A DNA stretch of 64,000 bases from an uncultured bacterium (lineage in GTDB: Bacteria > Zixibacteria > MSB-5A5 > GN15 > FEB-12): contig CBFDBU010000010.1 of assembly GCA_965603125.1 (NCBI GenBank), positions 8,734-72,733 on the forward strand, given 5' to 3'. Both the position numbers and the translations under genes were made by a program. The stretch's first letter is position 1, and every line of letters begins with the position of its first letter. Positions 1 to 64,000 of this stretch are shown here, piece by piece. Below the pieces are notes generated by a model, which was not told the DNA's origin, searched no databases, and saw only the letters and a program-made list of their open reading frames with translations.

Positions 1-1
1 G

Positions 2-304
2 ACAGAGGCCGGCTGTTACCCAGCGGCTGACCCGGCTTTCGGATGTACGACCGCATACCAGTATCTCGACTCCGCCCTCCAGGCCGACTACCTCTCGCTG
101 AGAATCAAGAGGGAATACCGGGATCAAATTGACAGGATCGGTAATCGGGAGGACGTTTTCGTTGTCGACCTGCCCAATCTTTTTCGGCGCCACGGCGGTG
201 AGACCCTGTTCATCGATCACTGCCACCCCACCCGGGAAGGACATCTCCTGATTGCCGAGGAGCTGTTCCATCTCATCCGCGACAGTTCGCTGATACGGCC
301 ATGA
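2..304 (+). CDS. 3' end of an SGNH/GDSL-type hydrolase (5' end lies outside the window)
   Basis: My own translation of the frame that is open from the window edge to TGA at 302-304. The tail reads ...VFVVDLPNLFRRHGGETLFIDHCHPTREGHLLIAEELFHLI, which matches the D-x-x-H...G-H...A block V of SGNH hydrolases. It is absent from the ORF track because no start codon lies in the window. Confidence 0.45.
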   Translation, partial: TEAGCYPAADPAFGCTTAYQYLDSALQADYLSLRIKREYRDQIDRIGNREDVFVVDLPNLFRRHGGETLFIDHCHPTREGHLLIAEELFHLIRDSSLIRP

Positions 305-419
305 GCAGGCACACTTTCGCCGCGAGCCGACGAGGCGGATTCAGATGCTTGCATTCTGCTGTCCCGTCTCCGTACTTTCTTTTGCGAAGAAGCAACAAAC
401 ACACAAGGAGAATTCAAGC

Positions 420-890
420 ATGAACCTTTACCTAGTCCGACACGCTATGGCCACACCGAAAGATACCGATCCGACGCAGTCACTTTCCAATGAAGGCCGA
501 TCTCAGGCCGGAAAAGCAGCGGCCTACACCGCCAAACACGCACGCATCAGTGTGACGAACATCTTCCACAGTGGCAAGCTGCGGGCTAAACAGACGGCTG
601 AGGAGTTTGCCCAAGCGCTGAAACCCCGCGACGGTGTTCGCGAAACCGACAGTCTCAACCCGATGGATGATCCCTCAATCTGGGCGAACCGGCTGGCCAC
701 GGAAACCGAGAACCTGATGCTGGTGGGGCACCTTCCGCACCTGGGCAAGCTGGCCGGCCACCTGCTGTGCAACGACGAAAAGGTTGCAGCGGTGTCATTT
801 CACAACGTCGCTATCGTGTGTCTGCGAAGAGACGATGTGGGCGCGTGGTCACTCAATTGGATGCTTGTCCCTGACATCCTGCCGGACTGA
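420..890 (+). CDS. sixA: phosphohistidine phosphatase SixA (histidine phosphatase superfamily)
   Basis: The protein starts MNLYLVRHAMA (RH catalytic motif) and later has LMLVGHLPHL (GH motif), at about 156 aa. ATG at 420 follows AAGGAG at 405-410. The upstream part of ORF 345..890 is treated as non-coding. Confidence 0.8.
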   Translation: MNLYLVRHAMATPKDTDPTQSLSNEGRSQAGKAAAYTAKHARISVTNIFHSGKLRAKQTAEEFAQALKPRDGVRETDSLNPMDDPSIWANRLATETENLMLVGHLPHLGKLAGHLLCNDEKVAAVSFHNVAIVCLRRDDVGAWSLNWMLVPDILPD

Positions 891-931
891 CGGCCGCACG
901 AGGCACGCGTCCTTAGTGCGGCACCCGCCTG

Positions 932-3136
932 CTATTGTTTTTCCCGCATCGATAAGCCAATACGACCTCGCTCAAGGTCCACGCTGAGCACCGTCACCTC
1001 CACCTTCTGGCGGACCTTGACGATCTCACCCGGATCCTTGACGAAGGCGTCGGCCAGTTCGCTGATATGCACTAACCCGTCCTGATGGACACCGATATCG
1101 ACAAAGGCGCCAAAGGCAGTGACGTTGGTGATGATTCCGGGAAGCTTCATCCCGGCCTTCACGTCTTCGATACACGTCACCGACTCGTCGAAGGCAAAGG
1201 TCTCGAACTGCGACCGCGGATCGCGCCCCGGCCGGGCCAGTTCGTCCATGATATCCTGAAGCGTCGGCAGTCCCACGGTATCAGAAACATAGTTTTCTAA
1301 CCTCACCCGTTCCCGCAGCTTTTCATCCTGCATCAGGAGCCCGACCGTGCAGCCGAGATCAGACGCCATGGCGTTCACCACCGCGTAGCTTTCCGGGTGC
1401 ACACCGCTCTTATCGAGGGGATTGCTGCAATCGGCAAGGCGCAGGAATCCGGCGGCCTGTTCAAAGGCTTTGGGGCCAAGTCGCGGAACTTTCTTGAACA
1501 TATCCCGTGATTTGAACGGTCCCTGCCGATCGCGATAGGCTACGATGTTGCCGGCCAGTTGCCGACCGAGACCGGAAACATAGCTGAGCAACTCCCGGCT
1601 GGCGGTGTTCACTTCCACCCCGACGCTGTTGACACAACCCATCACGGAGTCATCGAGCGTCAGTTTCAAAGCGGTCTGGTCAACGTCGTGCTGGTACTGT
1701 CCCACACCGATGGACTTGGGGTCGATCTTCACCAACTCGGCCAGCGGGTCCATCAGGCGTCGGCCGATCGAGACCGCGCCGCGAACGGTTATATCATGGT
1801 CGGGAAACTCCTCACGCGCCACGTCGGAGGCAGAGTACACGGACGCCCCTGCCTCGTCAACCATCACTACCTGAATATGCTCCGGCAGATCCAGCGTCTT
1901 GATGAAGACATCGGTCTCCCGACCGGCGGTGCCGTTGCCGATTGCGATCACGTTGACGCGGAATTTTTCGCACAGTGCTTTTAACGTAACGGCGGCGTCT
2001 TCACGCTCGGCGGCCCCGGCATGTGGTTGTATCGTGCAATGATGCTGGAGCGCTCCCTGCCGGTCAAGACAGACGACTTTGCAGCCGGTGCGAAAGCCGG
2101 GGTCGATTGCCAGCAAGCGCTTGCGGCCCAGCGGCGGGGACATCAGCAACTGGCGAAGGTTGTCGGCAAAAACCCGGATCGCCTCTGTATCGGCAGCCTT
2201 TTTTGTCTCAGCGCGCATCTCGGTTTCCATCGCCGGACCCAAGAGACGTCGGTAACTGTCATGAACGGCCAGACGAACCTGCTCTGAAGCCGGGTTGTCA
2301 CCGATGACAAAGATATCCTCCAGTATCGCCAGTGCCGTCTCTTCCTCTGGAGCAATTCGCAGCCTCAGAATGGACTCCGCCTCGCCGCGCCGCATGGCCA
2401 GAATGCGATGCGATGGCGCGTCCCTGGCAGACTCCTCCCAGTCGAAGTAGTCAGAGTAAGCAGCACCCTCGGTTTCCTTCCCGGGAGCTACTTTCGAGCA
2501 GATTGTTGCCTGCGCGGTGAACAACTCCCGCATCCGGGAGCGGGCGTCAGTGTCCTCGTTGATCCATTCGGCAACTATATCCCTCGCTCCCGCCAATGCT
2601 TCCTCGGCACTCGCCACACCCGTCTCGTCGTCGAGAAAAGCTTCGGCCTCGGATTGCGGTTCGATATCATCCTGAGTAAACAGCAACTCCGCCAGTGGCT
2701 CCAGACCGCGCTCGCAGGCGAGGGTGGCTCGAGTGCGGCGCTTGGGCCGGTACGGCAGGTAGATGTCCTCCAGCGCCGGCATGGTTTCAGCGCCGTTGAT
2801 TTCGCTGTGCAACTCGTCGGTAAGCAGCCCGCGTTCGTCGAGTGACTTCACAATCGCCTCGCGTCGCTTCTCCAGGTGTCGCAACCGGGCGATCCGGTCG
2901 CGGATGGCCGTGATGGCAACCTCATTGAGACTCCCCGTCGCTTCCTTACGATAGCGGGCAATAAACGGCACCGTCGCGTCGGCGTCGAGCAGCGCCACCG
3001 TGAACGCCACCTGCTCCTGCTTGAGTGTCAACTCTGTCGCTATTTTGGCGATCTGTTTCTCGTGCATTTGCTCCTCGATGTGCGGCATAATCACCGATCC
3101 GAACTTTCGCGACCAGGAGTTCTTTCCTCCTGACAT
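932..3136 (-). CDS. tex: Tex-like transcription accessory protein (YqgF/RuvC-like plus HhH plus C-terminal S1 domain)
   Basis: 734-aa ORF. The N-terminus has VPFIARYRKEATGSLNEV. The C-terminal S1 domain reads GMKLPGIITNVTAFGAFVDIGVHQDGLVHISELAD. The true start may be an internal Met (MPHIEE, at 3088). Confidence 0.9.
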   Translation of the reverse strand: MSGGKNSWSRKFGSVIMPHIEEQMHEKQIAKIATELTLKQEQVAFTVALLDADATVPFIARYRKEATGSLNEVAITAIRDRIARLRHLEKRREAIVKSLDERGLLTDELHSEINGAETMPALEDIYLPYRPKRRTRATLACERGLEPLAELLFTQDDIEPQSEAEAFLDDETGVASAEEALAGARDIVAEWINEDTDARSRMRELFTAQATICSKVAPGKETEGAAYSDYFDWEESARDAPSHRILAMRRGEAESILRLRIAPEEETALAILEDIFVIGDNPASEQVRLAVHDSYRRLLGPAMETEMRAETKKAADTEAIRVFADNLRQLLMSPPLGRKRLLAIDPGFRTGCKVVCLDRQGALQHHCTIQPHAGAAEREDAAVTLKALCEKFRVNVIAIGNGTAGRETDVFIKTLDLPEHIQVVMVDEAGASVYSASDVAREEFPDHDITVRGAVSIGRRLMDPLAELVKIDPKSIGVGQYQHDVDQTALKLTLDDSVMGCVNSVGVEVNTASRELLSYVSGLGRQLAGNIVAYRDRQGPFKSRDMFKKVPRLGPKAFEQAAGFLRLADCSNPLDKSGVHPESYAVVNAMASDLGCTVGLLMQDEKLRERVRLENYVSDTVGLPTLQDIMDELARPGRDPRSQFETFAFDESVTCIEDVKAGMKLPGIITNVTAFGAFVDIGVHQDGLVHISELADAFVKDPGEIVKVRQKVEVTVLSVDLERGRIGLSMREKQ

Positions 3137-3262
3137 CCCCTAAGATACGAAGAACAGCCCGAATTCGGAACAGGAAAGGTGACAGAAAGAAGCTCTTGCC
3201 GGGCGGACGTGGAGCCTGTAGATTGTCGGTGAAGGCAAAGTGAATAGCAGAGAAGATACGAG

Positions 3263-3754
3263 ATGACAGATACGACGTTGCCGGAGTCGGCGATTGAGAT
3301 TGTTGAGTTTCAGCCGCGGTATGCCCGGTATTTCCGCGATCTCAATTATGAATGGCTCGAGGAGTATTTCGAAGTCGAGCTGTATGACAAAATCATCCTG
3401 AATGATCCCGAAAAGCATGTTATAAAGCAGGGCGGCTGCGTTCTTTTTGCGCTGACGAGGGGCGAGGTGGTAGGAACCTGCGCTCTTCTGAAACACACCG
3501 AAAGTAAGTACGAACTGGCCAAGATGGGAGTCACCAGGAAGTATCGTAGTCGCGGCATAGGTCGCCGTCTCACACAGACAGCCATCGACAAGGCCCGCAC
3601 CCTTGGAGCGAATACGCTGGTATTGGCGACCAGCAAGCTTCTTCCCGTGGCGAACCATCTATACGAGGACATGGGTTTCCTGCATGTCGATCTCTCTGTC
3701 ATCGGCCCGCTGCCATACAATCGCGAGACTATTGTCATGGCCATGAAGCTTTAA
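3263..3754 (+). CDS. GNAT family N-acetyltransferase
   Basis: 163 aa. The acetyl-CoA pocket motif is MGVTRKYRSRGIGRRLTQTAIDKARTLG (R-x-x-G-x-G), and the size is typical of the family. Confidence 0.8.
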   Translation: MTDTTLPESAIEIVEFQPRYARYFRDLNYEWLEEYFEVELYDKIILNDPEKHVIKQGGCVLFALTRGEVVGTCALLKHTESKYELAKMGVTRKYRSRGIGRRLTQTAIDKARTLGANTLVLATSKLLPVANHLYEDMGFLHVDLSVIGPLPYNRETIVMAMKL

Positions 3755-4084
3755 GGGGTTACCCCAAAACCTGGAACAGAATACATGACAGCAACTGCCT
3801 TCCGCTACGGGTCGTTTCCACTCCGTCATTCATGCTCTTCTGTTATCTCTGGCAGAAGCCAGTATCCAGTCCTCGAATCCAACCTGGATTCCTTGTCAAG
3901 CCCGGAATGACGAAGGTGTTCACGTGAGAGGCAGCCTCTCCCTGCCCAAAACAACGGTACTCCCTTCAGCCCTTCATAAGAGAAGTTTGAAACAACACCA
4001 GAATATTCCGATACGAACACCACCGGTCGCAGTGTTGACCGGCAGGATTCAAAAATACCTGGTTTATTTGAAAAACTTACTCCA

Positions 4085-5311
4085 TTAACCACCGCAACCG
4101 CTACTGAGAGTGACCGCTTGTGTTGATTCAGCCTTCAAATCCTGTTTCTTTTCCTTGATTGGTTTAGATACTGGATTCTTGGGGTCTGATGTATATCCCA
4201 GAAAGCCACCCTTAATGGATTTAACATTCTTGTATTTGAGACGTTCCACCAGGCTTTCACCGGCCAAAGCAGCACGTCCACCTTTTTTACAATAAAGGAT
4301 GATGTCTTTATCTTTATCCTCAACAGTATTCAGGATTTTGAACTCAAGTAGACCACGAGGAATGCTAATAGCGTTAGGGATATAACCTTCTCCATATTCA
4401 GCTTCTTGTCTTACATCAATTAATACGAAATCTTTTCCCTCTTTTACCATTGCTTTGTAATCATCTACAGAGATCTCTGTTATTCTTTTCTTCGCTTCCG
4501 CGACCATGGCCTTAACTTTGGGGGTGGGAATAGCGGCAGCTTCCGACCATGCTTTCCAGCCACCTGCAATTGACTTCACGTTATTATATTTAAGACGTTT
4601 AAGTCTTTCAGCAGCTAAAGCAGCACGCCCGCCGTTTTTACAATATAGTATGATATTTGCATCTTTGTTGGGATATTTTTTTGTGATCTCGAATTCAAGC
4701 AAGCCACGGGGAATATTGACAGAACCAACGACATTACCGGCTTTGAATTCTTGGGGCTCACGAACATCAATCAAAACGAATTTTGCTTTCTTTGCCATCA
4801 GTGTTTTTAAGTCTGCGGGCGTGATTTCCGTTAGCGTCGCCTTCGAAGCTTTGACCATCCGTATAACTTCTTCGGGCATCTGTTGTTTTTCAGGTACCGG
4901 AGCAGCTTCAACCCATGCCTTCCAGCCACCGGCTATGGATCTGACATTATTATACTTAAGTTGACCCAAGGCTCTGGTAGCTAAAGAGGCACGTCCACCG
5001 TTTTTGCAATAGAGAACGATATTGCTATTTCTGTCCGCATACTTCTCGGTGATTTTAAACTCCAGTAAACCACGAGGAATATTAGTAGCGCCCGGAATAT
5101 GGCCGGCTGAATATTCCCCTGCTGTGCGGACGTCAATCAGTACATACTCCTCCTTCCCCATTACGTTTGCAAAGTCATCGACTGAAATCTCAGTTATTTT
5201 GGTTCTGGTCGCCTCTACCAATTGCCCAGCATTATCAAACTGACCTTCACAACCGGAAACCAAAACAAGTACTGCGAACAGTAATACAAAATTAATAATA
5301 ACTTTTTTCAT
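4085..5311 (-). CDS. lipoprotein with three tandem rhodanese domains and a C-terminal ...SSGCGG tail
   Basis: The start is taken at MKKVIINFVLLFAVLVLVSGC (lipobox LVSGC, Cys21), giving 408 aa. Three rhodanese modules each carry an active-site loop: CKNGGR (C102), CKNGGR (C224) and CKKGGR (C341). The 34-aa K/P/S-rich tail ends AVTLSSGCGG-stop. Confidence 0.8.
   Translation of the reverse strand: MKKVIINFVLLFAVLVLVSGCEGQFDNAGQLVEATRTKITEISVDDFANVMGKEEYVLIDVRTAGEYSAGHIPGATNIPRGLLEFKITEKYADRNSNIVLYCKNGGRASLATRALGQLKYNNVRSIAGGWKAWVEAAPVPEKQQMPEEVIRMVKASKATLTEITPADLKTLMAKKAKFVLIDVREPQEFKAGNVVGSVNIPRGLLEFEITKKYPNKDANIILYCKNGGRAALAAERLKRLKYNNVKSIAGGWKAWSEAAAIPTPKVKAMVAEAKKRITEISVDDYKAMVKEGKDFVLIDVRQEAEYGEGYIPNAISIPRGLLEFKILNTVEDKDKDIILYCKKGGRAALAGESLVERLKYKNVKSIKGGFLGYTSDPKNPVSKPIKEKKQDLKAESTQAVTLSSGCGG
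4190..5197 (-). repeat. three-fold tandem repeat of a ~97-aa rhodanese module (period ~118-121 aa, ~360 nt)
   Basis: The modules span aa 39-135, 160-256 and 278-374. They share ITEI(S/T)..D...LIDVR...E(Y/F)..G...(G/N)..NIPRGLLEF.I......D..I(V/I)LYCK.GGRA......L..LKY.NV.SI.GG. The similarity is also visible at DNA level. Confidence 0.8.
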
Positions 5312-5409
5312 TGCTTTTTCCTTTCTTCTTTTAAAAGAGACAAACGCCGACTGCCGGCAAAACTTCTCCATGTAAATGACATTATTTGGTTAAGCATCAA
5401 GAACTCAAA

Positions 5410-6621
5410 CTAATATGCACTAAACTTCCCGGTTTTTTCATTCCATTTAACAAAGAGATACCATATTAACAAAATCGCCAATACAAGGACGACCGACCAT
5501 ATATAGCCGATATAGTCAGGCATAAAGTTTCTAAAACGTGTAGAATGAGGTAAAAGCTTAACAAATCCCGGTTCAATATAATTCTTTGTTATGGGAGAAA
5601 TGAGTAAAAATCCAAGGGCGGCTGCCCATAATTTAATCTGTCCTTCTCCGAATCTCCATAGTGTTCCGACTGCGCAACCACCCGCTATTGTCATGCCAAG
5701 ACCAAAAATGAATCCGCCGATTGGAGCCCTCAGCCAGAAATTAGGAAATACCCATGTCAACTCTCTGTAACGTAAGGATAGATCACCTGCTCCAACTCCG
5801 AATTGTTTTATCAGTGTAAACCCTATAAGTCCGATCAATAGACCAGCTATTATACCGACTGTGCTGGATGATTTTCCGGTCATAAAAGGATCGCGGAATG
5901 ATGCCACAATGCAGAATCTTGAGCGTTGGCAAATCATTCCCAGCAAAAGACCAATAATTACAAACCAGGCCATTATCTTATTTGTTCCGGAATAGTTGTA
6001 CGCTATAACAAACACCATAATGGTCACAATAAGGCCCAGCCATTTCTGCCAAGCCCCCTTACCCTCAGAAGCAGCTAAAAGTGTCTTACTTTTACCTGAA
6101 CTGATACCGGGTAAGTGTTCCATTTCCCACATGAGGTATTTTAGGGCCACTAATGTACCTAAAAACAGACCTACCGTTAATAATATTGCTCCCCCTGAAA
6201 GAGCAGGCACTCCACTAAAAAATCCACCAATAGTGCATCCGATACCTAATATAGCCCCGATCGCCATTAAACCCCCGCCGATAAATCCTTTAATTAACTC
6301 TCCAACAGGTGGAATTCTCAGGGCAAACTCCTTTGCCAAAAGAGCACCTACAAAAGCTCCGAGAATAATCAGAATATTCAACATTCCATATAAGCTGTCA
6401 CTTATTGAGGTAACATTTTCTATTCCCAATACTCCCAGTGCCTGATACAGATTTTCTCCCCAATTATTATAGCCACCACTACCGCCCCATGGGCTCTTAA
6501 TCATAAAGAGAAACACATTAAGCAACCCCAGCAAAATTCCTCCAACCCAGACAGGCCAATGTTTTGAGAAAAATGTACGAAAGAGTTGGCTTAATGCAGA
6601 TTTGTTTGATTCTTGTTCCAT
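5410..6621 (-). CDS. YeeE/YedE-family inner-membrane sulfur (thiosulfate) transporter
   Basis: 403 aa and polytopic. It has the three conserved Cys contexts of the family: GIGCTIGGF, MICQRSRFCIV and IAGGCAVGTLW. A TusA-like gene lies immediately upstream in the same operon. Confidence 0.8.
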   Translation of the reverse strand: MEQESNKSALSQLFRTFFSKHWPVWVGGILLGLLNVFLFMIKSPWGGSGGYNNWGENLYQALGVLGIENVTSISDSLYGMLNILIILGAFVGALLAKEFALRIPPVGELIKGFIGGGLMAIGAILGIGCTIGGFFSGVPALSGGAILLTVGLFLGTLVALKYLMWEMEHLPGISSGKSKTLLAASEGKGAWQKWLGLIVTIMVFVIAYNYSGTNKIMAWFVIIGLLLGMICQRSRFCIVASFRDPFMTGKSSSTVGIIAGLLIGLIGFTLIKQFGVGAGDLSLRYRELTWVFPNFWLRAPIGGFIFGLGMTIAGGCAVGTLWRFGEGQIKLWAAALGFLLISPITKNYIEPGFVKLLPHSTRFRNFMPDYIGYIWSVVLVLAILLIWYLFVKWNEKTGKFSAY

Positions 6622-6637
6622 AATAATCTATCCTCTC

Positions 6638-6874
6638 TCACTTCTTCTTGATTACAAAGCGAAAAACACCCCCTTCTAATTCACTCTCATCAAGAAGAGT
6701 ATTCCCTGTCTTCCCGCACCATGAATGCAAATCTGTTTTTGTTCCGGGGTCTGTACCCAACATTTCAAGCACCTGCTCTGATTTGAGCCCCTTCATTGCT
6801 TTTGACAATTTCATAATTGGCATGGGACAGGTGAGACCTTTTACATCCAAAGTTACGTCAATTTTTGTTTCCAT
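6638..6874 (-). CDS. TusA/SirA-like sulfurtransferase (YeeD-type partner of YeeE)
   Basis: 78 aa with the LDVKGLTCPMPIMKLSKAMKGL (CPxP) motif. AAGGAGAAATGAG precedes the ATG. Confidence 0.8.
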   Translation of the reverse strand: METKIDVTLDVKGLTCPMPIMKLSKAMKGLKSEQVLEMLGTDPGTKTDLHSWCGKTGNTLLDESELEGGVFRFVIKKK

Positions 6875-7114
6875 CTCATTTCTCCTTTTGTTGAGTGGTG
6901 AACAGTCAGTTGCTATAAATCATGTCCTCTTTTAAGGGAATTATTGAAATTTTCGGAGAAAAAACAATAAAATGCCCTTTGAAGCAAGTAGATTTTTTAT
7001 CAAATCACAGGTAGAATTGCCTCAAATTAAGTGTTAGCGAAGAGTGATGGATTTGATCTGGGAATTGTCACATGGCCTCATATTCAGTGTTTCCGGATGG
7101 AGACAAGAATATAA

Positions 7115-7198
7115 TGCCGAAGGGGGGACTCGAACCCCCACTCCCTTGCGAGAACTGCGCCCTGAACGCAGCGTGTCTACCGATTTCACCACTTCGGC
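7115..7198 (-). tRNA. tRNA-Leu (anticodon CAG)
   Basis: The reverse complement is GCCGAAGTGGTGAAATCGGTAGACACGCTGCGTTCAGGGCGCAGTTCTCGCAAGGGAGTGGGGGTTCGAGTCCCCCCTTCGGCA. The 7-bp acceptor stem is GCCGAAG/CTTCGGC. The anticodon stem is CTGCG/CGCAG with loop TTCAGGG. It has a long variable arm, a T-arm GGGGG-TTCGAGT-CCCCC, and is 84 nt long. Confidence 0.9.
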
Positions 7199-7368
7199 AT
7201 CAGCGTCCCAAGCCGTTAGACGACCGGTCCCGGAGACCTCCGCCAATATACCAGTATCCCTCAGATACGCAACATGAATTCCGGTCAGCATACGCATTTG
7301 CTTGATTCCCGGGATTGTACGCCGTAACTTGCTGCAACCTGAAACAGCACCGTAGCTTGAGTCTGCCC

Positions 7369-9042
7369 ATGCCTGTCAGATCACTGCAATGGATTCGCGT
7401 CCGCCTCGGCTCCCACAAAACCCAGGGCAGGTACCTCCGCTTCGCGGCCATACTTCTGCCTTTCTGCGCCTACCTGTTCCTGGCCACAGGCCTTTCCGAC
7501 TGGATTATTGACGACGCCGGCATCACCTTCTCATACTCGCGCTCTCTTAGCCAGGGGCATGGGCTCGTGTCTCAACCGGGCATGGAACCCGTGGAAGGGT
7601 ATTCCAATCCTCTGTGGATGCTGACTATGGTCCCCTTCTTCTTGGGCGGTATCTTTCATCCCTACATCGTTCCCAAACTGATCAGCTATGTCCTGGTGGC
7701 ATTGACATTCTGGCTGCTTCATCGGCTCGTTTCAAGATTGACGGGCGATTTCCTGCCGGCCACATTCGCAGCACTCTCGTTGTTGTCGGTGAATTCCTCT
7801 TTCGTGATATGGACCTGCTCGGGCCTGGAGAACCCCCTGTACGCAGCTCTGATCGTTGGCTTGACGTATCTGCATGTTGAATGGGCTGCCGGCAGCTGTT
7901 CCTGTGAGCACGCCCCGATCATGTCGGCCCTGCTGGCTTGCGCCATCGCCATGACGCGACCGGACGGCGTCGTTTACGCCACCCTCTTCCCCCTTGCGCT
8001 GGTGATTGGATTCAGACCAGGCGGGAACCGCTCAAGGCGTATGCTGCTCCGGGGTCTCGCAGTGTATGTATCCACGTTTGTCGTGGTATTTGGAGCATTC
8101 ATCTTGTTTCGATACCTCTATTTCCACGAATTGCACCCGAATACTTACTACGTCAAGGGGGGGCCTACTCTCGATATTGCTGTGCAGGCGCTAACTCTGC
8201 AGGGAGGATACTTGAACAAGTCCTACCTCCTGGTTCACAGTATACTGGGGCCGGTATTCTGGTGGCTGATCCCCATCGGCTGCATCGTGCTCCTAGTGAG
8301 CGCACTTTACCGCGTAGCGCGATGGCGAGAGTCAGTCGTTCTAACTGCTGGCACGCTCCTGACCGCATACGTCTTCCTGATCCTGAGCGAAGACTGGATG
8401 GGGGAGTATCGTTTCGCGACACCATTCTTCCCGCTGGCGTGTTGTTGTCTGGTTGTCTTTGTCCATGTTGTCCTCACCGCCATTGTTCGCGGCAAAGCGC
8501 GTCTCCTGGGTATCGGCTCAGCAGTCTTTGTGACACTGCTGATCTTAAGTGTTGACCTGCATTATCCGCGCATTCAGCACTACGTGAGATCGAAGCCGGT
8601 ATCCTTCGAACGCATAGCCAACCGATTCGGAAAGCGGTTCAACGATTACGCGGCTTTCCTCCAGGTACCGGATGCTTCCTTCCTGGTGCCGGATATGGGC
8701 GGCACCTTGTACTACTCAAAACTGCGTATCCATGACCTGGCCGGGCTGTGTGACAAGACCATTGCCCGTACCAGGGGCAGAGACCAGCAGCGTTTTTACG
8801 ATCATGTCTTCAAGGAACTCAAGCCGACATTTATCCATACGCACGGGTATTTCACAGCGGTTTCGAAATTCGACGACGACCCCCGTTTTTCCAGCGACTA
8901 CGTATCAATCAACGAGTATGTCGACAAGCACGTCGAGACCAGGTATGGCGAAACCCGAATCTCGGGGGATTTCGTAAGGAAAGATATCGCCGCCGACAAA
9001 GAGGCTCAACTTGATTCACTTCGCCAGGGACTGGCCCCATGA
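7369..9042 (+). CDS. polytopic GT-C-type membrane glycosyltransferase (family not resolved)
   Basis: Many TM segments. The first loop motif is IIDDAGITFSYSRSL..GHGL....EPVEGYSNPLWML. It is a paralogue of 9109..11235. The start is taken at ATG 7369; the ORF track begins at a TTG at 7315. Confidence 0.55.
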   Translation: MPVRSLQWIRVRLGSHKTQGRYLRFAAILLPFCAYLFLATGLSDWIIDDAGITFSYSRSLSQGHGLVSQPGMEPVEGYSNPLWMLTMVPFFLGGIFHPYIVPKLISYVLVALTFWLLHRLVSRLTGDFLPATFAALSLLSVNSSFVIWTCSGLENPLYAALIVGLTYLHVEWAAGSCSCEHAPIMSALLACAIAMTRPDGVVYATLFPLALVIGFRPGGNRSRRMLLRGLAVYVSTFVVVFGAFILFRYLYFHELHPNTYYVKGGPTLDIAVQALTLQGGYLNKSYLLVHSILGPVFWWLIPIGCIVLLVSALYRVARWRESVVLTAGTLLTAYVFLILSEDWMGEYRFATPFFPLACCCLVVFVHVVLTAIVRGKARLLGIGSAVFVTLLILSVDLHYPRIQHYVRSKPVSFERIANRFGKRFNDYAAFLQVPDASFLVPDMGGTLYYSKLRIHDLAGLCDKTIARTRGRDQQRFYDHVFKELKPTFIHTHGYFTAVSKFDDDPRFSSDYVSINEYVDKHVETRYGETRISGDFVRKDIAADKEAQLDSLRQGLAP

Positions 9043-9108
9043 ACTCCGGGCGGAAGCTCCGTTCCGACAGGGTCGGCGCTTCGGAGGACGGAGATGAATC
9101 CGTTCGCG

Positions 9109-11235
9109 CTACGGCGAAACGTCAAGCAGCCTGAGATGACCAACGCTGTAGAGATCATCTCCCGAATCAGGTTTGACTATGATCCTGTTGTATCCAACCT
9201 TACAAGCGTCTTCCGGTACTTCCAGTGAATCAACCCTCAAACCGCCCAGCTCATTGTCCTGTCTTCTGATACTGTGGAAACCCAGTTCCGTGGAGTCACG
9301 GAAAAACGCGACCGTGTAGTAGTCATTGTGGTCAACGCTGATCTCGAACCGGTTATTCGTGAAAACGGAGTCCAACAGAATGTGCAGACCACCGGACCGA
9401 AGGACGTAATTCCCCTCTTCATTCCAAACCGTCCCCTCTTCCTTGGGTACGCTGATTTCGGCGTAGCTTACTGTCAGCGTAGAAGGATCGGTATAACCAC
9501 TCAAGAGGCAGTCATACGCACCTGTATTCATTCTCCAAATGGCGACCCATCGCTGAGTATCGAGCAGGTCACCGCGTGTTATCAGCAGAAGCTTGTCGTA
9601 GTACGCGGCCACGTTCGTATCGGCGATCATGTTTTCGCCCACTTTCAGGCCCTGCACATACTTAAAGGGCGCTATTCGGGAGAAATGCCCAACGCGCCAG
9701 TCCCGCAACTTATTGGTGGGTAATCTGGCCAGGAGTGGTTCGGTCAGCCCGTAGCCATCGTAGACGTGTATGTCCGGCCCGGCATAAAAGCCAGCGAACC
9801 CTACACACCCGGTGGCGGAAAAATCGTCTCCTTTCAGTCGTAACCTCTTGCCGTCGTCGGCCCACTTGTGGGCAGGCATCTCTTTAGTCCTTTGTGTCCG
9901 GAGCAGTCCCGTTGACTGATAGTACCATCCGCGCTCGTCGGCAATGCCTTTCTCGTTGATCCCCGCTTCCCCATGCGTGCCGTACGTCTTGTCACTCAGA
10001 AGCGGTGGACGAGGCGACGCCAATCCAAGAACAGCCACGACGACTACGGGAATAAGCCTCCCGGCCAATGTTTCGGGGATGGGATACCTCGAGATGAGCG
10101 CCAGCGACGCTACGAACGGCACGGCAAAGAAGCGCCCGCTCATGAAATCACCCCCGATGCTGACGATGTAGAGCAGGTACAATCCGATCCCAACCGAAAC
10201 CGGTAGACTCCTGCGGTCCCGCGTCAGGATCACCAGAAGGATACCGGCAATGATCACGATCAGTGTCAGAGGATCGAGGTTCAGAGTCTCCAGATAGTAG
10301 ATCAGTCCCTGGTACAGGCGCTCCGCAACCGGAATACCCGAATGGAGTTTGGCATAGTATGTGTTGGGAAATGGAAACCCATAGTAGACCATTGAGAACA
10401 GTTCCCACAATATGAATGGTGCGAAACCAGCGACTGCGGTAAGGAGCGCTCGAAAAGATCTCAGCCTCACGAACATGCCCACCAGCACCGGGAGATACAG
10501 CAGGAGCGTATCCATGCGGTTCAGAGCGGCCAGGCCGGCCAGCACACATAGGGGAAAGAAGACTCTCTCGTCTTCCTTTGCCCCGAAGTATACACACAAG
10601 AAGCCAGCCAAGATCAGGTAGCTCAGGGGATTTTCAAGTCCGGAAGTGGCGTAGTCGATGAAGGCCTTGGAAAACAGCGCGGCGGCGAGGACGAGGAGCG
10701 CTCCCGACAGAGATCGGCTTATTTTGAGGGACACGATCAGAATGGCAGACAGTGTGACAACGATCGACACGATAATACTCGTGAAATACAGTTCACCGGT
10801 AATGATATAGAACCCGGACATCAGGAAAACCCACAGTGGATTGGTAAACGCCTGAACCCGCTCGTCAGTATTCCAGGTAAGACCATAGCCGTTGACGAAG
10901 TTGTCAACCGTCCGGAAGGAAATGTACGCGTCGTCGCACACCCATGCATTCCTCAGTATCACGACGATGATAACAAGAACGAAAAGCCCAATCAGGATTG
11001 AGGCGTGATTCTCAGCGCGTCTTGGTGTACCCATTAATCCATAGTACAAACCGACCCATTTCAGAGCAAGCTCTTTTGCCTCCCGGCGTGGGGCCTGTTG
11101 AAAAAGTCGCAGTAGCTGGCCGCCGAAGCATTGTTGCTGGTGCTGCCAGGCGTCTCTGCCTGGCAGTAACGCAAATCCAAAGAGGCATCGGGCAGAGACA
11201 CTCGACGCCACCCCTTGGAGTACGTTTTTCAGCAA
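9109..11235 (-). CDS. polytopic GT-C-type membrane glycosyltransferase with a ~230-aa C-terminal soluble domain
   Basis: The motif VCDDAYISFRTVDNFVNGYGLTWNTDERVQAFTNPLWVFLM aligns with the paralogue at 7369..9042. There are about 12 TM segments. The real start is possibly MGTPRRAEN at 11034. Confidence 0.55.
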   Translation of the reverse strand: MLKNVLQGVASSVSARCLFGFALLPGRDAWQHQQQCFGGQLLRLFQQAPRREAKELALKWVGLYYGLMGTPRRAENHASILIGLFVLVIIVVILRNAWVCDDAYISFRTVDNFVNGYGLTWNTDERVQAFTNPLWVFLMSGFYIITGELYFTSIIVSIVVTLSAILIVSLKISRSLSGALLVLAAALFSKAFIDYATSGLENPLSYLILAGFLCVYFGAKEDERVFFPLCVLAGLAALNRMDTLLLYLPVLVGMFVRLRSFRALLTAVAGFAPFILWELFSMVYYGFPFPNTYYAKLHSGIPVAERLYQGLIYYLETLNLDPLTLIVIIAGILLVILTRDRRSLPVSVGIGLYLLYIVSIGGDFMSGRFFAVPFVASLALISRYPIPETLAGRLIPVVVVAVLGLASPRPPLLSDKTYGTHGEAGINEKGIADERGWYYQSTGLLRTQRTKEMPAHKWADDGKRLRLKGDDFSATGCVGFAGFYAGPDIHVYDGYGLTEPLLARLPTNKLRDWRVGHFSRIAPFKYVQGLKVGENMIADTNVAAYYDKLLLITRGDLLDTQRWVAIWRMNTGAYDCLLSGYTDPSTLTVSYAEISVPKEEGTVWNEEGNYVLRSGGLHILLDSVFTNNRFEISVDHNDYYTVAFFRDSTELGFHSIRRQDNELGGLRVDSLEVPEDACKVGYNRIIVKPDSGDDLYSVGHLRLLDVSP

Positions 11236-11436
11236 GCTCGTGGGACGGGAGCTGAATCCGCAGCAACTTCCTGAAAAGAGGAGACTTACTTCATCTTCTC
11301 GGAGCTGCCTTGATCCTGCACCGGTCGGCAGTTCACAGTGGCGCCTTCATTCTGTCCCCAGACACCGGCGCACCCGCTCTGGGAATCGACCATCGAACTA
11401 CAACACAATCATGTCCACAGCAAAACATCTCTTCAT

Positions 11437-11467
11437 AAAAAAAACCGCCCTTCTGATCGGGACGGTT
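11437..11467 (-). terminator. rho-independent terminator downstream of the sigma factor gene
   Basis: The minus strand reads ACCGTCCC-GATCAGAA-GGGCGGT followed by T8 (an A8 run at 11437-11444 on the plus strand). It lies 27 nt after the stop at 11494. Confidence 0.65.
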
Positions 11468-11493
11468 TCTCAATTGTCGACTGGTATTGTCGA

Positions 11494-12348
11494 TCAGTTC
11501 AGGTATGCCCTCAGCGATCGGCTGCGCGAGGCATGGCGCAGGCGCCGAATGGCCTTCTCCTTGATCTGGCGAACACGCTCCCGCGTCAGTGAGAAGCGAG
11601 CCCCAATCTCCTCCAGTGTCAGCGCCTTCTCATAGCTGAGACCGAAGTACAGGTTGATGACTTCCGCTTCCCGCGCCGTAAGCGAATCAAGCGCTTTCTC
11701 AATCTCAACCCGCAGCGACTGGCTCAGGAGATCCTCATCCGGGGATGGCTGTAGTTCGTCCTCCAGAACATCGATCAGCGAGTTATCCTCGGAAGTGGAA
11801 AAAGGCGCATCAAGAGAGAGATGCGAATTGGATATCTTGAGGGTATCGGCAACCTCGCCCGCCGACAACTGCAACTCTTTGGCGATCTCCTCGGCCGAAG
11901 GCAAACGCCCCAACCCCTGCTCCAGGCGGCTTGAGATCTTGCCGATCTTATGCAACGTCCCCACCCTGTTGAGGGGAAGCCGGACGATCCTGCTCTGCTC
12001 GGCCAGCGCCTGCAGAATCGCCTGTCTGATCCACCAGACAGCATAACTGATGAACTTGAACCCGCGAGTCTCGTCAAACCTTTTGGCCGCTTTGATAAGA
12101 CCGATATTGCCCTCGTTGATCAGATCGGCAAGGGAGAGACCCTGGTTCTGGTACTGCTTGGCTACCGACACCACGAAGCGCAGGTTGGCCTTGGTCAGTT
12201 TTTCCAGGGCCGTTTTGTCGCCCTGCTTTATTTTCCTGGCCAGCCGCACTTCCTCAGCGGCGTCAATCAAAGGAGTTTCCCCGATCTCGCGGAGGTATAG
12301 ATCTAACGATCGGTCTTCATCGCGATACTTTAGGGATTGTTTAGCCAC
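11494..12348 (-). CDS. rpoD: RNA polymerase sigma-70 factor, compact primary-type (regions 1.2-4, no region 1.1 or non-conserved insert)
   Basis: 284 aa with [75 protein letters not shown], and a region 4 reading [28 protein letters not shown]. Confidence 0.85.
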
Positions 12349-12440
12349 GTTTCCTGACTATCTCCTTCCACTGTATGTTCATCCGATGGTTTGCCGCCAC
12401 CCATCCGGGTGGTTCACCAGCGGAAAACTGCATCATCACC

Positions 12441-13937
12441 TCAGGGCCTGATAACCTTCCTGGCTATTGTTCCATCAGGCTCCTGGACTATCAGCGGAAT
12501 GCGCCGCGCTTGGCGCAGTTCGTTGGCTACCTTTTCTATATCTTCAAGTGACTTCACCGGCGCGTCGTCAACCTGGAGGATGATCGTGCCACGGTTTATC
12601 GATGCGAATTCGGCCTTCGTTCCCGGGTAAACCCGTCTCACATAAACGCCTCCGACATACTCTAAACCGACCGCGCGGGCAATCTCGGGAGTGAACGTGA
12701 GAAGTTCCATGCCGGCCCAAACGCTGACCTGGAAATCGTCAGGCCCAGCGTCGGTCTCAGCCAGCGACGCGAGAAAAGCATCACGATCAGTCACTATTGT
12801 ATGCAGCATGACCGTCTCCCCGTCGCGCACAACCTCCACCGGCATCGTGGCTTCATCACGATTGGCAGTCGAGACCAGCACCGAGAGTTGTCCGGCATTA
12901 TCGACCGGCTGGTTGTTAAACGAGACAATTACATCACCTGCCAGCACTCCCGCCTTCTCCGCCGGTGATTCGGCAAAAACGGAGTCAACCGTGACCCCCT
13001 TCACGGCATCGAGACCCTGCCGCTTGGCTTCCCGCTGCGTGACGTCATGAAACCACACGCCAAACCAGCCGCGGCTGGCCTTACCGGTGGCAATCAGGTC
13101 CGGCACAACAGCCCGCGCCAAAGTGATCGGGATGGCAAACCCGATACCGACCGATCCCCCCGTCGGGCTTGAGATTGCCGCGTTGACACCGATCGCCTGG
13201 CCGCGAAGATTCAACAGCGGCCCGCCGGAGTTCCCCGGATTGATCGAGGCGTCGGTCTGAATGTAGTTCTGGTAATCCGGGGTCTCACGTCCGAAACGCA
13301 GGTTGCTGCGCCCCACGGCGGATATCACTCCCACTGTAACCGTTCGATCCAGACCCTGCTGGGGAAACGGGTTGCCGATGGCTATCGCCCAGTCACCCAC
13401 CTTGATATCGTCCGAGTCGCCGAACGGGATCACCGTAACCTCTTCCTCCGGCTCAACCTTGAGAACCGCCAGGTCGGTCTGCGGATCCGCTCCGACCAGC
13501 CTGGCGTCATACTGGTAGCCGGAGGCGGTGCTCACTGTCAGCTCCACAGCATCGCGAACGACGTGATTGTTGGTCAAAATGTAGCCGTCCTCACGAAAGA
13601 AAAACCCCGAGCCGGACGACGTGGCGTAATTCGGCCCCCGATACCACCAGGGCACACGCTCCTCCCTTGATCGGGCGGAGATATTGACCACGGCGTCCTG
13701 CACATTCTCGACCACCGCCACGAACGGCGATTCCAACTCGCCGTCATGATCGACCAGCGGATAAAGCCCGGCACCGGAAACCGGCGCCACCGGCCCCGAG
13801 ATGGCCCCGTCGGCAAACCGCAGATGTGGTGCGATCAGTACCCCGCAAAGGGTGAAGACAAAGGCCACGATACCGAGACTAAAGAACCGTGGCCGCTTCT
13901 TGCGCTTCGATGTCTGAGGAAGAAGGCGCTGCTCCAA
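12441..13937 (-). CDS. htrA: periplasmic HtrA/DegP/DegQ-family serine protease with two PDZ domains
   Basis: 498 aa with an N-terminal TM/signal segment. Catalytic contexts are ILTNNHVV, DLAVLKV and GNSGGPLLN, followed by two PDZ-like segments. Confidence 0.85.
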   Translation of the reverse strand: MEQRLLPQTSKRKKRPRFFSLGIVAFVFTLCGVLIAPHLRFADGAISGPVAPVSGAGLYPLVDHDGELESPFVAVVENVQDAVVNISARSREERVPWWYRGPNYATSSGSGFFFREDGYILTNNHVVRDAVELTVSTASGYQYDARLVGADPQTDLAVLKVEPEEEVTVIPFGDSDDIKVGDWAIAIGNPFPQQGLDRTVTVGVISAVGRSNLRFGRETPDYQNYIQTDASINPGNSGGPLLNLRGQAIGVNAAISSPTGGSVGIGFAIPITLARAVVPDLIATGKASRGWFGVWFHDVTQREAKRQGLDAVKGVTVDSVFAESPAEKAGVLAGDVIVSFNNQPVDNAGQLSVLVSTANRDEATMPVEVVRDGETVMLHTIVTDRDAFLASLAETDAGPDDFQVSVWAGMELLTFTPEIARAVGLEYVGGVYVRRVYPGTKAEFASINRGTIILQVDDAPVKSLEDIEKVANELRQARRIPLIVQEPDGTIARKVIRP

Positions 13938-14207
13938 CTACAATGATCCTCCACCGCTACAACCAAACAGTATACCATTTATCTCAAGCCGTGTCAAGTC
14001 TTTTCTCCATACAAACTGTTGTCTCCGTACATTATAACGTGCCAGCCGCCTGTTTGATTCAAAAATATGTTCGCTCCCCTGCAAAAAACGCGGCAGCCTG
14101 TCTCCCGCTTCGGCCCCTTGTACCCATGCTACGCATGGTAACGAACTGATAGCAGGGACAGACCGGGGCCTGCCACCTATTCAATAGCCGCCAAAGTCAC
14201 CATGCGA

Positions 14208-15401
14208 TTATTCATGGTCTTCCTCCTCAATCCGAACGGTGGAGATTGAGGCGGTCCCGCCAGATCGAGAGCCTGGGGACAGGAGTCGGAACATGGGCAC
14301 ACCCTTCGATTCGAAGGGGACGAGGTATCCGTCGAAAGCATTACCGTTCACCAAACCCGGGGCCACTTTGGACCAGTCAAACTGGTACGACCGGAGTTTG
14401 ACTTCGTCCTCGGAATCGTCGAAGTAGTTGATCACACAGTAAGGACCCACGAAGAGTGGAGTCTTGTATGTGAAATCTACGTGGCCCTTGGGAGCAGCCG
14501 TGAAATCGGCTACCTTGCTGTAGCCTGATTCCCCAAACCGAAACAGTCTGCAGCAGAGCCCGTTTCGGTCGTGAGTGAGCACGTACTCACCTGCACGAGA
14601 AAGAACACTGTGCGGCCTCCTTATGTAGTAACTGCTTGACATCTCATGAGGCAGAACGTGCATTGCTCCTGATTCGAGATTGCAGACAACAAGGCCGTCC
14701 AGAGATCGGAATGCGTAGTGTGAACCGTTCGGACTTACAGCGGTATGTCGAGGGGAAGTCGGGCGAACATCCGGAAGTTGAAGCTCACGCTGCTCGGTCA
14801 TTTCGGGTACCTTTAGAATCTGAATTCGATCCGCATTGTGAAACAAAAGAAGAGAATCATCCAGCGCCTGCAACTCCCAGTATGCCGATGCAGGTGTGAG
14901 GTCTGCGATAAAGCGACCTTCGCCGTCGTAAACGCGCGGGCTTGACCCGAAGGAGATATTGTTCGTCGTATACAAGTACGCCAGACCCGTGGTCGATTGC
15001 ACGGGACTCTCGTCACGTACCTCGGCTACTATACTGCCGTCCTTATCCAGCACGAAGGTCCGATACGCTCCCTCAACAATCCACTCAGTCACAAAGATGA
15101 AACCAGGAGTAGTTCTCAAGTCAACAAGGTAGAATGCACAGCCTTGTGTGGATGAACGAGAAAACAACAACTTCCCTTCCAGATCGAACACGTAAAGCGC
15201 ATTCGTCTTGCCCACCGGATCGAAGCGTGAGATTACAGCAAAACACTCCTCTCCGATGTCAACACCCGGACTGCCGCCCATCACGGGCATGTCCCGCACC
15301 TGAGCTTCAGTCACAGTTGCTATCGTTGAAGATTGCCCGGAAGATACCGAGACTGCAATCCCCGCACCCAGCAGAAGAACTGCCAAGATCAGTCTATTCA
15401 T
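14208..15401 (-). CDS. secreted hypothetical protein (beta-rich, possibly propeller-like)
   Basis: The start is taken at MNRLILAVLLLGAGIAVSVSSGQ (signal peptide), preceded by GAGGAGG. I recognise no family motif. Confidence 0.45.
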   Translation of the reverse strand: MNRLILAVLLLGAGIAVSVSSGQSSTIATVTEAQVRDMPVMGGSPGVDIGEECFAVISRFDPVGKTNALYVFDLEGKLLFSRSSTQGCAFYLVDLRTTPGFIFVTEWIVEGAYRTFVLDKDGSIVAEVRDESPVQSTTGLAYLYTTNNISFGSSPRVYDGEGRFIADLTPASAYWELQALDDSLLLFHNADRIQILKVPEMTEQRELQLPDVRPTSPRHTAVSPNGSHYAFRSLDGLVVCNLESGAMHVLPHEMSSSYYIRRPHSVLSRAGEYVLTHDRNGLCCRLFRFGESGYSKVADFTAAPKGHVDFTYKTPLFVGPYCVINYFDDSEDEVKLRSYQFDWSKVAPGLVNGNAFDGYLVPFESKGVPMFRLLSPGSRSGGTASISTVRIEEEDHE

Positions 15402-15663
15402 AAATAGCCTCCTCTGTTTATCCCTAAGAATGCACACATCAACCAGTCGGTCAAGTACTAACGTAAGCTTCCACCTACAATAGACAGATTGAGAGTAGAG
15501 CTTCCAACCCTTGCTGCAAGCCGATAGCCCTCCGGTCAGGATTTGTGAAGCCCCATGCATATCGGCTTCGACTCAAGGTTTAGCATGGCAAGCTATGTCG
15601 TTGCATAACAATAACTAACGATACGGGGCCTGGTTGGGCACAGACGTTGCGCCAACTGCGGGA

Positions 15664-16044
15664 ATGGAGTGCTACTTTGGATCCTACGAACTACCGGAAC
15701 CCAACGCCCTGGCCAAGTCGGCGGTGGTCACTTTCCGTATCCCGGAAGTCGGGATCAGTTTCAAAGCCCCCTTTGACGGCGCCGACGCCGATCACAGCGA
15801 TCTCGCCTCCCTGTTGGCGCTGCTTGAGTTCATTGACGGCAACCAGAAGTACTTCTCCAACCACACTTATCTCATCTACGGCAACAACCTGAAGGTGGTT
15901 AATCTCGTGAACCGGCGCGAGGCGCCCCCCGGCAGGTTCGCCCACTTGTTGGAGAAGACCCAGACCTATCGCGACAAGTACCGTTTCTCTCTTGAGTGGA
16001 TACCCACCAACGACAACCCGGTTTTTGACACGCTTTTTGATTGA
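15664..16044 (+). CDS. hypothetical protein, possibly a degenerate RNase H-like (RVT_3-type) fold
   Basis: 126 aa from ATG 15664. The pattern ..DLASLLALLEFI......YLIYGNNLKVVNLVN....(~25 aa)..FSLEWIPTNDNPVFDTL resembles the topology of RNase HI/RVT_3, but expected acidic residues are replaced. Confidence 0.3.
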   Translation: MECYFGSYELPEPNALAKSAVVTFRIPEVGISFKAPFDGADADHSDLASLLALLEFIDGNQKYFSNHTYLIYGNNLKVVNLVNRREAPPGRFAHLLEKTQTYRDKYRFSLEWIPTNDNPVFDTLFD

Positions 16045-16077
16045 CGGTCCCCGAAGGCAGTCTGTATCATTGGCCAT

Positions 16078-17067
16078 ATGGCCACTCCCGGAAAGCTCCT
16101 GACGGAGATAAAAGCAGGCCGGTTCAAGCCGGCTTACTATTTCTACGGAGTTGAGGACTACCGGATCACTGAGGCGGAGAAGTTCCTTGCTCGGCAGTTT
16201 CTCCCCGATCGCCAGTTGCAGACCAACTACCGCCGGATAAGCGGCAAGAAAACCTCCGCCGCCGATCTGGTCGCCGAGTTGGCCACTCTTCCCCTTCTGG
16301 GGGAACGCCGGGTGGTGGCTGTCTCGGATTTCCAGAGCTACAAGCCCCACGAACTGAAACAGATCCTGAAAATGCTCTCTCCTCCCGATCCCGGCAGACT
16401 GGTGATTTTCACCTCGCCGTCGTCGAAAACACCCCGAAAAGACTCCAAGTTCATGGCGCTGATGGCCAAGGCGACGGTAACTGTGGAATTCAAAAAGCTT
16501 CGGGGCGCCGAAACGGCCGCTCAGATCTCAGCCAAGTTCAAGGCCGAGGGTCTTACAATCGAAGCCGACGCGCTTGTACTTCTGACCGAACTCGTCTCCG
16601 GCAACCGGGGTGGTCTTGATACGGAGGTCGCCAAGCTGGTCAACTACAAGACCGAGGGCGGCTCTGTCACGGTCGAGGATGTCCGAAGCGTTTCAGCCGG
16701 GTACGAAGCGTACGGCATCTTTGAGCTGGCCGACGGAATTATCGAAAGTCGCCCGCGAACGGTGCTGAAAATGATCAAGACACTGCTTGCCGCCGGTCAC
16801 AGCCCGGTACTCATAGCCACTCTGCTCCAGCAGCATTTCATCAGCCTGTACCTCGTCAAGCATGAGAAAAAGCCATTGGGTAACCGCACCTTTTTGATTC
16901 CCAAGTTTCGTAGGCAGGCTGCCGGCTACGACTCCCAGCGCCTTGAGCAGATCATTATCGAAATCGCTCGGACCGACTCCGAATTCCGGCGGGGCAGATT
17001 GAAACCGGAGACAGCGCTCGATATGCTGGCCATGAATCTTGCACACGAAAAGCAGTCCGGTGGTTAG
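16078..17067 (+). CDS. holA: DNA polymerase III delta subunit
   Basis: 329 aa. The N-terminus LTEIKAGRFKPAYYFYGVEDYRITEAEKFL and the overall length and layout are typical of HolA. Confidence 0.75.
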   Translation: MATPGKLLTEIKAGRFKPAYYFYGVEDYRITEAEKFLARQFLPDRQLQTNYRRISGKKTSAADLVAELATLPLLGERRVVAVSDFQSYKPHELKQILKMLSPPDPGRLVIFTSPSSKTPRKDSKFMALMAKATVTVEFKKLRGAETAAQISAKFKAEGLTIEADALVLLTELVSGNRGGLDTEVAKLVNYKTEGGSVTVEDVRSVSAGYEAYGIFELADGIIESRPRTVLKMIKTLLAAGHSPVLIATLLQQHFISLYLVKHEKKPLGNRTFLIPKFRRQAAGYDSQRLEQIIIEIARTDSEFRRGRLKPETALDMLAMNLAHEKQSGG

Positions 17068-17121
17068 AAGCGGGTCGGGCATTCGTGCCCAGGGATCGGC
17101 TCCCGGCGACGGAAAAAACAG

Positions 17122-17724
17122 ATGGGCAAGAGAATCCGGGAAGAAAAACAGGCTCTGCCGGTAAATCAGGGTGAGGTGAATTCGGCCGAGCAGAGACTGG
17201 TCGAAGAGGCTCAGAACGGCGATAAGAAGGCGTTCGGCCAGTTGATCCGTCGGCACCAGAAGAAGCTATTCCGATTCGTCTATGGTCTGCTCGGCTCCTT
17301 TGACGCAACTGAGGATATCGTGCAGGAAGCCTTTGTCAAAGCCTATGGAGCGCTGGGATCGTTCCGCACCGACAGCGCCTTTTACCCCTGGCTTTCCACC
17401 ATTGCCAGGAACTCAGCCTACAACCATATCAGCCGGGAAGAACGAAAGGAATCGCTTGACCGTCTGCAGGAGAAAGGGTACGACCCTCAGGCCACGGAGT
17501 TGGGGCCGCTGGAGAAGCTGCTTGACGATGAAGCGCAAGTGCGATTTATGAAAGCCGTAAAGGCTCTGCCCGCCAGGTACCGCTCAGTGTTTGTCCTGCG
17601 GCACTTTGAGCGGATGGACTACGGCCAGATCGCCGATTATCTCAGGATTCCGCCCGGGACTGTTGACTCGCGTCTGTACCGGGCCAGACGAATGCTCTTG
17701 GAAAGCCTGAAGGACTTGTTGTAG
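17122..17724 (+). CDS. ECF-type sigma-70 family factor
   Basis: 200 aa. Region 2 reads FGQLIRRHQKKLFRFVYGLLGSFDATEDIVQEAFVKAY. Region 4 reads YRSVFVLRHFERMDYGQIADYLRIPPGTVDSRLYRARRML. Confidence 0.85.
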   Translation: MGKRIREEKQALPVNQGEVNSAEQRLVEEAQNGDKKAFGQLIRRHQKKLFRFVYGLLGSFDATEDIVQEAFVKAYGALGSFRTDSAFYPWLSTIARNSAYNHISREERKESLDRLQEKGYDPQATELGPLEKLLDDEAQVRFMKAVKALPARYRSVFVLRHFERMDYGQIADYLRIPPGTVDSRLYRARRMLLESLKDLL

Positions 17725-17761
17725 ATTGACGGTGGCAGTTAGAGCACGGAGAAGAAGGAAC

Positions 17762-18976
17762 ATGGATCACTCGTACTATCGAGACAGACTCTCGGCCTAC
17801 TTCGACGGCGAACTTCCTGCCGGGGAGCAGCGGGAGATCAAACTCCACCTGGACGAGTGCCGGGAATGCCGGGAACTTCTGGACAAGATGGCCGGACTTG
17901 ACCGGCTCGTCTCAGAGCGCGGAGACCTGCCGGAGGACGGCTATTGGGAGCAGTCGGCCAGACGGATCGAAGCGCAGTTGGGCCGCCAGCAGGACGAGAG
18001 CGTCACCGACGTCCGGGAGCAAACCACCTGGCAGACCCTGCGCTGGAAACTGGCTGCTGCTGCGGCCTCAATCGCCGTGCTAACCTTCATCGCCGTCCAC
18101 AGGGGAGATATCCTCTGGGACGCAGGCCAGGAGATGCCGCCAAGACCGACAGATACACCCGCCATTTCCGAGGAGAAGCCCGAAGCGACCGGGAAACTCA
18201 GGCCGCGCGAGATAAAGAAACGGGAGGGTGTCCAGGTGAGTTCCGGTGGGACTCAGGCGGACGAGCAGCGCGATGTCGAGTTGTCCCCACGGCTTCGCGC
18301 GCCTTCCGTCAGTGAACCCGCTGCTCTGGTTGCTCTGCCTGAGACTGTCGCGATTGCTCCTGCCGCGCCGAGCCGCGATCTCAGTCTCACCACCAAACCG
18401 AAAGCCGCCGCCGCTCCCGAGGTCCCAGCCGAGGAGAATGAGTTGCTGACTGATCAAGATGACATCGGCGGGGCGGGCCTTCCGGAAAAGGTCACCGGCG
18501 ACCGACAGGAGAGCCCGGCGATACCATCAACGGCGCAACTACCGGTGACTCCTTCGCAGAGGGTTGCTCGGCAGGATCAGCGTCCGGTAGAGGTAACAGC
18601 ACCGGTAGATATCCGGGAAACATTCGCGGTAGAGAAAGCAGCGACCGCGCGCGTCGTCACCGCCCATGACCGTGATACTGTCGAACTGGCCCGCTGGCGG
18701 CACATACGGGATTCTCTTATCGTCCTCACCAAGCCCCGGCAACTCCCGAAGGCTCCGCGGACCGTGGCAGTTGAAAGTAAGGACGCCGTTGACAGCACTG
18801 AGGTGAACATAACGATGCGTCTAATGGAGGCATACTGTCATGTCGCTCTGCTCACCGATGACGAGAACGAGTACCACCTGGCGGCAGACTTCCTGCGGGA
18901 AACCGCAACCGGCGGGATGCCCTTTTCAGAGCAGGCCAAGGCCTGTCTGAAACAACTCGAGGGGCGGTTTGAATAA
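17762..18976 (+). CDS. anti-sigma factor (zf-HC2 N-terminus, one TM, long Pro/Ala-rich extracytoplasmic part)
   Basis: It starts MDHSYYRDRLSAYFDGELPAGEQREIKLHLDECRECRELL (H-x3-C-x2-C). The TM segment is WKLAAAAASIAVLTFIAV. It lies directly downstream of the ECF sigma gene. Confidence 0.7.
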   Translation: MDHSYYRDRLSAYFDGELPAGEQREIKLHLDECRECRELLDKMAGLDRLVSERGDLPEDGYWEQSARRIEAQLGRQQDESVTDVREQTTWQTLRWKLAAAAASIAVLTFIAVHRGDILWDAGQEMPPRPTDTPAISEEKPEATGKLRPREIKKREGVQVSSGGTQADEQRDVELSPRLRAPSVSEPAALVALPETVAIAPAAPSRDLSLTTKPKAAAAPEVPAEENELLTDQDDIGGAGLPEKVTGDRQESPAIPSTAQLPVTPSQRVARQDQRPVEVTAPVDIRETFAVEKAATARVVTAHDRDTVELARWRHIRDSLIVLTKPRQLPKAPRTVAVESKDAVDSTEVNITMRLMEAYCHVALLTDDENEYHLAADFLRETATGGMPFSEQAKACLKQLEGRFE

Positions 18977-19067
18977 TATCTTGCGCTGTGAAATCACATA
19001 ACTTTTCTCATGGTTGTCCGTATATCAAAAACAGTACAGAGGTATCGTCTGATTCGGAGGATAGCTT

Positions 19068-19535
19068 ATGAGTAAGCAACTTTTTCGCTCGGAAACAAAT
19101 AAAGTAATCGGGGGGGTATGCGGCGGCTTGGGCGAGTATTTCGATGTCGACCCGGTTCTGGTCAGAGTGGTTGCGGTATTGTTGGCCCTGGCGACCGGAG
19201 TGGCCGTGGTCGGCTACATAGTCGCCTGGATTATCGTGCCCAAGAGACCGTTTGAGATGGAGCCCGGCCGGCCGCAACCGCGGGAAACATCCTGGCACAA
19301 GTATCTACCAGGACTTATCCTGATGGGTATCGGGATTATCCTGCTCATCCGGGAAAACTGGTACTGGTTTGACTGGAGTGAGTTCTGGCCGATAGTGCTG
19401 ATCTTAGTCGGACTGGCGCTGATATTCGGTCGCGGGCGACGCAGAGGGGCCACGACCGGCAACGCCGATTCCGATCGGCCAATGCACGCGAACGGTCAGA
19501 ATCTCGGGCCGCAGAACGGAGGGCCGATCTTATGA
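19068..19535 (+). CDS. pspC: PspC-domain membrane protein
   Basis: The N-terminus LFRSETNKVIGGVCGGLGEYFDVDPVLVRVVAVLLALATGVAVVGYIVAWIIVP is the PspC signature. Confidence 0.8.
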   Translation: MSKQLFRSETNKVIGGVCGGLGEYFDVDPVLVRVVAVLLALATGVAVVGYIVAWIIVPKRPFEMEPGRPQPRETSWHKYLPGLILMGIGIILLIRENWYWFDWSEFWPIVLILVGLALIFGRGRRRGATTGNADSDRPMHANGQNLGPQNGGPIL

Positions 19536-20434
19536 CACCGGCGCGACTTCGTTGGGGCACGCTGATGGTCACTTTCGGTCTGTTGTTGCTCCTGAGGAAC
19601 TTAGGCACTCTCAGCGACGATTTCTGGGTGGATCTGCTGATATATTTCCCCATAGTGCTGATCCTCATTGGTATTGAGAAGATATTTACCAAGTCCCGGC
19701 TTCAGTTTATATCGTATTTCACATCGTTTCTACTGCTCGTAGGTGGGATCGGCATAGCTTTCTACAGTAGTTGGAACGACCATGAAGGAAGTTTCTTCTC
19801 CCAGACCAGCCACCGGGTTGATTTCGATCCTGAAGTGAAGAAGCTCTCAGCCGTCCTGAAGCTCGGCGAGACCGACCTGACCATTCGCGACAGCGGGGAT
19901 GATCTCGTGTTCGGGCAGTTTGACCGTTTCACTCAGAAACCCCGCATATCCTACTCTGTCGAGCAGCAGGAAGCGAAATTAGTATATACTGCCCGTCGTG
20001 GCGGGCGCCTCGGAGGCGCGATCACGATCAATACCGGCGAAGACCAGGACTGGTACATCCAGTTCTCCGACCGCGTGCCGCTCGATCTCGAATGCTATAG
20101 TGAGGATTCCGATATTCATCTGAACCTGTCCACGACACCGTTGAAAAGGCTGAAACTGAACACCGATGACGCCCATATATATCTCAAGTTGGGTAAGATG
20201 GAACCGGTGGTTACGGTTGTCGTCCTGGGCGACCAATCCGATCTCAAGTTGCGGATGCCGGAAAGCGTCGGGCTCCGTATGAGTGATAACGACTACCGTT
20301 CGTACCTGACCAAGGTTGGTCTGATAGAGACTGAAGACGGCACCTTTGTCACTAAGGGTATCGACACCCTGATCACAACGATTGAACTGGACCTAGACGA
20401 GCACCTGTCTTCCTTTTCTGTGGACCGTTTCTAG
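19532..20434 (+). CDS. LiaF/DUF2154-like membrane protein, with its 3' end replaced by an IS630 insertion
   Basis: Its ATGA overlap with pspC suggests translational coupling. The N-terminal TM pair is GTLMVTFGLLLLLRNLG..., followed by a beta-rich C-domain. The present stop TAG (20432-20434) is built from the target TA plus the first base of the IS. Confidence 0.5.
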   Translation: MTPARLRWGTLMVTFGLLLLLRNLGTLSDDFWVDLLIYFPIVLILIGIEKIFTKSRLQFISYFTSFLLLVGGIGIAFYSSWNDHEGSFFSQTSHRVDFDPEVKKLSAVLKLGETDLTIRDSGDDLVFGQFDRFTQKPRISYSVEQQEAKLVYTARRGGRLGGAITINTGEDQDWYIQFSDRVPLDLECYSEDSDIHLNLSTTPLKRLKLNTDDAHIYLKLGKMEPVVTVVVLGDQSDLKLRMPESVGLRMSDNDYRSYLTKVGLIETEDGTFVTKGIDTLITTIELDLDEHLSSFSVDRF

Positions 20435-21519
20435 TGTTCTGAGTTGGAAGTTTGTGTACAAAAACGTCCCACGGCGTCGATGATGTCGTCGGCGCACTTG
20501 GTCCAGACGAATGCTTGGGGATGGTTGTTGTTATGTTCCACGTAGTCTCTAATGGCATGTTCGAGTTGGCGGGTGCTGTGGTGGCTCCCACGCCGCAGTT
20601 GCTTGCGCGTGAGGATCGAGAACCAGCTCTCCACGAGGTTGAGCCACGATGCACCGGTGGGGGTGAAGTGAAGATGAAAGCGCCGATGTCGGGCGAGCCA
20701 ACGGTGGATCGACAGCGTTTTGTGTGTTCCGTAGTTGTCCGGGACGAGATGGACATCGAAGGGGGCGGGGACCTGCTTGTCAACAAGGGAAAGGAATTTC
20801 TTGAACTCGATGGCGCGATGTCGTCGAAAGCACTTTTCGATTACCTTTCCGGACTGGATGTCGAGGGCAGCGAAAAGGGAGGTCGTCCCGTGTCGGCGAC
20901 AGTCGTGTGTGCGACGCTCGGGAACACCGGGACCCATGGGGAGGATCGGCTGCGCGCGATCCAGGACTTGGATTTGGGATTTCTCGTCGAGGCACAGTAC
21001 CAAGGCTCGATCCGGTGGGTTCATGTAAAGCCCAACGATGTCACGAACCTTATCGACGAAGAGCGGATCCCCGGAAAGCTTGAAGGTCTCGGTACGATGG
21101 GGCTGCAGCGCGAATGCTCGCCAGATTCGGCTGACCGCCGTCTGGCTCAGGCCACTGGTTCGGGCCATTGAGCGGGTGCTCCAGTGCGTCGCACCCGGTG
21201 GCGGATGTTCAAGAGTCATCGTAATCACTCGTTCCACATCCGCCTCGGTAATCCGTCTCGGAGCGCCTGGCCGGGGTTCGTCGAGAAGACCATCAAGGCG
21301 ACGATCTAAAAACCGCTGCCGCCACTTGCCAACCGTCTGTTTGGTCATGTCCATCTTGACGGCCACCTCGGTGTTGCTCATGCCCGAGGCGCTCGCAAGG
21401 ATGAGGCGCGCGCGCTGGGCCAGCGCATGGGCGGTCTTGCGCCGACGAACCCATTGTTGGAGTCGCTGACGTTCCGGGGGGCTCAAGTGCAGAGGTCGAA
21501 GGCGAGGTCCTTTACGCAT
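20431..21519 (-). CDS. IS630-family (Tc1/mariner-like DDE) transposase, intact
   Basis: 362 aa. The N-terminal HTH region reads LSPPERQRLQQWVRRRKTAHALAQRARLILASASGMSNTEVA and KQTVGKWRQRFLDRRLDGLLDEPRPGAPR. The DDE core contexts are LCLDEKSQIQVLD and VPDNYGTHK. Confidence 0.9.
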   Translation of the reverse strand: MRKGPRLRPLHLSPPERQRLQQWVRRRKTAHALAQRARLILASASGMSNTEVAVKMDMTKQTVGKWRQRFLDRRLDGLLDEPRPGAPRRITEADVERVITMTLEHPPPGATHWSTRSMARTSGLSQTAVSRIWRAFALQPHRTETFKLSGDPLFVDKVRDIVGLYMNPPDRALVLCLDEKSQIQVLDRAQPILPMGPGVPERRTHDCRRHGTTSLFAALDIQSGKVIEKCFRRHRAIEFKKFLSLVDKQVPAPFDVHLVPDNYGTHKTLSIHRWLARHRRFHLHFTPTGASWLNLVESWFSILTRKQLRRGSHHSTRQLEHAIRDYVEHNNNHPQAFVWTKCADDIIDAVGRFCTQTSNSEH

Positions 21520-21600
21520 GTTTCTTCTCCTTCTGACCGTCTATCATAACATACGTAAAGACGACGATTATGTTGCAGTAATTAATGACTCAGGACACTA
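20432..21600 (-). mobile_element. IS630-family insertion sequence (1165 bp plus flanking TA/TA target duplication)
   Basis: The left end is TA|GTGTTCTGAGT (20432-20444). The right end is ACTCAGGACAC|TA (21588-21600). The terminal inverted repeat matches at 10/11 positions and is flanked by TA on both sides. A single intact transposase ORF lies inside. Confidence 0.85.
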
Positions 21601-21661
21601 CCAGGCTGTTGATAAACTCGGGACAGGATGCAAGACAGCAACTGACATCCATTAGTCAATG

Positions 21662-21686
21662 AAAAAAGGCGGGTCGTAACCCGCCT
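21662..21686 (-). terminator. rho-independent terminator after nfnB (the hairpin could also have served the convergent LiaF-like gene before the IS insertion)
   Basis: The minus strand reads GGCGGGT-TACG-ACCCGCC followed by TTTTTT. It lies 23 nt downstream of the stop at 21709. Confidence 0.65.
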
Positions 21687-21708
21687 CTTGTATGCTATTG
21701 CCAGCTGG

Positions 21709-23148
21709 CTACTTCTGTATCTCCTCCATCAGGTACTTGTGCATGGCCCTTGCGGCTACCTTGCCCGCACCGGCGGCCAGGATCACCGTAGCGCCACCGG
21801 TGACGATATCACCACCGGCGTAGACACCCTTCCGCGAACTCTGCATCGTTTCCTCGTTGACGACGATGTTGTTCCAGCGGTTGGTTTCCAGACCGGGTGT
21901 CGTTTTCGGAATCAACGGGTTGGAAGAGTTGCCTATTGCCACCACCACGAGGTCGACCTCCATGACGAAATTGGAACCCTCTATCGGAACCGGTCGCCGT
22001 CGACCCGAATCGTCCGGTTCGCCGAGTTCCATGCGAAGGCATTCCATCGCCCGTACTTTGCCCTCGTCGTCGCCCATGAACGCAATCGGCGTCGTCAGCA
22101 AGCGGAACTGCACCCCTTCCTGTTTGGCGTGGTGGATTTCCTCGATTCGGGCGGGCATCTCCTTTTCGCTGCGACGATAGACAATGTAACCGTTGTCGGC
22201 ACCTAACCTGAGCGCCGTGCGCACGGAATCCATCGCGGTGTTGCCGCCGCCGAGAACGGCCACATTCCGGCCGTGGATGATCGGTGTGTCGTTGTTCGGG
22301 AAATCATAAGCCCGCATCAGGTTGGCCCGCGTAAGATACTCGTTGGCCGAATAGACACCGATCAGGTTCTCGCCCGGGATTCCCATGAAGGACGGCAGGC
22401 CGGCGCCGGTACCGATGAAAATGGCGTCGTAGCCCATCTCGAACAGCTCGTCGATAGTGTCTATCTTGCCGATAATGGTTGAGTTCCTGAACTCGACCCC
22501 CATATCACCCAGGAAATCGCACTCGGCCTGCACAATGTCCTTTGGCAGACGAAACTCTGGGATACCGTAAACCAGCACGCCACCCGGCTTGTGCAGCGCT
22601 TCAAAGATCGTGACCTGATGACCCAGCTTGATGAGGTCTCCGGCCGCCGTCAGCCCGGCGGGGCCGGAACCGACTATCGCCACCCTGCGTCCGGTGGGTG
22701 GGGCGATCTCGGGAAGTTCCACCAACTCATGGTCGCGCTCGTAATCGGCCACAAACCGTTCGAGATGTCCCACCGCCACCGGCTTGTGCTTCTTGGCCAG
22801 CACACAGACCTGCTCGCACTGTTCCTCCTGCGGGCAGACCCGTCCACAGATGGCCGGCAGCGCATTGGTCTCCTTGATCTTGCGAGCCGCCGCCGCGTAG
22901 TCCTTCTCAAGGATCAAATTGATGAACCCCACTATGTCAACCTCAACCGGGCAGCCCTGAACGCACGGCACCTTCTTGCATTCAAGGCACCGAGCCGCTT
23001 CCTCAAGCGCCTGCTCCTCGGTAAAACCGTACGGCACTTCCTGGAAGTTCCTGACACGCTCCCCGGGATCCTGCTCCGGCATCTGCTGCCTGGGGATTTT
23101 CATTCTCAATTTCTTTTCCAGCTTTTCAGCCACACTGCACTCCATCAA
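21709..23148 (-). CDS. nfnB: GltD-like NADPH-dependent oxidoreductase large subunit (NfnB/SudA type: two 4Fe-4S clusters plus FAD)
   Basis: 479 aa with CLECKKVPCVQGCP and CGRVCPQEEQCEQVC cluster motifs and the VAIVGSGPAGLTAAGDL dinucleotide fold. It is paired with a PyrK-like small subunit encoded upstream. Confidence 0.8.
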   Translation of the reverse strand: MMECSVAEKLEKKLRMKIPRQQMPEQDPGERVRNFQEVPYGFTEEQALEEAARCLECKKVPCVQGCPVEVDIVGFINLILEKDYAAAARKIKETNALPAICGRVCPQEEQCEQVCVLAKKHKPVAVGHLERFVADYERDHELVELPEIAPPTGRRVAIVGSGPAGLTAAGDLIKLGHQVTIFEALHKPGGVLVYGIPEFRLPKDIVQAECDFLGDMGVEFRNSTIIGKIDTIDELFEMGYDAIFIGTGAGLPSFMGIPGENLIGVYSANEYLTRANLMRAYDFPNNDTPIIHGRNVAVLGGGNTAMDSVRTALRLGADNGYIVYRRSEKEMPARIEEIHHAKQEGVQFRLLTTPIAFMGDDEGKVRAMECLRMELGEPDDSGRRRPVPIEGSNFVMEVDLVVVAIGNSSNPLIPKTTPGLETNRWNNIVVNEETMQSSRKGVYAGGDIVTGGATVILAAGAGKVAARAMHKYLMEEIQK

Positions 23149-23189
23149 TAAGAAGGTATGACACCGACAGCCACCGCCGCTTCACGGAG

Positions 23190-24089
23190 CTATCGACCCT
23201 CATCGGGATATTTGAAGTCCCGGACCGCCTCGGCCAGTTGGCAGCCGGGGCTATCCAGGAAGCGTTTCATGGCGACTCGTTCCTGTTCCTTGTAAGCGCC
23301 GAGGCGACTGGTAAGCAGGTCGAAATCGACTTGGTGACCGTCGAAATCCGGGCCGTCAACGCAGGCGAATTTGGTCTCATTGCCAACCATCACCCGGCAG
23401 CCGCCGCACATCCCCGTCCCGTCGATCATCAGCGGGTTCAACGAAACCCACGTTGGTACATTATAATCCCTTGTAAGATTCGCCACCACCCTCATCATCG
23501 GCACCGGCCCGATAGCCATAATCATGCTGATACCCGCGCCGTCATCGAGCAGCTTCTTGAGCACGTCGGAGACAAACCCGTGATGCCCGTAGGAACCGTC
23601 GTCCGTGCACACGTGAAGCTCATCTGCGATCGACTTGTGTTCATGCTCATAGAAAAGCAGATCCTTTGACCGGGCGCCGATAATCGTGATCAGCTTGTTT
23701 CCCGCCTCCTTGTATGCCTGGGCAATCGGATAGACAGGCGCGATTCCGATCCCACCGCCTACGACGCAGGCCGTTCCCCACTTGTCGACATGAGACGGCT
23801 CCCCCAAAGGTCCCACCAGGTCGGAAAGCTCACCGCCGTCGGGCACGGTCGTCATCAGGGCCGAGGTTTTGCCGACCACCTGGTAGATGATTGTGAGGTT
23901 CCCGTTTTCCCTGTCAATCCCGGCGATTGACATGGGCACCCGTTCCCCCTGCTCGTTGACGCGAAGGATTACAAACTGCCCGGCTTTAGCTTTGGCCACC
24001 AGGCGAGGGAAATGGACCCTCATTTTCCAGACCATAGGTCCGATCTGTACGTTGTCAATAACTTTGGTCATCAAACTCCTCTGCTGCAA
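23190..24089 (-). CDS. nfnA: PyrK-like FAD/2Fe-2S electron-transfer small subunit (NfnA/SudB type)
   Basis: About 293-299 aa with GQFVILRV...RVPMSIAG (FAD-binding barrel), GGGIGIAPV, and a C-terminal GTGMCGGCRVMVGNETKFACVDGPDF cluster motif. The start may be MTKVIDN at 24071. Confidence 0.75.
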   Translation of the reverse strand: MQQRSLMTKVIDNVQIGPMVWKMRVHFPRLVAKAKAGQFVILRVNEQGERVPMSIAGIDRENGNLTIIYQVVGKTSALMTTVPDGGELSDLVGPLGEPSHVDKWGTACVVGGGIGIAPVYPIAQAYKEAGNKLITIIGARSKDLLFYEHEHKSIADELHVCTDDGSYGHHGFVSDVLKKLLDDGAGISMIMAIGPVPMMRVVANLTRDYNVPTWVSLNPLMIDGTGMCGGCRVMVGNETKFACVDGPDFDGHQVDFDLLTSRLGAYKEQERVAMKRFLDSPGCQLAEAVRDFKYPDEGR

Positions 24090-24243
24090 AACAAACGCCC
24101 GATGATAATACTATCGCCGCGAAAATCAAGCGGTTTCTATGCCGGGTGCGTCGCCCAAGCGATTCCGTGGGCTGCAGACGCCAGTCTGCCCCTACTTTGG
24201 CTGTAGATCAGTCCTGGCCTGCAGGAATTGAATCTCTACGGGA

Positions 24244-25854
24244 TTATTTTAACAGCAGCATCTTTCTGGAATGAATAGAACCCCCACTACCAAGGCTGTA
24301 TATGTACACCCCCGATGATACCGGTTTACCACTGGCGTTACAACCATCCCAGAAGGTACGATAATGACCCGGCGACAACACTGTGCTGATCAGACGCACC
24401 ACTTCCTCTCCAAGGATATTGTAAACCGTCAGGGTCGTAAAAGACCGCCGGGGAAGATCAAACTCTATCGTCGTCAGAGGATTGAACGGGTTGGGGTAGT
24501 TGTGGGACAAATGAACACCATCCGGGAACGACGGCTCATGCTCATACAAAACCTCAGTCGCCGGATCCTGCCACCCGGCAAAGATATTCACCTCAGCACA
24601 CCAGTTATTGCGGGATGGCAACGAAAAAGCAGCAAAATCATCAATCCCATCACCATTGAAATCACCAATCCCAGTAACCTCAAAACCCAAAAGGTACTCG
24701 ACACCAGGCAATACACCCTCAGTTATGAAAACATCTGCGTACATGAAGCTGTCAACATCAGGACCACCCAAGAACAAATGCAACTCTCTCGTCAGAGGAT
24801 CGCTCGCTATGATATCAGGGTGAGTATCGTTGTTGACATCTCCGGCCGAAGCCACACACTGCGGTGATATATGGGAATAACCTCCTGAACGGGCAATGTC
24901 TATTATCACGTCGAGCTTATCGTCGAAATAGGGACCACCAAAGTAAACCCCATAGGGATCATTGGTTCCCCCGGCAATGTAAATGTCCTCATACCCATCA
25001 GCATTGTAGTCGCCAACCGGGACAAGGTGGATGCCAAAGTCGGATGACGGGCGCCATATCTCATAATCCGCGACTGTGTCAAAATCAGGTCCGCCCCAAT
25101 AGAATCTGACCCAGCCGGAATCGCGGTAGAGTCGTGAGGAGATGGCCAAATCAGAATGGCCATCCCCGTTGAAGTCGCCCGAAGCAAGTTTGAAGCCCAG
25201 GCTCTCGGTAGTGTCTGGTATAACGTACTCAGGAATTGTGTCCCGTTCGCTGTCAATCCGATAGACATTCACCGGACCACCGTTGACATCCGAACTCACA
25301 GGCAGATCAAGGATACCGTCTCCATCGAAGTCAGCAGCCTGGCCGGCAAACGAAAACATGTTTGGAATCACGAGATCCGGCTCATCATCGAGAACCGGAC
25401 CGCCAAAGTAGAGGTTGTAATTGGTCTGTGTACTTGAAATCCACCAGTACATTCCTATATCAGTATAACCGTCTCCGTTAACATCACCGATGGCGCCGGG
25501 CCTTGCTTCGAAATTGGGTAGTATGAGGTCAGCAATGCTGTCAGGGTTCCTCCCGCCATAGAACACATGGGCGGGCCACGGCGGCAGAGAATTCTGTATC
25601 CATGTGGACAAAAGGATGTCGGTACAACCGTCACCGTTGATATCCCCAAGTGGCACAATCTCTTTGCCGAACCAACCCATGGGAATGGAGCCACTGAGAA
25701 CAATCAGGCGCTCCACCGAGTCAATCCCGGCCCGGTCAGTCGGGTAGATCGGCGAGATCCAATCAGCCCCGACAGACCCCGCGAGCCCCACAACGGCGCA
25801 CAGCAGCCAGCTACTGACTAACGCACCAACCCTTCTACGTCTCAAGCAACTCAA
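24244..25854 (-). CDS. secreted seven-repeat FG-GAP/VCBS propeller protein with a T9SS (Por) C-terminal sorting domain
   Basis: 536 aa with a signal peptide. The seven Ca-loop motifs are GDINGDGCTD, GDVNGDGYTD, ADFDGDGILD, GDFNGDGHSD, GDYNADGYED, GDVNNDTHPD and GDFNGDGIDD. The C-terminal ~75 aa read NYPNPFNPLTTIEFDLPRRSFTTLTVYNILGEEVVRL...GVYIYSL...RKMLLLK, which is typical of a T9SS type A CTD. Confidence 0.8.
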   Translation of the reverse strand: MSCLRRRRVGALVSSWLLCAVVGLAGSVGADWISPIYPTDRAGIDSVERLIVLSGSIPMGWFGKEIVPLGDINGDGCTDILLSTWIQNSLPPWPAHVFYGGRNPDSIADLILPNFEARPGAIGDVNGDGYTDIGMYWWISSTQTNYNLYFGGPVLDDEPDLVIPNMFSFAGQAADFDGDGILDLPVSSDVNGGPVNVYRIDSERDTIPEYVIPDTTESLGFKLASGDFNGDGHSDLAISSRLYRDSGWVRFYWGGPDFDTVADYEIWRPSSDFGIHLVPVGDYNADGYEDIYIAGGTNDPYGVYFGGPYFDDKLDVIIDIARSGGYSHISPQCVASAGDVNNDTHPDIIASDPLTRELHLFLGGPDVDSFMYADVFITEGVLPGVEYLLGFEVTGIGDFNGDGIDDFAAFSLPSRNNWCAEVNIFAGWQDPATEVLYEHEPSFPDGVHLSHNYPNPFNPLTTIEFDLPRRSFTTLTVYNILGEEVVRLISTVLSPGHYRTFWDGCNASGKPVSSGVYIYSLGSGGSIHSRKMLLLK

Positions 25855-26176
25855 AAACCATCACCCCTTTCAATCACACATAAGAAGCGCCGTGATCTGC
25901 CCCTTGTCAAGCGGATAAACAACGACTGACGCGTGGCGGTCCGTGTTCCCGTAGGCGACATACCCCCGGTCTGCCCCTGCTCCCACTTCAGTTGTAGGTC
26001 GAGACGCCTGAGGTCTCGGTAACCAGTATCAGGCCCACAAGGGGCTTGATCTACAAGAGCTGCGTCTGGCGTCGGTGCGGCCGATCAGACCGGTTCAGCC
26101 CGATCCGACATCTGTCGATTATCGATTAATAGTTTGCCACGCATCGTTGAGGGCATTAGTGTTCAGTGGAATCAGG

Positions 26177-27025
26177 ATGAATGACATGGGATCTACAACC
26201 ACCGTTGAGGCAAGAAAAACCGCGTTCTTATGGCTTCCCTTTCTGGTGCTGCCGGCAATCTACCTGCCTGCGCTGTACGATCTTGTGGTCGATTGGTACA
26301 GCGATCCCAATTACTCACACGGCTTCTTGATTCCGATCATATCCGGTTTCCTGCTATGGAAAAAGCGGGAAGCCATTCTGTCGGCTCCACGCGCTACCGA
26401 CAACGGCGGGCTCGTGGTGCTGGTCGCCGGACTGCTGCTCTTTGTGGCGGCCAACGGCGCCGCGGAGTACTTCACTATCCGACTGTCTCTGCTGGTCACG
26501 TTTATCGGCCTGGTTTACTACTTGTTCGGCAGGGAGATCGTGAAGCTGGCGAGGTTTGAGTTGTTGTTCCTGGTTTTCATGATACCCGTGCCTTACTTGA
26601 TTTACTACGCCACCACTGTCCCCATGCAGCTCTTAGCCTCCAAGATTACCGTCTGGGCCTTAAACGTCCTTGGGGCGGGAGCGTTCCGGCAGGGAAACAT
26701 CATTTACCTCGGGGACACCGCCCTGGAGGTAGCCGAGGCATGCTCCGGAATGCGGTCGCTGGTGTCGCTGTTGGCGTTAGGGTGTCTTTATGCCCACCTG
26801 TCGCAGAAGCGCCCGTCAGCCAAATTGATACTGTTCGCATCAACGGTACCCATCGCCGTTATCGGAAATGCGTTCCGGGTTTTTGTCACCTCGCTTCTCG
26901 CCTACACCGTGACCGAAAACGTCACCGACGAGCCGCTCCATACCATTTTGGGGCTGTCGGTGTTTGTAGTGGCGTTTGTCCTGCTGTTCATTCTGGCGAC
27001 CGTTCTGCGGAGGCTGTTCCGATGA
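26177..27025 (+). CDS. exosortase (EpsH/Xrt family transpeptidase)
   Basis: The family hallmarks are WYSDPNYSHGFLIPIISGFLLWKKRE, the catalytic Cys context EVAEACSGMRSL, and IAVIGNAFRVF (Arg). It has 8 TM segments. The start is taken at MNDMGST (26177). Confidence 0.8.
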   Translation: MNDMGSTTTVEARKTAFLWLPFLVLPAIYLPALYDLVVDWYSDPNYSHGFLIPIISGFLLWKKREAILSAPRATDNGGLVVLVAGLLLFVAANGAAEYFTIRLSLLVTFIGLVYYLFGREIVKLARFELLFLVFMIPVPYLIYYATTVPMQLLASKITVWALNVLGAGAFRQGNIIYLGDTALEVAEACSGMRSLVSLLALGCLYAHLSQKRPSAKLILFASTVPIAVIGNAFRVFVTSLLAYTVTENVTDEPLHTILGLSVFVVAFVLLFILATVLRRLFR

Positions 27026-27660
27026 GGATGCCGGTATTGCTGTCAACAGCGCTCCTGCTTGTGGGCGGCGCTTTCGGTAATTACCTGCGATACGTGGAGC
27101 AGAAACCTGACCGATGGCCGTCTTTCGAGTCCATTCCGTATGAGGCGGGCGGCTATTTTGGGGAGGAACGTCGCCTGGCGGAATATAACTACGAGGTTCT
27201 TCGGTCGGATACGACTACTTTGAGGTTGTACCGGGGCGCCGACGGCAGCCCGCTGTGGCTGCTGATCGCGTATTTTTCCTCCCAGAAATACGGCAGCCAG
27301 ATTCATTCGCCCAAACACTGTCTTCCCGGCGGCGGCTGGAAAATCGAGAAACTGGAGCAATTCCGGCTGCCACTCCCGGGCGGCTACAAAACGGTCAATC
27401 GTCTTGTCATCACCACTGAAGGTCGCAACCAGGCCATGTTCTACTGGTACCAGACCCGCGGGGGCAGCCTGAGCAACGAGTTTGCTCTCAAGTGGGACCT
27501 GGCCAAAAACTCGCTGCTTCTGCGTCCCACCGACGCCGCCTTCATTCGCCTGACATTGCCCATCGAGCAGGGTGATCTCGAGGCTGCCTCAAAGAGAGCG
27601 GCTGACTTCCTGGCAACCTTCTACTCCGGAATGAACCGGGCTTTGCCTTTCGGTAATTAG
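27022..27660 (+). CDS. epsI: EpsI-family exosortase-associated protein
   Basis: Its ATGA overlap with the exosortase stop suggests coupling. It has an N-terminal TM segment, then YFSSQKYGSQIHSPKHCLPGGGW, which is typical of EpsI. The 5' part of ORF 26740..27660 overlaps the exosortase gene and is discounted. Confidence 0.7.
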   Translation: MRMPVLLSTALLLVGGAFGNYLRYVEQKPDRWPSFESIPYEAGGYFGEERRLAEYNYEVLRSDTTTLRLYRGADGSPLWLLIAYFSSQKYGSQIHSPKHCLPGGGWKIEKLEQFRLPLPGGYKTVNRLVITTEGRNQAMFYWYQTRGGSLSNEFALKWDLAKNSLLLRPTDAAFIRLTLPIEQGDLEAASKRAADFLATFYSGMNRALPFGN

Positions 27661-27697
27661 AGCTTGAACCGCATCTCCCGGAGGGTTATTATCCGAC

Positions 27698-28567
27698 ATG
27701 CTGCTATCCCTCTTCAAGCTCGCCCGCCCGACCCAGTGGCTGAAGAACAGCGTCGTGCTGGCGGCGCTGATATTCGCCGGCGAGGCTACCGACATCCACC
27801 ATATCGAGATTGCCCTGATCGCCACAGCCCTTTTCTGCCTGATGTCTTCGGCTGTCTACACCCTAAACGATCTGATTGACCGCGAAAAGGATGTTCAGCA
27901 CCCGCTGAAAAGGGAACGACCGCTGGCCTCCGGATCGGTGTCGGCGGGGGCAGCGGTTGTATTCATGACCCTGCTTTGCGTCGTAGCGCTGGCCGGCGCC
28001 TGGTACATCAATCCATACTTTTTCATCACCGGCGTCATCTACATAGCTCTGAACGTGGTATACAGCCTGTGGTGGAAGAACGTCGTGATTCTCGACGTCA
28101 TGAGTATTGCTGTCGGTTTCGTCCTGCGAGCCTATGCGGGCGCTTTTGCCATCGGCGTCCCGGCGTCCAAATGGCTGTTGATCAACGCTCTCTTTCTGGC
28201 CCTGTTTCTGGCCCTGGGCAAGCGCAGACACGAACTCGTTTTTCTGGAAGACGCCGAGGCGCACAGGAAAATCCTCAGTCGGTATTCACCGTATCTGCTG
28301 GATCAGTTGATCGGTATCGTCACCGCCTCGGTGGTTGTCGTGTACATGCTCTACTCCTTCTCGGCGGAAGTATCCACCAAGCTGGGAACGGAGAACTTGT
28401 TTCTGACCATTCCCTTCGTTGTGTACGGGATATTCCGCTATCTCTACCTGATCCATAAGGAGGAGCGGGGTGGGTCGCCCACGAGAGTTCTGATCAGCGA
28501 CAGGCCGCTGCTGGTCGATGTCATCCTCTGGCTGGTAACAGTGATAATCGTACTCTATATCGCATGA
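27698..28567 (+). CDS. UbiA-superfamily prenyl-phosphate phosphoribosyltransferase (decaprenyl-phosphate phosphoribosyltransferase-like)
   Basis: 289 aa. The N-terminus is LARPTQWLKNSVVLAALIFAG. The first Asp-rich motif is YTLNDLIDREKDVQHPLKRERPLASG. It has about 8 TM segments. Confidence 0.7.
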   Translation: MLLSLFKLARPTQWLKNSVVLAALIFAGEATDIHHIEIALIATALFCLMSSAVYTLNDLIDREKDVQHPLKRERPLASGSVSAGAAVVFMTLLCVVALAGAWYINPYFFITGVIYIALNVVYSLWWKNVVILDVMSIAVGFVLRAYAGAFAIGVPASKWLLINALFLALFLALGKRRHELVFLEDAEAHRKILSRYSPYLLDQLIGIVTASVVVVYMLYSFSAEVSTKLGTENLFLTIPFVVYGIFRYLYLIHKEERGGSPTRVLISDRPLLVDVILWLVTVIIVLYIA

Positions 28568-29526
28568 GAAGCAAAATGACAGAATATCTCAAAAAAACCG
28601 TCTGGCCGCTCTGCGCGGGGGCACTGATGATCGCCTCCTGCGGGAAAGAGGAAGCGGAAACACCGAAGCCTCAACCCGCCGAGGAACATGTAGTAGTGCC
28701 TGCCGAGCCGGTTATTCACGTCGACACGCTGATGCCGCCCACTATCGAATCGTATGACCTCCTGCTTACCGACGCCGTGACAACCGTGCCGGCATCCGGT
28801 ATCGAAGACTACGTCGGCGAGACTGCGCGCGACTATACGGCCTACGGAGCACTGGCTCTGGCATCGGCCACGTACACGGTAAAGCAGATTCCGGTCTATG
28901 CCGAGGTCGTCCAGTTTCTCACGCCCGTGGATGCGTACGGATTCTATGCTCGCCTGAGACCCGACGGCATTGAGTTGCTGTCTCTCGGCGCCGAGGGATA
29001 CGCTAACGGCAACAGCCTGTATTTCACAGCCGGGGAATACGCCGTCACCGTGTCGGTACAGGAAGATACAAAAGAACAGCATGAGGCCAGGTCGCTGCTG
29101 GCGCACGAGATCAACAGCCGCATTACACAATGCCTGACGCCACAGTTCTTCCTTTTGTTTCCCTCCAACCACCGGGTCCTTCCCTCCATGAAGTACTACA
29201 CCAATCAGTACTTGGGGATCGCCGGGATCGACTCGGTCTATACCATCTCGTACCTGATGGAAGGCGACTCGGCGGTGTTCTTTCTCACCGTTGATCTAAC
29301 CGGCAAGAAGTACATCGGGCTGAAAGAGTATGCCCGCTCCCTGGGCGAAATAACCCCGGCGCCGGAATCGTTTCCTTACTACGAGCGCAGCGGCTTCATC
29401 TTTGATCATCCCGACCACGGACGGATAGTGGCCGGCCTGGTGCGCGGCAAGCTGGTGGGGATTGTCCCCTACCGGCATGAAAGCTACGAACATCTCGGTT
29501 CACTTTGGGTGACAGGACTTCTTTAG
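28564..29526 (+). CDS. lipoprotein of unknown function, last gene of the exosortase operon
   Basis: It has an ATGA overlap with the upstream gene and the lipobox LMIASCGKEE. No family was recognised. Confidence 0.45.
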   Translation: MRSKMTEYLKKTVWPLCAGALMIASCGKEEAETPKPQPAEEHVVVPAEPVIHVDTLMPPTIESYDLLLTDAVTTVPASGIEDYVGETARDYTAYGALALASATYTVKQIPVYAEVVQFLTPVDAYGFYARLRPDGIELLSLGAEGYANGNSLYFTAGEYAVTVSVQEDTKEQHEARSLLAHEINSRITQCLTPQFFLLFPSNHRVLPSMKYYTNQYLGIAGIDSVYTISYLMEGDSAVFFLTVDLTGKKYIGLKEYARSLGEITPAPESFPYYERSGFIFDHPDHGRIVAGLVRGKLVGIVPYRHESYEHLGSLWVTGLL

Positions 29527-29758
29527 CGCAGGCGGGGCATTTCCTAGGGCATGGTTTCGCTGGTTGGGTGGGGAGTTTGGAGTTTGATTTGTCTCGCCAC
29601 CTTATCTGTAAGTCTATATCCCACAATAAGCTCGAATGATGTGCAACCGTTTTGGTCACTATCTGGCTACAATGAATTCTTTGAAAAGAGTAATTCTGCG
29701 GGTATGTTTACACTTGATTATCGATCTCAAATAGAGTACATTTGTACCGATAATCGTA

Positions 29759-30433
29759 TTGTATGTATCGAAAGCAGAATCGGTTGTATCAAAAATGTGT
29801 CCAAGCGAACCAAAAAGCAAACCGCTGATCGGCATCGGGTCCGGAATCGGTGAGGCTCTGTTTCCCAAGATTCGCAGAAAGGTTCTTGCGCTGTTTCTGC
29901 TTAATCCCGAAAAGCACTTTTATTTCAGGGAAACGGTTAGACTGCTGGGGGATACACCCGGTTCGCTTCTGCGCGAACTCAAATCGTTGACGGAAGCTGG
30001 GATCCTCACTATGGAGCCGATCGGCATCCAAAAGTTCTATCGGGCGAACACTGAAAGTCCCGTATTCAGCGAGTTGAGATCAATTGCCGAGAAGACATTC
30101 GGAGTAGCTGATGTATTCCGCGACGTTCTCCGCACTCAGGGAAAGGAACAAATCGACGTCGCCTGCATCTATGGTTCAATTGCCAGTGGTCACGATACTA
30201 GCTCCAGCGACATTGATCTGATGGTAATCGGCTCATTGCCGTTTCGTGAACTGGTGTCCATTCTGAAGCCGATTGAAGAGAACATGCAGCGACCGGTGAA
30301 TCCAACGCTTTATTCGATTGTTGAGTTTAAGACCAAAGTGCGCCAAAAGAACAATTTCCTTCACAATGTAATGGAATCTGAAAAACTGTTCATATTGGGG
30401 ACCAAGGATGACCTTGCAAGACTGGCTGAATAA
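29759..30433 (+). CDS. winged-HTH plus minimal nucleotidyltransferase (MNT-type) protein
   Basis: The wHTH segment is RRKVLALFLLNPEKHFYFRETVRLLGDTPGSLLRELKSLTEAGIL. The pol-beta NTase motif is IYGSIASGHDTSSSDIDLMVIG (G-S-x(n)-D-x-D). The start is uncertain (29759 or MCPSE at 29795). Confidence 0.7.
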   Translation: MYVSKAESVVSKMCPSEPKSKPLIGIGSGIGEALFPKIRRKVLALFLLNPEKHFYFRETVRLLGDTPGSLLRELKSLTEAGILTMEPIGIQKFYRANTESPVFSELRSIAEKTFGVADVFRDVLRTQGKEQIDVACIYGSIASGHDTSSSDIDLMVIGSLPFRELVSILKPIEENMQRPVNPTLYSIVEFKTKVRQKNNFLHNVMESEKLFILGTKDDLARLAE

Positions 30434-30842
30434 CGGTTGGCTTAAACGACATACCTCGAGCCCGCAGGAAATCAAAGACTTGCTTGACAAGGTCGATCGG
30501 GATATTGCTGAGGCTGCAAAAGAAGAGATCACGCTCGACTGGAGATTGGCGATAGCTTACAATGCCTGTCTCGGCTGTGCGACAATTGCTCTGCGAGCGA
30601 GCGGCTATCGAATGCCAGGAGGCACAGGCCGGCACTATCGAACGATTCAATCATTGAGATTCACTATTAATCCAGATTCCGACATTATCATATCGCTGGA
30701 AGCGACCAGCAAGAAGAGAGCTACGGTCAGTTACGATGCCGCCGGAAGGGTGACTGAGGCCGAGGTTGAAGAAGCACGGAGGCTCGCCGAAGATATTCTT
30801 GAGCTTCTTCAGCGATGGCTGGATGAGCGTCTTTCGACTTAA
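30408..30842 (+). CDS. HEPN-like helical partner of the nucleotidyltransferase (putative toxin of an MNT/HEPN pair)
   Basis: 144 aa with a 26-nt overlap with the NTase gene. The segment SPQEIKDLLDKVDRDIAEA....LDWRLAIAYNACLGCATIALRASGYR....GRHYRTIQSL resembles HEPN-type four-helix proteins. I could not see a canonical R-x4-6-H motif. Confidence 0.4.
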   Translation: MTLQDWLNNGWLKRHTSSPQEIKDLLDKVDRDIAEAAKEEITLDWRLAIAYNACLGCATIALRASGYRMPGGTGRHYRTIQSLRFTINPDSDIIISLEATSKKRATVSYDAAGRVTEAEVEEARRLAEDILELLQRWLDERLST

Positions 30843-30863
30843 CCCCCTTATAGCGGATTACCT

Positions 30864-31481
30864 ATGAAACTCTCGTTCTGGTGTGAGGGTGAAAACATAA
30901 GCATTGCTTTTCGGGAAGTCCGACTCAAGTTCGAAGATGTGGTTTACCAAAATGTGTTTATCTGCAAGAACAATAGGACCGTAGCGCAAACAATCCTGCA
31001 CAAGCGCTATCAGAATCTGGCGTCGCGTGCGAAGCAGGATTACTCTCAAGCGCTACAGATACCAATAGGAACCTTCCTTTTGAACTTGAAGAATCAAGGC
31101 GATGCCTTCTACAAAGAATTTCTGAATGACTGCGGCGACCTCGTGTATTGTAGGTTTTGCATAGCTGACGAGGAACGGCGAAAGAAGCGGGGTATTTACA
31201 TTTATACCGTCGGTAAAGAAATCCGGTATGTAGGCCGGTGTTTGAATTCGTTTGAAAGGCGGATCAACAACGGACATGGACGTATTTCACCCAAAAGCTG
31301 CTTTATCGATGGTCAGAAGACAGATTGCCACCTGAACAACCTTGCGCTAAAGAACAAGGACAAATTGCAGTTGTTCGCTGCCGTAATTAAAGATGCGGAG
31401 CGAATTAAGAAACTCGAACGCTGCATGATAAGAGAGTGTAACCCACTCTGGAATATCGCCCTTAGGCGCGGAAAGAACTGA
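30864..31481 (+). CDS. GIY-YIG-like nuclease domain protein
   Basis: 205 aa. The C-terminal half reads KKRGIYIYTVGKEIRYVGRCLNSFERRINNGHG...KLERCMIRECNPLWNI. That gives GIY...YVG spacing, a conserved Arg, and later Glu and Asn. The N-terminal ~100 aa are unassigned. Confidence 0.5.
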   Translation: MKLSFWCEGENISIAFREVRLKFEDVVYQNVFICKNNRTVAQTILHKRYQNLASRAKQDYSQALQIPIGTFLLNLKNQGDAFYKEFLNDCGDLVYCRFCIADEERRKKRGIYIYTVGKEIRYVGRCLNSFERRINNGHGRISPKSCFIDGQKTDCHLNNLALKNKDKLQLFAAVIKDAERIKKLERCMIRECNPLWNIALRRGKN

Positions 31482-31725
31482 CTAAGAGTATGATGAATGC
31501 GACCTGCACCATGTGAGTCTTGACCCAAAGTGGTGTCCACATGCCGTAAATAAATGCCAAGCCTGACTGCTGTCAAGGATTCTATCTACAGGCAAACAGC
31601 GATACGCCAATGATTCACACGCTGAATCAGATGTCCGGGCTGAACTGGCTGACGCTCACACCCTGATGCTGGATGCCGGGCTGTGCCGCTCGTAGGCGGC
31701 CAAGGCCAGATGTCGGTAACTCCTG

Positions 31726-32154
31726 CTACTCATCGCTGCCCGCGACAACTGAGCCATCGCCGGTATCGATGATCCATGCCGTCCAACGACGATACCCGGC
31801 TCTGGCCTTCACTTTGTAGATGTGGTCGGCCCGGGCAAAAAACTCCAGCACAACAGGGGCGCTTGATGTCCCTTTCCGTGACCGATAGTTCACCGTCACC
31901 GAATGATGACCGGGGAGCAGCTCCACGTATTTCTTGTTTATGGCGAAATGACCCTTGTCGTAAGAGTCGATCGCCGTCACGTGGACGCTCTTATGAGACA
32001 GGTCGAGCCGGGCGACCTGATGCGAAGCCCGTGGGGGACCTTCATACAGCACGAGCGTCCCCTTGGCACCACACGATACAAGTACCAGCAGCAGAGAAAC
32101 ACATACGCCTTCAATAAGCGCAACGGCGCGGGCTGCTTGATTTCTATGAGTCAC
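31726..32154 (-). CDS. small lipoprotein, unknown function
   Basis: It has the lipobox LVLVSCGAKG, is 142 aa and beta-rich, and has host-like GC. Confidence 0.4.
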   Translation of the reverse strand: MTHRNQAARAVALIEGVCVSLLLVLVSCGAKGTLVLYEGPPRASHQVARLDLSHKSVHVTAIDSYDKGHFAINKKYVELLPGHHSVTVNYRSRKGTSSAPVVLEFFARADHIYKVKARAGYRRWTAWIIDTGDGSVVAGSDE

Positions 32155-32274
32155 TTGTGACTTCTTTCTCCGGGCTTGGCATAATAGCAGGATCGCGCGG
32201 ATCCTGCCGTTCTATTTGGCAGGCTTACCGGGATGCTGCCTATGAACGATGCCGCGCCGGGGCGGCGATCTATA

Positions 32275-32347
32275 AGCGGGAGACGGGGTTCGAACCCGCG
32301 ACCAACAGCTTGGAAGGCTGTGACTCTGCCACCTGAGTTACTCCCGC
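32275..32347 (-). tRNA. tRNA-Gly (anticodon TCC)
   Basis: The reverse complement is GCGGGAGTAACTCAGGTGGCAGAGTCACAGCCTTCCAAGCTGTTGGTCGCGGGTTCGAACCCCGTCTCCCGCT. The acceptor stem is GCGGGAG/CTCCCGC. The anticodon stem is ACAGC/GCTGT with loop CTTCCAA, and the T-loop is TTCGAAC. It is 73 nt with discriminator U. Confidence 0.9.
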
Positions 32348-32517
32348 TTGCGGTTGACAAGCTATCCTTGATGGCCCGCGTTGGCAAGCGCTTTTTGCTG
32401 CGTCCTGGCTGATGTGGGCGTCGGTCACAGGCAGCCACGCGTAATATCAGGACCGGTTGCTTGTAACGAAAGCAGTCACGAGAACCGGCGCGCAACACCT
32501 GTTTCCCAAAGAATCGG

Positions 32518-32546
32518 TTGAAATCTCAGCCGGGATTATATAAAAT
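32518..32546 (+). promoter_or_regulatory. sigma-70-like promoter (TTGAAA-17 nt-TAAAAT) in front of the cysteine-synthase stub
   Basis: TTGAAA lies at 32518-32523, followed by a 17-nt spacer and TAAAAT at 32541-32546, 23 nt upstream of ATG 32569. The consensus used is the E. coli type, which may not apply to this lineage. Confidence 0.3.
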
Positions 32547-32568
32547 GGGATGCCCTTGAGACAAGACC

Positions 32569-32742
32569 ATGCGAACTTACGAATCCGTCTTAGACGTGAT
32601 CGGCCGCACACCGCTCCTGAGACTAAGGACCGGCTTTCCGCCGGACGACCCCAGAGCCTACGTGAAGGTCGAGTTTCTCAACCCGACCGGGTCGGTAAAA
32701 ACGCTGATGGCCTTGACTTTGGATTCGGATAGCGTATATTGA
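32569..32742 (+). pseudogene. 5' fragment (57 codons) of a cysteine synthase / PLP-dependent CysK-CysM family gene
   Basis: My translation is MRTYESVLDVIGRTPLLRLRTGFPPDDPRAYVKVEFLNPTGSVKTLMALTLDSDSVY-stop. It matches the family N-terminus (IG.TPL..L......KLE..NP.GSVK with the PLP lysine) and then stops. The remaining ~250 aa are absent. Confidence 0.55.
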
Positions 32743-32800
32743 CAATGCCAAACATTGCCGTATCCCCCCTCCCCCGGTATGTTTGGTGTCTATTACTCTG

Positions 32801-32833
32801 CCCCCCGGCGCCCGCCGGGGGGTTTCTCTTTTT
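32801..32833 (+). terminator. rho-independent terminator (plus strand)
   Basis: CCCCCCGG-CGCCCG-CCGGGGGG is followed by TTTCTCTTTTT. The T-tract occurs only in the plus orientation. Confidence 0.6.
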
Positions 32834-33279
32834 GTTCACATTGTCCTGTCGGGCAATGTGACTTCTCAGATACTCTGCCGGCATTGTGGTCCGAGAACCA
32901 TCGCCACCATGCCCGCACCCCGTGCCCTAACGGTTAATGTTGCCTGCCCTCGACTTAACTACTTGCCTCTCTGTCTCTTCATTCCCCTCTTGTCCCCCCT
33001 CCGGTCAAGAGGAATCACTCTATATATCCATGACCGCTCGTTGCTTCTCGGTGTTCCAGTGAACAGTGCCACATAGCCACACAATCGCTGCTGTGGGCCT
33101 CGGGTGGCACTGTCCACAGGCACATTGCAGTGTCAATACATGCAAAGCGTGTGCCGAGCGTCACGCATAGGCCGATCCCCATATCTCGTAGCGAGACAAC
33201 CAGTTCCCACGCGGCCTCCCGACTCAGATATTGATTCGGGTCAAACGCACCCGTTTTGGCGGCTGCAATGCCGGTAGAA

Positions 33280-34629
33280 TCAACCGTGGTCGATCCGAAG
33301 TTCCCTGAGCATTTTCCGCAGGTTCGAAGGATCCAGACGGAGTTCGCGGGCAGCGGCGCTGACCTTATTGTCGTTGCGAGCGAGAGCCTGAACCAGGACA
33401 AGCTTCTTGAAGTCGCGCATGCGGTCACTCAGGCCGCCGTGAGGCTTGCCCTGGTGTCCGGAGTAGGACAGATACGCAGCCACCTCATGGCGCGTGATCA
33501 GATGCGAGAGCGTCAGATCGATCAGAGACTGGACAGTGTCGAGAAGTTGCCGGACGTTGCCCGGCCAGTCGTACTCGATGAGAAGATCGCGTGCTGACGG
33601 TTCAAAGACCTTGACAACCATGTCGGTTTCCCGGCAGTAGCTGTCGGTGAAGTAGTCGATAAGATCCGGGATATCTTCGCGACGATCCTTGAGGGGCGGC
33701 AGAGTGATCTGGATTCCTTTCAAGCGGTAGTAAAGATCTTCCCGGAATGTTTTCTCAGCGACCAACCTGTCCAGGTCGGAATTGGTCGCGCAGATCAGGC
33801 GCACGTCAACATGGATCGTCTCCGGCGATCCGATTCGCTGCAATTCCCCGGTCTCTAATACGCGTAAGAGCTTGCCCTGAGTGGTTATATCGAGATTGCC
33901 GATCTCATCAAGGAAAATAGTGCCGCCGTGAGCGTACTCGAACATGCCGATGCGATCGGCCACGGCGCCGGTGAAGGAACCTTTCAAATGACCGAACAGT
34001 TCGCTCGCGACCAGATCGGGAGCTTTATGATTGCAGTTAAACACGACCAGCTTCAGGACGGACCGTTTGCTGCGACTGTGAATCGCGCGCGCGACAAGTT
34101 CCTTGCCGGAGCCGGTCGGCCCCAAGATCATGACTTTGCTGTCGGTGGGGCCGATCTTTTCGATAGTCCGGAAGATCCGGCACATAACGTCGGACCGTCC
34201 CACTATCCCGAAGTGCTCTCGGGCGAATTCGATCATTTCGGCGCCACGGGTCTTGAGGTGGTGGAAAGACACGGCGTTTTGCACCGAGCGAATAAGGCGG
34301 GCGGGGCGTTCGTTCTTGCCGATGTAATCAAACGGCCGATGCTGTTTGTCCATTGCGTCTGCTGAGTACTCACCGGGATACCCGGTGTGAAAGATCAGGG
34401 GAACGTCGGGATCCATTTCCCGTATGCGGGAGGCAGTCTCCAGCCCGTCCATTCTTGCCATTCTGATGTCGAGGATGATGGTATCCAGGTCATTGTGGTC
34501 TCCCAGCGCGGCCAGGCCCTCTTCGCCTGATGAGGCCAAGACTACGTCGTAATCGTCGAGAAACGTCTGGTGCAGCGCCTCGAGGACCAAGTGGTCATCG
34601 TCTATTATGAGAATTTTGCCCTGCTTCAC
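33280..34629 (-). CDS. sigma54-dependent response regulator (REC plus AAA+ plus Fis-type HTH; NtrC family)
   Basis: 449 aa. REC: KILIIDDDHLVLEAL...LDIRMARMDG. AAA+: Walker A ILGPTGSGKELVARAIH, the GAFTGA-like loop GSFTGA, and Walker B TIFLDEIG. The C-terminal HTH is NKVSAAARELRLDPSNLRKMLRELRI. Confidence 0.9.
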   Translation of the reverse strand: MKQGKILIIDDDHLVLEALHQTFLDDYDVVLASSGEEGLAALGDHNDLDTIILDIRMARMDGLETASRIREMDPDVPLIFHTGYPGEYSADAMDKQHRPFDYIGKNERPARLIRSVQNAVSFHHLKTRGAEMIEFAREHFGIVGRSDVMCRIFRTIEKIGPTDSKVMILGPTGSGKELVARAIHSRSKRSVLKLVVFNCNHKAPDLVASELFGHLKGSFTGAVADRIGMFEYAHGGTIFLDEIGNLDITTQGKLLRVLETGELQRIGSPETIHVDVRLICATNSDLDRLVAEKTFREDLYYRLKGIQITLPPLKDRREDIPDLIDYFTDSYCRETDMVVKVFEPSARDLLIEYDWPGNVRQLLDTVQSLIDLTLSHLITRHEVAAYLSYSGHQGKPHGGLSDRMRDFKKLVLVQALARNDNKVSAAARELRLDPSNLRKMLRELRIDHG

Positions 34630-34662
34630 CGTCTGCCGCAGTCTTCTGAGGATTAAACGAAC

Positions 34663-37600
34663 TCAGTCTGACATGAGAAATATAACAAATTTTGTCCCCT
34701 TGTCAATCTCAGATTCGACGGCAACGTCACCGTCGTACAGTTCAGCTATCTTCCTGACCATAGCCAACCCCAGGCCGGTGCCGAAGGTCGGCTTCGTGCT
34801 GTAAAACGCGTCGAATACTCGCGGTATTTCTTCGCCGGGGATGCCGCATCCGGTGTCGGCGAACTCCACCTTGAGGCGTTGGCCTTCCTTCCGAGCTGAA
34901 ATGTCCAGAACGCGCACCGGGGTGTCCCGCATGGCATCCAGGGCATTGACCGTCAGGTTGTTAAACAGGCTGTGAACATGTGGCCGGAAGCTCCGCAAGG
35001 TGAAATGATCCGCGATCTCGAGGTTAACGCTGACGCCCAATTCATGAATACGCAGCTCATGACTCTCCAGGACCTCCAGGAGGACCGACCGCAGGTTGAC
35101 CCCCTCAGTCTTCTTCTGCGACTCAAGTTTCGAGAACTGGGTCACCAGTCCGGTCATGTCGATTGCCCGCTCCACGGCGCTCTCGGTCAGGCCCAGCAGC
35201 TTTCGGTTGCGACGGATTTCCTCCACCTCCCCGAGGTGGAGCCGCTCTTTCAGCTTGTGAAGGCTGCTGGTGGCGGGGAAGAGGGCGTTGTAAATCTCGT
35301 GCGCCACGCCACCGGCAATCCGCTTGACCTGGTCATATCGTTCCCTGTTGGCTGCGGCCAGTTTTCTCTCTGCTTCTCGGTGCTTGGTGATGTCAATGAT
35401 GATCCCCCTCAGGCCCGCTGCGCTGCTGTCGACAACGATCCGATCGGTGTAGATCATGACCGGGAAGGTGCTACCGTCCTTCCTGAGCACAGTGTATTCA
35501 CTGCCGCTGATCCCATCCCCGTTGAGCGTCCTGTCTATGTCTTCCCGGACCCTGTCGCGGTCCTCGGAAACAAACAGATCGAGAGCATTCAAGCCCTTAT
35601 CCAGGTCTGTCTTCGCGTAACCGGTGGTCTCGAAACCATGCTGGTTGGCGAAGGTGAAACTGCCGTCGCGGTCCATTTCGAACAGAGTCAGGGGCAGAAG
35701 TTCGGCCAATTCACGGAACTTCTTCTCGCTCTTGCGAAGCGCCTCCTCCGCTACTCTGCGCATAGTCACATCATGGGCAATGACAAGCGCGGCCGTCGTT
35801 GTGCCCTGGGCATCCCGGTACGGCTGAAGGTTAGTATGGAACCACCGCCACCGGCCGTCGACAAAGCTTCTGGACTCCGTGGTGAGTTCCGTTTTGGATT
35901 CGATAACACGGCGGATATTCCGCATCTGTCTGTCGGCTACGTCCTTCGGAAAGAGGTCCCATTGCGATTTGCCGGCAATCTCGTCCGATTTCCGGTTAAG
36001 CGCCCTTGCGGCATTCTCGTTGACGAAAAGGAACTTGCCTTCCCAACTGACCAGGGCGATGGCGGCCCCGACGTTCTGTACCAGCAGACGGTATTTCTCT
36101 TCGCTTGCGCGGATGGCCTCTTCAGCGCGTATGCGTTCGGTTACGTCGCGACAGAACCCAATGACTGCGTCCTGGCCGCCGAACTTCTGTCGCGAACTGC
36201 TGATATCAACATAGATCACTCTGCCGTCCTTGCGCACCATGGGCAGCTGCGATACGAGGCGACGGGCATCGATGGTTGCACGCCGGAACTCAGAAAGGGC
36301 GTGCTGAACCTGTGACTTGGGGATAAGATCGCCCACGCGCATCTGCAGCAACTCTGTCCGGGAGTATCCCAACATGCGGCACATCGCAGGATTGGCGTAG
36401 ATGTATTTCCGGGTTTTCGCGCCGGCGGCCAGAATGCCGTCCGTAGACGATTCGGCCAGCGTAACGTAGCGCTGATCGCTTTCCCTGAGAGCCTGGTGAG
36501 CCAATCTGCGCTCCGTGATATCCTGGCCCACGGCAATAGCGGTGAGCTCCTCCGAGTCGGCTGAAAAGAGAGCCGAATTGGACCACAGAATGGTCCTGGT
36601 TTCACCAGACCTTGTCCTGAGCGGGCCTTCATACATGTTGCGGGGGTTCTGCCTCACCCAGTCAGCGAAACTCATCGGGTGATGGTGATGGTGTTCGGTG
36701 GGCAGGAATATCTCCGGCCAGCTCTTGCCGATGACTTCCTCGCGCGAGTACCCGGTGACCTTCTCGATCTCCCGGTTGAAGACCGTTATCCTGGCCTGGC
36801 CGTCAAGGCAGACAATCAGGCTGTTGGCCGTATCCAAGAGCGAGTGTATGAAATCTCGTTCGCTCTGAAGTTCCTGCTGTGTTTGAACCAGGGCAGTGAT
36901 GTCACGCGAAATCACGAGAACCGACGCAACGGCGTTCGCCTTGTCCCTGATCGGTTCCATGCTGGTAAGGTATCGGGTCTTCTTGCCCTGCGACTCAATG
37001 TCCGACTCAAAAACGACACCGCTCCCGGTCTCGAATACTCCGGTAATGCGCTCTATGAACTGGGATGCCTGATCATGGAGCATGCAGTCCCGTATCGTGC
37101 TTCCGATGAGTTCCCGAGGGTCCCGGCCGAACACTTCGGCGCTGACATTATTGAGGTATAAGAAAACTCCTTCGCGGTCTACGGTGAAGATCGCCTCATG
37201 GGCGCTCTCCACCAGGGTGCGATATCTCTGTTCGCTTACCCTCAGGGCCTCATCCGTTCGTTCTCTCTGCGTGATGTCACGCGCCACGCCCTCCGACCCG
37301 ATAACGACGCCGTCTCTGTCTCTTAAGAGGGTGGCGCTGATACTCACGATCACGCGGCGACCGTCGCGGGCGATGAGTTCGGCATCGAAGTCGGTTACCT
37401 TACCGGATTGTCTCAGGAGCCGGTTGTACTGCTCGCGCCGGTCAGGATCTGCGTAAAAGCTGCGGGCCTCCTTGCCCACCATATCATCCTGAGAATCATA
37501 GCCCAGGACTCGGACGCCACCCGGAGACACCCACTGGACGCGACCGTGTGAGTCGATCTTGAAAAAGATATCCTGAGTGCTTTCTAAGATGGAGCGGAGT

Positions 37601-39114
37601 TGTTCCCGGCTCTTTGCCAAACGGCGAGCAGTCTTCTGCCGATAGGCGTTGACAATAACCAGCGCCAGGAGAAGGGCGAACAGCCCTATCAGAACAAAGT
37701 TCTGGTACTCCCAGAACAATATCCTGGCGTAATCACCGAACACCTTGCGTTTCACACTGACGACCGTGGCCGTATTGTCGCGAGTGGCGATGAACGAAAC
37801 GACGTGACCCTCGTTATCGAGTACGGTCGGGTGGAAGTGACGAAAATCGGTATCAAGGTGTGCCAGACGTTTGAACGCGGACGAATACAGCCCCATCCCG
37901 TCGCCTGCTGTGAAGAGGTAAGCCGGTCGCATCTGACCCTCAACGCGCACCGTATCCAGGAAGTGCTCCAAATCGGTCTCGTGCGATTGGGCCAGGAGAG
38001 TCAGGTTGTCATCGTAGATGCGGACGATGCCGCGTGACGAGAGAGTATAGAAGTCCACCGTGCCGTCACCGTCGTAATCATCCCGCCATCCACTTCTGAT
38101 ACGCTCGCCGACATCGACGGTTTTCAGAAGCCGGCCGTCCCGGTCGATTTTCGACAACTGGTACCGGTGGGGTGGCAGGTCGGCGGCTTGGTCGGGTTCG
38201 ATCATTGGCAGGGCGTGAAACACATAGAAGCACTCATCCCGCTCGCTGTGCCAGATCCCCTTGCTGCCGTGTTCCTCGGACAGTATACGACGAAAGAGCA
38301 GTCTGCCCCGGCTGTCGACTTTGGCCAGGTAGCAGAAACGGTCGCTGAAGTTCTCGTCCTCGACGCTGTTCTTGTAGTTGTAGGTCGCGAACATCACGGC
38401 CGGGTGAAGTGAGTCCCGGCAACTGAGGATATTACCGACACTGACCGGGGCCGCCACCGGCAGGGACCATTCGAGACGCAGGTTTTCCGGCTCGACACAG
38501 TATAGAATACGCGGCCTCAAGTCACGTCCCGGATCCAGGTAGAAGAACACCTCCTGAATACCGTCGTAGTCATAGTCATCGACCAATACCGGCGAGACCC
38601 GTCCTTCCCAGACCCCGTTACCGGTGAGGTCCTCTCCGGATGCCAGATAGATGAGATCGTGACGATCGGCCCGTGGCACAATCCTCACCATGAAAGCAGA
38701 ATCGTTGCGGTAGCATCCGGCGGCGATAGCTAAGCATCCCGCCTTACCGTCATAATAGAGGCGAAAGCCTGAGACAGTCGCATACAGCGGATCCCAATCC
38801 AGAACCTGGGAGTGAGTGATATCGTTGAAACTGAACACAGCCGGTTCGTCGCGGTTGACGTCACCGTTAAAAGCGTGAACGAGAAGAGCCGTGTCCGACA
38901 CGGCGTCCTGCACCCGATAGACCTGCATGGCATCGGAGACAGGGATTTTCCCGACGCCCCAGTCATGGAAGTGCCGTTCACGGAAAGTGTACGGGAGCAA
39001 CCGATCATCGCAGGCGCAGTCGATTTCAATCTCGTCGACAGTCCCGGCAGCGGCATTGAGCGTCAGAAGGCATACGAGCGCTGGTACGGCCGTTTTCAAA
39101 TACTCGTTCAACAT
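34663..39114 (-). CDS. giant sensor histidine kinase: ~465-aa periplasmic domain with FG-GAP-like motifs, one TM, six PAS domains, HisKA and HATPase_c
   Basis: 1483 aa with a signal/TM N-terminus. Periplasmic motifs are VDDYDYDGIQEVFFY and RDDYDGDGTVDFYTL. The TM segment is FVLIGLFALLLALVIVNAY. There are six PAS repeats, each ending ..(A/G)RDIT.R... The H-box is IAGGVAHEIYNAL. The N and G boxes are NLTVNALDAM, DTGCGI and GTGLGL. A 33-nt gap separates it from the response regulator gene. Confidence 0.85.
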   Translation of the reverse strand: MLNEYLKTAVPALVCLLTLNAAAGTVDEIEIDCACDDRLLPYTFRERHFHDWGVGKIPVSDAMQVYRVQDAVSDTALLVHAFNGDVNRDEPAVFSFNDITHSQVLDWDPLYATVSGFRLYYDGKAGCLAIAAGCYRNDSAFMVRIVPRADRHDLIYLASGEDLTGNGVWEGRVSPVLVDDYDYDGIQEVFFYLDPGRDLRPRILYCVEPENLRLEWSLPVAAPVSVGNILSCRDSLHPAVMFATYNYKNSVEDENFSDRFCYLAKVDSRGRLLFRRILSEEHGSKGIWHSERDECFYVFHALPMIEPDQAADLPPHRYQLSKIDRDGRLLKTVDVGERIRSGWRDDYDGDGTVDFYTLSSRGIVRIYDDNLTLLAQSHETDLEHFLDTVRVEGQMRPAYLFTAGDGMGLYSSAFKRLAHLDTDFRHFHPTVLDNEGHVVSFIATRDNTATVVSVKRKVFGDYARILFWEYQNFVLIGLFALLLALVIVNAYRQKTARRLAKSREQLRSILESTQDIFFKIDSHGRVQWVSPGGVRVLGYDSQDDMVGKEARSFYADPDRREQYNRLLRQSGKVTDFDAELIARDGRRVIVSISATLLRDRDGVVIGSEGVARDITQRERTDEALRVSEQRYRTLVESAHEAIFTVDREGVFLYLNNVSAEVFGRDPRELIGSTIRDCMLHDQASQFIERITGVFETGSGVVFESDIESQGKKTRYLTSMEPIRDKANAVASVLVISRDITALVQTQQELQSERDFIHSLLDTANSLIVCLDGQARITVFNREIEKVTGYSREEVIGKSWPEIFLPTEHHHHHPMSFADWVRQNPRNMYEGPLRTRSGETRTILWSNSALFSADSEELTAIAVGQDITERRLAHQALRESDQRYVTLAESSTDGILAAGAKTRKYIYANPAMCRMLGYSRTELLQMRVGDLIPKSQVQHALSEFRRATIDARRLVSQLPMVRKDGRVIYVDISSSRQKFGGQDAVIGFCRDVTERIRAEEAIRASEEKYRLLVQNVGAAIALVSWEGKFLFVNENAARALNRKSDEIAGKSQWDLFPKDVADRQMRNIRRVIESKTELTTESRSFVDGRWRWFHTNLQPYRDAQGTTTAALVIAHDVTMRRVAEEALRKSEKKFRELAELLPLTLFEMDRDGSFTFANQHGFETTGYAKTDLDKGLNALDLFVSEDRDRVREDIDRTLNGDGISGSEYTVLRKDGSTFPVMIYTDRIVVDSSAAGLRGIIIDITKHREAERKLAAANRERYDQVKRIAGGVAHEIYNALFPATSSLHKLKERLHLGEVEEIRRNRKLLGLTESAVERAIDMTGLVTQFSKLESQKKTEGVNLRSVLLEVLESHELRIHELGVSVNLEIADHFTLRSFRPHVHSLFNNLTVNALDAMRDTPVRVLDISARKEGQRLKVEFADTGCGIPGEEIPRVFDAFYSTKPTFGTGLGLAMVRKIAELYDGDVAVESEIDKGTKFVIFLMSD

Positions 39115-39279
39115 GAATACCTGACAAGATACGCAACCCGCACAAGAAAATCAACGTTCCGGAACCGATTCCTACTCAACTGTCACCGAGAGGCTCTTAT
39201 GCGGACACGGCGCATGACGAGTTGTCTCATGTGGTCGCGGGGCTGAATCCGGCGCTCGAGAAAACGCTCGCGACAACTG

Positions 39280-39312
39280 AAAAGGTCACCACAGACAACG
39301 GTTGTGGTGACC
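39280..39312 (-). terminator. rho-independent terminator between the giant FG-GAP gene and the kinase gene
   Basis: The minus strand reads GGTCACCACA-ACCGTTGTC-TGTGGTGACC (perfect 10-bp stem) followed by TTTTCAGTT. It starts about 42 nt after the stop at 39354. Confidence 0.6.
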
Positions 39313-39353
39313 GATGTAGTCCGTCGAGCGGCAGAAGAATCCGGCGCCGGCAA

Positions 39354-42300
39354 TCAGAGATCGCAGATAGGCTCCGGGCCATTCACAAACATGTAGTCGA
39401 CCAGGTAAACCAGATCAGCAATGTCAATCAGAGTTCCATTCTCACCGTCCATATTGGCCGCTCGCAGGTCCGGCGGCTCCGGGCCCTGGTTGAACATGTA
39501 GTCGACCAGATAGACCAGATCGGCGATATCGATGACTTCCTGCCAGTCACCGTTGACGTCGCCGCATATGTATTCCTCGTCCTTGTTCAGGAGCAACGAC
39601 ATATCCTGAGTGTTCTCGTTGACGGTTACCAGATCGAGATCGCCGTCGCCGTCGAAATCCGCCGCTACGACAACTTGGGGATTGATACCTGTCGCATACT
39701 GTCTGGAGGAGTTGTATATGCCGCCGCCGCTGTTTCTGAGAACGGATACGTCGTTGGACACGCCGTTGGCCGTGGCCAGGTCAATGTCGCCATCACCGTC
39801 GAGATCAGCCGCGACAAGCGAGTAGGGGATATCTCCAACATCGTATGTCGCACCGGGACTAAAGCTGCCTTCGCCGTTGTTGTAGAGGACGGAGACGTCA
39901 CCGGAGGTAACGTTGGCGGCGGCCAGGTCAAGCCGGTCGTTCCCGGTCAGATCAGCCGCAAAGACGGACTGCGGGAACACACCTACGGGGTAGACCACAG
40001 CAGGCGCGAAAACGCCGTTGCCGTTGTTCATCAGGATGGATACGCTGCCGTCGAACTTGTTGGCCGTTACCAGGTCGATATCACCATCGTTGTCGAAATC
40101 GCCGGCGAATATGCAGTAAGGATGGTCGCCCACGACATAGGCCGAGTCCAGGGTGAAAACACCGAGGCCGTCGTTCTTGAGGATCGTGACACTGTCCTCG
40201 CCCGTGTTGGCCGTAGCCAGGTCAAGGTCTCCGTCACCGTCGAGGTCGGCGGCAAAGAGCGAGCGGGGGTTAAGGCCGACCTGATACGTGACTTCGTTAC
40301 CGAAGTCTCCTGTCCCGTCATTTATCAGGATCGTGACACTGTCCTCGCCCCCGTTGGCCGTGGCTAGGTCCATGTCGTCGTCTCCGTCAAAGTCGCCGGA
40401 GAAAACCGAATAGGGACTGTTGCCTACGCTGTAGGTCGCATCCAAAACGAAGGTGCTGTCTCCGGCATTGAGCATGATCGAAACAGTGTGAAAGAGTAGG
40501 TTGGCAGTAGCGATATCCAGGTGGCCGTCGCCGTCAAAATCAGCGGCAAAGGCGCCCCGGGGGCTGACACCGATGGAGTTGTCGAGATGGTCCCCGAAGG
40601 AGCCGGCGCTTCTGACAGCCCGGGCTGTGAACGACCAGACTCGACCGCTGTCCAAGGGGTAGCCTTCGGCGGAATTGACCTCGGGAAGCAGCACCGCCGT
40701 GACGACCTCACCGGCCTTGAATGTCGAGTCGGGATGGAAAGACGCCGTCCTGGACGGAGCGTCGTAACTGAATGAACCGTGCTGGAGTCCCTTTGACTTC
40801 GCCATGACTATCAGCGATGAACTGTTGAAGGACGACGCCTCGACATCATCATTGAAAGTCACGGAGATGTCGGCGTCGGATGCAATGTCCGCCCTGTTGG
40901 GTGGCGGCCAGACCGATGCTATCTGGAACAGAGCGCGGTTCCAGAGCACGGAGACGGTGTTGGCCGACGCGTTAGCGACAACCAGGTCGATATCTCCGTC
41001 AATCTGAAGGTCGGCGGCAAAGACCGACAACGGCCCCTCGCCGGCGTCGTAAGCGGCGTGTTCGGCAAAAGTACCGTCGTCGTTGTTCAGCAGGACGGAG
41101 ACGGAGGCGGAGCCGAAGTTAGCTGTGGTCAGGTCAAGGTCGCCATCGGCGTCCAGGTCGGCGGTGGCAATTGAGAGAGGCTCGCTGCCGACGGCGTAGT
41201 TCACGCAGTCCGCAAATGTGCCGTCCTGATTGCTGATAAGAATGGAGACGCTGTCGGTACTGTGGTCTGCCGTCGCCAGGTCGAGATGGCCGTCATCATT
41301 GAGGTCGGCGGCCAGCAGCGCCATCGGGCCGCCGTCGACAGAATAGGCCGAATCCAGATTGAAACCGGTGCCATCGCCGTTGTTCAGAAGCAGTGATACA
41401 GTTCCAGAAGAATCGGCTGTCGCCAGATCCAGGGCGCCGTCATCGTTGAGATCGGCGGCACAGACAGACTGCGGCGACAGGCCCGTCTCATAGACCGACT
41501 GCTCGGCGAAAGTGCTGTCGCCGTTGTTGAGCAGCACTGATACGTTGCTGGAAAGCATATTCACCACCCCGAGATCGACGTATCCGTCTCCACTGAGGTC
41601 AGCGGCAAAGACCGATCGGGGCTTCGAACCAACAACGACCTTGGTCTGGGTGGCAAAGGTGCCGTTACCATTATTTAGCAGGATGGAGACACTGTCTTCA
41701 TCATAGTTCGCACTCACCAGGTCGAGACTGCCGTTGCCATCCATATCGGCAGCGACAACCGAGATCGGATTGTCGCCGACCTCGTAGAGAGCTTGCGGGC
41801 TGAAGGTGCCATCGCCGTTGCTCAGCAGGACAGACAGGCTGTCCGATGCCGCGTTTGCTACAACCAGGTCCGGAAAGGCGTCATCATTGAGACAAGCGGC
41901 AATCACACAGGTAGGCTCCTCTTTCACCTCATAAGCGGAATCGACGGCGAAGGTGCCGATGCCTTCATTGACTATCGTTGTGAACGACCAGGTGTGGCTG
42001 GTGTCAAGGGGGTAGTCCTGAATCGACTTGACATCGGAAGTAACGATCATCGTGACTACCTCGCCGTGGTCGAAATTAACGACGGGATCAAACGTGGCGG
42101 TCATGGTCGGGTCATCATAGCTGATTGTCCCCGAATGTTTGCCCGTCAGGCTCGAGTACACTACAAATGAGGAATCGTGGAAACTGTCGCCGTTCATACT
42201 GTAGTTGAAGGTTACCGAGATGTCCGTGGAAGGAGGGAGGTTCAACTCGTTGGGCGCCGGTGTCAGTTCCGTGATCTCAACGATGGCTCGATTCACGATT

Positions 42301-45300
42301 ACGGAAACGTCGTTGGAATTAGAGTTGGCGGTGGCAAAATCCATGTCACCGTCGTTGTCGAAATCAGCGGCAAAGACAGATGTGGGGTAGTTACCGACCG
42401 GAAACGATATAAACTCAGTGAAAGTGCCATTGCCGTTGTTGGTGAGAACCAGCAGATCGTTGCTGTTACTGTTCGCCACCACGAGGTCGAGGAAACCGTC
42501 GCCGTCGACGTCGGCTGCGAATACGGAAGACGGCCTGTCGCCGACGGCGTACCTGACCGTATCGACGAAGGTGCCGTCCTGTTTGTTCCTGAGAAACGAG
42601 ATACTGTCACCTTTGGCGTTTGCAGTCACCAGGTCAACGTAGTCGTCGCCGGTGAACTCGGCTGCAATCACGCACACCGGGTCAAGACCGGCCACATACG
42701 CAGAGTCGAGGACAAATTCGCCGAAGCCGTTGTTCATCAGTACCGAAACGCTGTCGTGAAGGATGTTGGCGGTAACCAGGTCCAGGTCGTTGTCGTTGTC
42801 GAGGTCCGCGGCAACTACTGACTGCGGACTTATTCCCACCGCGAAATCACTGGGGCTGCCAAAGGTGCCGTCACCGTTACCGACCAGCAGCGACACGTCG
42901 TTGGAACCCTCGTTGGAAGTGACCAGGTCGAGCTTGCCGTCCCCGTTGAGATCGGCGGCCAGGATACCGCCGGGATCGTCTCCGGTAGTGTACTCAACGT
43001 GAGCGGCAAAGCCGCCGCCTTCCTGGAGCAGCACTGAGACCTGGCTCGTGTTTCTATCGGCAGTAGCCAGATCGAGCAGGCCGTTACCATCCAGATCAGC
43101 CGCCACCACGGAGGCCGGACCGGAGGAGACTTCAAGGACGATATCGGGAAGGAAGGTACCGTCCCTGTCATTCAGCAGGATAGAGACGCTGTTGGTGTCG
43201 GTGTTTGCGACCACCAGATCCAGAAAGTCGTCGTCGTTAATATAGGCTGAAAAGACCGAGGAGGGTTTCTCCCGCACCGGGTAGACCACTTGAGGACCAT
43301 AGGTGTCCGACCCGTGGAGGGCCTCGGTCGTAAAGGACCAGATAAAAGCGGTGTCAAGAGAATAGCCCTCGAGAGTCTTGACGTCAGTTGTGAGCACGAC
43401 CGTGACGAGTTCGCCCTCCTTGAAATCCACGTCAGGGTCGAGAGTCGCCGTCTGATCGTTGTAAGCAATGACACCCTGGTGCCGACCCGTGGAGCGAGCA
43501 TTGACCACGAATGAGGTGGCGGTGATGGTCGCGTCATCCATATCCACGTCAAAAGTCACGGAGATGTCAGTTGCAACGGGTGTGTTTTTCGCGTTGGGCT
43601 CCGGTGACACGGACACGACATGGGGAATTGCCCGGTTGAAGAAAACCGTCACGGTGGAGTCGTATCTATCCGCCGTTGCCAGGTCAACATCACCGTCGCC
43701 GTCGTAGTCGGCGGCAAAGAGTGAATTGGGAGCTTCCCCGGTCGGAAAAAGCGACGGTGCCGAGAAGTTGCTAGCACCATCGTTGAGGAGTACGGCAATG
43801 TCATCGGATTCGAAGTTGGCCACTGCCAGGTCCAGATCCCCATCACCGTCGTAGTCGGCGGCCGCGACCTGGGACGGATTGTTACCGGCCTCGTACAGTT
43901 GCTGAGTGCCGAAAGTGCCGTCCTGGTTGTTCAGGAGAACCGAAACATCGTCGGACAGGCCGTTTGCCGTGACCAGGTCAGGAAGGGTGTCGCCGTTGAC
44001 GTCGACTGCAATAACGGAATAGGGTATAGTGCCCACCATGTACCAAGCCTGGTCGGAGAAGTCGCCCTCGCCATCGCTCAGGAGAACCGAGACCCTGGCG
44101 GTGGCATCGTGCGAGACAGCCAGGTCAACGGCGCCATCCAGATTAAAGTCTTCCGCGCAGATGGAGTGGTTCTGCCAACTGACGGGGACAACTGTCCGCG
44201 GATCGAACCCGCCCTGGCCGTCGTTCCAAAGGATAGAAATCTCAGCGGCATTGTGTTGAGAGGTCGCCAGATCAGGATAGCCGTCGGCGTTCAAATCGAT
44301 CGCCACGACGCTGAACGGTTGAGTACCTACAGCGTACCGCAGATGCTGTTGATAGGTGCCGTCCCCATTATTCAGCAAGACAGACACATTGTTACCGTAC
44401 TGGTTGGCAGTAACCAGGTCCATATAGCCGTCACGGTCGATATCAGCGGCCACCACGCAATACGGAGCTTGGCCGACCGGGTATTGCGAATCAACGGCAT
44501 ACGTGCCGTCCCCGTTGTTGAAAAGGACCGAGACACTGTCGGACATCCATTCGGCAGTAGCCATGTCGATGTCTCCGTCACCATCGAGGTCGGCCGCGAA
44601 AACCGACGCCGGAGCATCGTTCACCGCGTAGGCGGAGTCAACGGCAAAGGTGCCGAAGCCGCCGTCCACGGCGGTTGTGAAGGTCCAGGTCAGAGCACTC
44701 TCCACGGGAAACCCCTCGGATGTGAGGATGCCCTCGGTAGCCACAACCGTTACCGGCTCGCCGGCGCTGAAGTCAGTGCCGGGGTCAGCGGTGGCTGTCT
44801 GGGAGGGGCCGTCGTAGCTGATTGCGGCCGAGGATGGACCGGAGGATCGCCCGGTTATGACCAGGCTGCTACCGTCAATGGACGAGCCGTTCATCTCGGC
44901 ATCGAAAGTCACGGTGACATCCGTAGCGACGGAGACGTTCAGTTCTCCCGGCTCCGGCGTGACATCCACAATCTGAGCAATCGTCCTGTTGAGCAGAACC
45001 GACACCTCATCGGAGTTTGCGTCGGCGGTAACCAAATCAACACCGCCGAAAGCATCTATGTCCGCGGCGCAGATAGAGTACGGATACGCACCCGTTGGAA
45101 AGAAGCTGCTTGAGCCGAAGACGCCGCTCCCGTTGTTGTGCATGATCGAGATATTGTCGGTGTCCCGGTTACACGTGGCCAGATCCATGTCACCGTCACC
45201 GTCGACATCAGCAGCAACGACAGAACTGGGGTAATCACCGACAGCATAATTCACGGCTGCTGCAAAGCCGCCGGCACCGTTGTTTATCAGCACCGAAACG

Positions 45301-46421
45301 CTGTCGTGTTTAGTGGCCGTAACTGCCAAATCGAGGTACCCGTCGTCGTCGAGGTCGGCGGCGCACAGAGCGAACGGGTCGTGAGACACTTCGATGATAA
45401 CAGCACCGGGTACGAAGCTGCCGGAGCCGTCGTTGGACAGCACGGTGACCGTGTTTCCGGTCTGGTTGGCGGTGGCGAGGTCAAGGTCATCATCGTTGTT
45501 CAGGTCGGCCACAACGATCGAGGTCGGGTTCTCGCCAACACTATAGTTGTCAGGCGGGGTTGCGAAGGTACCGTTGCCGTTATTGGAGAAAACAGACACG
45601 TTGCTGGAAAAGGCATTGGCCACCGCCAGATCCACGTCCCCGTCGCCGTCGATGTCGATGGCGCATACTGACAGTGGCTCGGTGCCGGCGATGTATGCCA
45701 CGTGGTTCTGGAAGGTGCTGTCGCCATCATTGATGACGACCGAGATATTGTCCGTGTTGCGGTTGGCCGTCACCAGGTCGAGGTAGCCATCGCCGTCAAG
45801 ATCAGCCGCACAGACGCCGAAAGGGTCCCCGCCTACTGCCAGAACGAGATCGTCGGAGAAAGTGCCGCCGCCCGCGTTGAATGCTACGGAGATGTTGTTG
45901 TCGCTGCCGTAGTTCGCTGTGACAATATCCGGTAGACCGTTACCGTCGACATCGGCCATTATCACCGTGCGCGGATCATCCCCGACCGAGTAACTCGTAT
46001 CCACGGCAAAAGTACCCACGCCATCGTCGGTGGCCGCAGTGAAAGACCAAAGGCAAGGGCTGCCCAGGGGATTGCCGATGCTCGACTGAACAGCGGTCGT
46101 TAGTGCGATCAACACGACCTCTCCTTCGAAGAAGGCTGAGTCGGGATCGAATGTCGCGGTATAGGTCTGGTCGTCGTAGCTGTAGGTGCCGCTGTGCGGT
46201 CCCGAAGAGAGGCCGGCAATAATGAAAGAGGCACCGGTCAGTGTGGATGAATTCATGTCAATGTCAAAGGTCACCGAGACGTCGGCCGTAGCTGACACAT
46301 CAAGGTCGTTCCGGAGCGGTGATGTGGATGTTACTGTCGGCGTCTGGGCGAAAAGGGCAGCGTTGCCGACCAGCAACGCCGTGATCGCAGCAGTGATAGT
46401 GTTTCGCAGCTTCCTACGCAT
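39354..46421 (-). CDS. giant secreted protein: 5 x (Ig-like domain plus seven FG-GAP/VCBS repeats) plus C-terminal twin dockerin-like module
   Basis: 2355 aa. The signal peptide is MRRKLRNTITAAITALLVGNAALFAQ. There are 35 D-x-(D/N)-x-D-G-type loops embedded in VxAADLDGDGxLDLxxAN...VSVLLNNGDGTF repeats. The C-terminus reads CGDVNGDWQEVIDIADLVYLVDYMFNQGPEPP..ANMDGENGTLIDIADLVYLVDYMFVNGPEP. AAGGAG lies 8 nt before the ATG. Confidence 0.85.
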   Translation of the reverse strand: MRRKLRNTITAAITALLVGNAALFAQTPTVTSTSPLRNDLDVSATADVSVTFDIDMNSSTLTGASFIIAGLSSGPHSGTYSYDDQTYTATFDPDSAFFEGEVVLIALTTAVQSSIGNPLGSPCLWSFTAATDDGVGTFAVDTSYSVGDDPRTVIMADVDGNGLPDIVTANYGSDNNISVAFNAGGGTFSDDLVLAVGGDPFGVCAADLDGDGYLDLVTANRNTDNISVVINDGDSTFQNHVAYIAGTEPLSVCAIDIDGDGDVDLAVANAFSSNVSVFSNNGNGTFATPPDNYSVGENPTSIVVADLNNDDDLDLATANQTGNTVTVLSNDGSGSFVPGAVIIEVSHDPFALCAADLDDDGYLDLAVTATKHDSVSVLINNGAGGFAAAVNYAVGDYPSSVVAADVDGDGDMDLATCNRDTDNISIMHNNGSGVFGSSSFFPTGAYPYSICAADIDAFGGVDLVTADANSDEVSVLLNRTIAQIVDVTPEPGELNVSVATDVTVTFDAEMNGSSIDGSSLVITGRSSGPSSAAISYDGPSQTATADPGTDFSAGEPVTVVATEGILTSEGFPVESALTWTFTTAVDGGFGTFAVDSAYAVNDAPASVFAADLDGDGDIDMATAEWMSDSVSVLFNNGDGTYAVDSQYPVGQAPYCVVAADIDRDGYMDLVTANQYGNNVSVLLNNGDGTYQQHLRYAVGTQPFSVVAIDLNADGYPDLATSQHNAAEISILWNDGQGGFDPRTVVPVSWQNHSICAEDFNLDGAVDLAVSHDATARVSVLLSDGEGDFSDQAWYMVGTIPYSVIAVDVNGDTLPDLVTANGLSDDVSVLLNNQDGTFGTQQLYEAGNNPSQVAAADYDGDGDLDLAVANFESDDIAVLLNDGASNFSAPSLFPTGEAPNSLFAADYDGDGDVDLATADRYDSTVTVFFNRAIPHVVSVSPEPNAKNTPVATDISVTFDVDMDDATITATSFVVNARSTGRHQGVIAYNDQTATLDPDVDFKEGELVTVVLTTDVKTLEGYSLDTAFIWSFTTEALHGSDTYGPQVVYPVREKPSSVFSAYINDDDFLDLVVANTDTNSVSILLNDRDGTFLPDIVLEVSSGPASVVAADLDGNGLLDLATADRNTSQVSVLLQEGGGFAAHVEYTTGDDPGGILAADLNGDGKLDLVTSNEGSNDVSLLVGNGDGTFGSPSDFAVGISPQSVVAADLDNDNDLDLVTANILHDSVSVLMNNGFGEFVLDSAYVAGLDPVCVIAAEFTGDDYVDLVTANAKGDSISFLRNKQDGTFVDTVRYAVGDRPSSVFAADVDGDGFLDLVVANSNSNDLLVLTNNGNGTFTEFISFPVGNYPTSVFAADFDNDGDMDFATANSNSNDVSVIVNRAIVEITELTPAPNELNLPPSTDISVTFNYSMNGDSFHDSSFVVYSSLTGKHSGTISYDDPTMTATFDPVVNFDHGEVVTMIVTSDVKSIQDYPLDTSHTWSFTTIVNEGIGTFAVDSAYEVKEEPTCVIAACLNDDAFPDLVVANAASDSLSVLLSNGDGTFSPQALYEVGDNPISVVAADMDGNGSLDLVSANYDEDSVSILLNNGNGTFATQTKVVVGSKPRSVFAADLSGDGYVDLGVVNMLSSNVSVLLNNGDSTFAEQSVYETGLSPQSVCAADLNDDGALDLATADSSGTVSLLLNNGDGTGFNLDSAYSVDGGPMALLAADLNDDGHLDLATADHSTDSVSILISNQDGTFADCVNYAVGSEPLSIATADLDADGDLDLTTANFGSASVSVLLNNDDGTFAEHAAYDAGEGPLSVFAADLQIDGDIDLVVANASANTVSVLWNRALFQIASVWPPPNRADIASDADISVTFNDDVEASSFNSSSLIVMAKSKGLQHGSFSYDAPSRTASFHPDSTFKAGEVVTAVLLPEVNSAEGYPLDSGRVWSFTARAVRSAGSFGDHLDNSIGVSPRGAFAADFDGDGHLDIATANLLFHTVSIMLNAGDSTFVLDATYSVGNSPYSVFSGDFDGDDDMDLATANGGEDSVTILINDGTGDFGNEVTYQVGLNPRSLFAADLDGDGDLDLATANTGEDSVTILKNDGLGVFTLDSAYVVGDHPYCIFAGDFDNDGDIDLVTANKFDGSVSILMNNGNGVFAPAVVYPVGVFPQSVFAADLTGNDRLDLAAANVTSGDVSVLYNNGEGSFSPGATYDVGDIPYSLVAADLDGDGDIDLATANGVSNDVSVLRNSGGGIYNSSRQYATGINPQVVVAADFDGDGDLDLVTVNENTQDMSLLLNKDEEYICGDVNGDWQEVIDIADLVYLVDYMFNQGPEPPDLRAANMDGENGTLIDIADLVYLVDYMFVNGPEPICDL
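39582..46343 (-). repeat. five tandem super-modules of 448-452 aa (~1.35 kb each)
   Basis: Module boundaries were counted by hand on the translation: aa 27-478, 479-929, 930-1377, 1378-1828 and 1829-2280. In nucleotides these are 44988-46343, 43635-44987, 42291-43634, 40938-42290 and 39582-40937. Modules 2-5 open with NR(A/T)I..I....P.P......(T/A)D(I/V)(S/T)VTF; module 1, which follows the signal peptide directly, lacks the NR(A/T)I opening but has the corresponding ADVSVTF core. Confidence 0.8.
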
Positions 46422-46582
46422 GATCGCTCCTTATTATCAAAGCAGTGCTTATCTTCAGTCCTGTTTTCCGATTCATCGGGCGTCGTCGCTCCCGATCGAC
46501 CGGTCACGGATCCCGCGACTTCAGCGGGACCCGCTAAACCTATCCGTTCATTCTCCTTTCCATGTTCATGCCCGGCTCCACT

Positions 46583-49500
46583 CTATGGGCAACTGACGGG
46601 CGGCGGGTCGCCATTGAACATAAAGTCCACTAGGTAGACCAGGTCGTCGATAGCCAGCACACCGCCCCCGTCGCCGTTTACGTCCGATTCGTCAAAACAG
46701 ACCGGCGCCGGGCCCTGATTGAACATGTAGTCGACAAGGTAAACCAAATCCGCTATGTCAATCAACACGGCGTTATCGTAGTTGATATCGCCTCTTATCG
46801 GCGGGATACAGCACTCACCGATTCTTCGGTACAGACCGGCCGGTCCCGGCGCCTGCACGGGAGAATCGAAGCCGAACTTCAGATAAGCGAAATTGATTAT
46901 CTCAGCACCGGACATTAGGCCCTGATCGGGATTCACAGAATAAGTGATATAGCCTTCACCGTCCGGGGGCGACACGTTTGGCGGCAGGTAGATCTTATCG
47001 CAGTACCATGTAAGCTCGCCGGTCAGAACGTCGAATCCCACGAACCTGCAGGCTTCCGGATGACTCATCTCCCCGATGCTGAGGGAACTGGAACTCCAAT
47101 CAAGGTTGACATCGAGCGTGTCAACAATCTCAATAGATGAGATCGGTGCGGTAGCCTCTGCTGCATTCTCGAAAGCTATCGTATACGAGAGTCGCTGATC
47201 CGGCTCTATGGCATAGGCCAGATTAGTCCCGTTGGGAGAAGCCAACTTGTCGGCACTGTAGGCAGTTCGCGTGCCCGATTTAGAGGGGTTGGTCACGATC
47301 TGGGCGTGGCGAACGTAGTCGTTGCGGCTGTTGCCGTCCGCGGTAGTAGTCGATAGCCACATCTCCGTGACCAGCGTGTCAAAACCGGGCGTTACCTGGG
47401 ATGACAGCGTACCATAGGGTACGATGCGATTCCAGTCATTGGAAGGTTCAATCGTGCCCAGCGACATTACTATCGTATCACCCACAAAGCTGTACTGGCC
47501 TGGGTTTATGACGGCCCCGGAGGAATCTCTGATTCCCTCAAACGCCATCGCAGCCGGAAGGAGCACCTTCAGAGTGCAGTCCTCGGCGGGTAGATTGCCG
47601 GCGTTGTGGAATGAACACCAGTACCAGATATCATACCCGGGCCGGGAACCCCAGGCGTTGATATTGACCTCGGCGTACAGATCGGACCACAGAATGTTCC
47701 GCACCTGGATGAACTCAAGCTTCTTGTGGGGGTTCGATTCTTCCACGGCGTTGCGCACTGTAAGAGTGACTTCAAACCGTCCGGGATAGCCGTACTTGTG
47801 GGTCGGATTCTGGACGGAACTGTGCTGGCCGTCACCGAAGTCCCAGTCCCACCAATCGGGGGCGCCGGTTGTATCGGCGTAGAACTGGAACACCGTCGAC
47901 GTATCACCGGCCGTCGGGGTGGCCGTGAAGTCGGCAACCAGGTCGATCGGGTCAACAACCGTGAAGCAGTATGGTCCACCCCAATCCGGTACGTAGGTCT
48001 CGCTGCCCGTCGCCCAGATCCATTCGTTGCTGGGAGGATACCAGGTCGAATCCAGGCAGACTTCAGCGCCGCGGAACTTGGCATCAATAGGATCGAGGGT
48101 GATAGTGTATGCCACTATGTCAAGACCGTTAGGCACGCCGACACCCTGCAGGGCGTATCCTCCAAACCCGGTAGTGTCGCCACTCGCGCCGAAACTATTG
48201 ACAAACCGGCCGCCATCAAGGCTGGTGGAATCGTCGAAACCGCTTGTGCTGACTGCGCTGCTCACACTTATCGGAGTTCCGGTGGGCGAGTAGATGCGGA
48301 AACCGTTCGTCAGGCCGGGGATATCAGTACCCTTGGTGGCGATTACGTTCGAGACCCTGATGTGGAACGTGATCGGTTCACCCGCTCTTATGTAGCGGCT
48401 TGAATGATAGAGCCCGTCAACGTAGTCAAGGTATACGTTTCCGCCAGGCTGCGTAGAGCGGCTGGTCTGCTTTCCGCCGATGGGAGGGGGAGGGGGGGGA
48501 CCGCCTTGAAACAGGTAGCCCACCAGGTACGTCAGGTCTCCCACATCCACACCAGGCACTCCATCCATGTCCGCTGCTTCCATTATCGGCGGCGGCGGCC
48601 CACTCCCGAACAGGTATGCAACCAGGTAGGTGATATCGCCGACGTTAACACGGCTGTCGTCGTTGACATCACCGCAGACGTAGACCGGTTCCGGCCTGAT
48701 ATGGTCGTCGTACCACTGATGGCAGGCCTCAGCATCGGCGATAAAGGCTGCATAGTTGACGTTGCTGGTGATCATGCACTTGTAGACCTCTAACGTGTCA
48801 TCCGGGCCAAGGGTGTAATCCCAGCGGAATGTCATCACCGCGTGCAGATCGGCATCAACCGAATCCGAGAGCACATAACCTTCGTTGTTGGCCATGTACA
48901 TGTATATCGAATCCGGAACGAACGCGCCCGCGGGATAGACCTGGGTCGAGTTGTCCATTGTGTAGCAGCCGTACTGCTCACCCGCCGGTTCACCGTTCTC
49001 TAAGATTTGCAGCAGCTCGATGCCGCCGTAACGATCACTGTTGTTCATGCACTCGTAAGCATCATCCTGGTCCCACTCCGAACCCTGCTGATAAATCAGG
49101 CGGAGGCCGGGATCGAAACCGCAGCGGTTACGAGCCGCCGAGTCGGAGGGAATATCCCAATCGATCGCCTCACCAATGGCCAGACCCTCGTGCGTCTCGC
49201 CATCCTGGGCGTAGACCTTCATGTACTGAATCAGGAAGTGACAACTGTCAACCGCCGCGCGCGGCGCAATCCAGTTATTCTCAAACATGATACCAGAGTC
49301 ACGCGTCACGAACGAAGACTGGAACACCTCGTAGTCGCCCATGTCGGTCGGCGGCGTGTGGCTCCATGGGAAGAAACCATTATCAGAGAGGTAACCGTCG
49401 CCGAAGATCGACCAGTTGCAGCGGACCGTGTCGGTCGCATCCATCCAGCAGATCACCGGTGAGGCGTCATTGACATAGATCGTGGCGTTACCCGGAATGG

Positions 49501-51880
49501 TGTCACCCGGACTGCCTTCCTCGGCGTCGTCACAGTCACCATAGTCGAAGTAATCCATGTTGACCTGCCCGATGCCCTGTTGACCCCAGTTGCCGTTGTT
49601 GCCAACAGTCAGAGCCATGCATGCGTCTTCGTCACCGGCATAAATGGTATCCCAGACCGGCGTTATAACCGTGTCCACAACCCGGTGCTCGATCTCAATG
49701 GTGTCGGGACCGGTTACATGGTTACCGCCTATGATCAGACGACCGGAAAGAATAGTCACCATGCCCGGGTCGCCACCAACCGTACCCAGGGCATTAATGT
49801 ACACCTGACCGGTCATAATACCGGCAAGACCAGACGGAAGGACGACGGTACCCTGCAAGTTGCCCGAAACATCCAGCCAGCCGGCAGGCCCTTCATCTTC
49901 TTCAGGTGTCACCGTGAAGGTAGCAGCCGAGTTACCCGTGTTCTCCAGCACCAGATCGGTGTCATGGATCACGTATTGATGGGACCAGGAGGGGAAACCA
50001 ATTGAGGTCCACGACGGCGCCAGCAGAGGCGTCGCCTCCGGGTCCACACAGACCAACTGGAATGATTGCACGTTAGCATTCTGCCAAGAGCCCTCATTCT
50101 GGACAATAGCACCCGCATCCGGGTCACTGATGTACTGCACGCTCATATACCAACCGTTGTCTACGGCAAGATCCCCCGCAGGGAGCAATATCTCAGCTCC
50201 CGTCATGTCGTCGCCGACAATGTTGGTGCCAAAGCGCGCCATCGACGGCCAGTGATCCGACTCACAGCGACCACCCGTGCCGCTGGCGGAGTCACAACCC
50301 GGCGTATGCGAGTTGGTCAGGTTACGAGGCAGATCCCAGGTCAGACCACCATCGTCCGAAACAGCCAGGTACAGTTCGCCGTTGGCCGAACCTACCACGT
50401 CCCCAGTCTGAGCACGGGCAGCACAGTCGTCCATCATGATATTGGGATCGTTGAACTGAACCCACAGGTAATACAGCCTGCCGTTGCACTCGGAAATGGT
50501 CATCTTGGAACCATTCATCTGCCAGGCGCCACCGTTACAGGTCGTTTGGTTCCAGTCCAGGTTCCCGGCGGTACGAATGATGGCGTTGTCAGTCTGCGGG
50601 TCAGGCCCGTCGAAACCTCCAGTCCCCAGGTTCTCACCCCAGTGGAACATACGGCAGTTCAGACCGATGTAACCGCCACTACCGGCGTCAGCCGGCCAGA
50701 TACGGCCGCTCCAGCCAATATGCAGAGCGTTAACACCGTTGGCCGCATCCTGCGTGATCAGGGCCGACAGGTCGGTGTAAGGACGGAAACCAGCCTCACC
50801 GTCAACGTTCTTGGTCACGTTAACACGAGGATTGAAGTCAGCGCCGTAGTTGTCCGAAATCTGGTAGTAGATATCATTGTCCAGCTGGACAAAGGGCGAG
50901 GTACCGGAACAGGTGTCGCAGTCACCGTCATTGGGCAGGTTGCCCGTCCAGACCAGGGCCATCTTGCCGTCGGTCATGGAGCAGGCCACATCCTGCGAGA
51001 GATCATAAATGGTGTCGATCACGTAAGGCGGATAATCCCAGGCGCCATCCATTCCAATTCCCACCTTGCGGAAATAGTAGATCACCAGTTGGTCACCTGC
51101 GCCTGGTGAGGAGGATTGCGCAATCACGTGTGTTACCGGCTCGTGCCCGGCCACGTCATGATAACGCATGGCCGGCCAGGACGCCGAATTCCCCGTCATG
51201 GCGGGATAGGACTGCACACTGTCAGGCACACGGGAAGTTAGACCGAAATAGGCGCACATCGGACAGTAATCGTAGTACACCTGGCTAGCGCAGCCGCTCC
51301 CCTGGTTGTTGTGGCAGATTATGACGGCTTGGTTTGCGGCCTGAAGAATGGTTTCACCCTCAGTCCGCAGCATCTGGGTCACATCAAGACCGCCGCCTGC
51401 GGCATATTCACTCGGAGACTGAACGGACACCCCCAGGCCAGGATAAAGTTGCGTGCCGGTCTGACCCATGTAGCAGTTGTAGTAGATATGATAATCTTCC
51501 AGAACCGGACCCGGCAACTGCATATAGCAGTAATGAATCGCGAAGCCATAATCCATACCGTCACCCAAGTCAGGACCCCAACCCCAGTCGACCATGCGGC
51601 CCATCGAGCCGTTACGCTGTTGGTCGTACCAGGTCTCACCGACCTTGACTCCGGGAGATGCCGTGGCGACCCCGGCACCGCCTAAAGACATAGCCGGTGC
51701 GCTTCTGTCTGGGGCGGCTGTCGACCTGGTTTCATCCGGAAACACGTATTGCATCGCCCGCGCTACATGGGGATTGGCAATGTCGCTCTCCTGCGGGGAG
51801 TCTTTCCCCGAAACCGGAGCAACCAGCATGACAACGGCAAATGCGGTAATCATCGTCCGTGAAAAAACTCCTCCTGTCAT
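46583..51880 (-). CDS. giant secreted multidomain protein: N-terminal BNR/Asp-box-containing region, internal dockerin-like module, PKD domain, C-terminal dockerin-like module
   Basis: 1765 aa with signal peptide MITAFAVVMLVAPVSG. An Asp-box reads LAVSDDGGLTWD. The internal dockerin CGDVNDDSRVNVGDITYLVAYLFGSGPPPP..ADMDGVPGVDVGDLTYLVGYLFQGGPPPPPP starts at aa 1069. The PKD domain reads FTATPTAGDTSTVFQFYADTTGAPDWWDWDFGDGQHSSVQNPTHKYGYPGRFEVTLTVRN. The C-terminus reads RGDINYDNAVLIDIADLVYLVDYMFNQGPAP..SDVNGDGGGVLAIDDLVYLVDFMFNGDPPP. GGAGGAGG lies before the ATG. Confidence 0.8.
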   Translation of the reverse strand: MTGGVFSRTMITAFAVVMLVAPVSGKDSPQESDIANPHVARAMQYVFPDETRSTAAPDRSAPAMSLGGAGVATASPGVKVGETWYDQQRNGSMGRMVDWGWGPDLGDGMDYGFAIHYCYMQLPGPVLEDYHIYYNCYMGQTGTQLYPGLGVSVQSPSEYAAGGGLDVTQMLRTEGETILQAANQAVIICHNNQGSGCASQVYYDYCPMCAYFGLTSRVPDSVQSYPAMTGNSASWPAMRYHDVAGHEPVTHVIAQSSSPGAGDQLVIYYFRKVGIGMDGAWDYPPYVIDTIYDLSQDVACSMTDGKMALVWTGNLPNDGDCDTCSGTSPFVQLDNDIYYQISDNYGADFNPRVNVTKNVDGEAGFRPYTDLSALITQDAANGVNALHIGWSGRIWPADAGSGGYIGLNCRMFHWGENLGTGGFDGPDPQTDNAIIRTAGNLDWNQTTCNGGAWQMNGSKMTISECNGRLYYLWVQFNDPNIMMDDCAARAQTGDVVGSANGELYLAVSDDGGLTWDLPRNLTNSHTPGCDSASGTGGRCESDHWPSMARFGTNIVGDDMTGAEILLPAGDLAVDNGWYMSVQYISDPDAGAIVQNEGSWQNANVQSFQLVCVDPEATPLLAPSWTSIGFPSWSHQYVIHDTDLVLENTGNSAATFTVTPEEDEGPAGWLDVSGNLQGTVVLPSGLAGIMTGQVYINALGTVGGDPGMVTILSGRLIIGGNHVTGPDTIEIEHRVVDTVITPVWDTIYAGDEDACMALTVGNNGNWGQQGIGQVNMDYFDYGDCDDAEEGSPGDTIPGNATIYVNDASPVICWMDATDTVRCNWSIFGDGYLSDNGFFPWSHTPPTDMGDYEVFQSSFVTRDSGIMFENNWIAPRAAVDSCHFLIQYMKVYAQDGETHEGLAIGEAIDWDIPSDSAARNRCGFDPGLRLIYQQGSEWDQDDAYECMNNSDRYGGIELLQILENGEPAGEQYGCYTMDNSTQVYPAGAFVPDSIYMYMANNEGYVLSDSVDADLHAVMTFRWDYTLGPDDTLEVYKCMITSNVNYAAFIADAEACHQWYDDHIRPEPVYVCGDVNDDSRVNVGDITYLVAYLFGSGPPPPIMEAADMDGVPGVDVGDLTYLVGYLFQGGPPPPPPIGGKQTSRSTQPGGNVYLDYVDGLYHSSRYIRAGEPITFHIRVSNVIATKGTDIPGLTNGFRIYSPTGTPISVSSAVSTSGFDDSTSLDGGRFVNSFGASGDTTGFGGYALQGVGVPNGLDIVAYTITLDPIDAKFRGAEVCLDSTWYPPSNEWIWATGSETYVPDWGGPYCFTVVDPIDLVADFTATPTAGDTSTVFQFYADTTGAPDWWDWDFGDGQHSSVQNPTHKYGYPGRFEVTLTVRNAVEESNPHKKLEFIQVRNILWSDLYAEVNINAWGSRPGYDIWYWCSFHNAGNLPAEDCTLKVLLPAAMAFEGIRDSSGAVINPGQYSFVGDTIVMSLGTIEPSNDWNRIVPYGTLSSQVTPGFDTLVTEMWLSTTTADGNSRNDYVRHAQIVTNPSKSGTRTAYSADKLASPNGTNLAYAIEPDQRLSYTIAFENAAEATAPISSIEIVDTLDVNLDWSSSSLSIGEMSHPEACRFVGFDVLTGELTWYCDKIYLPPNVSPPDGEGYITYSVNPDQGLMSGAEIINFAYLKFGFDSPVQAPGPAGLYRRIGECCIPPIRGDINYDNAVLIDIADLVYLVDYMFNQGPAPVCFDESDVNGDGGGVLAIDDLVYLVDFMFNGDPPPVSCP
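48482..48676 (-). other. internal twin dockerin-like module plus poly-Pro linker inside the 1765-aa protein
   Basis: It spans aa 1069-1133. The Cys codon lies at 48674-48676 and the P6 run is encoded by 48482-48499 (the coding strand contains a C8 tract). Confidence 0.7.
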
Positions 51881-52728
51881 CTTAACCTCCTCCAGGAAAA
51901 AGACGTATCTCGATCAGATTTGAGTATTGGCCTATACATGGCCGTTGCGTCTACATTTACTCCGGCCTCAAGCCGGAACCGGGATTATTCCCTGCATACT
52001 ATAATTAGAGTTAGCTATTTCTCTGGCCCTGACTCCTGTATCGATCCGTAACGCGGGACCGTGGGGATGCTGCAACCCCTGGTAAGTTAGAGGAGTCGCC
52101 CGCGACACCCCATTAACCGTATCCGACATTTTAAATATATGGAGCCCATCCGCTTCTGTCAAGTGGAAAGAGCCGCGTCTGAGGCCTGCGGACCTCGTTC
52201 ACCTATAGTGGAGAAGGGAATCCCGACGTTCGGATATCACGCGGCCGCTTCCGCGAAACGCCCTTAGTAGCTTGTTGAAAAAGCACTTTTTGACATATAT
52301 GGAGTCAGTCGGATTCGTCATAAGCGTGCCATCAGGCATTCTGAGGCCGTCCGAAGAGATCAATTTTGTTGAATTATGAGTTATGGGGTAGGACTGTGGG
52401 TATAGATATGCGAGTGACATAGGAGTTGTTGATATAATCCTGCAACCGGAAGACCCACGTCAGATCTGTTTTATCTCCCTGGCCGAGTTAGCGGCTGAGG
52501 AGCCATTAGTGTTGACGTTTGGCCGGGTAGTGGATGGTCTTGATTTGGGGTTACGGTATGGTCGTTACAGCGAGGCTGGTCGTTCGTTTTGCGATCAGGC
52601 GACGAAGCTGCGGGCGTCAGCGTCGGGCAAAGGCACCATATCGAAGAAGAAGGAGGATCAGTTGCCAGGCAGTTCAGAGCCGAGTTGGAGCGTGAGGTGG
52701 CTGGTGAGGCTGATGACTTGGGTGATGA

Positions 52729-52998
52729 TTCCGACGAGATATCTCCACCGACAGCTACCGTTGTCCGGGTGGTAAGCAGTTGTCTTATAGTCACACCAGA
52801 AGCAGGTCTGGTATCACCAGACGAGTGTATTGTGGTAGTGTTTCGATTTGTGGATCGTGTCAGTTGCGCTCACGCTGTACGAAGAAGCGCTGTCGGGAGT
52901 TGAACATATCCGAAGTGTACCATTTAGAGCGTCGGATGCGACAGAAGATGTCGTCGGCGCCGGGCCGTGCGAAGTACGATCAATGTAAAAGTGTGATG
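52729..52998 (+). pseudogene. remnant of an IS1182/IS5-like transposase (central Cys-rich region only)
   Basis: The frame after tandem TGA TGA (52723-52728) reads FRRDISTDSYRCPGGKQLSYSHTRSRSGITRRVYCGSVSICGSCQLRSRCTKKRCRELNISEVYHLERRMRQKMSSAPGRAKYDQCKSVM. This fits the family pattern D.Y.CP.G..L...(n)...C..C.LR..CT....R and MR.....G...Y. Sequence upstream is out of frame, and downstream the remnant is cut by the IS481-like element. Confidence 0.4.
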
Positions 52999-53000
52999 AC

Positions 53001-53702
53001 CTATGCCTCGGTTGACAGAGTTTCCTGGCATTTAATTGTTTTCCGCAACACCTCGTACGGTGATTTCCCTTTCAGAGCCCCGTGGGGTCGGTGGTGATTG
53101 TAGTAGCGCTCCCTCTGGTCGAGTTTGGCGTTAAGATCGACATCGCCCCCATACGATAGTAGTTGATAGAATTCAACTTCATCAGTGCCAGGTGAACGTT
53201 CTACCTTGCCATTTAGCCTCGGCGTTCGAGGTTTGATGTAAACATGCCGGATGCCCAAGTCGGCCAGGTGCCAGTGGAACTTGGCCTGAAACTCGTGGCC
53301 GTTATCCGTACGCACAGTATGTATCCGAAAGGGGAACTTGACAATCACATAGTTCATGAACTTGATGGCGTTCTCCTGAGTGTGGCGCCGGTAAACCTTG
53401 AGGGCGCGAACCTGAGTGGCATCGTCAATGGCAGTATATTGAAAGCGGCGAATCTTTCTGCCGGCCATGTCGCGGAATCGCAGAAACTTCACGTCGACTT
53501 GGATATGATGCCCCGGGACCTGCTTCTCGTACCGGTGAGTTTGCACCGTGCGTCTCTTGGCGTTTCTGAGCAGGCGGTTCATACCGTTACGCTTGAGAAC
53601 TCCATAAACCCCGCCTGTGGAAACCTTGATCCCGTGATAGCGCTCCAGAAACCAAGAAATGCGCAACTGGCCAAGATGATAGGTTTTGCGCAGGTGACAA
53701 TA
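53001..53702 (-). pseudogene. 5'-truncated IS481-family (rve/DDE integrase) transposase
   Basis: The ORF 53001..53666 has no ATG start (a TTG codon). The frame stays open upstream (YCHLRKTYHLGQ-LRISWFLERYHGIKVSTGGVYGVLKRNGMNRL) until it runs into tRNA-Gln. The core is present (HIQVDVKFL, YTAIDDATQ, VRTDNGHEF, PRTPRLNGKVER, YYNHHRPHGAL), but the N-terminal HTH (roughly 80-100 aa in full-length relatives) is missing. Confidence 0.7.
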
Positions 53703-53704
53703 AG

Positions 53705-53775
53705 CTGGGAGACAGGGATTCGAACCCCGATTCCACGGTCCAGAGCCGTGTGCCCTACCATTGGACTATCTCCCA
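53705..53775 (-). tRNA. tRNA-Gln (anticodon CTG)
   Basis: The reverse complement is TGGGAGATAGTCCAATGGTAGGGCACACGGCTCTGGACCGTGGAATCGGGGTTCGAATCCCTGTCTCCCAG. The acceptor stem is TGGGAGA/TCTCCCA. The anticodon stem is CACGG/CCGTG with loop CTCTGGA, and the T-loop is TTCGAAT. It is 71 nt. Confidence 0.85.
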
Positions 53776-53948
53776 GTACAGTATCTATGTCGGCAGCCGC
53801 CGGGCACGCTGAACCGTGCTGATCAGCTACCAACCAAATATAGGAAAGCGCAACCGCTTGTCAAGACCCTATCGCGATCGCATATACACGCCGCGGGCAA
53901 GAAACCGCCCCCATCGAAACAGGCGGGGTTGAAGCGGGCGGCGGCGCT

Positions 53949-54599
53949 CTACCCACTGAACCGCCGCACGATGAGCGCCTTACCCTTGATACGGAAAACA
54001 GCCCGGGGTTTCGATATGCGGTTGCGCAAACCACGACTGTCACCGCGTCTGATCATGACATCCCCGGCGGTGTATTCCGTTCCCCGGCATGACAGACGGA
54101 TCGTGCTCGAAACCGGTATCACCGATACCGTGTCGCCGACACAATCCACAAACGTCCTAGCGCCGTCGTCCACCAGTATCGCCTCCCAGCGAACGGCCGC
54201 CAGCCTGACCCTGAGCAGCGGGCGTCTCTTGCGAAATCGGGGTGCCACATCAAGGAGCATCAGGTTGCCCAAAAAGTGGTCAATCTCCCCCACGCCGGGA
54301 GATACTATATCGACCACTCGAGCTCCGGCTTCGAGGCAATGCTCCAGCGCCAACTGGGCGTCGGTCTTGTCCTTGCGGTTTGGGAACGTCACCACCCTCG
54401 TGCGCGGCGAGAGATCAGCAGGGAACTTCCCCAGCGAATCCATATCGCCGATAAGCAGGTCGGGCACAAGACCGGCCTTCCTGAAGAACCGATACCCGCC
54501 GTCGACTGCCACGAGATATTTCCCCCGGCACAGACGCCGGTAGAAATCAACGTGGCGGCGGTAGTAGGAACCGTGAAGAAAGAGTGTGCAATCCTTCAT
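53949..54599 (-). CDS. thiN: thiamine pyrophosphokinase
   Basis: 216 aa with VAVDGGYRFFRKAGLVPDLLIGDMDSL, KDKTDAQLALEH and GEIDHFLGN motifs. Confidence 0.7.
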   Translation of the reverse strand: MKDCTLFLHGSYYRRHVDFYRRLCRGKYLVAVDGGYRFFRKAGLVPDLLIGDMDSLGKFPADLSPRTRVVTFPNRKDKTDAQLALEHCLEAGARVVDIVSPGVGEIDHFLGNLMLLDVAPRFRKRRPLLRVRLAAVRWEAILVDDGARTFVDCVGDTVSVIPVSSTIRLSCRGTEYTAGDVMIRRGDSRGLRNRISKPRAVFRIKGKALIVRRFSG

Positions 54600-54604
54600 G
54601 TGTA

Positions 54605-55594
54605 TCAGGAAGCCAGCAGCATGGCAGCCGCGCCCAACAGCGCCGTCTTATCGTCGAGGATCACTCCGACCGGGATATCGGCCAGCAGCGCTTCCATTTT
54701 GCCCTTCTTGACGAAGCGGCGCAAGAAACGCCCGTGATCCATGGCCGTAATAATGTGAGGCGCAATCACACCGCCGAGATAGACGCCGCCCAGAGTCATG
54801 CCTTTCAAAGCCAGACCGGCCACTTCGGAGGCGTAACACCCGACAAACAGATCGAGCGCATTCACTGCGCCCGGGTCCCTGCCGGAGAGCGCATGCTCTA
54901 TGATCGCCGAGGCTTTGTCCCGGGCTTTCTTGAACCAGTCCGGCATGACGGCCCGTCCGCGCTCGAGCATGAACAGGTAGATCGATACCATGCCCGAAAG
55001 GCTGATCACGTCCTCGACCTCGACATAGCCGTGCTGCGCGTAAAGGTATTCCCACAGTTCCACTTCGTCCTGACTGCCCGGCGCGAAACCGGCGTGCCCC
55101 CCCTCCGAAGCATACGGGATATACCTGTCGCCACCGTACAGGATCAGCGCCTCACCAAGCCCGGCTCCGGCCGCCAGCAGGCCGATATTCCCCTGGCGAG
55201 CCTGGATGCCCTCGTTGATGGTGTAAAACCTGTCCTTTTTCAGGACAAACAGCCCGTTAGCAGTGGCGACCAGATCGTTGACCAGCCGCACACGTTCAAA
55301 CGAGAACTTCCTCTGAAGCGACGAGCCGCTCAGATACCAGGGAAGGTTGGTGGTTCTCACTTCGTCATTGATCACCGGTCCCGCCACACCGAGGCACAAC
55401 GCCTCACCATCGCCGGGGTACTGCTTGAGATAGCGGCTGAGAATACCCTCAAAATCCGAGAAGTCCCTGTTGTTGAAGGCGGATCGGTCGTAGAGATATA
55501 CTTCGCCCTTGCGCTCTCTGACCCGGGCCAGGTCTACTGTCGTCCCGGAAACATATCCTGCTAACATGGTTCTGCTCCGTTCGGTCTCAGCCAT
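54605..55594 (-). CDS. glk: glucokinase (Glk family)
   Basis: 329 aa with LGVAGPVINDEVRTTNLPW, the ASEGGHAGFAP sugar-binding motif, and a C-terminal GGVYLGGVIAP. The start is possibly MLAGYVSG at 55567. Confidence 0.8.
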   Translation of the reverse strand: MAETERSRTMLAGYVSGTTVDLARVRERKGEVYLYDRSAFNNRDFSDFEGILSRYLKQYPGDGEALCLGVAGPVINDEVRTTNLPWYLSGSSLQRKFSFERVRLVNDLVATANGLFVLKKDRFYTINEGIQARQGNIGLLAAGAGLGEALILYGGDRYIPYASEGGHAGFAPGSQDEVELWEYLYAQHGYVEVEDVISLSGMVSIYLFMLERGRAVMPDWFKKARDKASAIIEHALSGRDPGAVNALDLFVGCYASEVAGLALKGMTLGGVYLGGVIAPHIITAMDHGRFLRRFVKKGKMEALLADIPVGVILDDKTALLGAAAMLLAS

Positions 55595-55684
55595 CCAGTG
55601 TACCCGCGTGTCTGGTCGGTTCCGTTTCGATTGCCAAGCGGGTTCCGAGATGTCTCACAGTCGGCGCGAAGTCGTCGGCAGCAG

Positions 55685-56338
55685 TCACCTTGAAAGCCCA
55701 TGCACCATCTTCACGAGGGCGGCGCGGTCGGGGGCCCGGAAAAAGGCGGTGCCCATCACGAGTATGTCCGCTCCCGCCGATATCACACGCGACGCGTTGC
55801 CTGTGTCCACCCCGCCATCGACCAATATCCGGGTAGACAGGTCGGACCTGTCTATCGCCATGCGGGCAGCGGTGATCTTGGGCAAAACCGAGTCTATGAA
55901 ACGCTGCCCGCCGAATCCGGGAAAGACCGACATCACGAGCAAGAAGTCGAAATCCGCCAGATATGGCAATACCGCCTCCACAGGCGTGTCCGGATTCAAC
56001 GAGATACCGCTCCTGACTCCAAGCGCCTTGATCTTTCTGGCGTACTCAACAGGATGAGGGTGCACCTCGATGTGGAATGTGACAGCGTCCGCGCCCGCCT
56101 TGACAAACGGTTCGACGTGCTTTTCCGGCTGAGACAGCATGAGGTGTACATCCAGGAAAAGGTCTGTCTCGAGGCTGATGGCCTCAACGACAGCCGGCCC
56201 AAACGATATATTCGGCACGAAGTGACCATCCATGATATCCAGGTGAAGCATGTCCGCTCCGACCGAGGCGGCGCTGGACACTTCATCGGCAAGGTGAGCG
56301 AAATCCGCCCCCAGAACTGACGGCGCAATCTTGGCCAT
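55685..56338 (-). CDS. rpe: ribulose-phosphate 3-epimerase
   Basis: MAKIAPSVLGADFAHLADEV....GADMLHLDIMDGHFVPNISFGP....VHLM is the classic Rpe signature. The start is taken at ATG 56338. Confidence 0.9.
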   Translation of the reverse strand: MAKIAPSVLGADFAHLADEVSSAASVGADMLHLDIMDGHFVPNISFGPAVVEAISLETDLFLDVHLMLSQPEKHVEPFVKAGADAVTFHIEVHPHPVEYARKIKALGVRSGISLNPDTPVEAVLPYLADFDFLLVMSVFPGFGGQRFIDSVLPKITAARMAIDRSDLSTRILVDGGVDTGNASRVISAGADILVMGTAFFRAPDRAALVKMVHGLSR

Positions 56339-56395
56339 AGCTGGAAGATCGTCAATATCGGCAGACAACGCAATCAAAAAGGGGGTGGCAATCTT

Positions 56396-57400
56396 CTACC
56401 GGACGGATTCCTGGTTGGCCAGTACGATCTGCGCGTTGCGCCGGAGGCCCTCCAACTTGGGACGGGTGAGCGACGTTCCCGCGGTGAGTCTGAGAAACTC
56501 TTCTTTTGTCCGAAGGTTCAGTATCTGTTTTGCGTCTATGAATTCTCCCGGGCCGCTGTGCGGCAGAAGCGCGGCGTGGCTGGTCATCTCCTCCGCATTC
56601 TCGTTTAGCGGACAGACCTCCTGGCAAATGTCGCAGCCGAAGATCCGGTTTCCCATCCGGCCGGCAAACTCGTCCGGTATCTGCGAGCGGCGCTCGATTG
56701 TCCAGTAGGAAAGACACCGCCGCGAATCTATCGTCTTCTCATCAACGATGGCTCCCGCGGGACAAGCATCGATGCAGCGGCGACAGGTACCGCAGCGGCC
56801 GTGATCGCCGGGCCGGACGTGGTCCGGTTCCAGTTCGAGCGAGGTCACGATTTCCGCAAGGATAATCCATGATCCAAACTGCCGGTTTATCAGCATGCCG
56901 TTCTTGCCGATGAACCCCAGCCCCGCTTTCTCGGCATAGGCCCGCTCGAGAAAAGGCCCGTAGTCCACCCACCACTTGAACCGCCCAGCCGTGTCGGGCC
57001 GCCTCACAACCTCTCTGTTCATCTCGTACCGGATGCGCCTGATCAGGCTCTCGGTCATGCGCCCGACCACCTTGTGGTAATCTCTGCCACGGGCGTGACG
57101 GGACACTCGTCCACACCCGGCGGGCGACTCCGGGGAGTTCGGAAGGTAATAGTTGACGCCGAGCATGATAATCGACCGCACGTCATCCATCAACGTCGAT
57201 GGGTCTTCACGCCTCTCGGCGGAGGTCGCCATCCAATCCATGTCGGCATGGTAACCCGCGGCCAACCACCGGTGGTATTGCTCCACGGCGTCAGGAATGA
57301 CATCCGCTACAGTGATCCCGCAGAGGTCGAACCCAGTTTCGGCAGCCAGGCGCTTTATGTCGGACGATGTAATCATGGCGCTAACAAGCTGTCTAAACAC
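56396..57400 (-). CDS. queG: tRNA epoxyqueuosine(34) reductase
   Basis: 334 aa with the ferredoxin motifs CGTCRRCIDACPAGAI and CDICQEVCPLN, followed by C-terminal HEAT-like repeats. Confidence 0.85.
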   Translation of the reverse strand: MFRQLVSAMITSSDIKRLAAETGFDLCGITVADVIPDAVEQYHRWLAAGYHADMDWMATSAERREDPSTLMDDVRSIIMLGVNYYLPNSPESPAGCGRVSRHARGRDYHKVVGRMTESLIRRIRYEMNREVVRRPDTAGRFKWWVDYGPFLERAYAEKAGLGFIGKNGMLINRQFGSWIILAEIVTSLELEPDHVRPGDHGRCGTCRRCIDACPAGAIVDEKTIDSRRCLSYWTIERRSQIPDEFAGRMGNRIFGCDICQEVCPLNENAEEMTSHAALLPHSGPGEFIDAKQILNLRTKEEFLRLTAGTSLTRPKLEGLRRNAQIVLANQESVR

Positions 57401-57745
57401 GATTCAGTCGATAGAGATAATGACCCTTCGGTATCAGGCTCTCCAACGGCGGGAGGAGCGTCATTCCCTCCCGATATTGCTCTCGTCTTGTTGGCATAAC
57501 CACAATCAACACTATTCAACGCTGACCTAAACAACTTTTTCAACAAGCCCAAAAGCGGGAATGACCTAGAGGCTCAGAGATGACCTGTAATGGAAGGCGG
57601 TTGCTGTCTTGCATTCTGTCCCGAGCTTTTCAACAGCTTGGTAGTGCTTTTTGTGCATCCCCAGTGCTGTTTCTGGTTGCTCTGCCGTCCACATGGCGGA
57701 TATATTAGATCAATAGATTCGATCAGCCGTTCAAGGACGGGAAAG

Positions 57746-58273
57746 ATGCTGAACAAGGTAGTGCTGTTGACCGCTCTCGTTCTTTTGGCCGGATGCCGTC
57801 CGCATCCGCGTTACCGAGCCGACGCCGAAGGACAACCTGCCGGACAGATGCGGCAGAACGTCCGGTACACCACCAATGATTACATCCGTCTCGGCGGCAT
57901 CATGCAGAGCTACCTGGGTAAGCCGTACGCCGGCAGATCACAATACGAGGAAGGCGTCGACTGCTCGGCCTTCACCAGGGCGGTCTTCAGGGAGTTTGAC
58001 GGAACGTTGATTCCTCGCATGGTGTCGCAGCAGTTCCAGAGCGGGCGGCATCTTTCCCGCAGCCAGGTCGGCTATGGCGACCTGGTGTTCTTCCGTTCCG
58101 GCAGCGGCGGGGTCTCCCATGTCGGCATATATGTCGGGTTTGATCAGTTCATCCATGTTTCCTCATCCCGGGGAGTTATTATCAACAGCATGAATGAAAA
58201 GCACTGGAGCCGGCGTTTTGTCGGCGCTCGTCGCGTTCTGGTCGGAGATCAAGCAGAGGAAAGGCGGCCCTGA
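57746..58273 (+). CDS. NlpC/P60-family lipoprotein peptidase
   Basis: The start is taken at MLNKVVLLTALVLLAGC (lipobox). The catalytic Cys context is GVDCSAFTRAVF and the His context is SHVGIYVG. It has a 1-nt TGATG overlap with uvrC. Confidence 0.75.
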   Translation: MLNKVVLLTALVLLAGCRPHPRYRADAEGQPAGQMRQNVRYTTNDYIRLGGIMQSYLGKPYAGRSQYEEGVDCSAFTRAVFREFDGTLIPRMVSQQFQSGRHLSRSQVGYGDLVFFRSGSGGVSHVGIYVGFDQFIHVSSSRGVIINSMNEKHWSRRFVGARRVLVGDQAEERRP

Positions 58274-60090
58274 TGACTCCGCAACTGGAACGGAAACTGA
58301 AGAACCTGCCTACCTCACCCGGGGTGTACATGTTCAAGGACGCCGCCGGCAAAATCATATACATCGGCAAGGCAAGAAACCTCAGGAACCGGGTGCGGAC
58401 CTACTTCGGGTCATCGAAGAACCTTGATCGCAAAACACTCCGCATGGTTGCCCGCACGGCTGACGTCGAATTGCTGGTGACCGACTGCGAAGTAGAAGCC
58501 TTGATACTCGAAGCCAACCTTGTCCACGAACACAAACCGCGTTACAACGTTGACCTCAGGGACGACAAGCATTTCCCGTACGTCAAGATCACCACCGCCG
58601 AGCCGTTCCCGCGGGTGCTGATAGTACGACGCCTGGAGAAAGATCGGGCCACGTACTTCGGCCCCTACACCAACGTCAAGGCTATGCGCAGGACGGTGGG
58701 TCTGCTGATGCGTCTTTTCACCATTCGCACCTGCAATCTCACCATTCCCCATCCCTCCGGCAAGGAACAGAAGGTCTGTCTCGACTACTACATCAAGCGC
58801 TGCGGCGCCCCCTGCGAGGGTCTGCAATCCGAAGAGGAGTACCGGGAGTCGGTAGACTCGGTGATTATGGTCCTTTCGGGAAAATCGAAAAAGCTGATAG
58901 AGCAACTGAGTCAGAAAATGCAGGCGGCGTCGGAAGGGATGGAATACGAGGAAGCGGCGCGCAGGCGCGACCAGATCGAGGCCATTCAGTCGACCATGAT
59001 CAAGCAGCACGTGGATGTCGGCGAACTGGTAGACCGCGACATCATCTCCCTTGCGCGCGAAGGCAGGGACGCCGTGGCGGTAGTGATGCAGATTCGCGAG
59101 GGCGTGCTGATCGGGCGTCAGGACTTTCAACTGGCGACGGACATCGACGACAGCGACGAAACAGTGCTGGAAACCTTCCTGCAGCAGTATTACAACCATC
59201 AGCCCAATCTTCCGCAGGAAGTCCACCTGCCTTTCAGCCTGCCGGAAATCGAATTGTTAGGGGAATGGCTCAGGCGTATGAAAGGCTCGAAGGTAGCGGT
59301 GCACACTCCCAAGATCGGGAAGAAAGTGAGGCTTCTCGACCTGGCCGCGTCCAACGCCCGCCTGCTCCTGGATGAGTTGCTGATTCAAAAGCGAGGACAG
59401 GCCGAACGTACCAGCAAGATGGTCACCAGTCTCAAGGATGCCCTGAAGCTGAGCGTTGCGCCACGGAGGATCGCCTGTTTCGATATCTCTAACACCGGCG
59501 AAACCGACGCCGTGGGATCGTGCGTACTGTTCCAGAACGCCCGGCCGAGAAAATCCGAGTACCGTCATTTCAGGATAAAGGGAACGCAGGGACAGGATGA
59601 TTACAAGATGATGCGGGAAGTAATCGGCCGCTATTTCTATCGCATCAGAGAAGACGAGTCTCTCTCCCCTCCGGACCTGGTCGTCGTGGACGGCGGCAAG
59701 GGGCAGTTGTCGTCGGCGCTGGCCGAGATGACGGCGCTGGGGTTTGCCGACCAGCCGGTGATCGGTCTGGCCAAGCGGCTGGAAGAGGTCTTTGTCCCCT
59801 CGGTCTCCGATCCGATAACGATCGACCGCCGCTCACCGGCGTTGATGCTGCTTAAGCAGGTGCGTGACGAGGCGCACCGGTTCGCCGTCACCTACAACCG
59901 CAAGGTCCGCACGAAGCGGACGATCAAATCCGCGCTTGACGGCATCCCCGGCGTCGGCCCGGCGCGGAGGGAACTGCTGCTCAAGGAATTCGGCTCGGTC
60001 AAGCGCATCAAAGAGGCCTCGGTTGAAGAACTCACCCGGCTGAAAGGTATCACTGCGGCCCTGGGGGAGCGGATACTGGAGCATTTGTAG
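58273..60090 (+). CDS. uvrC: excinuclease ABC subunit C
   Basis: 605 aa. The GIY-YIG N-terminus reads PTSPGVYMFKDAAGKIIYIGKARNLRNRVRTYF. It also has a UVR domain, an endonuclease V-like domain, and a C-terminal (HhH)2. Confidence 0.95.
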   Translation: MTPQLERKLKNLPTSPGVYMFKDAAGKIIYIGKARNLRNRVRTYFGSSKNLDRKTLRMVARTADVELLVTDCEVEALILEANLVHEHKPRYNVDLRDDKHFPYVKITTAEPFPRVLIVRRLEKDRATYFGPYTNVKAMRRTVGLLMRLFTIRTCNLTIPHPSGKEQKVCLDYYIKRCGAPCEGLQSEEEYRESVDSVIMVLSGKSKKLIEQLSQKMQAASEGMEYEEAARRRDQIEAIQSTMIKQHVDVGELVDRDIISLAREGRDAVAVVMQIREGVLIGRQDFQLATDIDDSDETVLETFLQQYYNHQPNLPQEVHLPFSLPEIELLGEWLRRMKGSKVAVHTPKIGKKVRLLDLAASNARLLLDELLIQKRGQAERTSKMVTSLKDALKLSVAPRRIACFDISNTGETDAVGSCVLFQNARPRKSEYRHFRIKGTQGQDDYKMMREVIGRYFYRIREDESLSPPDLVVVDGGKGQLSSALAEMTALGFADQPVIGLAKRLEEVFVPSVSDPITIDRRSPALMLLKQVRDEAHRFAVTYNRKVRTKRTIKSALDGIPGVGPARRELLLKEFGSVKRIKEASVEELTRLKGITAALGERILEHL

Positions 60091-60229
60091 GGCGACGCCT
60101 CAGGCGCCTAACACTTCGGCGTCCGTGGTTGCAAGTCACCCCCCGAACTGGGCGAGACACGAGGCGCGCTCCAAACGGCATCCTCCTTTTGTCCTTGCCT
60201 GGACGTCGGCAGCACGAGTATACTGAATC

Positions 60230-61474
60230 ATGTTGAACAGTCCCGAGGTATACACCGTCAGCGCCGTCACGCGCCTGATCAAGCAGCGGCTGGAAGAGTC
60301 GTTTCAGGGCATCTGGATCGAAGGGGAGATATCGAACTACCACCACCATACTTCCGGGCACCGTTACCTGAACCTGAAGGACGACCGCGCCACCATCCGA
60401 GTCACTATCTGGCGTTCCGTCGGCGGCTATCTCAAGTTCGAGCCGGAAGACGGTCAGAAGGTGCTTGCTTATGGTGATATCGCCGTCTACGAAAAGGGCG
60501 GCAACTACCAGTTGAACTGTCGCAAGCTGGTGCCGGTGGGAGTGGGTGAACTGGAGTTGGCTTTCCGCCAACTTCATGAGAAACTTGCCGCCGAGGGGCT
60601 GTTTGACGACGACCGCAAGCAGCCGATTCCCGACTACGCGTGCAGGATCGGCGTGGTTACCTCCCCCACCGGCGCGGCTGTCCGCGACATCATTCAAATC
60701 GCCCGGCGGCGCAACCGCTGTGTTGAGCTTGTTGTCTACGCCACCCAGGTGCAGGGGGACGGCGCCGAGCACACCATTGCCGCCGGAATCGAGTACTTCA
60801 ACAGCCGTTCCGACATCGATGTGATCATCGTCGGGCGCGGCGGCGGCTCTCTGGAAGACCTGTGGCCGTTCAATACCGAAGTCACCGTGCGGGCGGTGGC
60901 CGCATCCGGTATCCCGGTCATCTCGGCGGTGGGGCATGAGGTCGACGTTACGCTCTGTGACCTCGCCGCCGACCTTCGCGCCCCGACACCGTCAGCGGCG
61001 GCCGAGTTGGCTGTCTGGTCGCAGCGGGAATACGTCGAGTTGGTCGACCAGGCCGTCAGCCGCCAAGCGACGGTGCTTCGGAACCTCGTCCAAAGCGCCC
61101 GACAGGAGTTGCTCGGTCTGCTCAATCGGCCTGTATTCGCTCGGCCCCGCGACCTGGTTTTCCAGCGCCGGCAGTACCTCGACCAGTTACTGCGCTCGCT
61201 GGTCTCGGTCGGGAAAAACAGCTTTGAAAAGCACCGAAACCGCTTATCTTTATCGGTGGCCCGGCTGGAGACGTTGTCTCCGTTGAAGATACTGGCCCGT
61301 GGTTACTCTGTCAGCCGCCGCCTGCCGGATCGTAGGGTGATCGGTAAAGTGGAAGATATCGAACCGGGCGACAGGATGGAAACGGTTCTCACCGACGGTC
61401 AGGTTCTGTCGGTAGTGGAAAAGATAAGGGGAAAGAACACTGATGCCGTCCGCAAAGAAGTACAAGAACTTTGA
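60230..61474 (+). CDS. xseA: exodeoxyribonuclease VII large subunit
   Basis: 414 aa with an OB-fold N-terminus (YTVSAVTRLIKQRLEESFQGIWIEGEISNY), then IGVVTSPTGAAVRDI and GRGGGSLEDLWPFN. Confidence 0.9.
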   Translation: MLNSPEVYTVSAVTRLIKQRLEESFQGIWIEGEISNYHHHTSGHRYLNLKDDRATIRVTIWRSVGGYLKFEPEDGQKVLAYGDIAVYEKGGNYQLNCRKLVPVGVGELELAFRQLHEKLAAEGLFDDDRKQPIPDYACRIGVVTSPTGAAVRDIIQIARRRNRCVELVVYATQVQGDGAEHTIAAGIEYFNSRSDIDVIIVGRGGGSLEDLWPFNTEVTVRAVAASGIPVISAVGHEVDVTLCDLAADLRAPTPSAAAELAVWSQREYVELVDQAVSRQATVLRNLVQSARQELLGLLNRPVFARPRDLVFQRRQYLDQLLRSLVSVGKNSFEKHRNRLSLSVARLETLSPLKILARGYSVSRRLPDRRVIGKVEDIEPGDRMETVLTDGQVLSVVEKIRGKNTDAVRKEVQEL

Positions 61475-61688
61475 GTCGGCGTTAGCTCGACTGGATGAGA
61501 TAACCTCGTTGCTGGAATCCGGCGAGGCGTCTTTGGAGGACTCCATCGATCTGTACAGTGAGGGTCTCGAAATCGCCCGTGAGTGCCACAAGAAGCTGGA
61601 AGCCGCCGACAAGAAAATCAAGTTAGTGGCCAAGAACACCGGTGTACCGGTCGAGGAGGATTTCGATGAAGAGGGAGTTGACGATTGA
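61443..61688 (+). CDS. xseB: exodeoxyribonuclease VII small subunit
   Basis: 81 aa with FESALARLDEITSLLESGEASLEDSIDLYSEGLEIARECHKKLEAA. It overlaps the xseA 3' end. Confidence 0.85.
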   Translation: MPSAKKYKNFESALARLDEITSLLESGEASLEDSIDLYSEGLEIARECHKKLEAADKKIKLVAKNTGVPVEEDFDEEGVDD

Positions 61689-62572
61689 TGCCCGCCCGGG
61701 CCGTTGACGGCGAGCTCTTTCTGCAGCAAGGCCGGCGTCTGGTGGACGGCCTTCTGGATCGTTATCTGCCCCCGGAGACCACCGAGCCGAGACGGCTCCA
61801 CGCCGCCATGCGTTATTCAGTAATGGCGGGCGGAAAACGGCTACGGCCTTTGCTTTCACTGGCCTCCTACGAGTACTGCGGGGGAGTGTCCGAAGGCGAG
61901 GACCTGCCCATCCACCACGCTATGGCGGCTCTCGAAATGGTGCATACGTACTCGCTGATTCACGACGACCTGCCGTGCATGGACGATGATGACCTTCGCC
62001 GCGGAATCCCCACCTGTCACAGGAAGTTCGACGAGGCCACCGCCGTTCTGGCCGGTGATGCGTTGCACGATATCGCCTTTGGGCTTCTGGCCCGCGCCGG
62101 TTCCACGGAGGCGGTAGCCGAACTTGCCTGCGCGATAGGCACCGAGGGGATGTTGGGTGGGCAGATGGCCGACGTTCAGGCCGAGGGTCGCCGGGTAAGC
62201 CGGGAAGAAGTGATCGGTATTCACCGCCGTAAGACCGGTGCCCTGATTCGCGGCGCCGTTCGGATCGGCGCTATCCTGGCCGGCGCTGAGAGAGACCTGA
62301 TAACCCCCCTGACTACTTACGGGGAGAAAATCGGGCTTGCCTTTCAGATTGTTGACGATATCCTGGACATTGCCGGAGATCAGCATCTGTTGGGAAAGGA
62401 AGTCGGGTCGGATAGTAAAAGGCAGAAGGCCACTTATCCCGCAGCGGTGGGTTTACAGACGGCCCGTGACGACGTGCGCCGCCTTGTCGACGAGGCGCTG
62501 GCCGTGTTTGACGAATCGCATGAGAATATGCTCAAGTACCTTGCAGAGTTCATTGGCCGACGGCAAAATTGA
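61685..62572 (+). CDS. ispA: (2E,6E)-farnesyl/geranylgeranyl diphosphate synthase (polyprenyl synthetase family)
   Basis: 295 aa with the first Asp-rich motif LIHDDLPCMDDDDLRRG and the second FQIVDDILD. Confidence 0.85.
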   Translation: MMPARAVDGELFLQQGRRLVDGLLDRYLPPETTEPRRLHAAMRYSVMAGGKRLRPLLSLASYEYCGGVSEGEDLPIHHAMAALEMVHTYSLIHDDLPCMDDDDLRRGIPTCHRKFDEATAVLAGDALHDIAFGLLARAGSTEAVAELACAIGTEGMLGGQMADVQAEGRRVSREEVIGIHRRKTGALIRGAVRIGAILAGAERDLITPLTTYGEKIGLAFQIVDDILDIAGDQHLLGKEVGSDSKRQKATYPAAVGLQTARDDVRRLVDEALAVFDESHENMLKYLAEFIGRRQN

Positions 62573-62592
62573 CCGGCGGCGGTTGTTAACAA

Positions 62593-64000
62593 ATGAAGTA
62601 CCTCTCCAAAATAGACTCTCCCGGTGATCTGAAGACGCTCTCGGAAGAGGAACTGGCCGAGCTGTCGGAGGAAATCCGGCGCGAAATCATCTCGGCCATT
62701 TCCCACACCGGAGGTCATCTGGCCACGAACTTAGGCGCGGTGGAACTGACGGTCGCTCTGCACTACGTGTTCGACTCACCGTCGGACAAGCTCATCTGGG
62801 ATGTCAGCCATCAGTCGTACGCTCATAAGCTGCTGACCGGACGGCGCGACAGTTTTCACACTCTTCGTCAGCACGGCGGACTGTCCGGTTTTACCAAGCG
62901 TTCCGAATCGGACTGCGACCCGTTCGGCGCCGGGCACGCCTCGACCTCGATATCGGCCGCGCTCGGTTTCGCGGCGGCCCGCGACAACGCCGGCCTGGAC
63001 TACAAGGTAGTGGCGATTATCGGTGACGGTTCTCTGACAGGCGGGCTGGCCTTTGAAGGCATGAACAACGCCGGTTCCTCGAAAAAGGACCTGCTGGTTG
63101 TTCTCAACGACAACACCTGGTCAATCTCCAAGAACGTCGGCGCCATATCGAAGTACCTGACCAATATCATGTCCTATGAGAAGTTCAACAGGCTGCGCGA
63201 TGAAATCTGGGAGCTGACCGGAAGATTCAAGCGGCGCGACAAGATAAGAGAGACCATCGCCAAGATCGAGAAGTCGGTCAAAGGTCTGCTGGTGCCCGGC
63301 ATGCTTTTCCAGAACTTCGGGTTTCGCTACTTCGGGCCGATAGACGGTCACGATCTGCCGCTGGTGATCAAGACGCTGCAAAGGCTCAAAAATCTACAGG
63401 GACCCATCATGCTCCACGTGGCCACCGTCAAAGGTAAAGGCTACGAGCCCGCCGAGGGCGACCCCACTCGCTATCATGGGGTGGGCAGGTTTGATAAGGT
63501 CACCGGCAAGCTGGCCAACAAATCGTCAGGCAGGCCAAGCTACACAGCGGTCTTCTCCGATACAATGGTTGAGCTTGGCCGCAGAGATAACCGCGTCATT
63601 GCCGTCACGGCGGCAATGGCCACCGGCACCGGGCTGGACAAGTTCGCAGATGAATTCCCGGAGCGCTTCTTTGATGTCGGTATCGCCGAAGCGCATGCCG
63701 GCTGTTTTGCCGCTGGTCTGGCTGCGGCCGGGGCCAGGCCGTATGTGGCCGTGTATTCGACCTTCATGCAAAGGGCGTACGATCAGATCATTCATGATAT
63801 CGCTCTTCAGGAGTTGCCGGTGGTTTTCTGCATAGACCGCGCCGGACTGGTCGGCGAGGACGGTCCTACTCACCACGGCGCTTTTGACCTGTCGTATCTG
63901 GGTAATGTCCCCAACTTGACGGTTGCGGCCCCCGCGGATGGGAACGAACTGCGTTCCCTGCTGCTCTACACTATCGATCATGGACTGCCCGGACCGGTAG
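62593..64000 (+). CDS. dxs: 1-deoxy-D-xylulose-5-phosphate synthase (3' end beyond the window)
   Basis: My own translation from ATG 62593 reads MKYLSKIDSPGDLKTLSEEELAELSEEIRREIISAISHTGGHLATNLGAVELTVALHYVFDSPSDKLIWDVSHQSYAHKLLTGRRD... It is open to the window edge, so it is absent from the ORF track. The xseB-ispA-dxs gene order is classic. Confidence 0.9.
   Translation, partial: MKYLSKIDSPGDLKTLSEEELAELSEEIRREIISAISHTGGHLATNLGAVELTVALHYVFDSPSDKLIWDVSHQSYAHKLLTGRRDSFHTLRQHGGLSGFTKRSESDCDPFGAGHASTSISAALGFAAARDNAGLDYKVVAIIGDGSLTGGLAFEGMNNAGSSKKDLLVVLNDNTWSISKNVGAISKYLTNIMSYEKFNRLRDEIWELTGRFKRRDKIRETIAKIEKSVKGLLVPGMLFQNFGFRYFGPIDGHDLPLVIKTLQRLKNLQGPIMLHVATVKGKGYEPAEGDPTRYHGVGRFDKVTGKLANKSSGRPSYTAVFSDTMVELGRRDNRVIAVTAAMATGTGLDKFADEFPERFFDVGIAEAHAGCFAAGLAAAGARPYVAVYSTFMQRAYDQIIHDIALQELPVVFCIDRAGLVGEDGPTHHGAFDLSYLGNVPNLTVAAPADGNELRSLLLYTIDHGLPGPV

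Follow-up and report, generated by a model that had tools for sequence, protein, structure and literature searches.

A secreted protein of five Ig-like and FG-GAP propeller modules with a dockerin-like tail from an uncultured Zixibacteria bacterium

Architecture of the gene and its neighbour

The gene described here lies in a 64-kb stretch of DNA (the window) and occupies positions 39354..46421 on the minus strand, with an ATG start codon and a stop codon at 39354-39356 in the ORF list and its translation. The translation and Pfam searches show that its product is a single secreted multi-propeller protein of 2355 aa from an uncultured Zixibacteria bacterium, composed of a signal peptide, five repeats of an Ig-like domain plus a propeller, and a dockerin-like tail. 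The Sec-type signal peptide (46347..46421, minus strand; aa 1-25, MRRKLRNTITAAITALLVGNAALFA, followed by Q) was read straight off the translation, where its basic N-terminus, hydrophobic core and A-x-A-like cleavage site were recognized by eye rather than with a predictor. The host lineage was assigned through the Tex protein, whose matches above ~67% identity, wherever a phylum is named, all belong to Zixibacteria or candidate division GN15. To our knowledge Zixibacteria is a phylum without cultured members, and we know of no cellulosome in this host, presumably a bacterium of the Gram-negative type.

Pfam finds Big_5 (PF13205) in five stretches of the protein (E 4e-61, 204.7 bits against a cut-off of 23.6), FG-GAP_3 in 30 stretches (E 2.8e-196, 636.8 bits against 26.9) and FG-GAP at E 2e-83 (273.7 bits against 22.1). 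These repeat-model scores exceed the curated thresholds and, at the level of sequence, assign the protein to the FG-GAP / VCBS beta-propeller superfamily. Cut at the V-x-x-N-R junctions, the modules, all on the minus strand, measure 449, 451, 448, 451 and 451 aa. Module 1 spans 45000..46346 (aa 26-474), with its Ig-like domain at aa 26-130 (nt 46032-46346) and its propeller at aa 131-474 (nt 45000-46031). Module 2 follows at 43647..44999 (aa 475-925; Ig aa 475-584, nt 44670-44999; propeller aa 585-925, nt 43647-44669), then module 3 at 42303..43646 (aa 926-1373; Ig aa 926-1033, nt 43323-43646; propeller aa 1034-1373, nt 42303-43322), module 4 at 40950..42302 (aa 1374-1824; Ig aa 1374-1483, nt 41973-42302; propeller aa 1484-1824, nt 40950-41972) and module 5 at 39597..40949 (aa 1825-2275; Ig aa 1825-1934, nt 40620-40949; propeller aa 1935-2275, nt 39597-40619). 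Anchors of the form D[VI][ST]VTF at aa 47, 501, 952, 1400 and 1851 give spacings of 454, 451, 448 and 451, and the five-module alignment is nearly gap-free, with 79 of 455 columns invariant. The initial annotation of this DNA had placed the array at 39582-46343 with module lengths of 452, 451, 448, 451 and 452 aa; that span is the module region of the ORF, with limits we redraw as 39597-46346, and the lengths of modules 2-4 stand while those of modules 1 and 5 differ slightly, by end placement only. The four junction peptides that it quoted, as well as the module-1 core DVSATADVSVTF, are all present in the translation.

A blade HMM identifies 35 blades, seven per module, with a period of 49 aa, which at the DNA level is a period of 147 nt. 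In every one of the 35 the cation-loop motif follows strand A and precedes strand B. Only 16 of them have the strict form D-x-D-x-D-G, and 28 fit a looser pattern of ligand positions, [DN]-x-[DN]-x-[DN]-x-x-x-[DE], so the earlier count of exactly seven D-x-D-x-D-G blades per module is right for the blades and wrong for the motif. Judged by this pattern, the blades carry the DxDxDG-type cation-binding loop of the FG-GAP / VCBS superfamily as a putative cation site.

The protein ends in a tail of 80 aa (39357..39596, minus strand; aa 2276-2355), which, like the strand, was missing from the initial annotation. The tail contains two dockerin-like repeats (nt 39471-39566 and 39366-39461, minus strand), each of the form GD-x-NGD...IDIADLVYLVDYMF-x-x-GPEP and flanked by cysteines; their DNA copies (family D15) are 80% identical, lie 105 nt apart and were also seen by motif scan. 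Alone, the tail had no dockerin match in Pfam, even at E = 1, and its NCBIfam matches were weak or below cut-off (dockerin_GC, E 0.007; the Omp28_seleno C-terminus, E 1e-4). It is 58% identical to the relative P0241, which itself scores above the Pfam Dockerin_1 threshold, as does the tail of another relative, P0003. We consider this dockerin-like tail the best clue to how the protein may be attached to a surface. No cohesin was found among the ~45 ORFs scanned in the window. Pfam and NCBIfam likewise place no T9SS sorting domain (Por_Secre_tail / TIGR04183) in the propeller protein; the window's other FG-GAP protein, at 24244-25854, does carry one.

Upstream on the same strand, a gene at 46583..51880 encodes a 1765-aa protein with PKD and DUF11/DUF7619 matches. 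Its C-terminus bears the same twin dockerin-like tail as the propeller protein (nt 46598-46750), and a further twin dockerin-like segment is internal (nt 48488-48637). That these two giant genes, side by side, share the tag may point to a shared tethering system and makes the neighbour a possible partner of the propeller protein; a literature search combining Zixibacteria with dockerin returned no paper that pairs them. The two genes are separated by 161 nt with no promoter-like site inside. A promoter-like site at 52162-52134 and a terminator-like hairpin at 39269..39293, 61 nt past the stop codon, both on the minus strand, are consensus matches only, and since promoter and terminator counts in the region are no higher than in shuffled sequence, the case for an operon is weak and the genes are at most possibly co-transcribed.

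Predicted fold and conservation of the modules

AlphaFold2 predicts module 4 with a pLDDT of 94.3 and a pTM of 0.92, as an Ig beta-sandwich followed by seven times four strands. The first 110 residues of the model are an all-beta region of eight strands; this predicted sandwich and the PF13205 match point to a Big_5 bacterial Ig-like domain. DSSP assigns six complete four-strand blades to the remainder, the seventh being completed by a short strand after the Ig domain, and each module is predicted to combine an Ig sandwich with a closed seven-blade propeller. TM-scores of the model against seven-blade propellers reach 0.78 (LGI1 EPTP). The initial annotation had read the gene as a five-fold array of Ig-like domains and seven-blade FG-GAP propellers and had proposed AlphaFold on one module as a check; the repeats do close into a seven-blade propeller in this confident model, which together with Pfam bears out the array.

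A two-module model that includes module 3 was also obtained, from an input alignment of just 11 rows. Both modules fold (pLDDT 88), and since the pTM, an indirect and weak gauge of flexibility, is 0.53, no fixed inter-module geometry is predicted. The modules look more like a flexible bead chain than a rigid rod or fibre. The "very long multivalent fibre" suggested earlier is therefore not supported as a fibre, and we retain its multivalence in the proposal below.

In a Foldseek search of the PDB, the top matches to the model are three fungal GlcNAc lectins, AAL2, PVL and PAL (E 4e-12 to 8e-11), followed by ITFG2, CRTAC1 and LGI1-EPTP. Among PDB sequences, the matches to a module profile include PVL (E 1.8e-16), CRTAC1 (2.4e-13) and integrin alpha-V (3e-7). 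PDB matches to the propellers of YenB and TcdB2-TccC3 (E 5.7e-7 to 2.7e-5; Foldseek ranks 17, 23 and 27) raise the idea of a toxin-complex or RHS-type component whose propeller would resemble the one in TcB/YenB, subunits of insecticidal Tc toxins. The YenB and TcdB2 matches span only the shared FG-GAP blades, however, and RHS/YD repeats, TcdB_toxin_midN, SpvB and a toxin C-terminal domain are all absent by Pfam, a domain content that effectively excludes this reading.

The same database holds enzymes that match. A 'secreted esterase' (9oee/8w20, E 1.4e-11 and 3.7e-9) and an aldos-2-ulose dehydratase (4a7y) are among the hits, dockerin-tagged proteins are classically enzymes, and catalytic propellers of family-11 rhamnogalacturonan lyases (RGL11) belong to the VCBS supercluster (PMC9218822). 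Each propeller could on these grounds be a catalytic unit, such as a polysaccharide lyase of the RGL11 kind, an esterase or a dehydratase, delivered by the dockerin to a cellulosome-like complex. Across 27 modules from many proteins, however, the only invariant propeller columns are the Asp, Gly and Asn of the calcium loop and an NNGxG turn, and no His, Arg, Lys, Ser or Glu is conserved as a candidate for catalysis; that no non-structural residue is conserved argues against an enzyme. RGL11 propellers have eight blades, against seven per module here, no catalytic Pfam or NCBIfam family was detected in the protein, and its five modules differ in all of their surface loops. We regard an array of enzymes as very unlikely. 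Entropy along the blade is highest in outer strand D, the D-A loop and the B-C loop.

Relatives of the cassette and age of the array

The module profile matches ~298,000 cluster representatives. The combination of a Big_5 domain with seven FG-GAP blades, which we call the cassette, recurs with a period of ~450-460 aa, two to six times per protein, in many proteins from metagenomes (P0001-P0010), Hymenobacter (H. cavernae, P0014; Hymenobacter sp. GOD-10R, P0027), Ignavibacteria (P0013) and Zixibacteria (P0120). P0001 and P0006 have five cassettes each, like the propeller protein. We considered positional orthology between its modules and those of P0001 and P0006 and rejected it, as the neighbour-joining tree has the shape of a star, in which modules of one protein cluster in part. 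Cassette number varies from two to six and module trees show no orthology by position, so the "strictly periodic five-fold" architecture is not special to this gene. The C-terminal tags of the relatives, namely Dockerin_1 on P0003, a T9SS sorting domain on P0002, and a cohesin with a T9SS sorting domain on P0004, are surface-display tags. The source genome is absent from the GTDB species representatives, among which the best locus belongs to a Zixibacteria MAG, at 43% identity. A conserved gene neighbourhood was also considered and rejected, the contexts of P0003 and P0001 being unrelated to the window; because the neighbourhoods of the closest relatives are not conserved, context yields no functional clue.

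Within the gene, module pairs are 40-48% identical in protein and 52-57% identical in codon-aligned DNA, pairwise comparisons that had been proposed as a check. At third positions identity is 0.34-0.41, where composition alone predicts 0.32, so that synonymous sites are close to saturation between modules, and the longest DNA word common to modules is 17 nt. The near saturation and the short shared words support an old, length-constrained array, as the initial annotation had described it, rather than a recent duplication or an assembly collapse. Blades in the same position of different modules are 43.6% alike and those in different positions 42.4% (p = 0.08); with no same-position excess, blade identity does not separate module from blade duplication.

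The number five could in principle be an assembly artefact, produced by collapse or expansion of a tandem repeat. The source sequence is probably a metagenome assembly, and when metagenome contigs were scanned for exact patterns at the M2/M3 and M4/M5 junctions, no independent contig spanning a junction was found. Modules that are 52-57% identical in DNA nevertheless offer nothing to collapse on, because a 17-nt maximum word is shorter than any assembler k-mer or read. The frame is open over 7 kb with domain boundaries intact, and isolate genomes, such as those of Hymenobacter, hold relatives with five or six cassettes. The sole independent contig, from JGI (L083), reaches across the 3′ end of the gene, taking in only its last 83 codons together with the downstream gene, and agrees at 100% identity over 1378 nt. 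Its first 52 nt, considered as a variant junction, are an Illumina Nextera adapter. Taken together, an artefactual copy number is extremely improbable.

Proposed function and comparison with known systems

We propose, with moderate confidence, that the protein is a secreted, calcium-stabilised, multivalent binding protein, an adhesin or lectin-like, that is held at the cell surface by its dockerin-like tail; here we infer calcium occupancy, ligand binding, surface location and cohesin partnering. The Sec signal peptide would export the protein over the inner membrane. In each of the five cassettes the Big_5 Ig-like domain would pack on a closed seven-bladed FG-GAP/VCBS propeller, and the A-B loop of every blade would place a DxDxDG-type putative cation site on one face of the disc; 28 of the 35 blades retain every ligand position. 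Integrin topology, rather than a measurement on the model, would put the B-C and D-A loops on the opposite face. These loops and outer strand D hold the most variable positions, an arrangement that would give each propeller a ligand surface of its own, probably for glycans or other surface polymers. Cassettes would abut without a spacer, the last strand of blade 7 running into the first strand of the next Ig domain, and because no fixed orientation between cassettes is predicted, the five discs would form a jointed chain, not a rod. Finally, the twin dockerin-like module would tether this chain to a cohesin-type receptor on the cell surface; the adjacent giant protein bears the same tag.

The abundance of cation loops, up to 28-35 per molecule, would also suit a structural component of the envelope or matrix, in which calcium-bridged discs self-associate into an S-layer-like lattice or a biofilm scaffold. 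Big_5 Ig domains and the S-layer protein SbsC appear in the Foldseek list (ranks 29 and 41; TM-score only 0.18), and the Vibrio matrix proteins Bap1 and RbmC have a propeller fold of FG-GAP/VCBS type. These domains are mentioned in published work (PMC3789753), and VCBS proteins have been proposed to act in bacterial self-recognition (PMC9218822). In the propeller protein, however, nothing points to self-association, the strongly divergent propeller loops suit diversified recognition better than a repeating lattice contact, and a dockerin-like tail implies attachment to a receptor, not a lattice. A structural role therefore seems unlikely, and we favor the tethered binding protein.

If the tail does dock onto a cohesin, a wider arrangement can be imagined, although we think it distinctly unlikely: a non-cellulosomal cohesin-dockerin network of cassette proteins on the outer surface of Zixibacteria and relatives. 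Dockerin-tailed chains (the propeller protein, its neighbour and P0003) would plug into T9SS-anchored, cohesin-bearing proteins of the P0004 type and so build a coat of integrin-like recognition discs. Such a coat would be modular and exchangeable, and every propeller in it would have a specificity of its own. Multi-propeller proteins are in any case candidates for the attachment of Zixibacteria to particles or polymers.

Among solved structures, the PVL-type lectins (PVL, 2bwm; AAL2, 4tqm; PAL, 5mb4) are the best matches in both fold and sequence. They are seven-bladed, integrin-like, calcium-binding, multivalent sugar binders; unlike the propeller protein, each is a lone propeller of ~400 aa whose blades are longer, is ~17% identical to it, and has neither an Ig domain, a signal-anchoring tail nor a repeat array. 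We considered a PVL-type lectin, whose GlcNAc pocket lies between blades and is formed by an extended loop ahead of strand A. When aligned to AAL2 and PVL by HMMER, the propeller protein has gaps where the lectins carry insertions of 8-11 residues, including the inter-blade insertion around '...GW...HPR', and because this sugar-pocket insertion is absent, lectin activity is not transferable by homology.

The likeness to the integrin alpha head, seven FG-GAP blades with calcium loops on one face, is confined to the propeller. CRTAC1/ASPIC likewise has an FG-GAP-like propeller with calcium loops on one face. In integrins calcium is bound by only three or four blades, whereas a DxDxDG-type loop occurs in nearly every blade here, a more uniform arrangement. 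The match to integrin alpha-V is modest (3e-7), no Integrin_alpha2 or leg-domain Pfam match was found, and thigh and calf domains, a transmembrane helix and a beta-subunit partner are absent; the C-terminus is a soluble dockerin-like tail. We rejected an integrin alpha subunit, and the earlier label "integrin-alpha-like" is apt for the propeller fold and superfamily, with every other integrin feature lacking.

Integrin-type seven-blade propellers, sometimes in tandem, have been described in bacteria (Chouhan et al. 2011, PMC3192720), and together with the VCBS supercluster (Pereira & Lupas 2021, PMC8023676) they share the seven very regular FG-GAP blades seen here. VCBS-type propellers typically recognise carbohydrate or protein and have cation-binding DxDxDG loops (PMC8023676, PMC9218822). 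In that earlier bacterial work (PMC3192720, PMC8023676) a protein had one or two propellers and was taken to be cytoplasmic, whereas this protein has five, each after an Ig-like domain, together with a signal peptide and a dockerin-like tail. The tail resembles a type I dockerin in being a C-terminal, duplicated segment of ~30 residues that starts with a D-x-N-x-D calcium loop followed by a helix; it differs in repeats that end in 'Y-[ML]-F-x-x-GP-x-P', in the bracketing cysteines and in a score below the Pfam threshold. A cohesin does occur on the same cassette chassis, in P0004.

The closest parallels are uncharacterised giant proteins annotated as 'FG-GAP-like' or 'VCBS repeat-containing', which have the same cassette, an N-terminal signal peptide and a C-terminal display tag. 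The best of them is only 40% identical over the full length (48% over three cassettes). Their commoner tag is the T9SS sorting domain, in place of the divergent twin dockerin-like tail found here. The Ig-like plus seven-blade cassette emerges as a reusable block of giant bacterial surface proteins, held at ~450 aa, stacked two to six times and combined with interchangeable surface-display tags. Current understanding is not overturned by this gene. Databases already contain tens of thousands of uncharacterised proteins like it; the design is common among giant bacterial surface proteins, and the gene adds one more example.

Modular architecture and predicted fold

The repeat array (39582-46343) is contained within a single minus-strand ORF (39354..46421, ATG start) encoding 2355 aa, and its translation begins with a typical Sec signal peptide (MRRKLRNTITAAITALLVGNAALFA, followed by Q). 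Pfam reported Big_5 five times (E 4e-61), FG-GAP_3 in 30 stretches (E 2.8e-196) and FG-GAP (E 2e-83), and no other family in this protein. Every junction peptide quoted in the initial annotation was found in the translation. Cutting at the V-x-x-N-R junctions delimits module 1 (residues 26-474, 449 aa), module 2 (475-925, 451 aa), module 3 (926-1373, 448 aa), module 4 (1374-1824, 451 aa) and module 5 (1825-2275, 451 aa). The five align with almost no gaps, 79 of 455 columns being invariant, and each has seven blades with a period of 49 aa, or 147 nt at the DNA level. The five Big_5 domains, the 35 blades and module lengths of 448-451 aa thus bear out the proposed five-fold arrangement of an Ig-like domain plus a seven-blade propeller. 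The accompanying claim of a D-x-D-x-D-G motif in every blade stood for the number of blades per module but not for the motif, which is strict in 16 of the 35 blades; all D/N/E ligand positions are retained in 28.

AlphaFold2 was supplied with an alignment of the five modules and 22 cassette modules excised from database relatives (27 total). The resulting model of module 4 (mean pLDDT 94.3, pTM 0.92) has an eight-strand beta-sandwich (residues 1-110), then six full four-strand blades and a seventh, for which a short strand after the Ig domain provides the usual 'velcro' closure. When compared with the PDB using Foldseek, the top ranks were the fungal seven-blade GlcNAc lectins AAL2, PVL and PAL (E 4e-12 to 8e-11), followed by ITFG2, CRTAC1 and the LGI1 EPTP domain (TM-score up to 0.79 for the last). 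A module profile run against PDB sequences matched PVL (1.8e-16), CRTAC1 (2.4e-13) and a 'secreted esterase' (1.4e-11), and more weakly integrin alpha-V (3e-7) and the Tc-toxin TcB propeller (6e-7). Both comparisons agree on propeller relatives and, with the predicted model, support the earlier suggestion that the repeats close into seven-blade propellers, here placed in the FG-GAP/VCBS supercluster. That the protein is a Tc-toxin or RHS component is highly improbable, since RHS and TcB-specific domains are absent.

In a two-module model (modules 3-4, 899 aa, shallow 11-row alignment) both modules fold (pLDDT 88) and pTM is 0.53. That score gauges flexibility only weakly, but it is the value for two well-folded bodies whose mutual orientation the model leaves undefined; the 'very long multivalent fibre' of the initial annotation, if rigid, gains no support from it. 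The junction has no spacer, with the last strand of blade 7 (…VSVLLN) leading directly into the first Ig strand. Our reading of the models is that the five discs may form a jointed chain.

Across the 27-module alignment, the only invariant propeller columns are the cation-loop Asp/Gly and the NNGxG-turn Asn/Gly, and those of the Ig domain are one Pro, two Phe and a Gly-Glu. Mapped on the model strands, the 35 blades run from strand A (P-x-S-V-x-A-A-D) through the A-B cation loop, where the DxDxDG motif sits (PMC8023676), to strand B (D-L-x-x-A-N), the B-C loop, strand C (V-S-V-L-L-N-N-G), the C-D turn (G-T-F) and outer strand D. Outer strand D and the two variable loops, B-C and D-A, have the highest entropy along the blade. 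Integrin propellers carry their calcium hairpins on one face and bind ligand through the opposite one, which is built from the D-A and B-C loops. By this analogy, conserved cation loops together with variable B-C and D-A loops fit a conserved, calcium-stiffened scaffold that would bear five different recognition faces. The conservation pattern across the 27 modules offers no candidate catalytic residue, and an array of enzymes, which would have to do without conserved catalytic residues or catalytic families, is improbable.

Age of the array and spread of the cassette

Pairwise identity among the modules is 40-48% for protein and 52-57% for codon-aligned DNA. At conserved four-fold codons the third positions match at 0.34-0.41, where base composition alone would give 0.32, and the longest DNA word common to any pair is 17 nt. 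The module duplications are ancient and the 7-kb reading frame is intact. An old array, as opposed to a recent duplication or an assembly collapse, had been proposed, and this divergence agrees: with shared words of at most 17 nt there is nothing for an assembler to collapse or expand on. We consider it very unlikely that the five-fold repeat is an assembly artefact, because the modules are too far diverged for mis-assembly; exact-pattern scans of metagenome contigs for the M2/M3 and M4/M5 junctions found no independent contig spanning a module junction. One JGI contig (L083; 3300005820, Ga0078747_124052) is 100% identical over 1378 nt to the 3′ end of the propeller gene and the downstream gene. 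Its first 52 nt (L083:1-52) are Illumina Nextera adapter (…GTCTCGTGGGCTCGGAGATGTGTATAAGAGACAG) fused to a stretch that matches window 39606-38229 at 100% identity, and its called 93-aa protein (P0236) begins inside the adapter. Blades at the same position are 43.6% identical and those at different positions 42.4% (p = 0.08; 35 blades, window 39597-46346). All 35 thus appear about equally distant from one another, so the order of blade and module duplications is unreadable from sequence.

No close full-length homologue was found; the best full-length match, P0001 (2511 aa), also has five cassettes and is 40% identical. We surveyed the cassette with HMMs built from the modules and examined the 120 best matches, about 70 of which have 2-6 Ig domains. 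Consecutive Ig domains are separated by seven blades in nearly all intervals and by 14 in a few double-length ones. Their spacing is mainly 450-460 aa, with further classes of ~530-560 and 650-670 aa that contain one or two additional ~100-aa domains. Named carriers include Hymenobacter isolates, Ignavibacteria, Kapabacteria, Marinimicrobia, Bacteroidota and Zixibacteria, and a scan of species-representative genomes added many further phyla. A profile search of 1.84 billion cluster representatives returned 297,749 proteins at E <= 1e-3, of which 87,846 also reach E <= 1e-30; some are multi-propeller proteins as long as 7386 aa. In trees, the modules form a star-like pattern that clusters partly by protein, without positional orthology, so copy number is a lineage-specific variable and 'five' is not conserved. 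The genes around the closest relatives (P0003 and P0001) are unrelated to those of the window.

The dockerin-like tail and its genomic setting

The last 80 residues hold two copies of GD-x-NGD…IDIADLVYLVDYMF-x-x-GPEP, encoded by DNA copies that are 80% identical and 105 nt apart (repeat family D15). A Pfam scan of this tail gave no score. NCBIfam matched it, below threshold, with a GC-type dockerin (E 0.007) and, at E 1e-4, with the C-terminal part of an Omp28-related family. A database search returned only seven short relatives, one annotated Zixibacteria; another of the seven, P0241 (58% identical), scores 33.7 bits for Pfam Dockerin_1 against a cut-off of 22.9. Within the window, the motif is confined to the propeller gene and the gene immediately upstream (46583-51880, minus strand, 1765 aa), which has a C-terminal twin tail (46598-46750) and an internal twin (48488-48637). 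A divergent twin dockerin-like tag common to two adjacent giant genes is mildly unusual. A gap of 161 nt without a promoter-like site separates these genes, which lie on one strand; a promoter-like site before the first and a hairpin after the second are matches to a consensus, and such matches do not outnumber those in shuffled sequence. The upstream neighbour also contains PKD and DUF11/DUF7619 domains and one Asp-box motif (SDDGGLTW). No family matched its first ~1060 aa, for which the PDB gave only sialidases, at E 0.12.

C-terminal tags differ among the cassette relatives: CarboxypepD_reg in P0001, a T9SS sorting domain in P0002, Dockerin_1 in P0003, and Cohesin plus a T9SS sorting domain in P0004. 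On L081, which encodes P0003 at 10001-15436, a rhodanese protein bears a dockerin too. The P0004 cohesin and the P0003/L081 dockerins hint at a non-cellulosomal cohesin-dockerin system in these lineages; this hint and the tag of the two adjacent genes are the only mildly unusual points. None of the roughly 45 ORFs scanned in the 64-kb window encodes a cohesin. We propose that the propeller protein is a secreted, calcium-stabilised, multivalent recognition protein, in which five Ig-propeller discs would make a flexible chain, the tail would tether it to a cohesin-type receptor at the cell surface, and the tethered chain would bind polymers or particles. The structural part of this proposal is close to certain, and the analysis shows the architecture, the predicted fold, the conserved pattern of ligand positions, the tail and the relatives; the whole package, which adds an inferred calcium occupancy, ligand binding, surface location and cohesin partner, we judge somewhat probable. 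A structural matrix or S-layer-like role is rather unlikely.

The window is part of a bacterial chromosome, and its housekeeping genes include tex, uvrC, xseA, rpe, glk, holA and those for sigma factors. The Tex sequence has a 100% identical match in a metagenomic cluster, and all Tex matches above ~67% identity that name a phylum are Zixibacteria or candidate division GN15. Positions 1-13088 are 100% identical to contigs of ENA ERZ25073477 (NODE_862) and JGI 3300028837, so the same Zixibacteria population recurs in several metagenomes; the matching contigs all stop near 13.1 kb. Directly downstream of the propeller gene (33280-39114, minus strand), a sigma-54-dependent response regulator and a 1483-aa histidine kinase with six or more PAS domains are encoded, and these may be linked in regulation to the two giant surface genes. 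A 536-aa single-propeller FG-GAP protein (24244-25854, minus strand) carries a T9SS Por_Secre_tail/FlgD_ig sorting domain. This makes a T9SS probable in the organism. Some of its propeller proteins apparently use it, whereas the five-module protein, which is without that tag, apparently does not. At 26075-27660 (plus strand), genes for exosortase EpsH and an EpsI-family (DUF3485) protein overlap or abut, a pair that indicates a PEP-CTERM-type sorting system and has no evident link to the propeller gene. Mobile-element genes comprise a DDE_3 transposase (20431-21519, minus strand) and an rve-family integrase (53001-53666, minus strand) adjoining tRNA-Gln (53704-53775). G+C falls to 0.42-0.48 at 4001-8000, compared with about 0.57 elsewhere, across triple-rhodanese and sulphur-transport genes and tRNA-Leu (7114-7199).

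Comparison with known systems

Integrin, PVL lectin and T9SS cargo identities were each rejected for the propeller protein, as a defining feature of each was looked for and is absent. PVL and AAL2 have insertions that build the sugar pocket, whereas the propeller protein has gaps opposite them, and the lectin analogy therefore goes no further. A 2011 study (PMC3192720) described bacterial seven-blade propellers of the integrin type, at times in tandem, in which nearly every blade has a calcium loop, and the literature documents well both the VCBS supercluster and its ongoing amplification (PMC8023676, PMC9218822). Database annotations already include thousands of 'FG-GAP-like repeat-containing proteins' with Big_5 spacers, and the propeller gene is a divergent Zixibacteria member of these Big_5/FG-GAP proteins.
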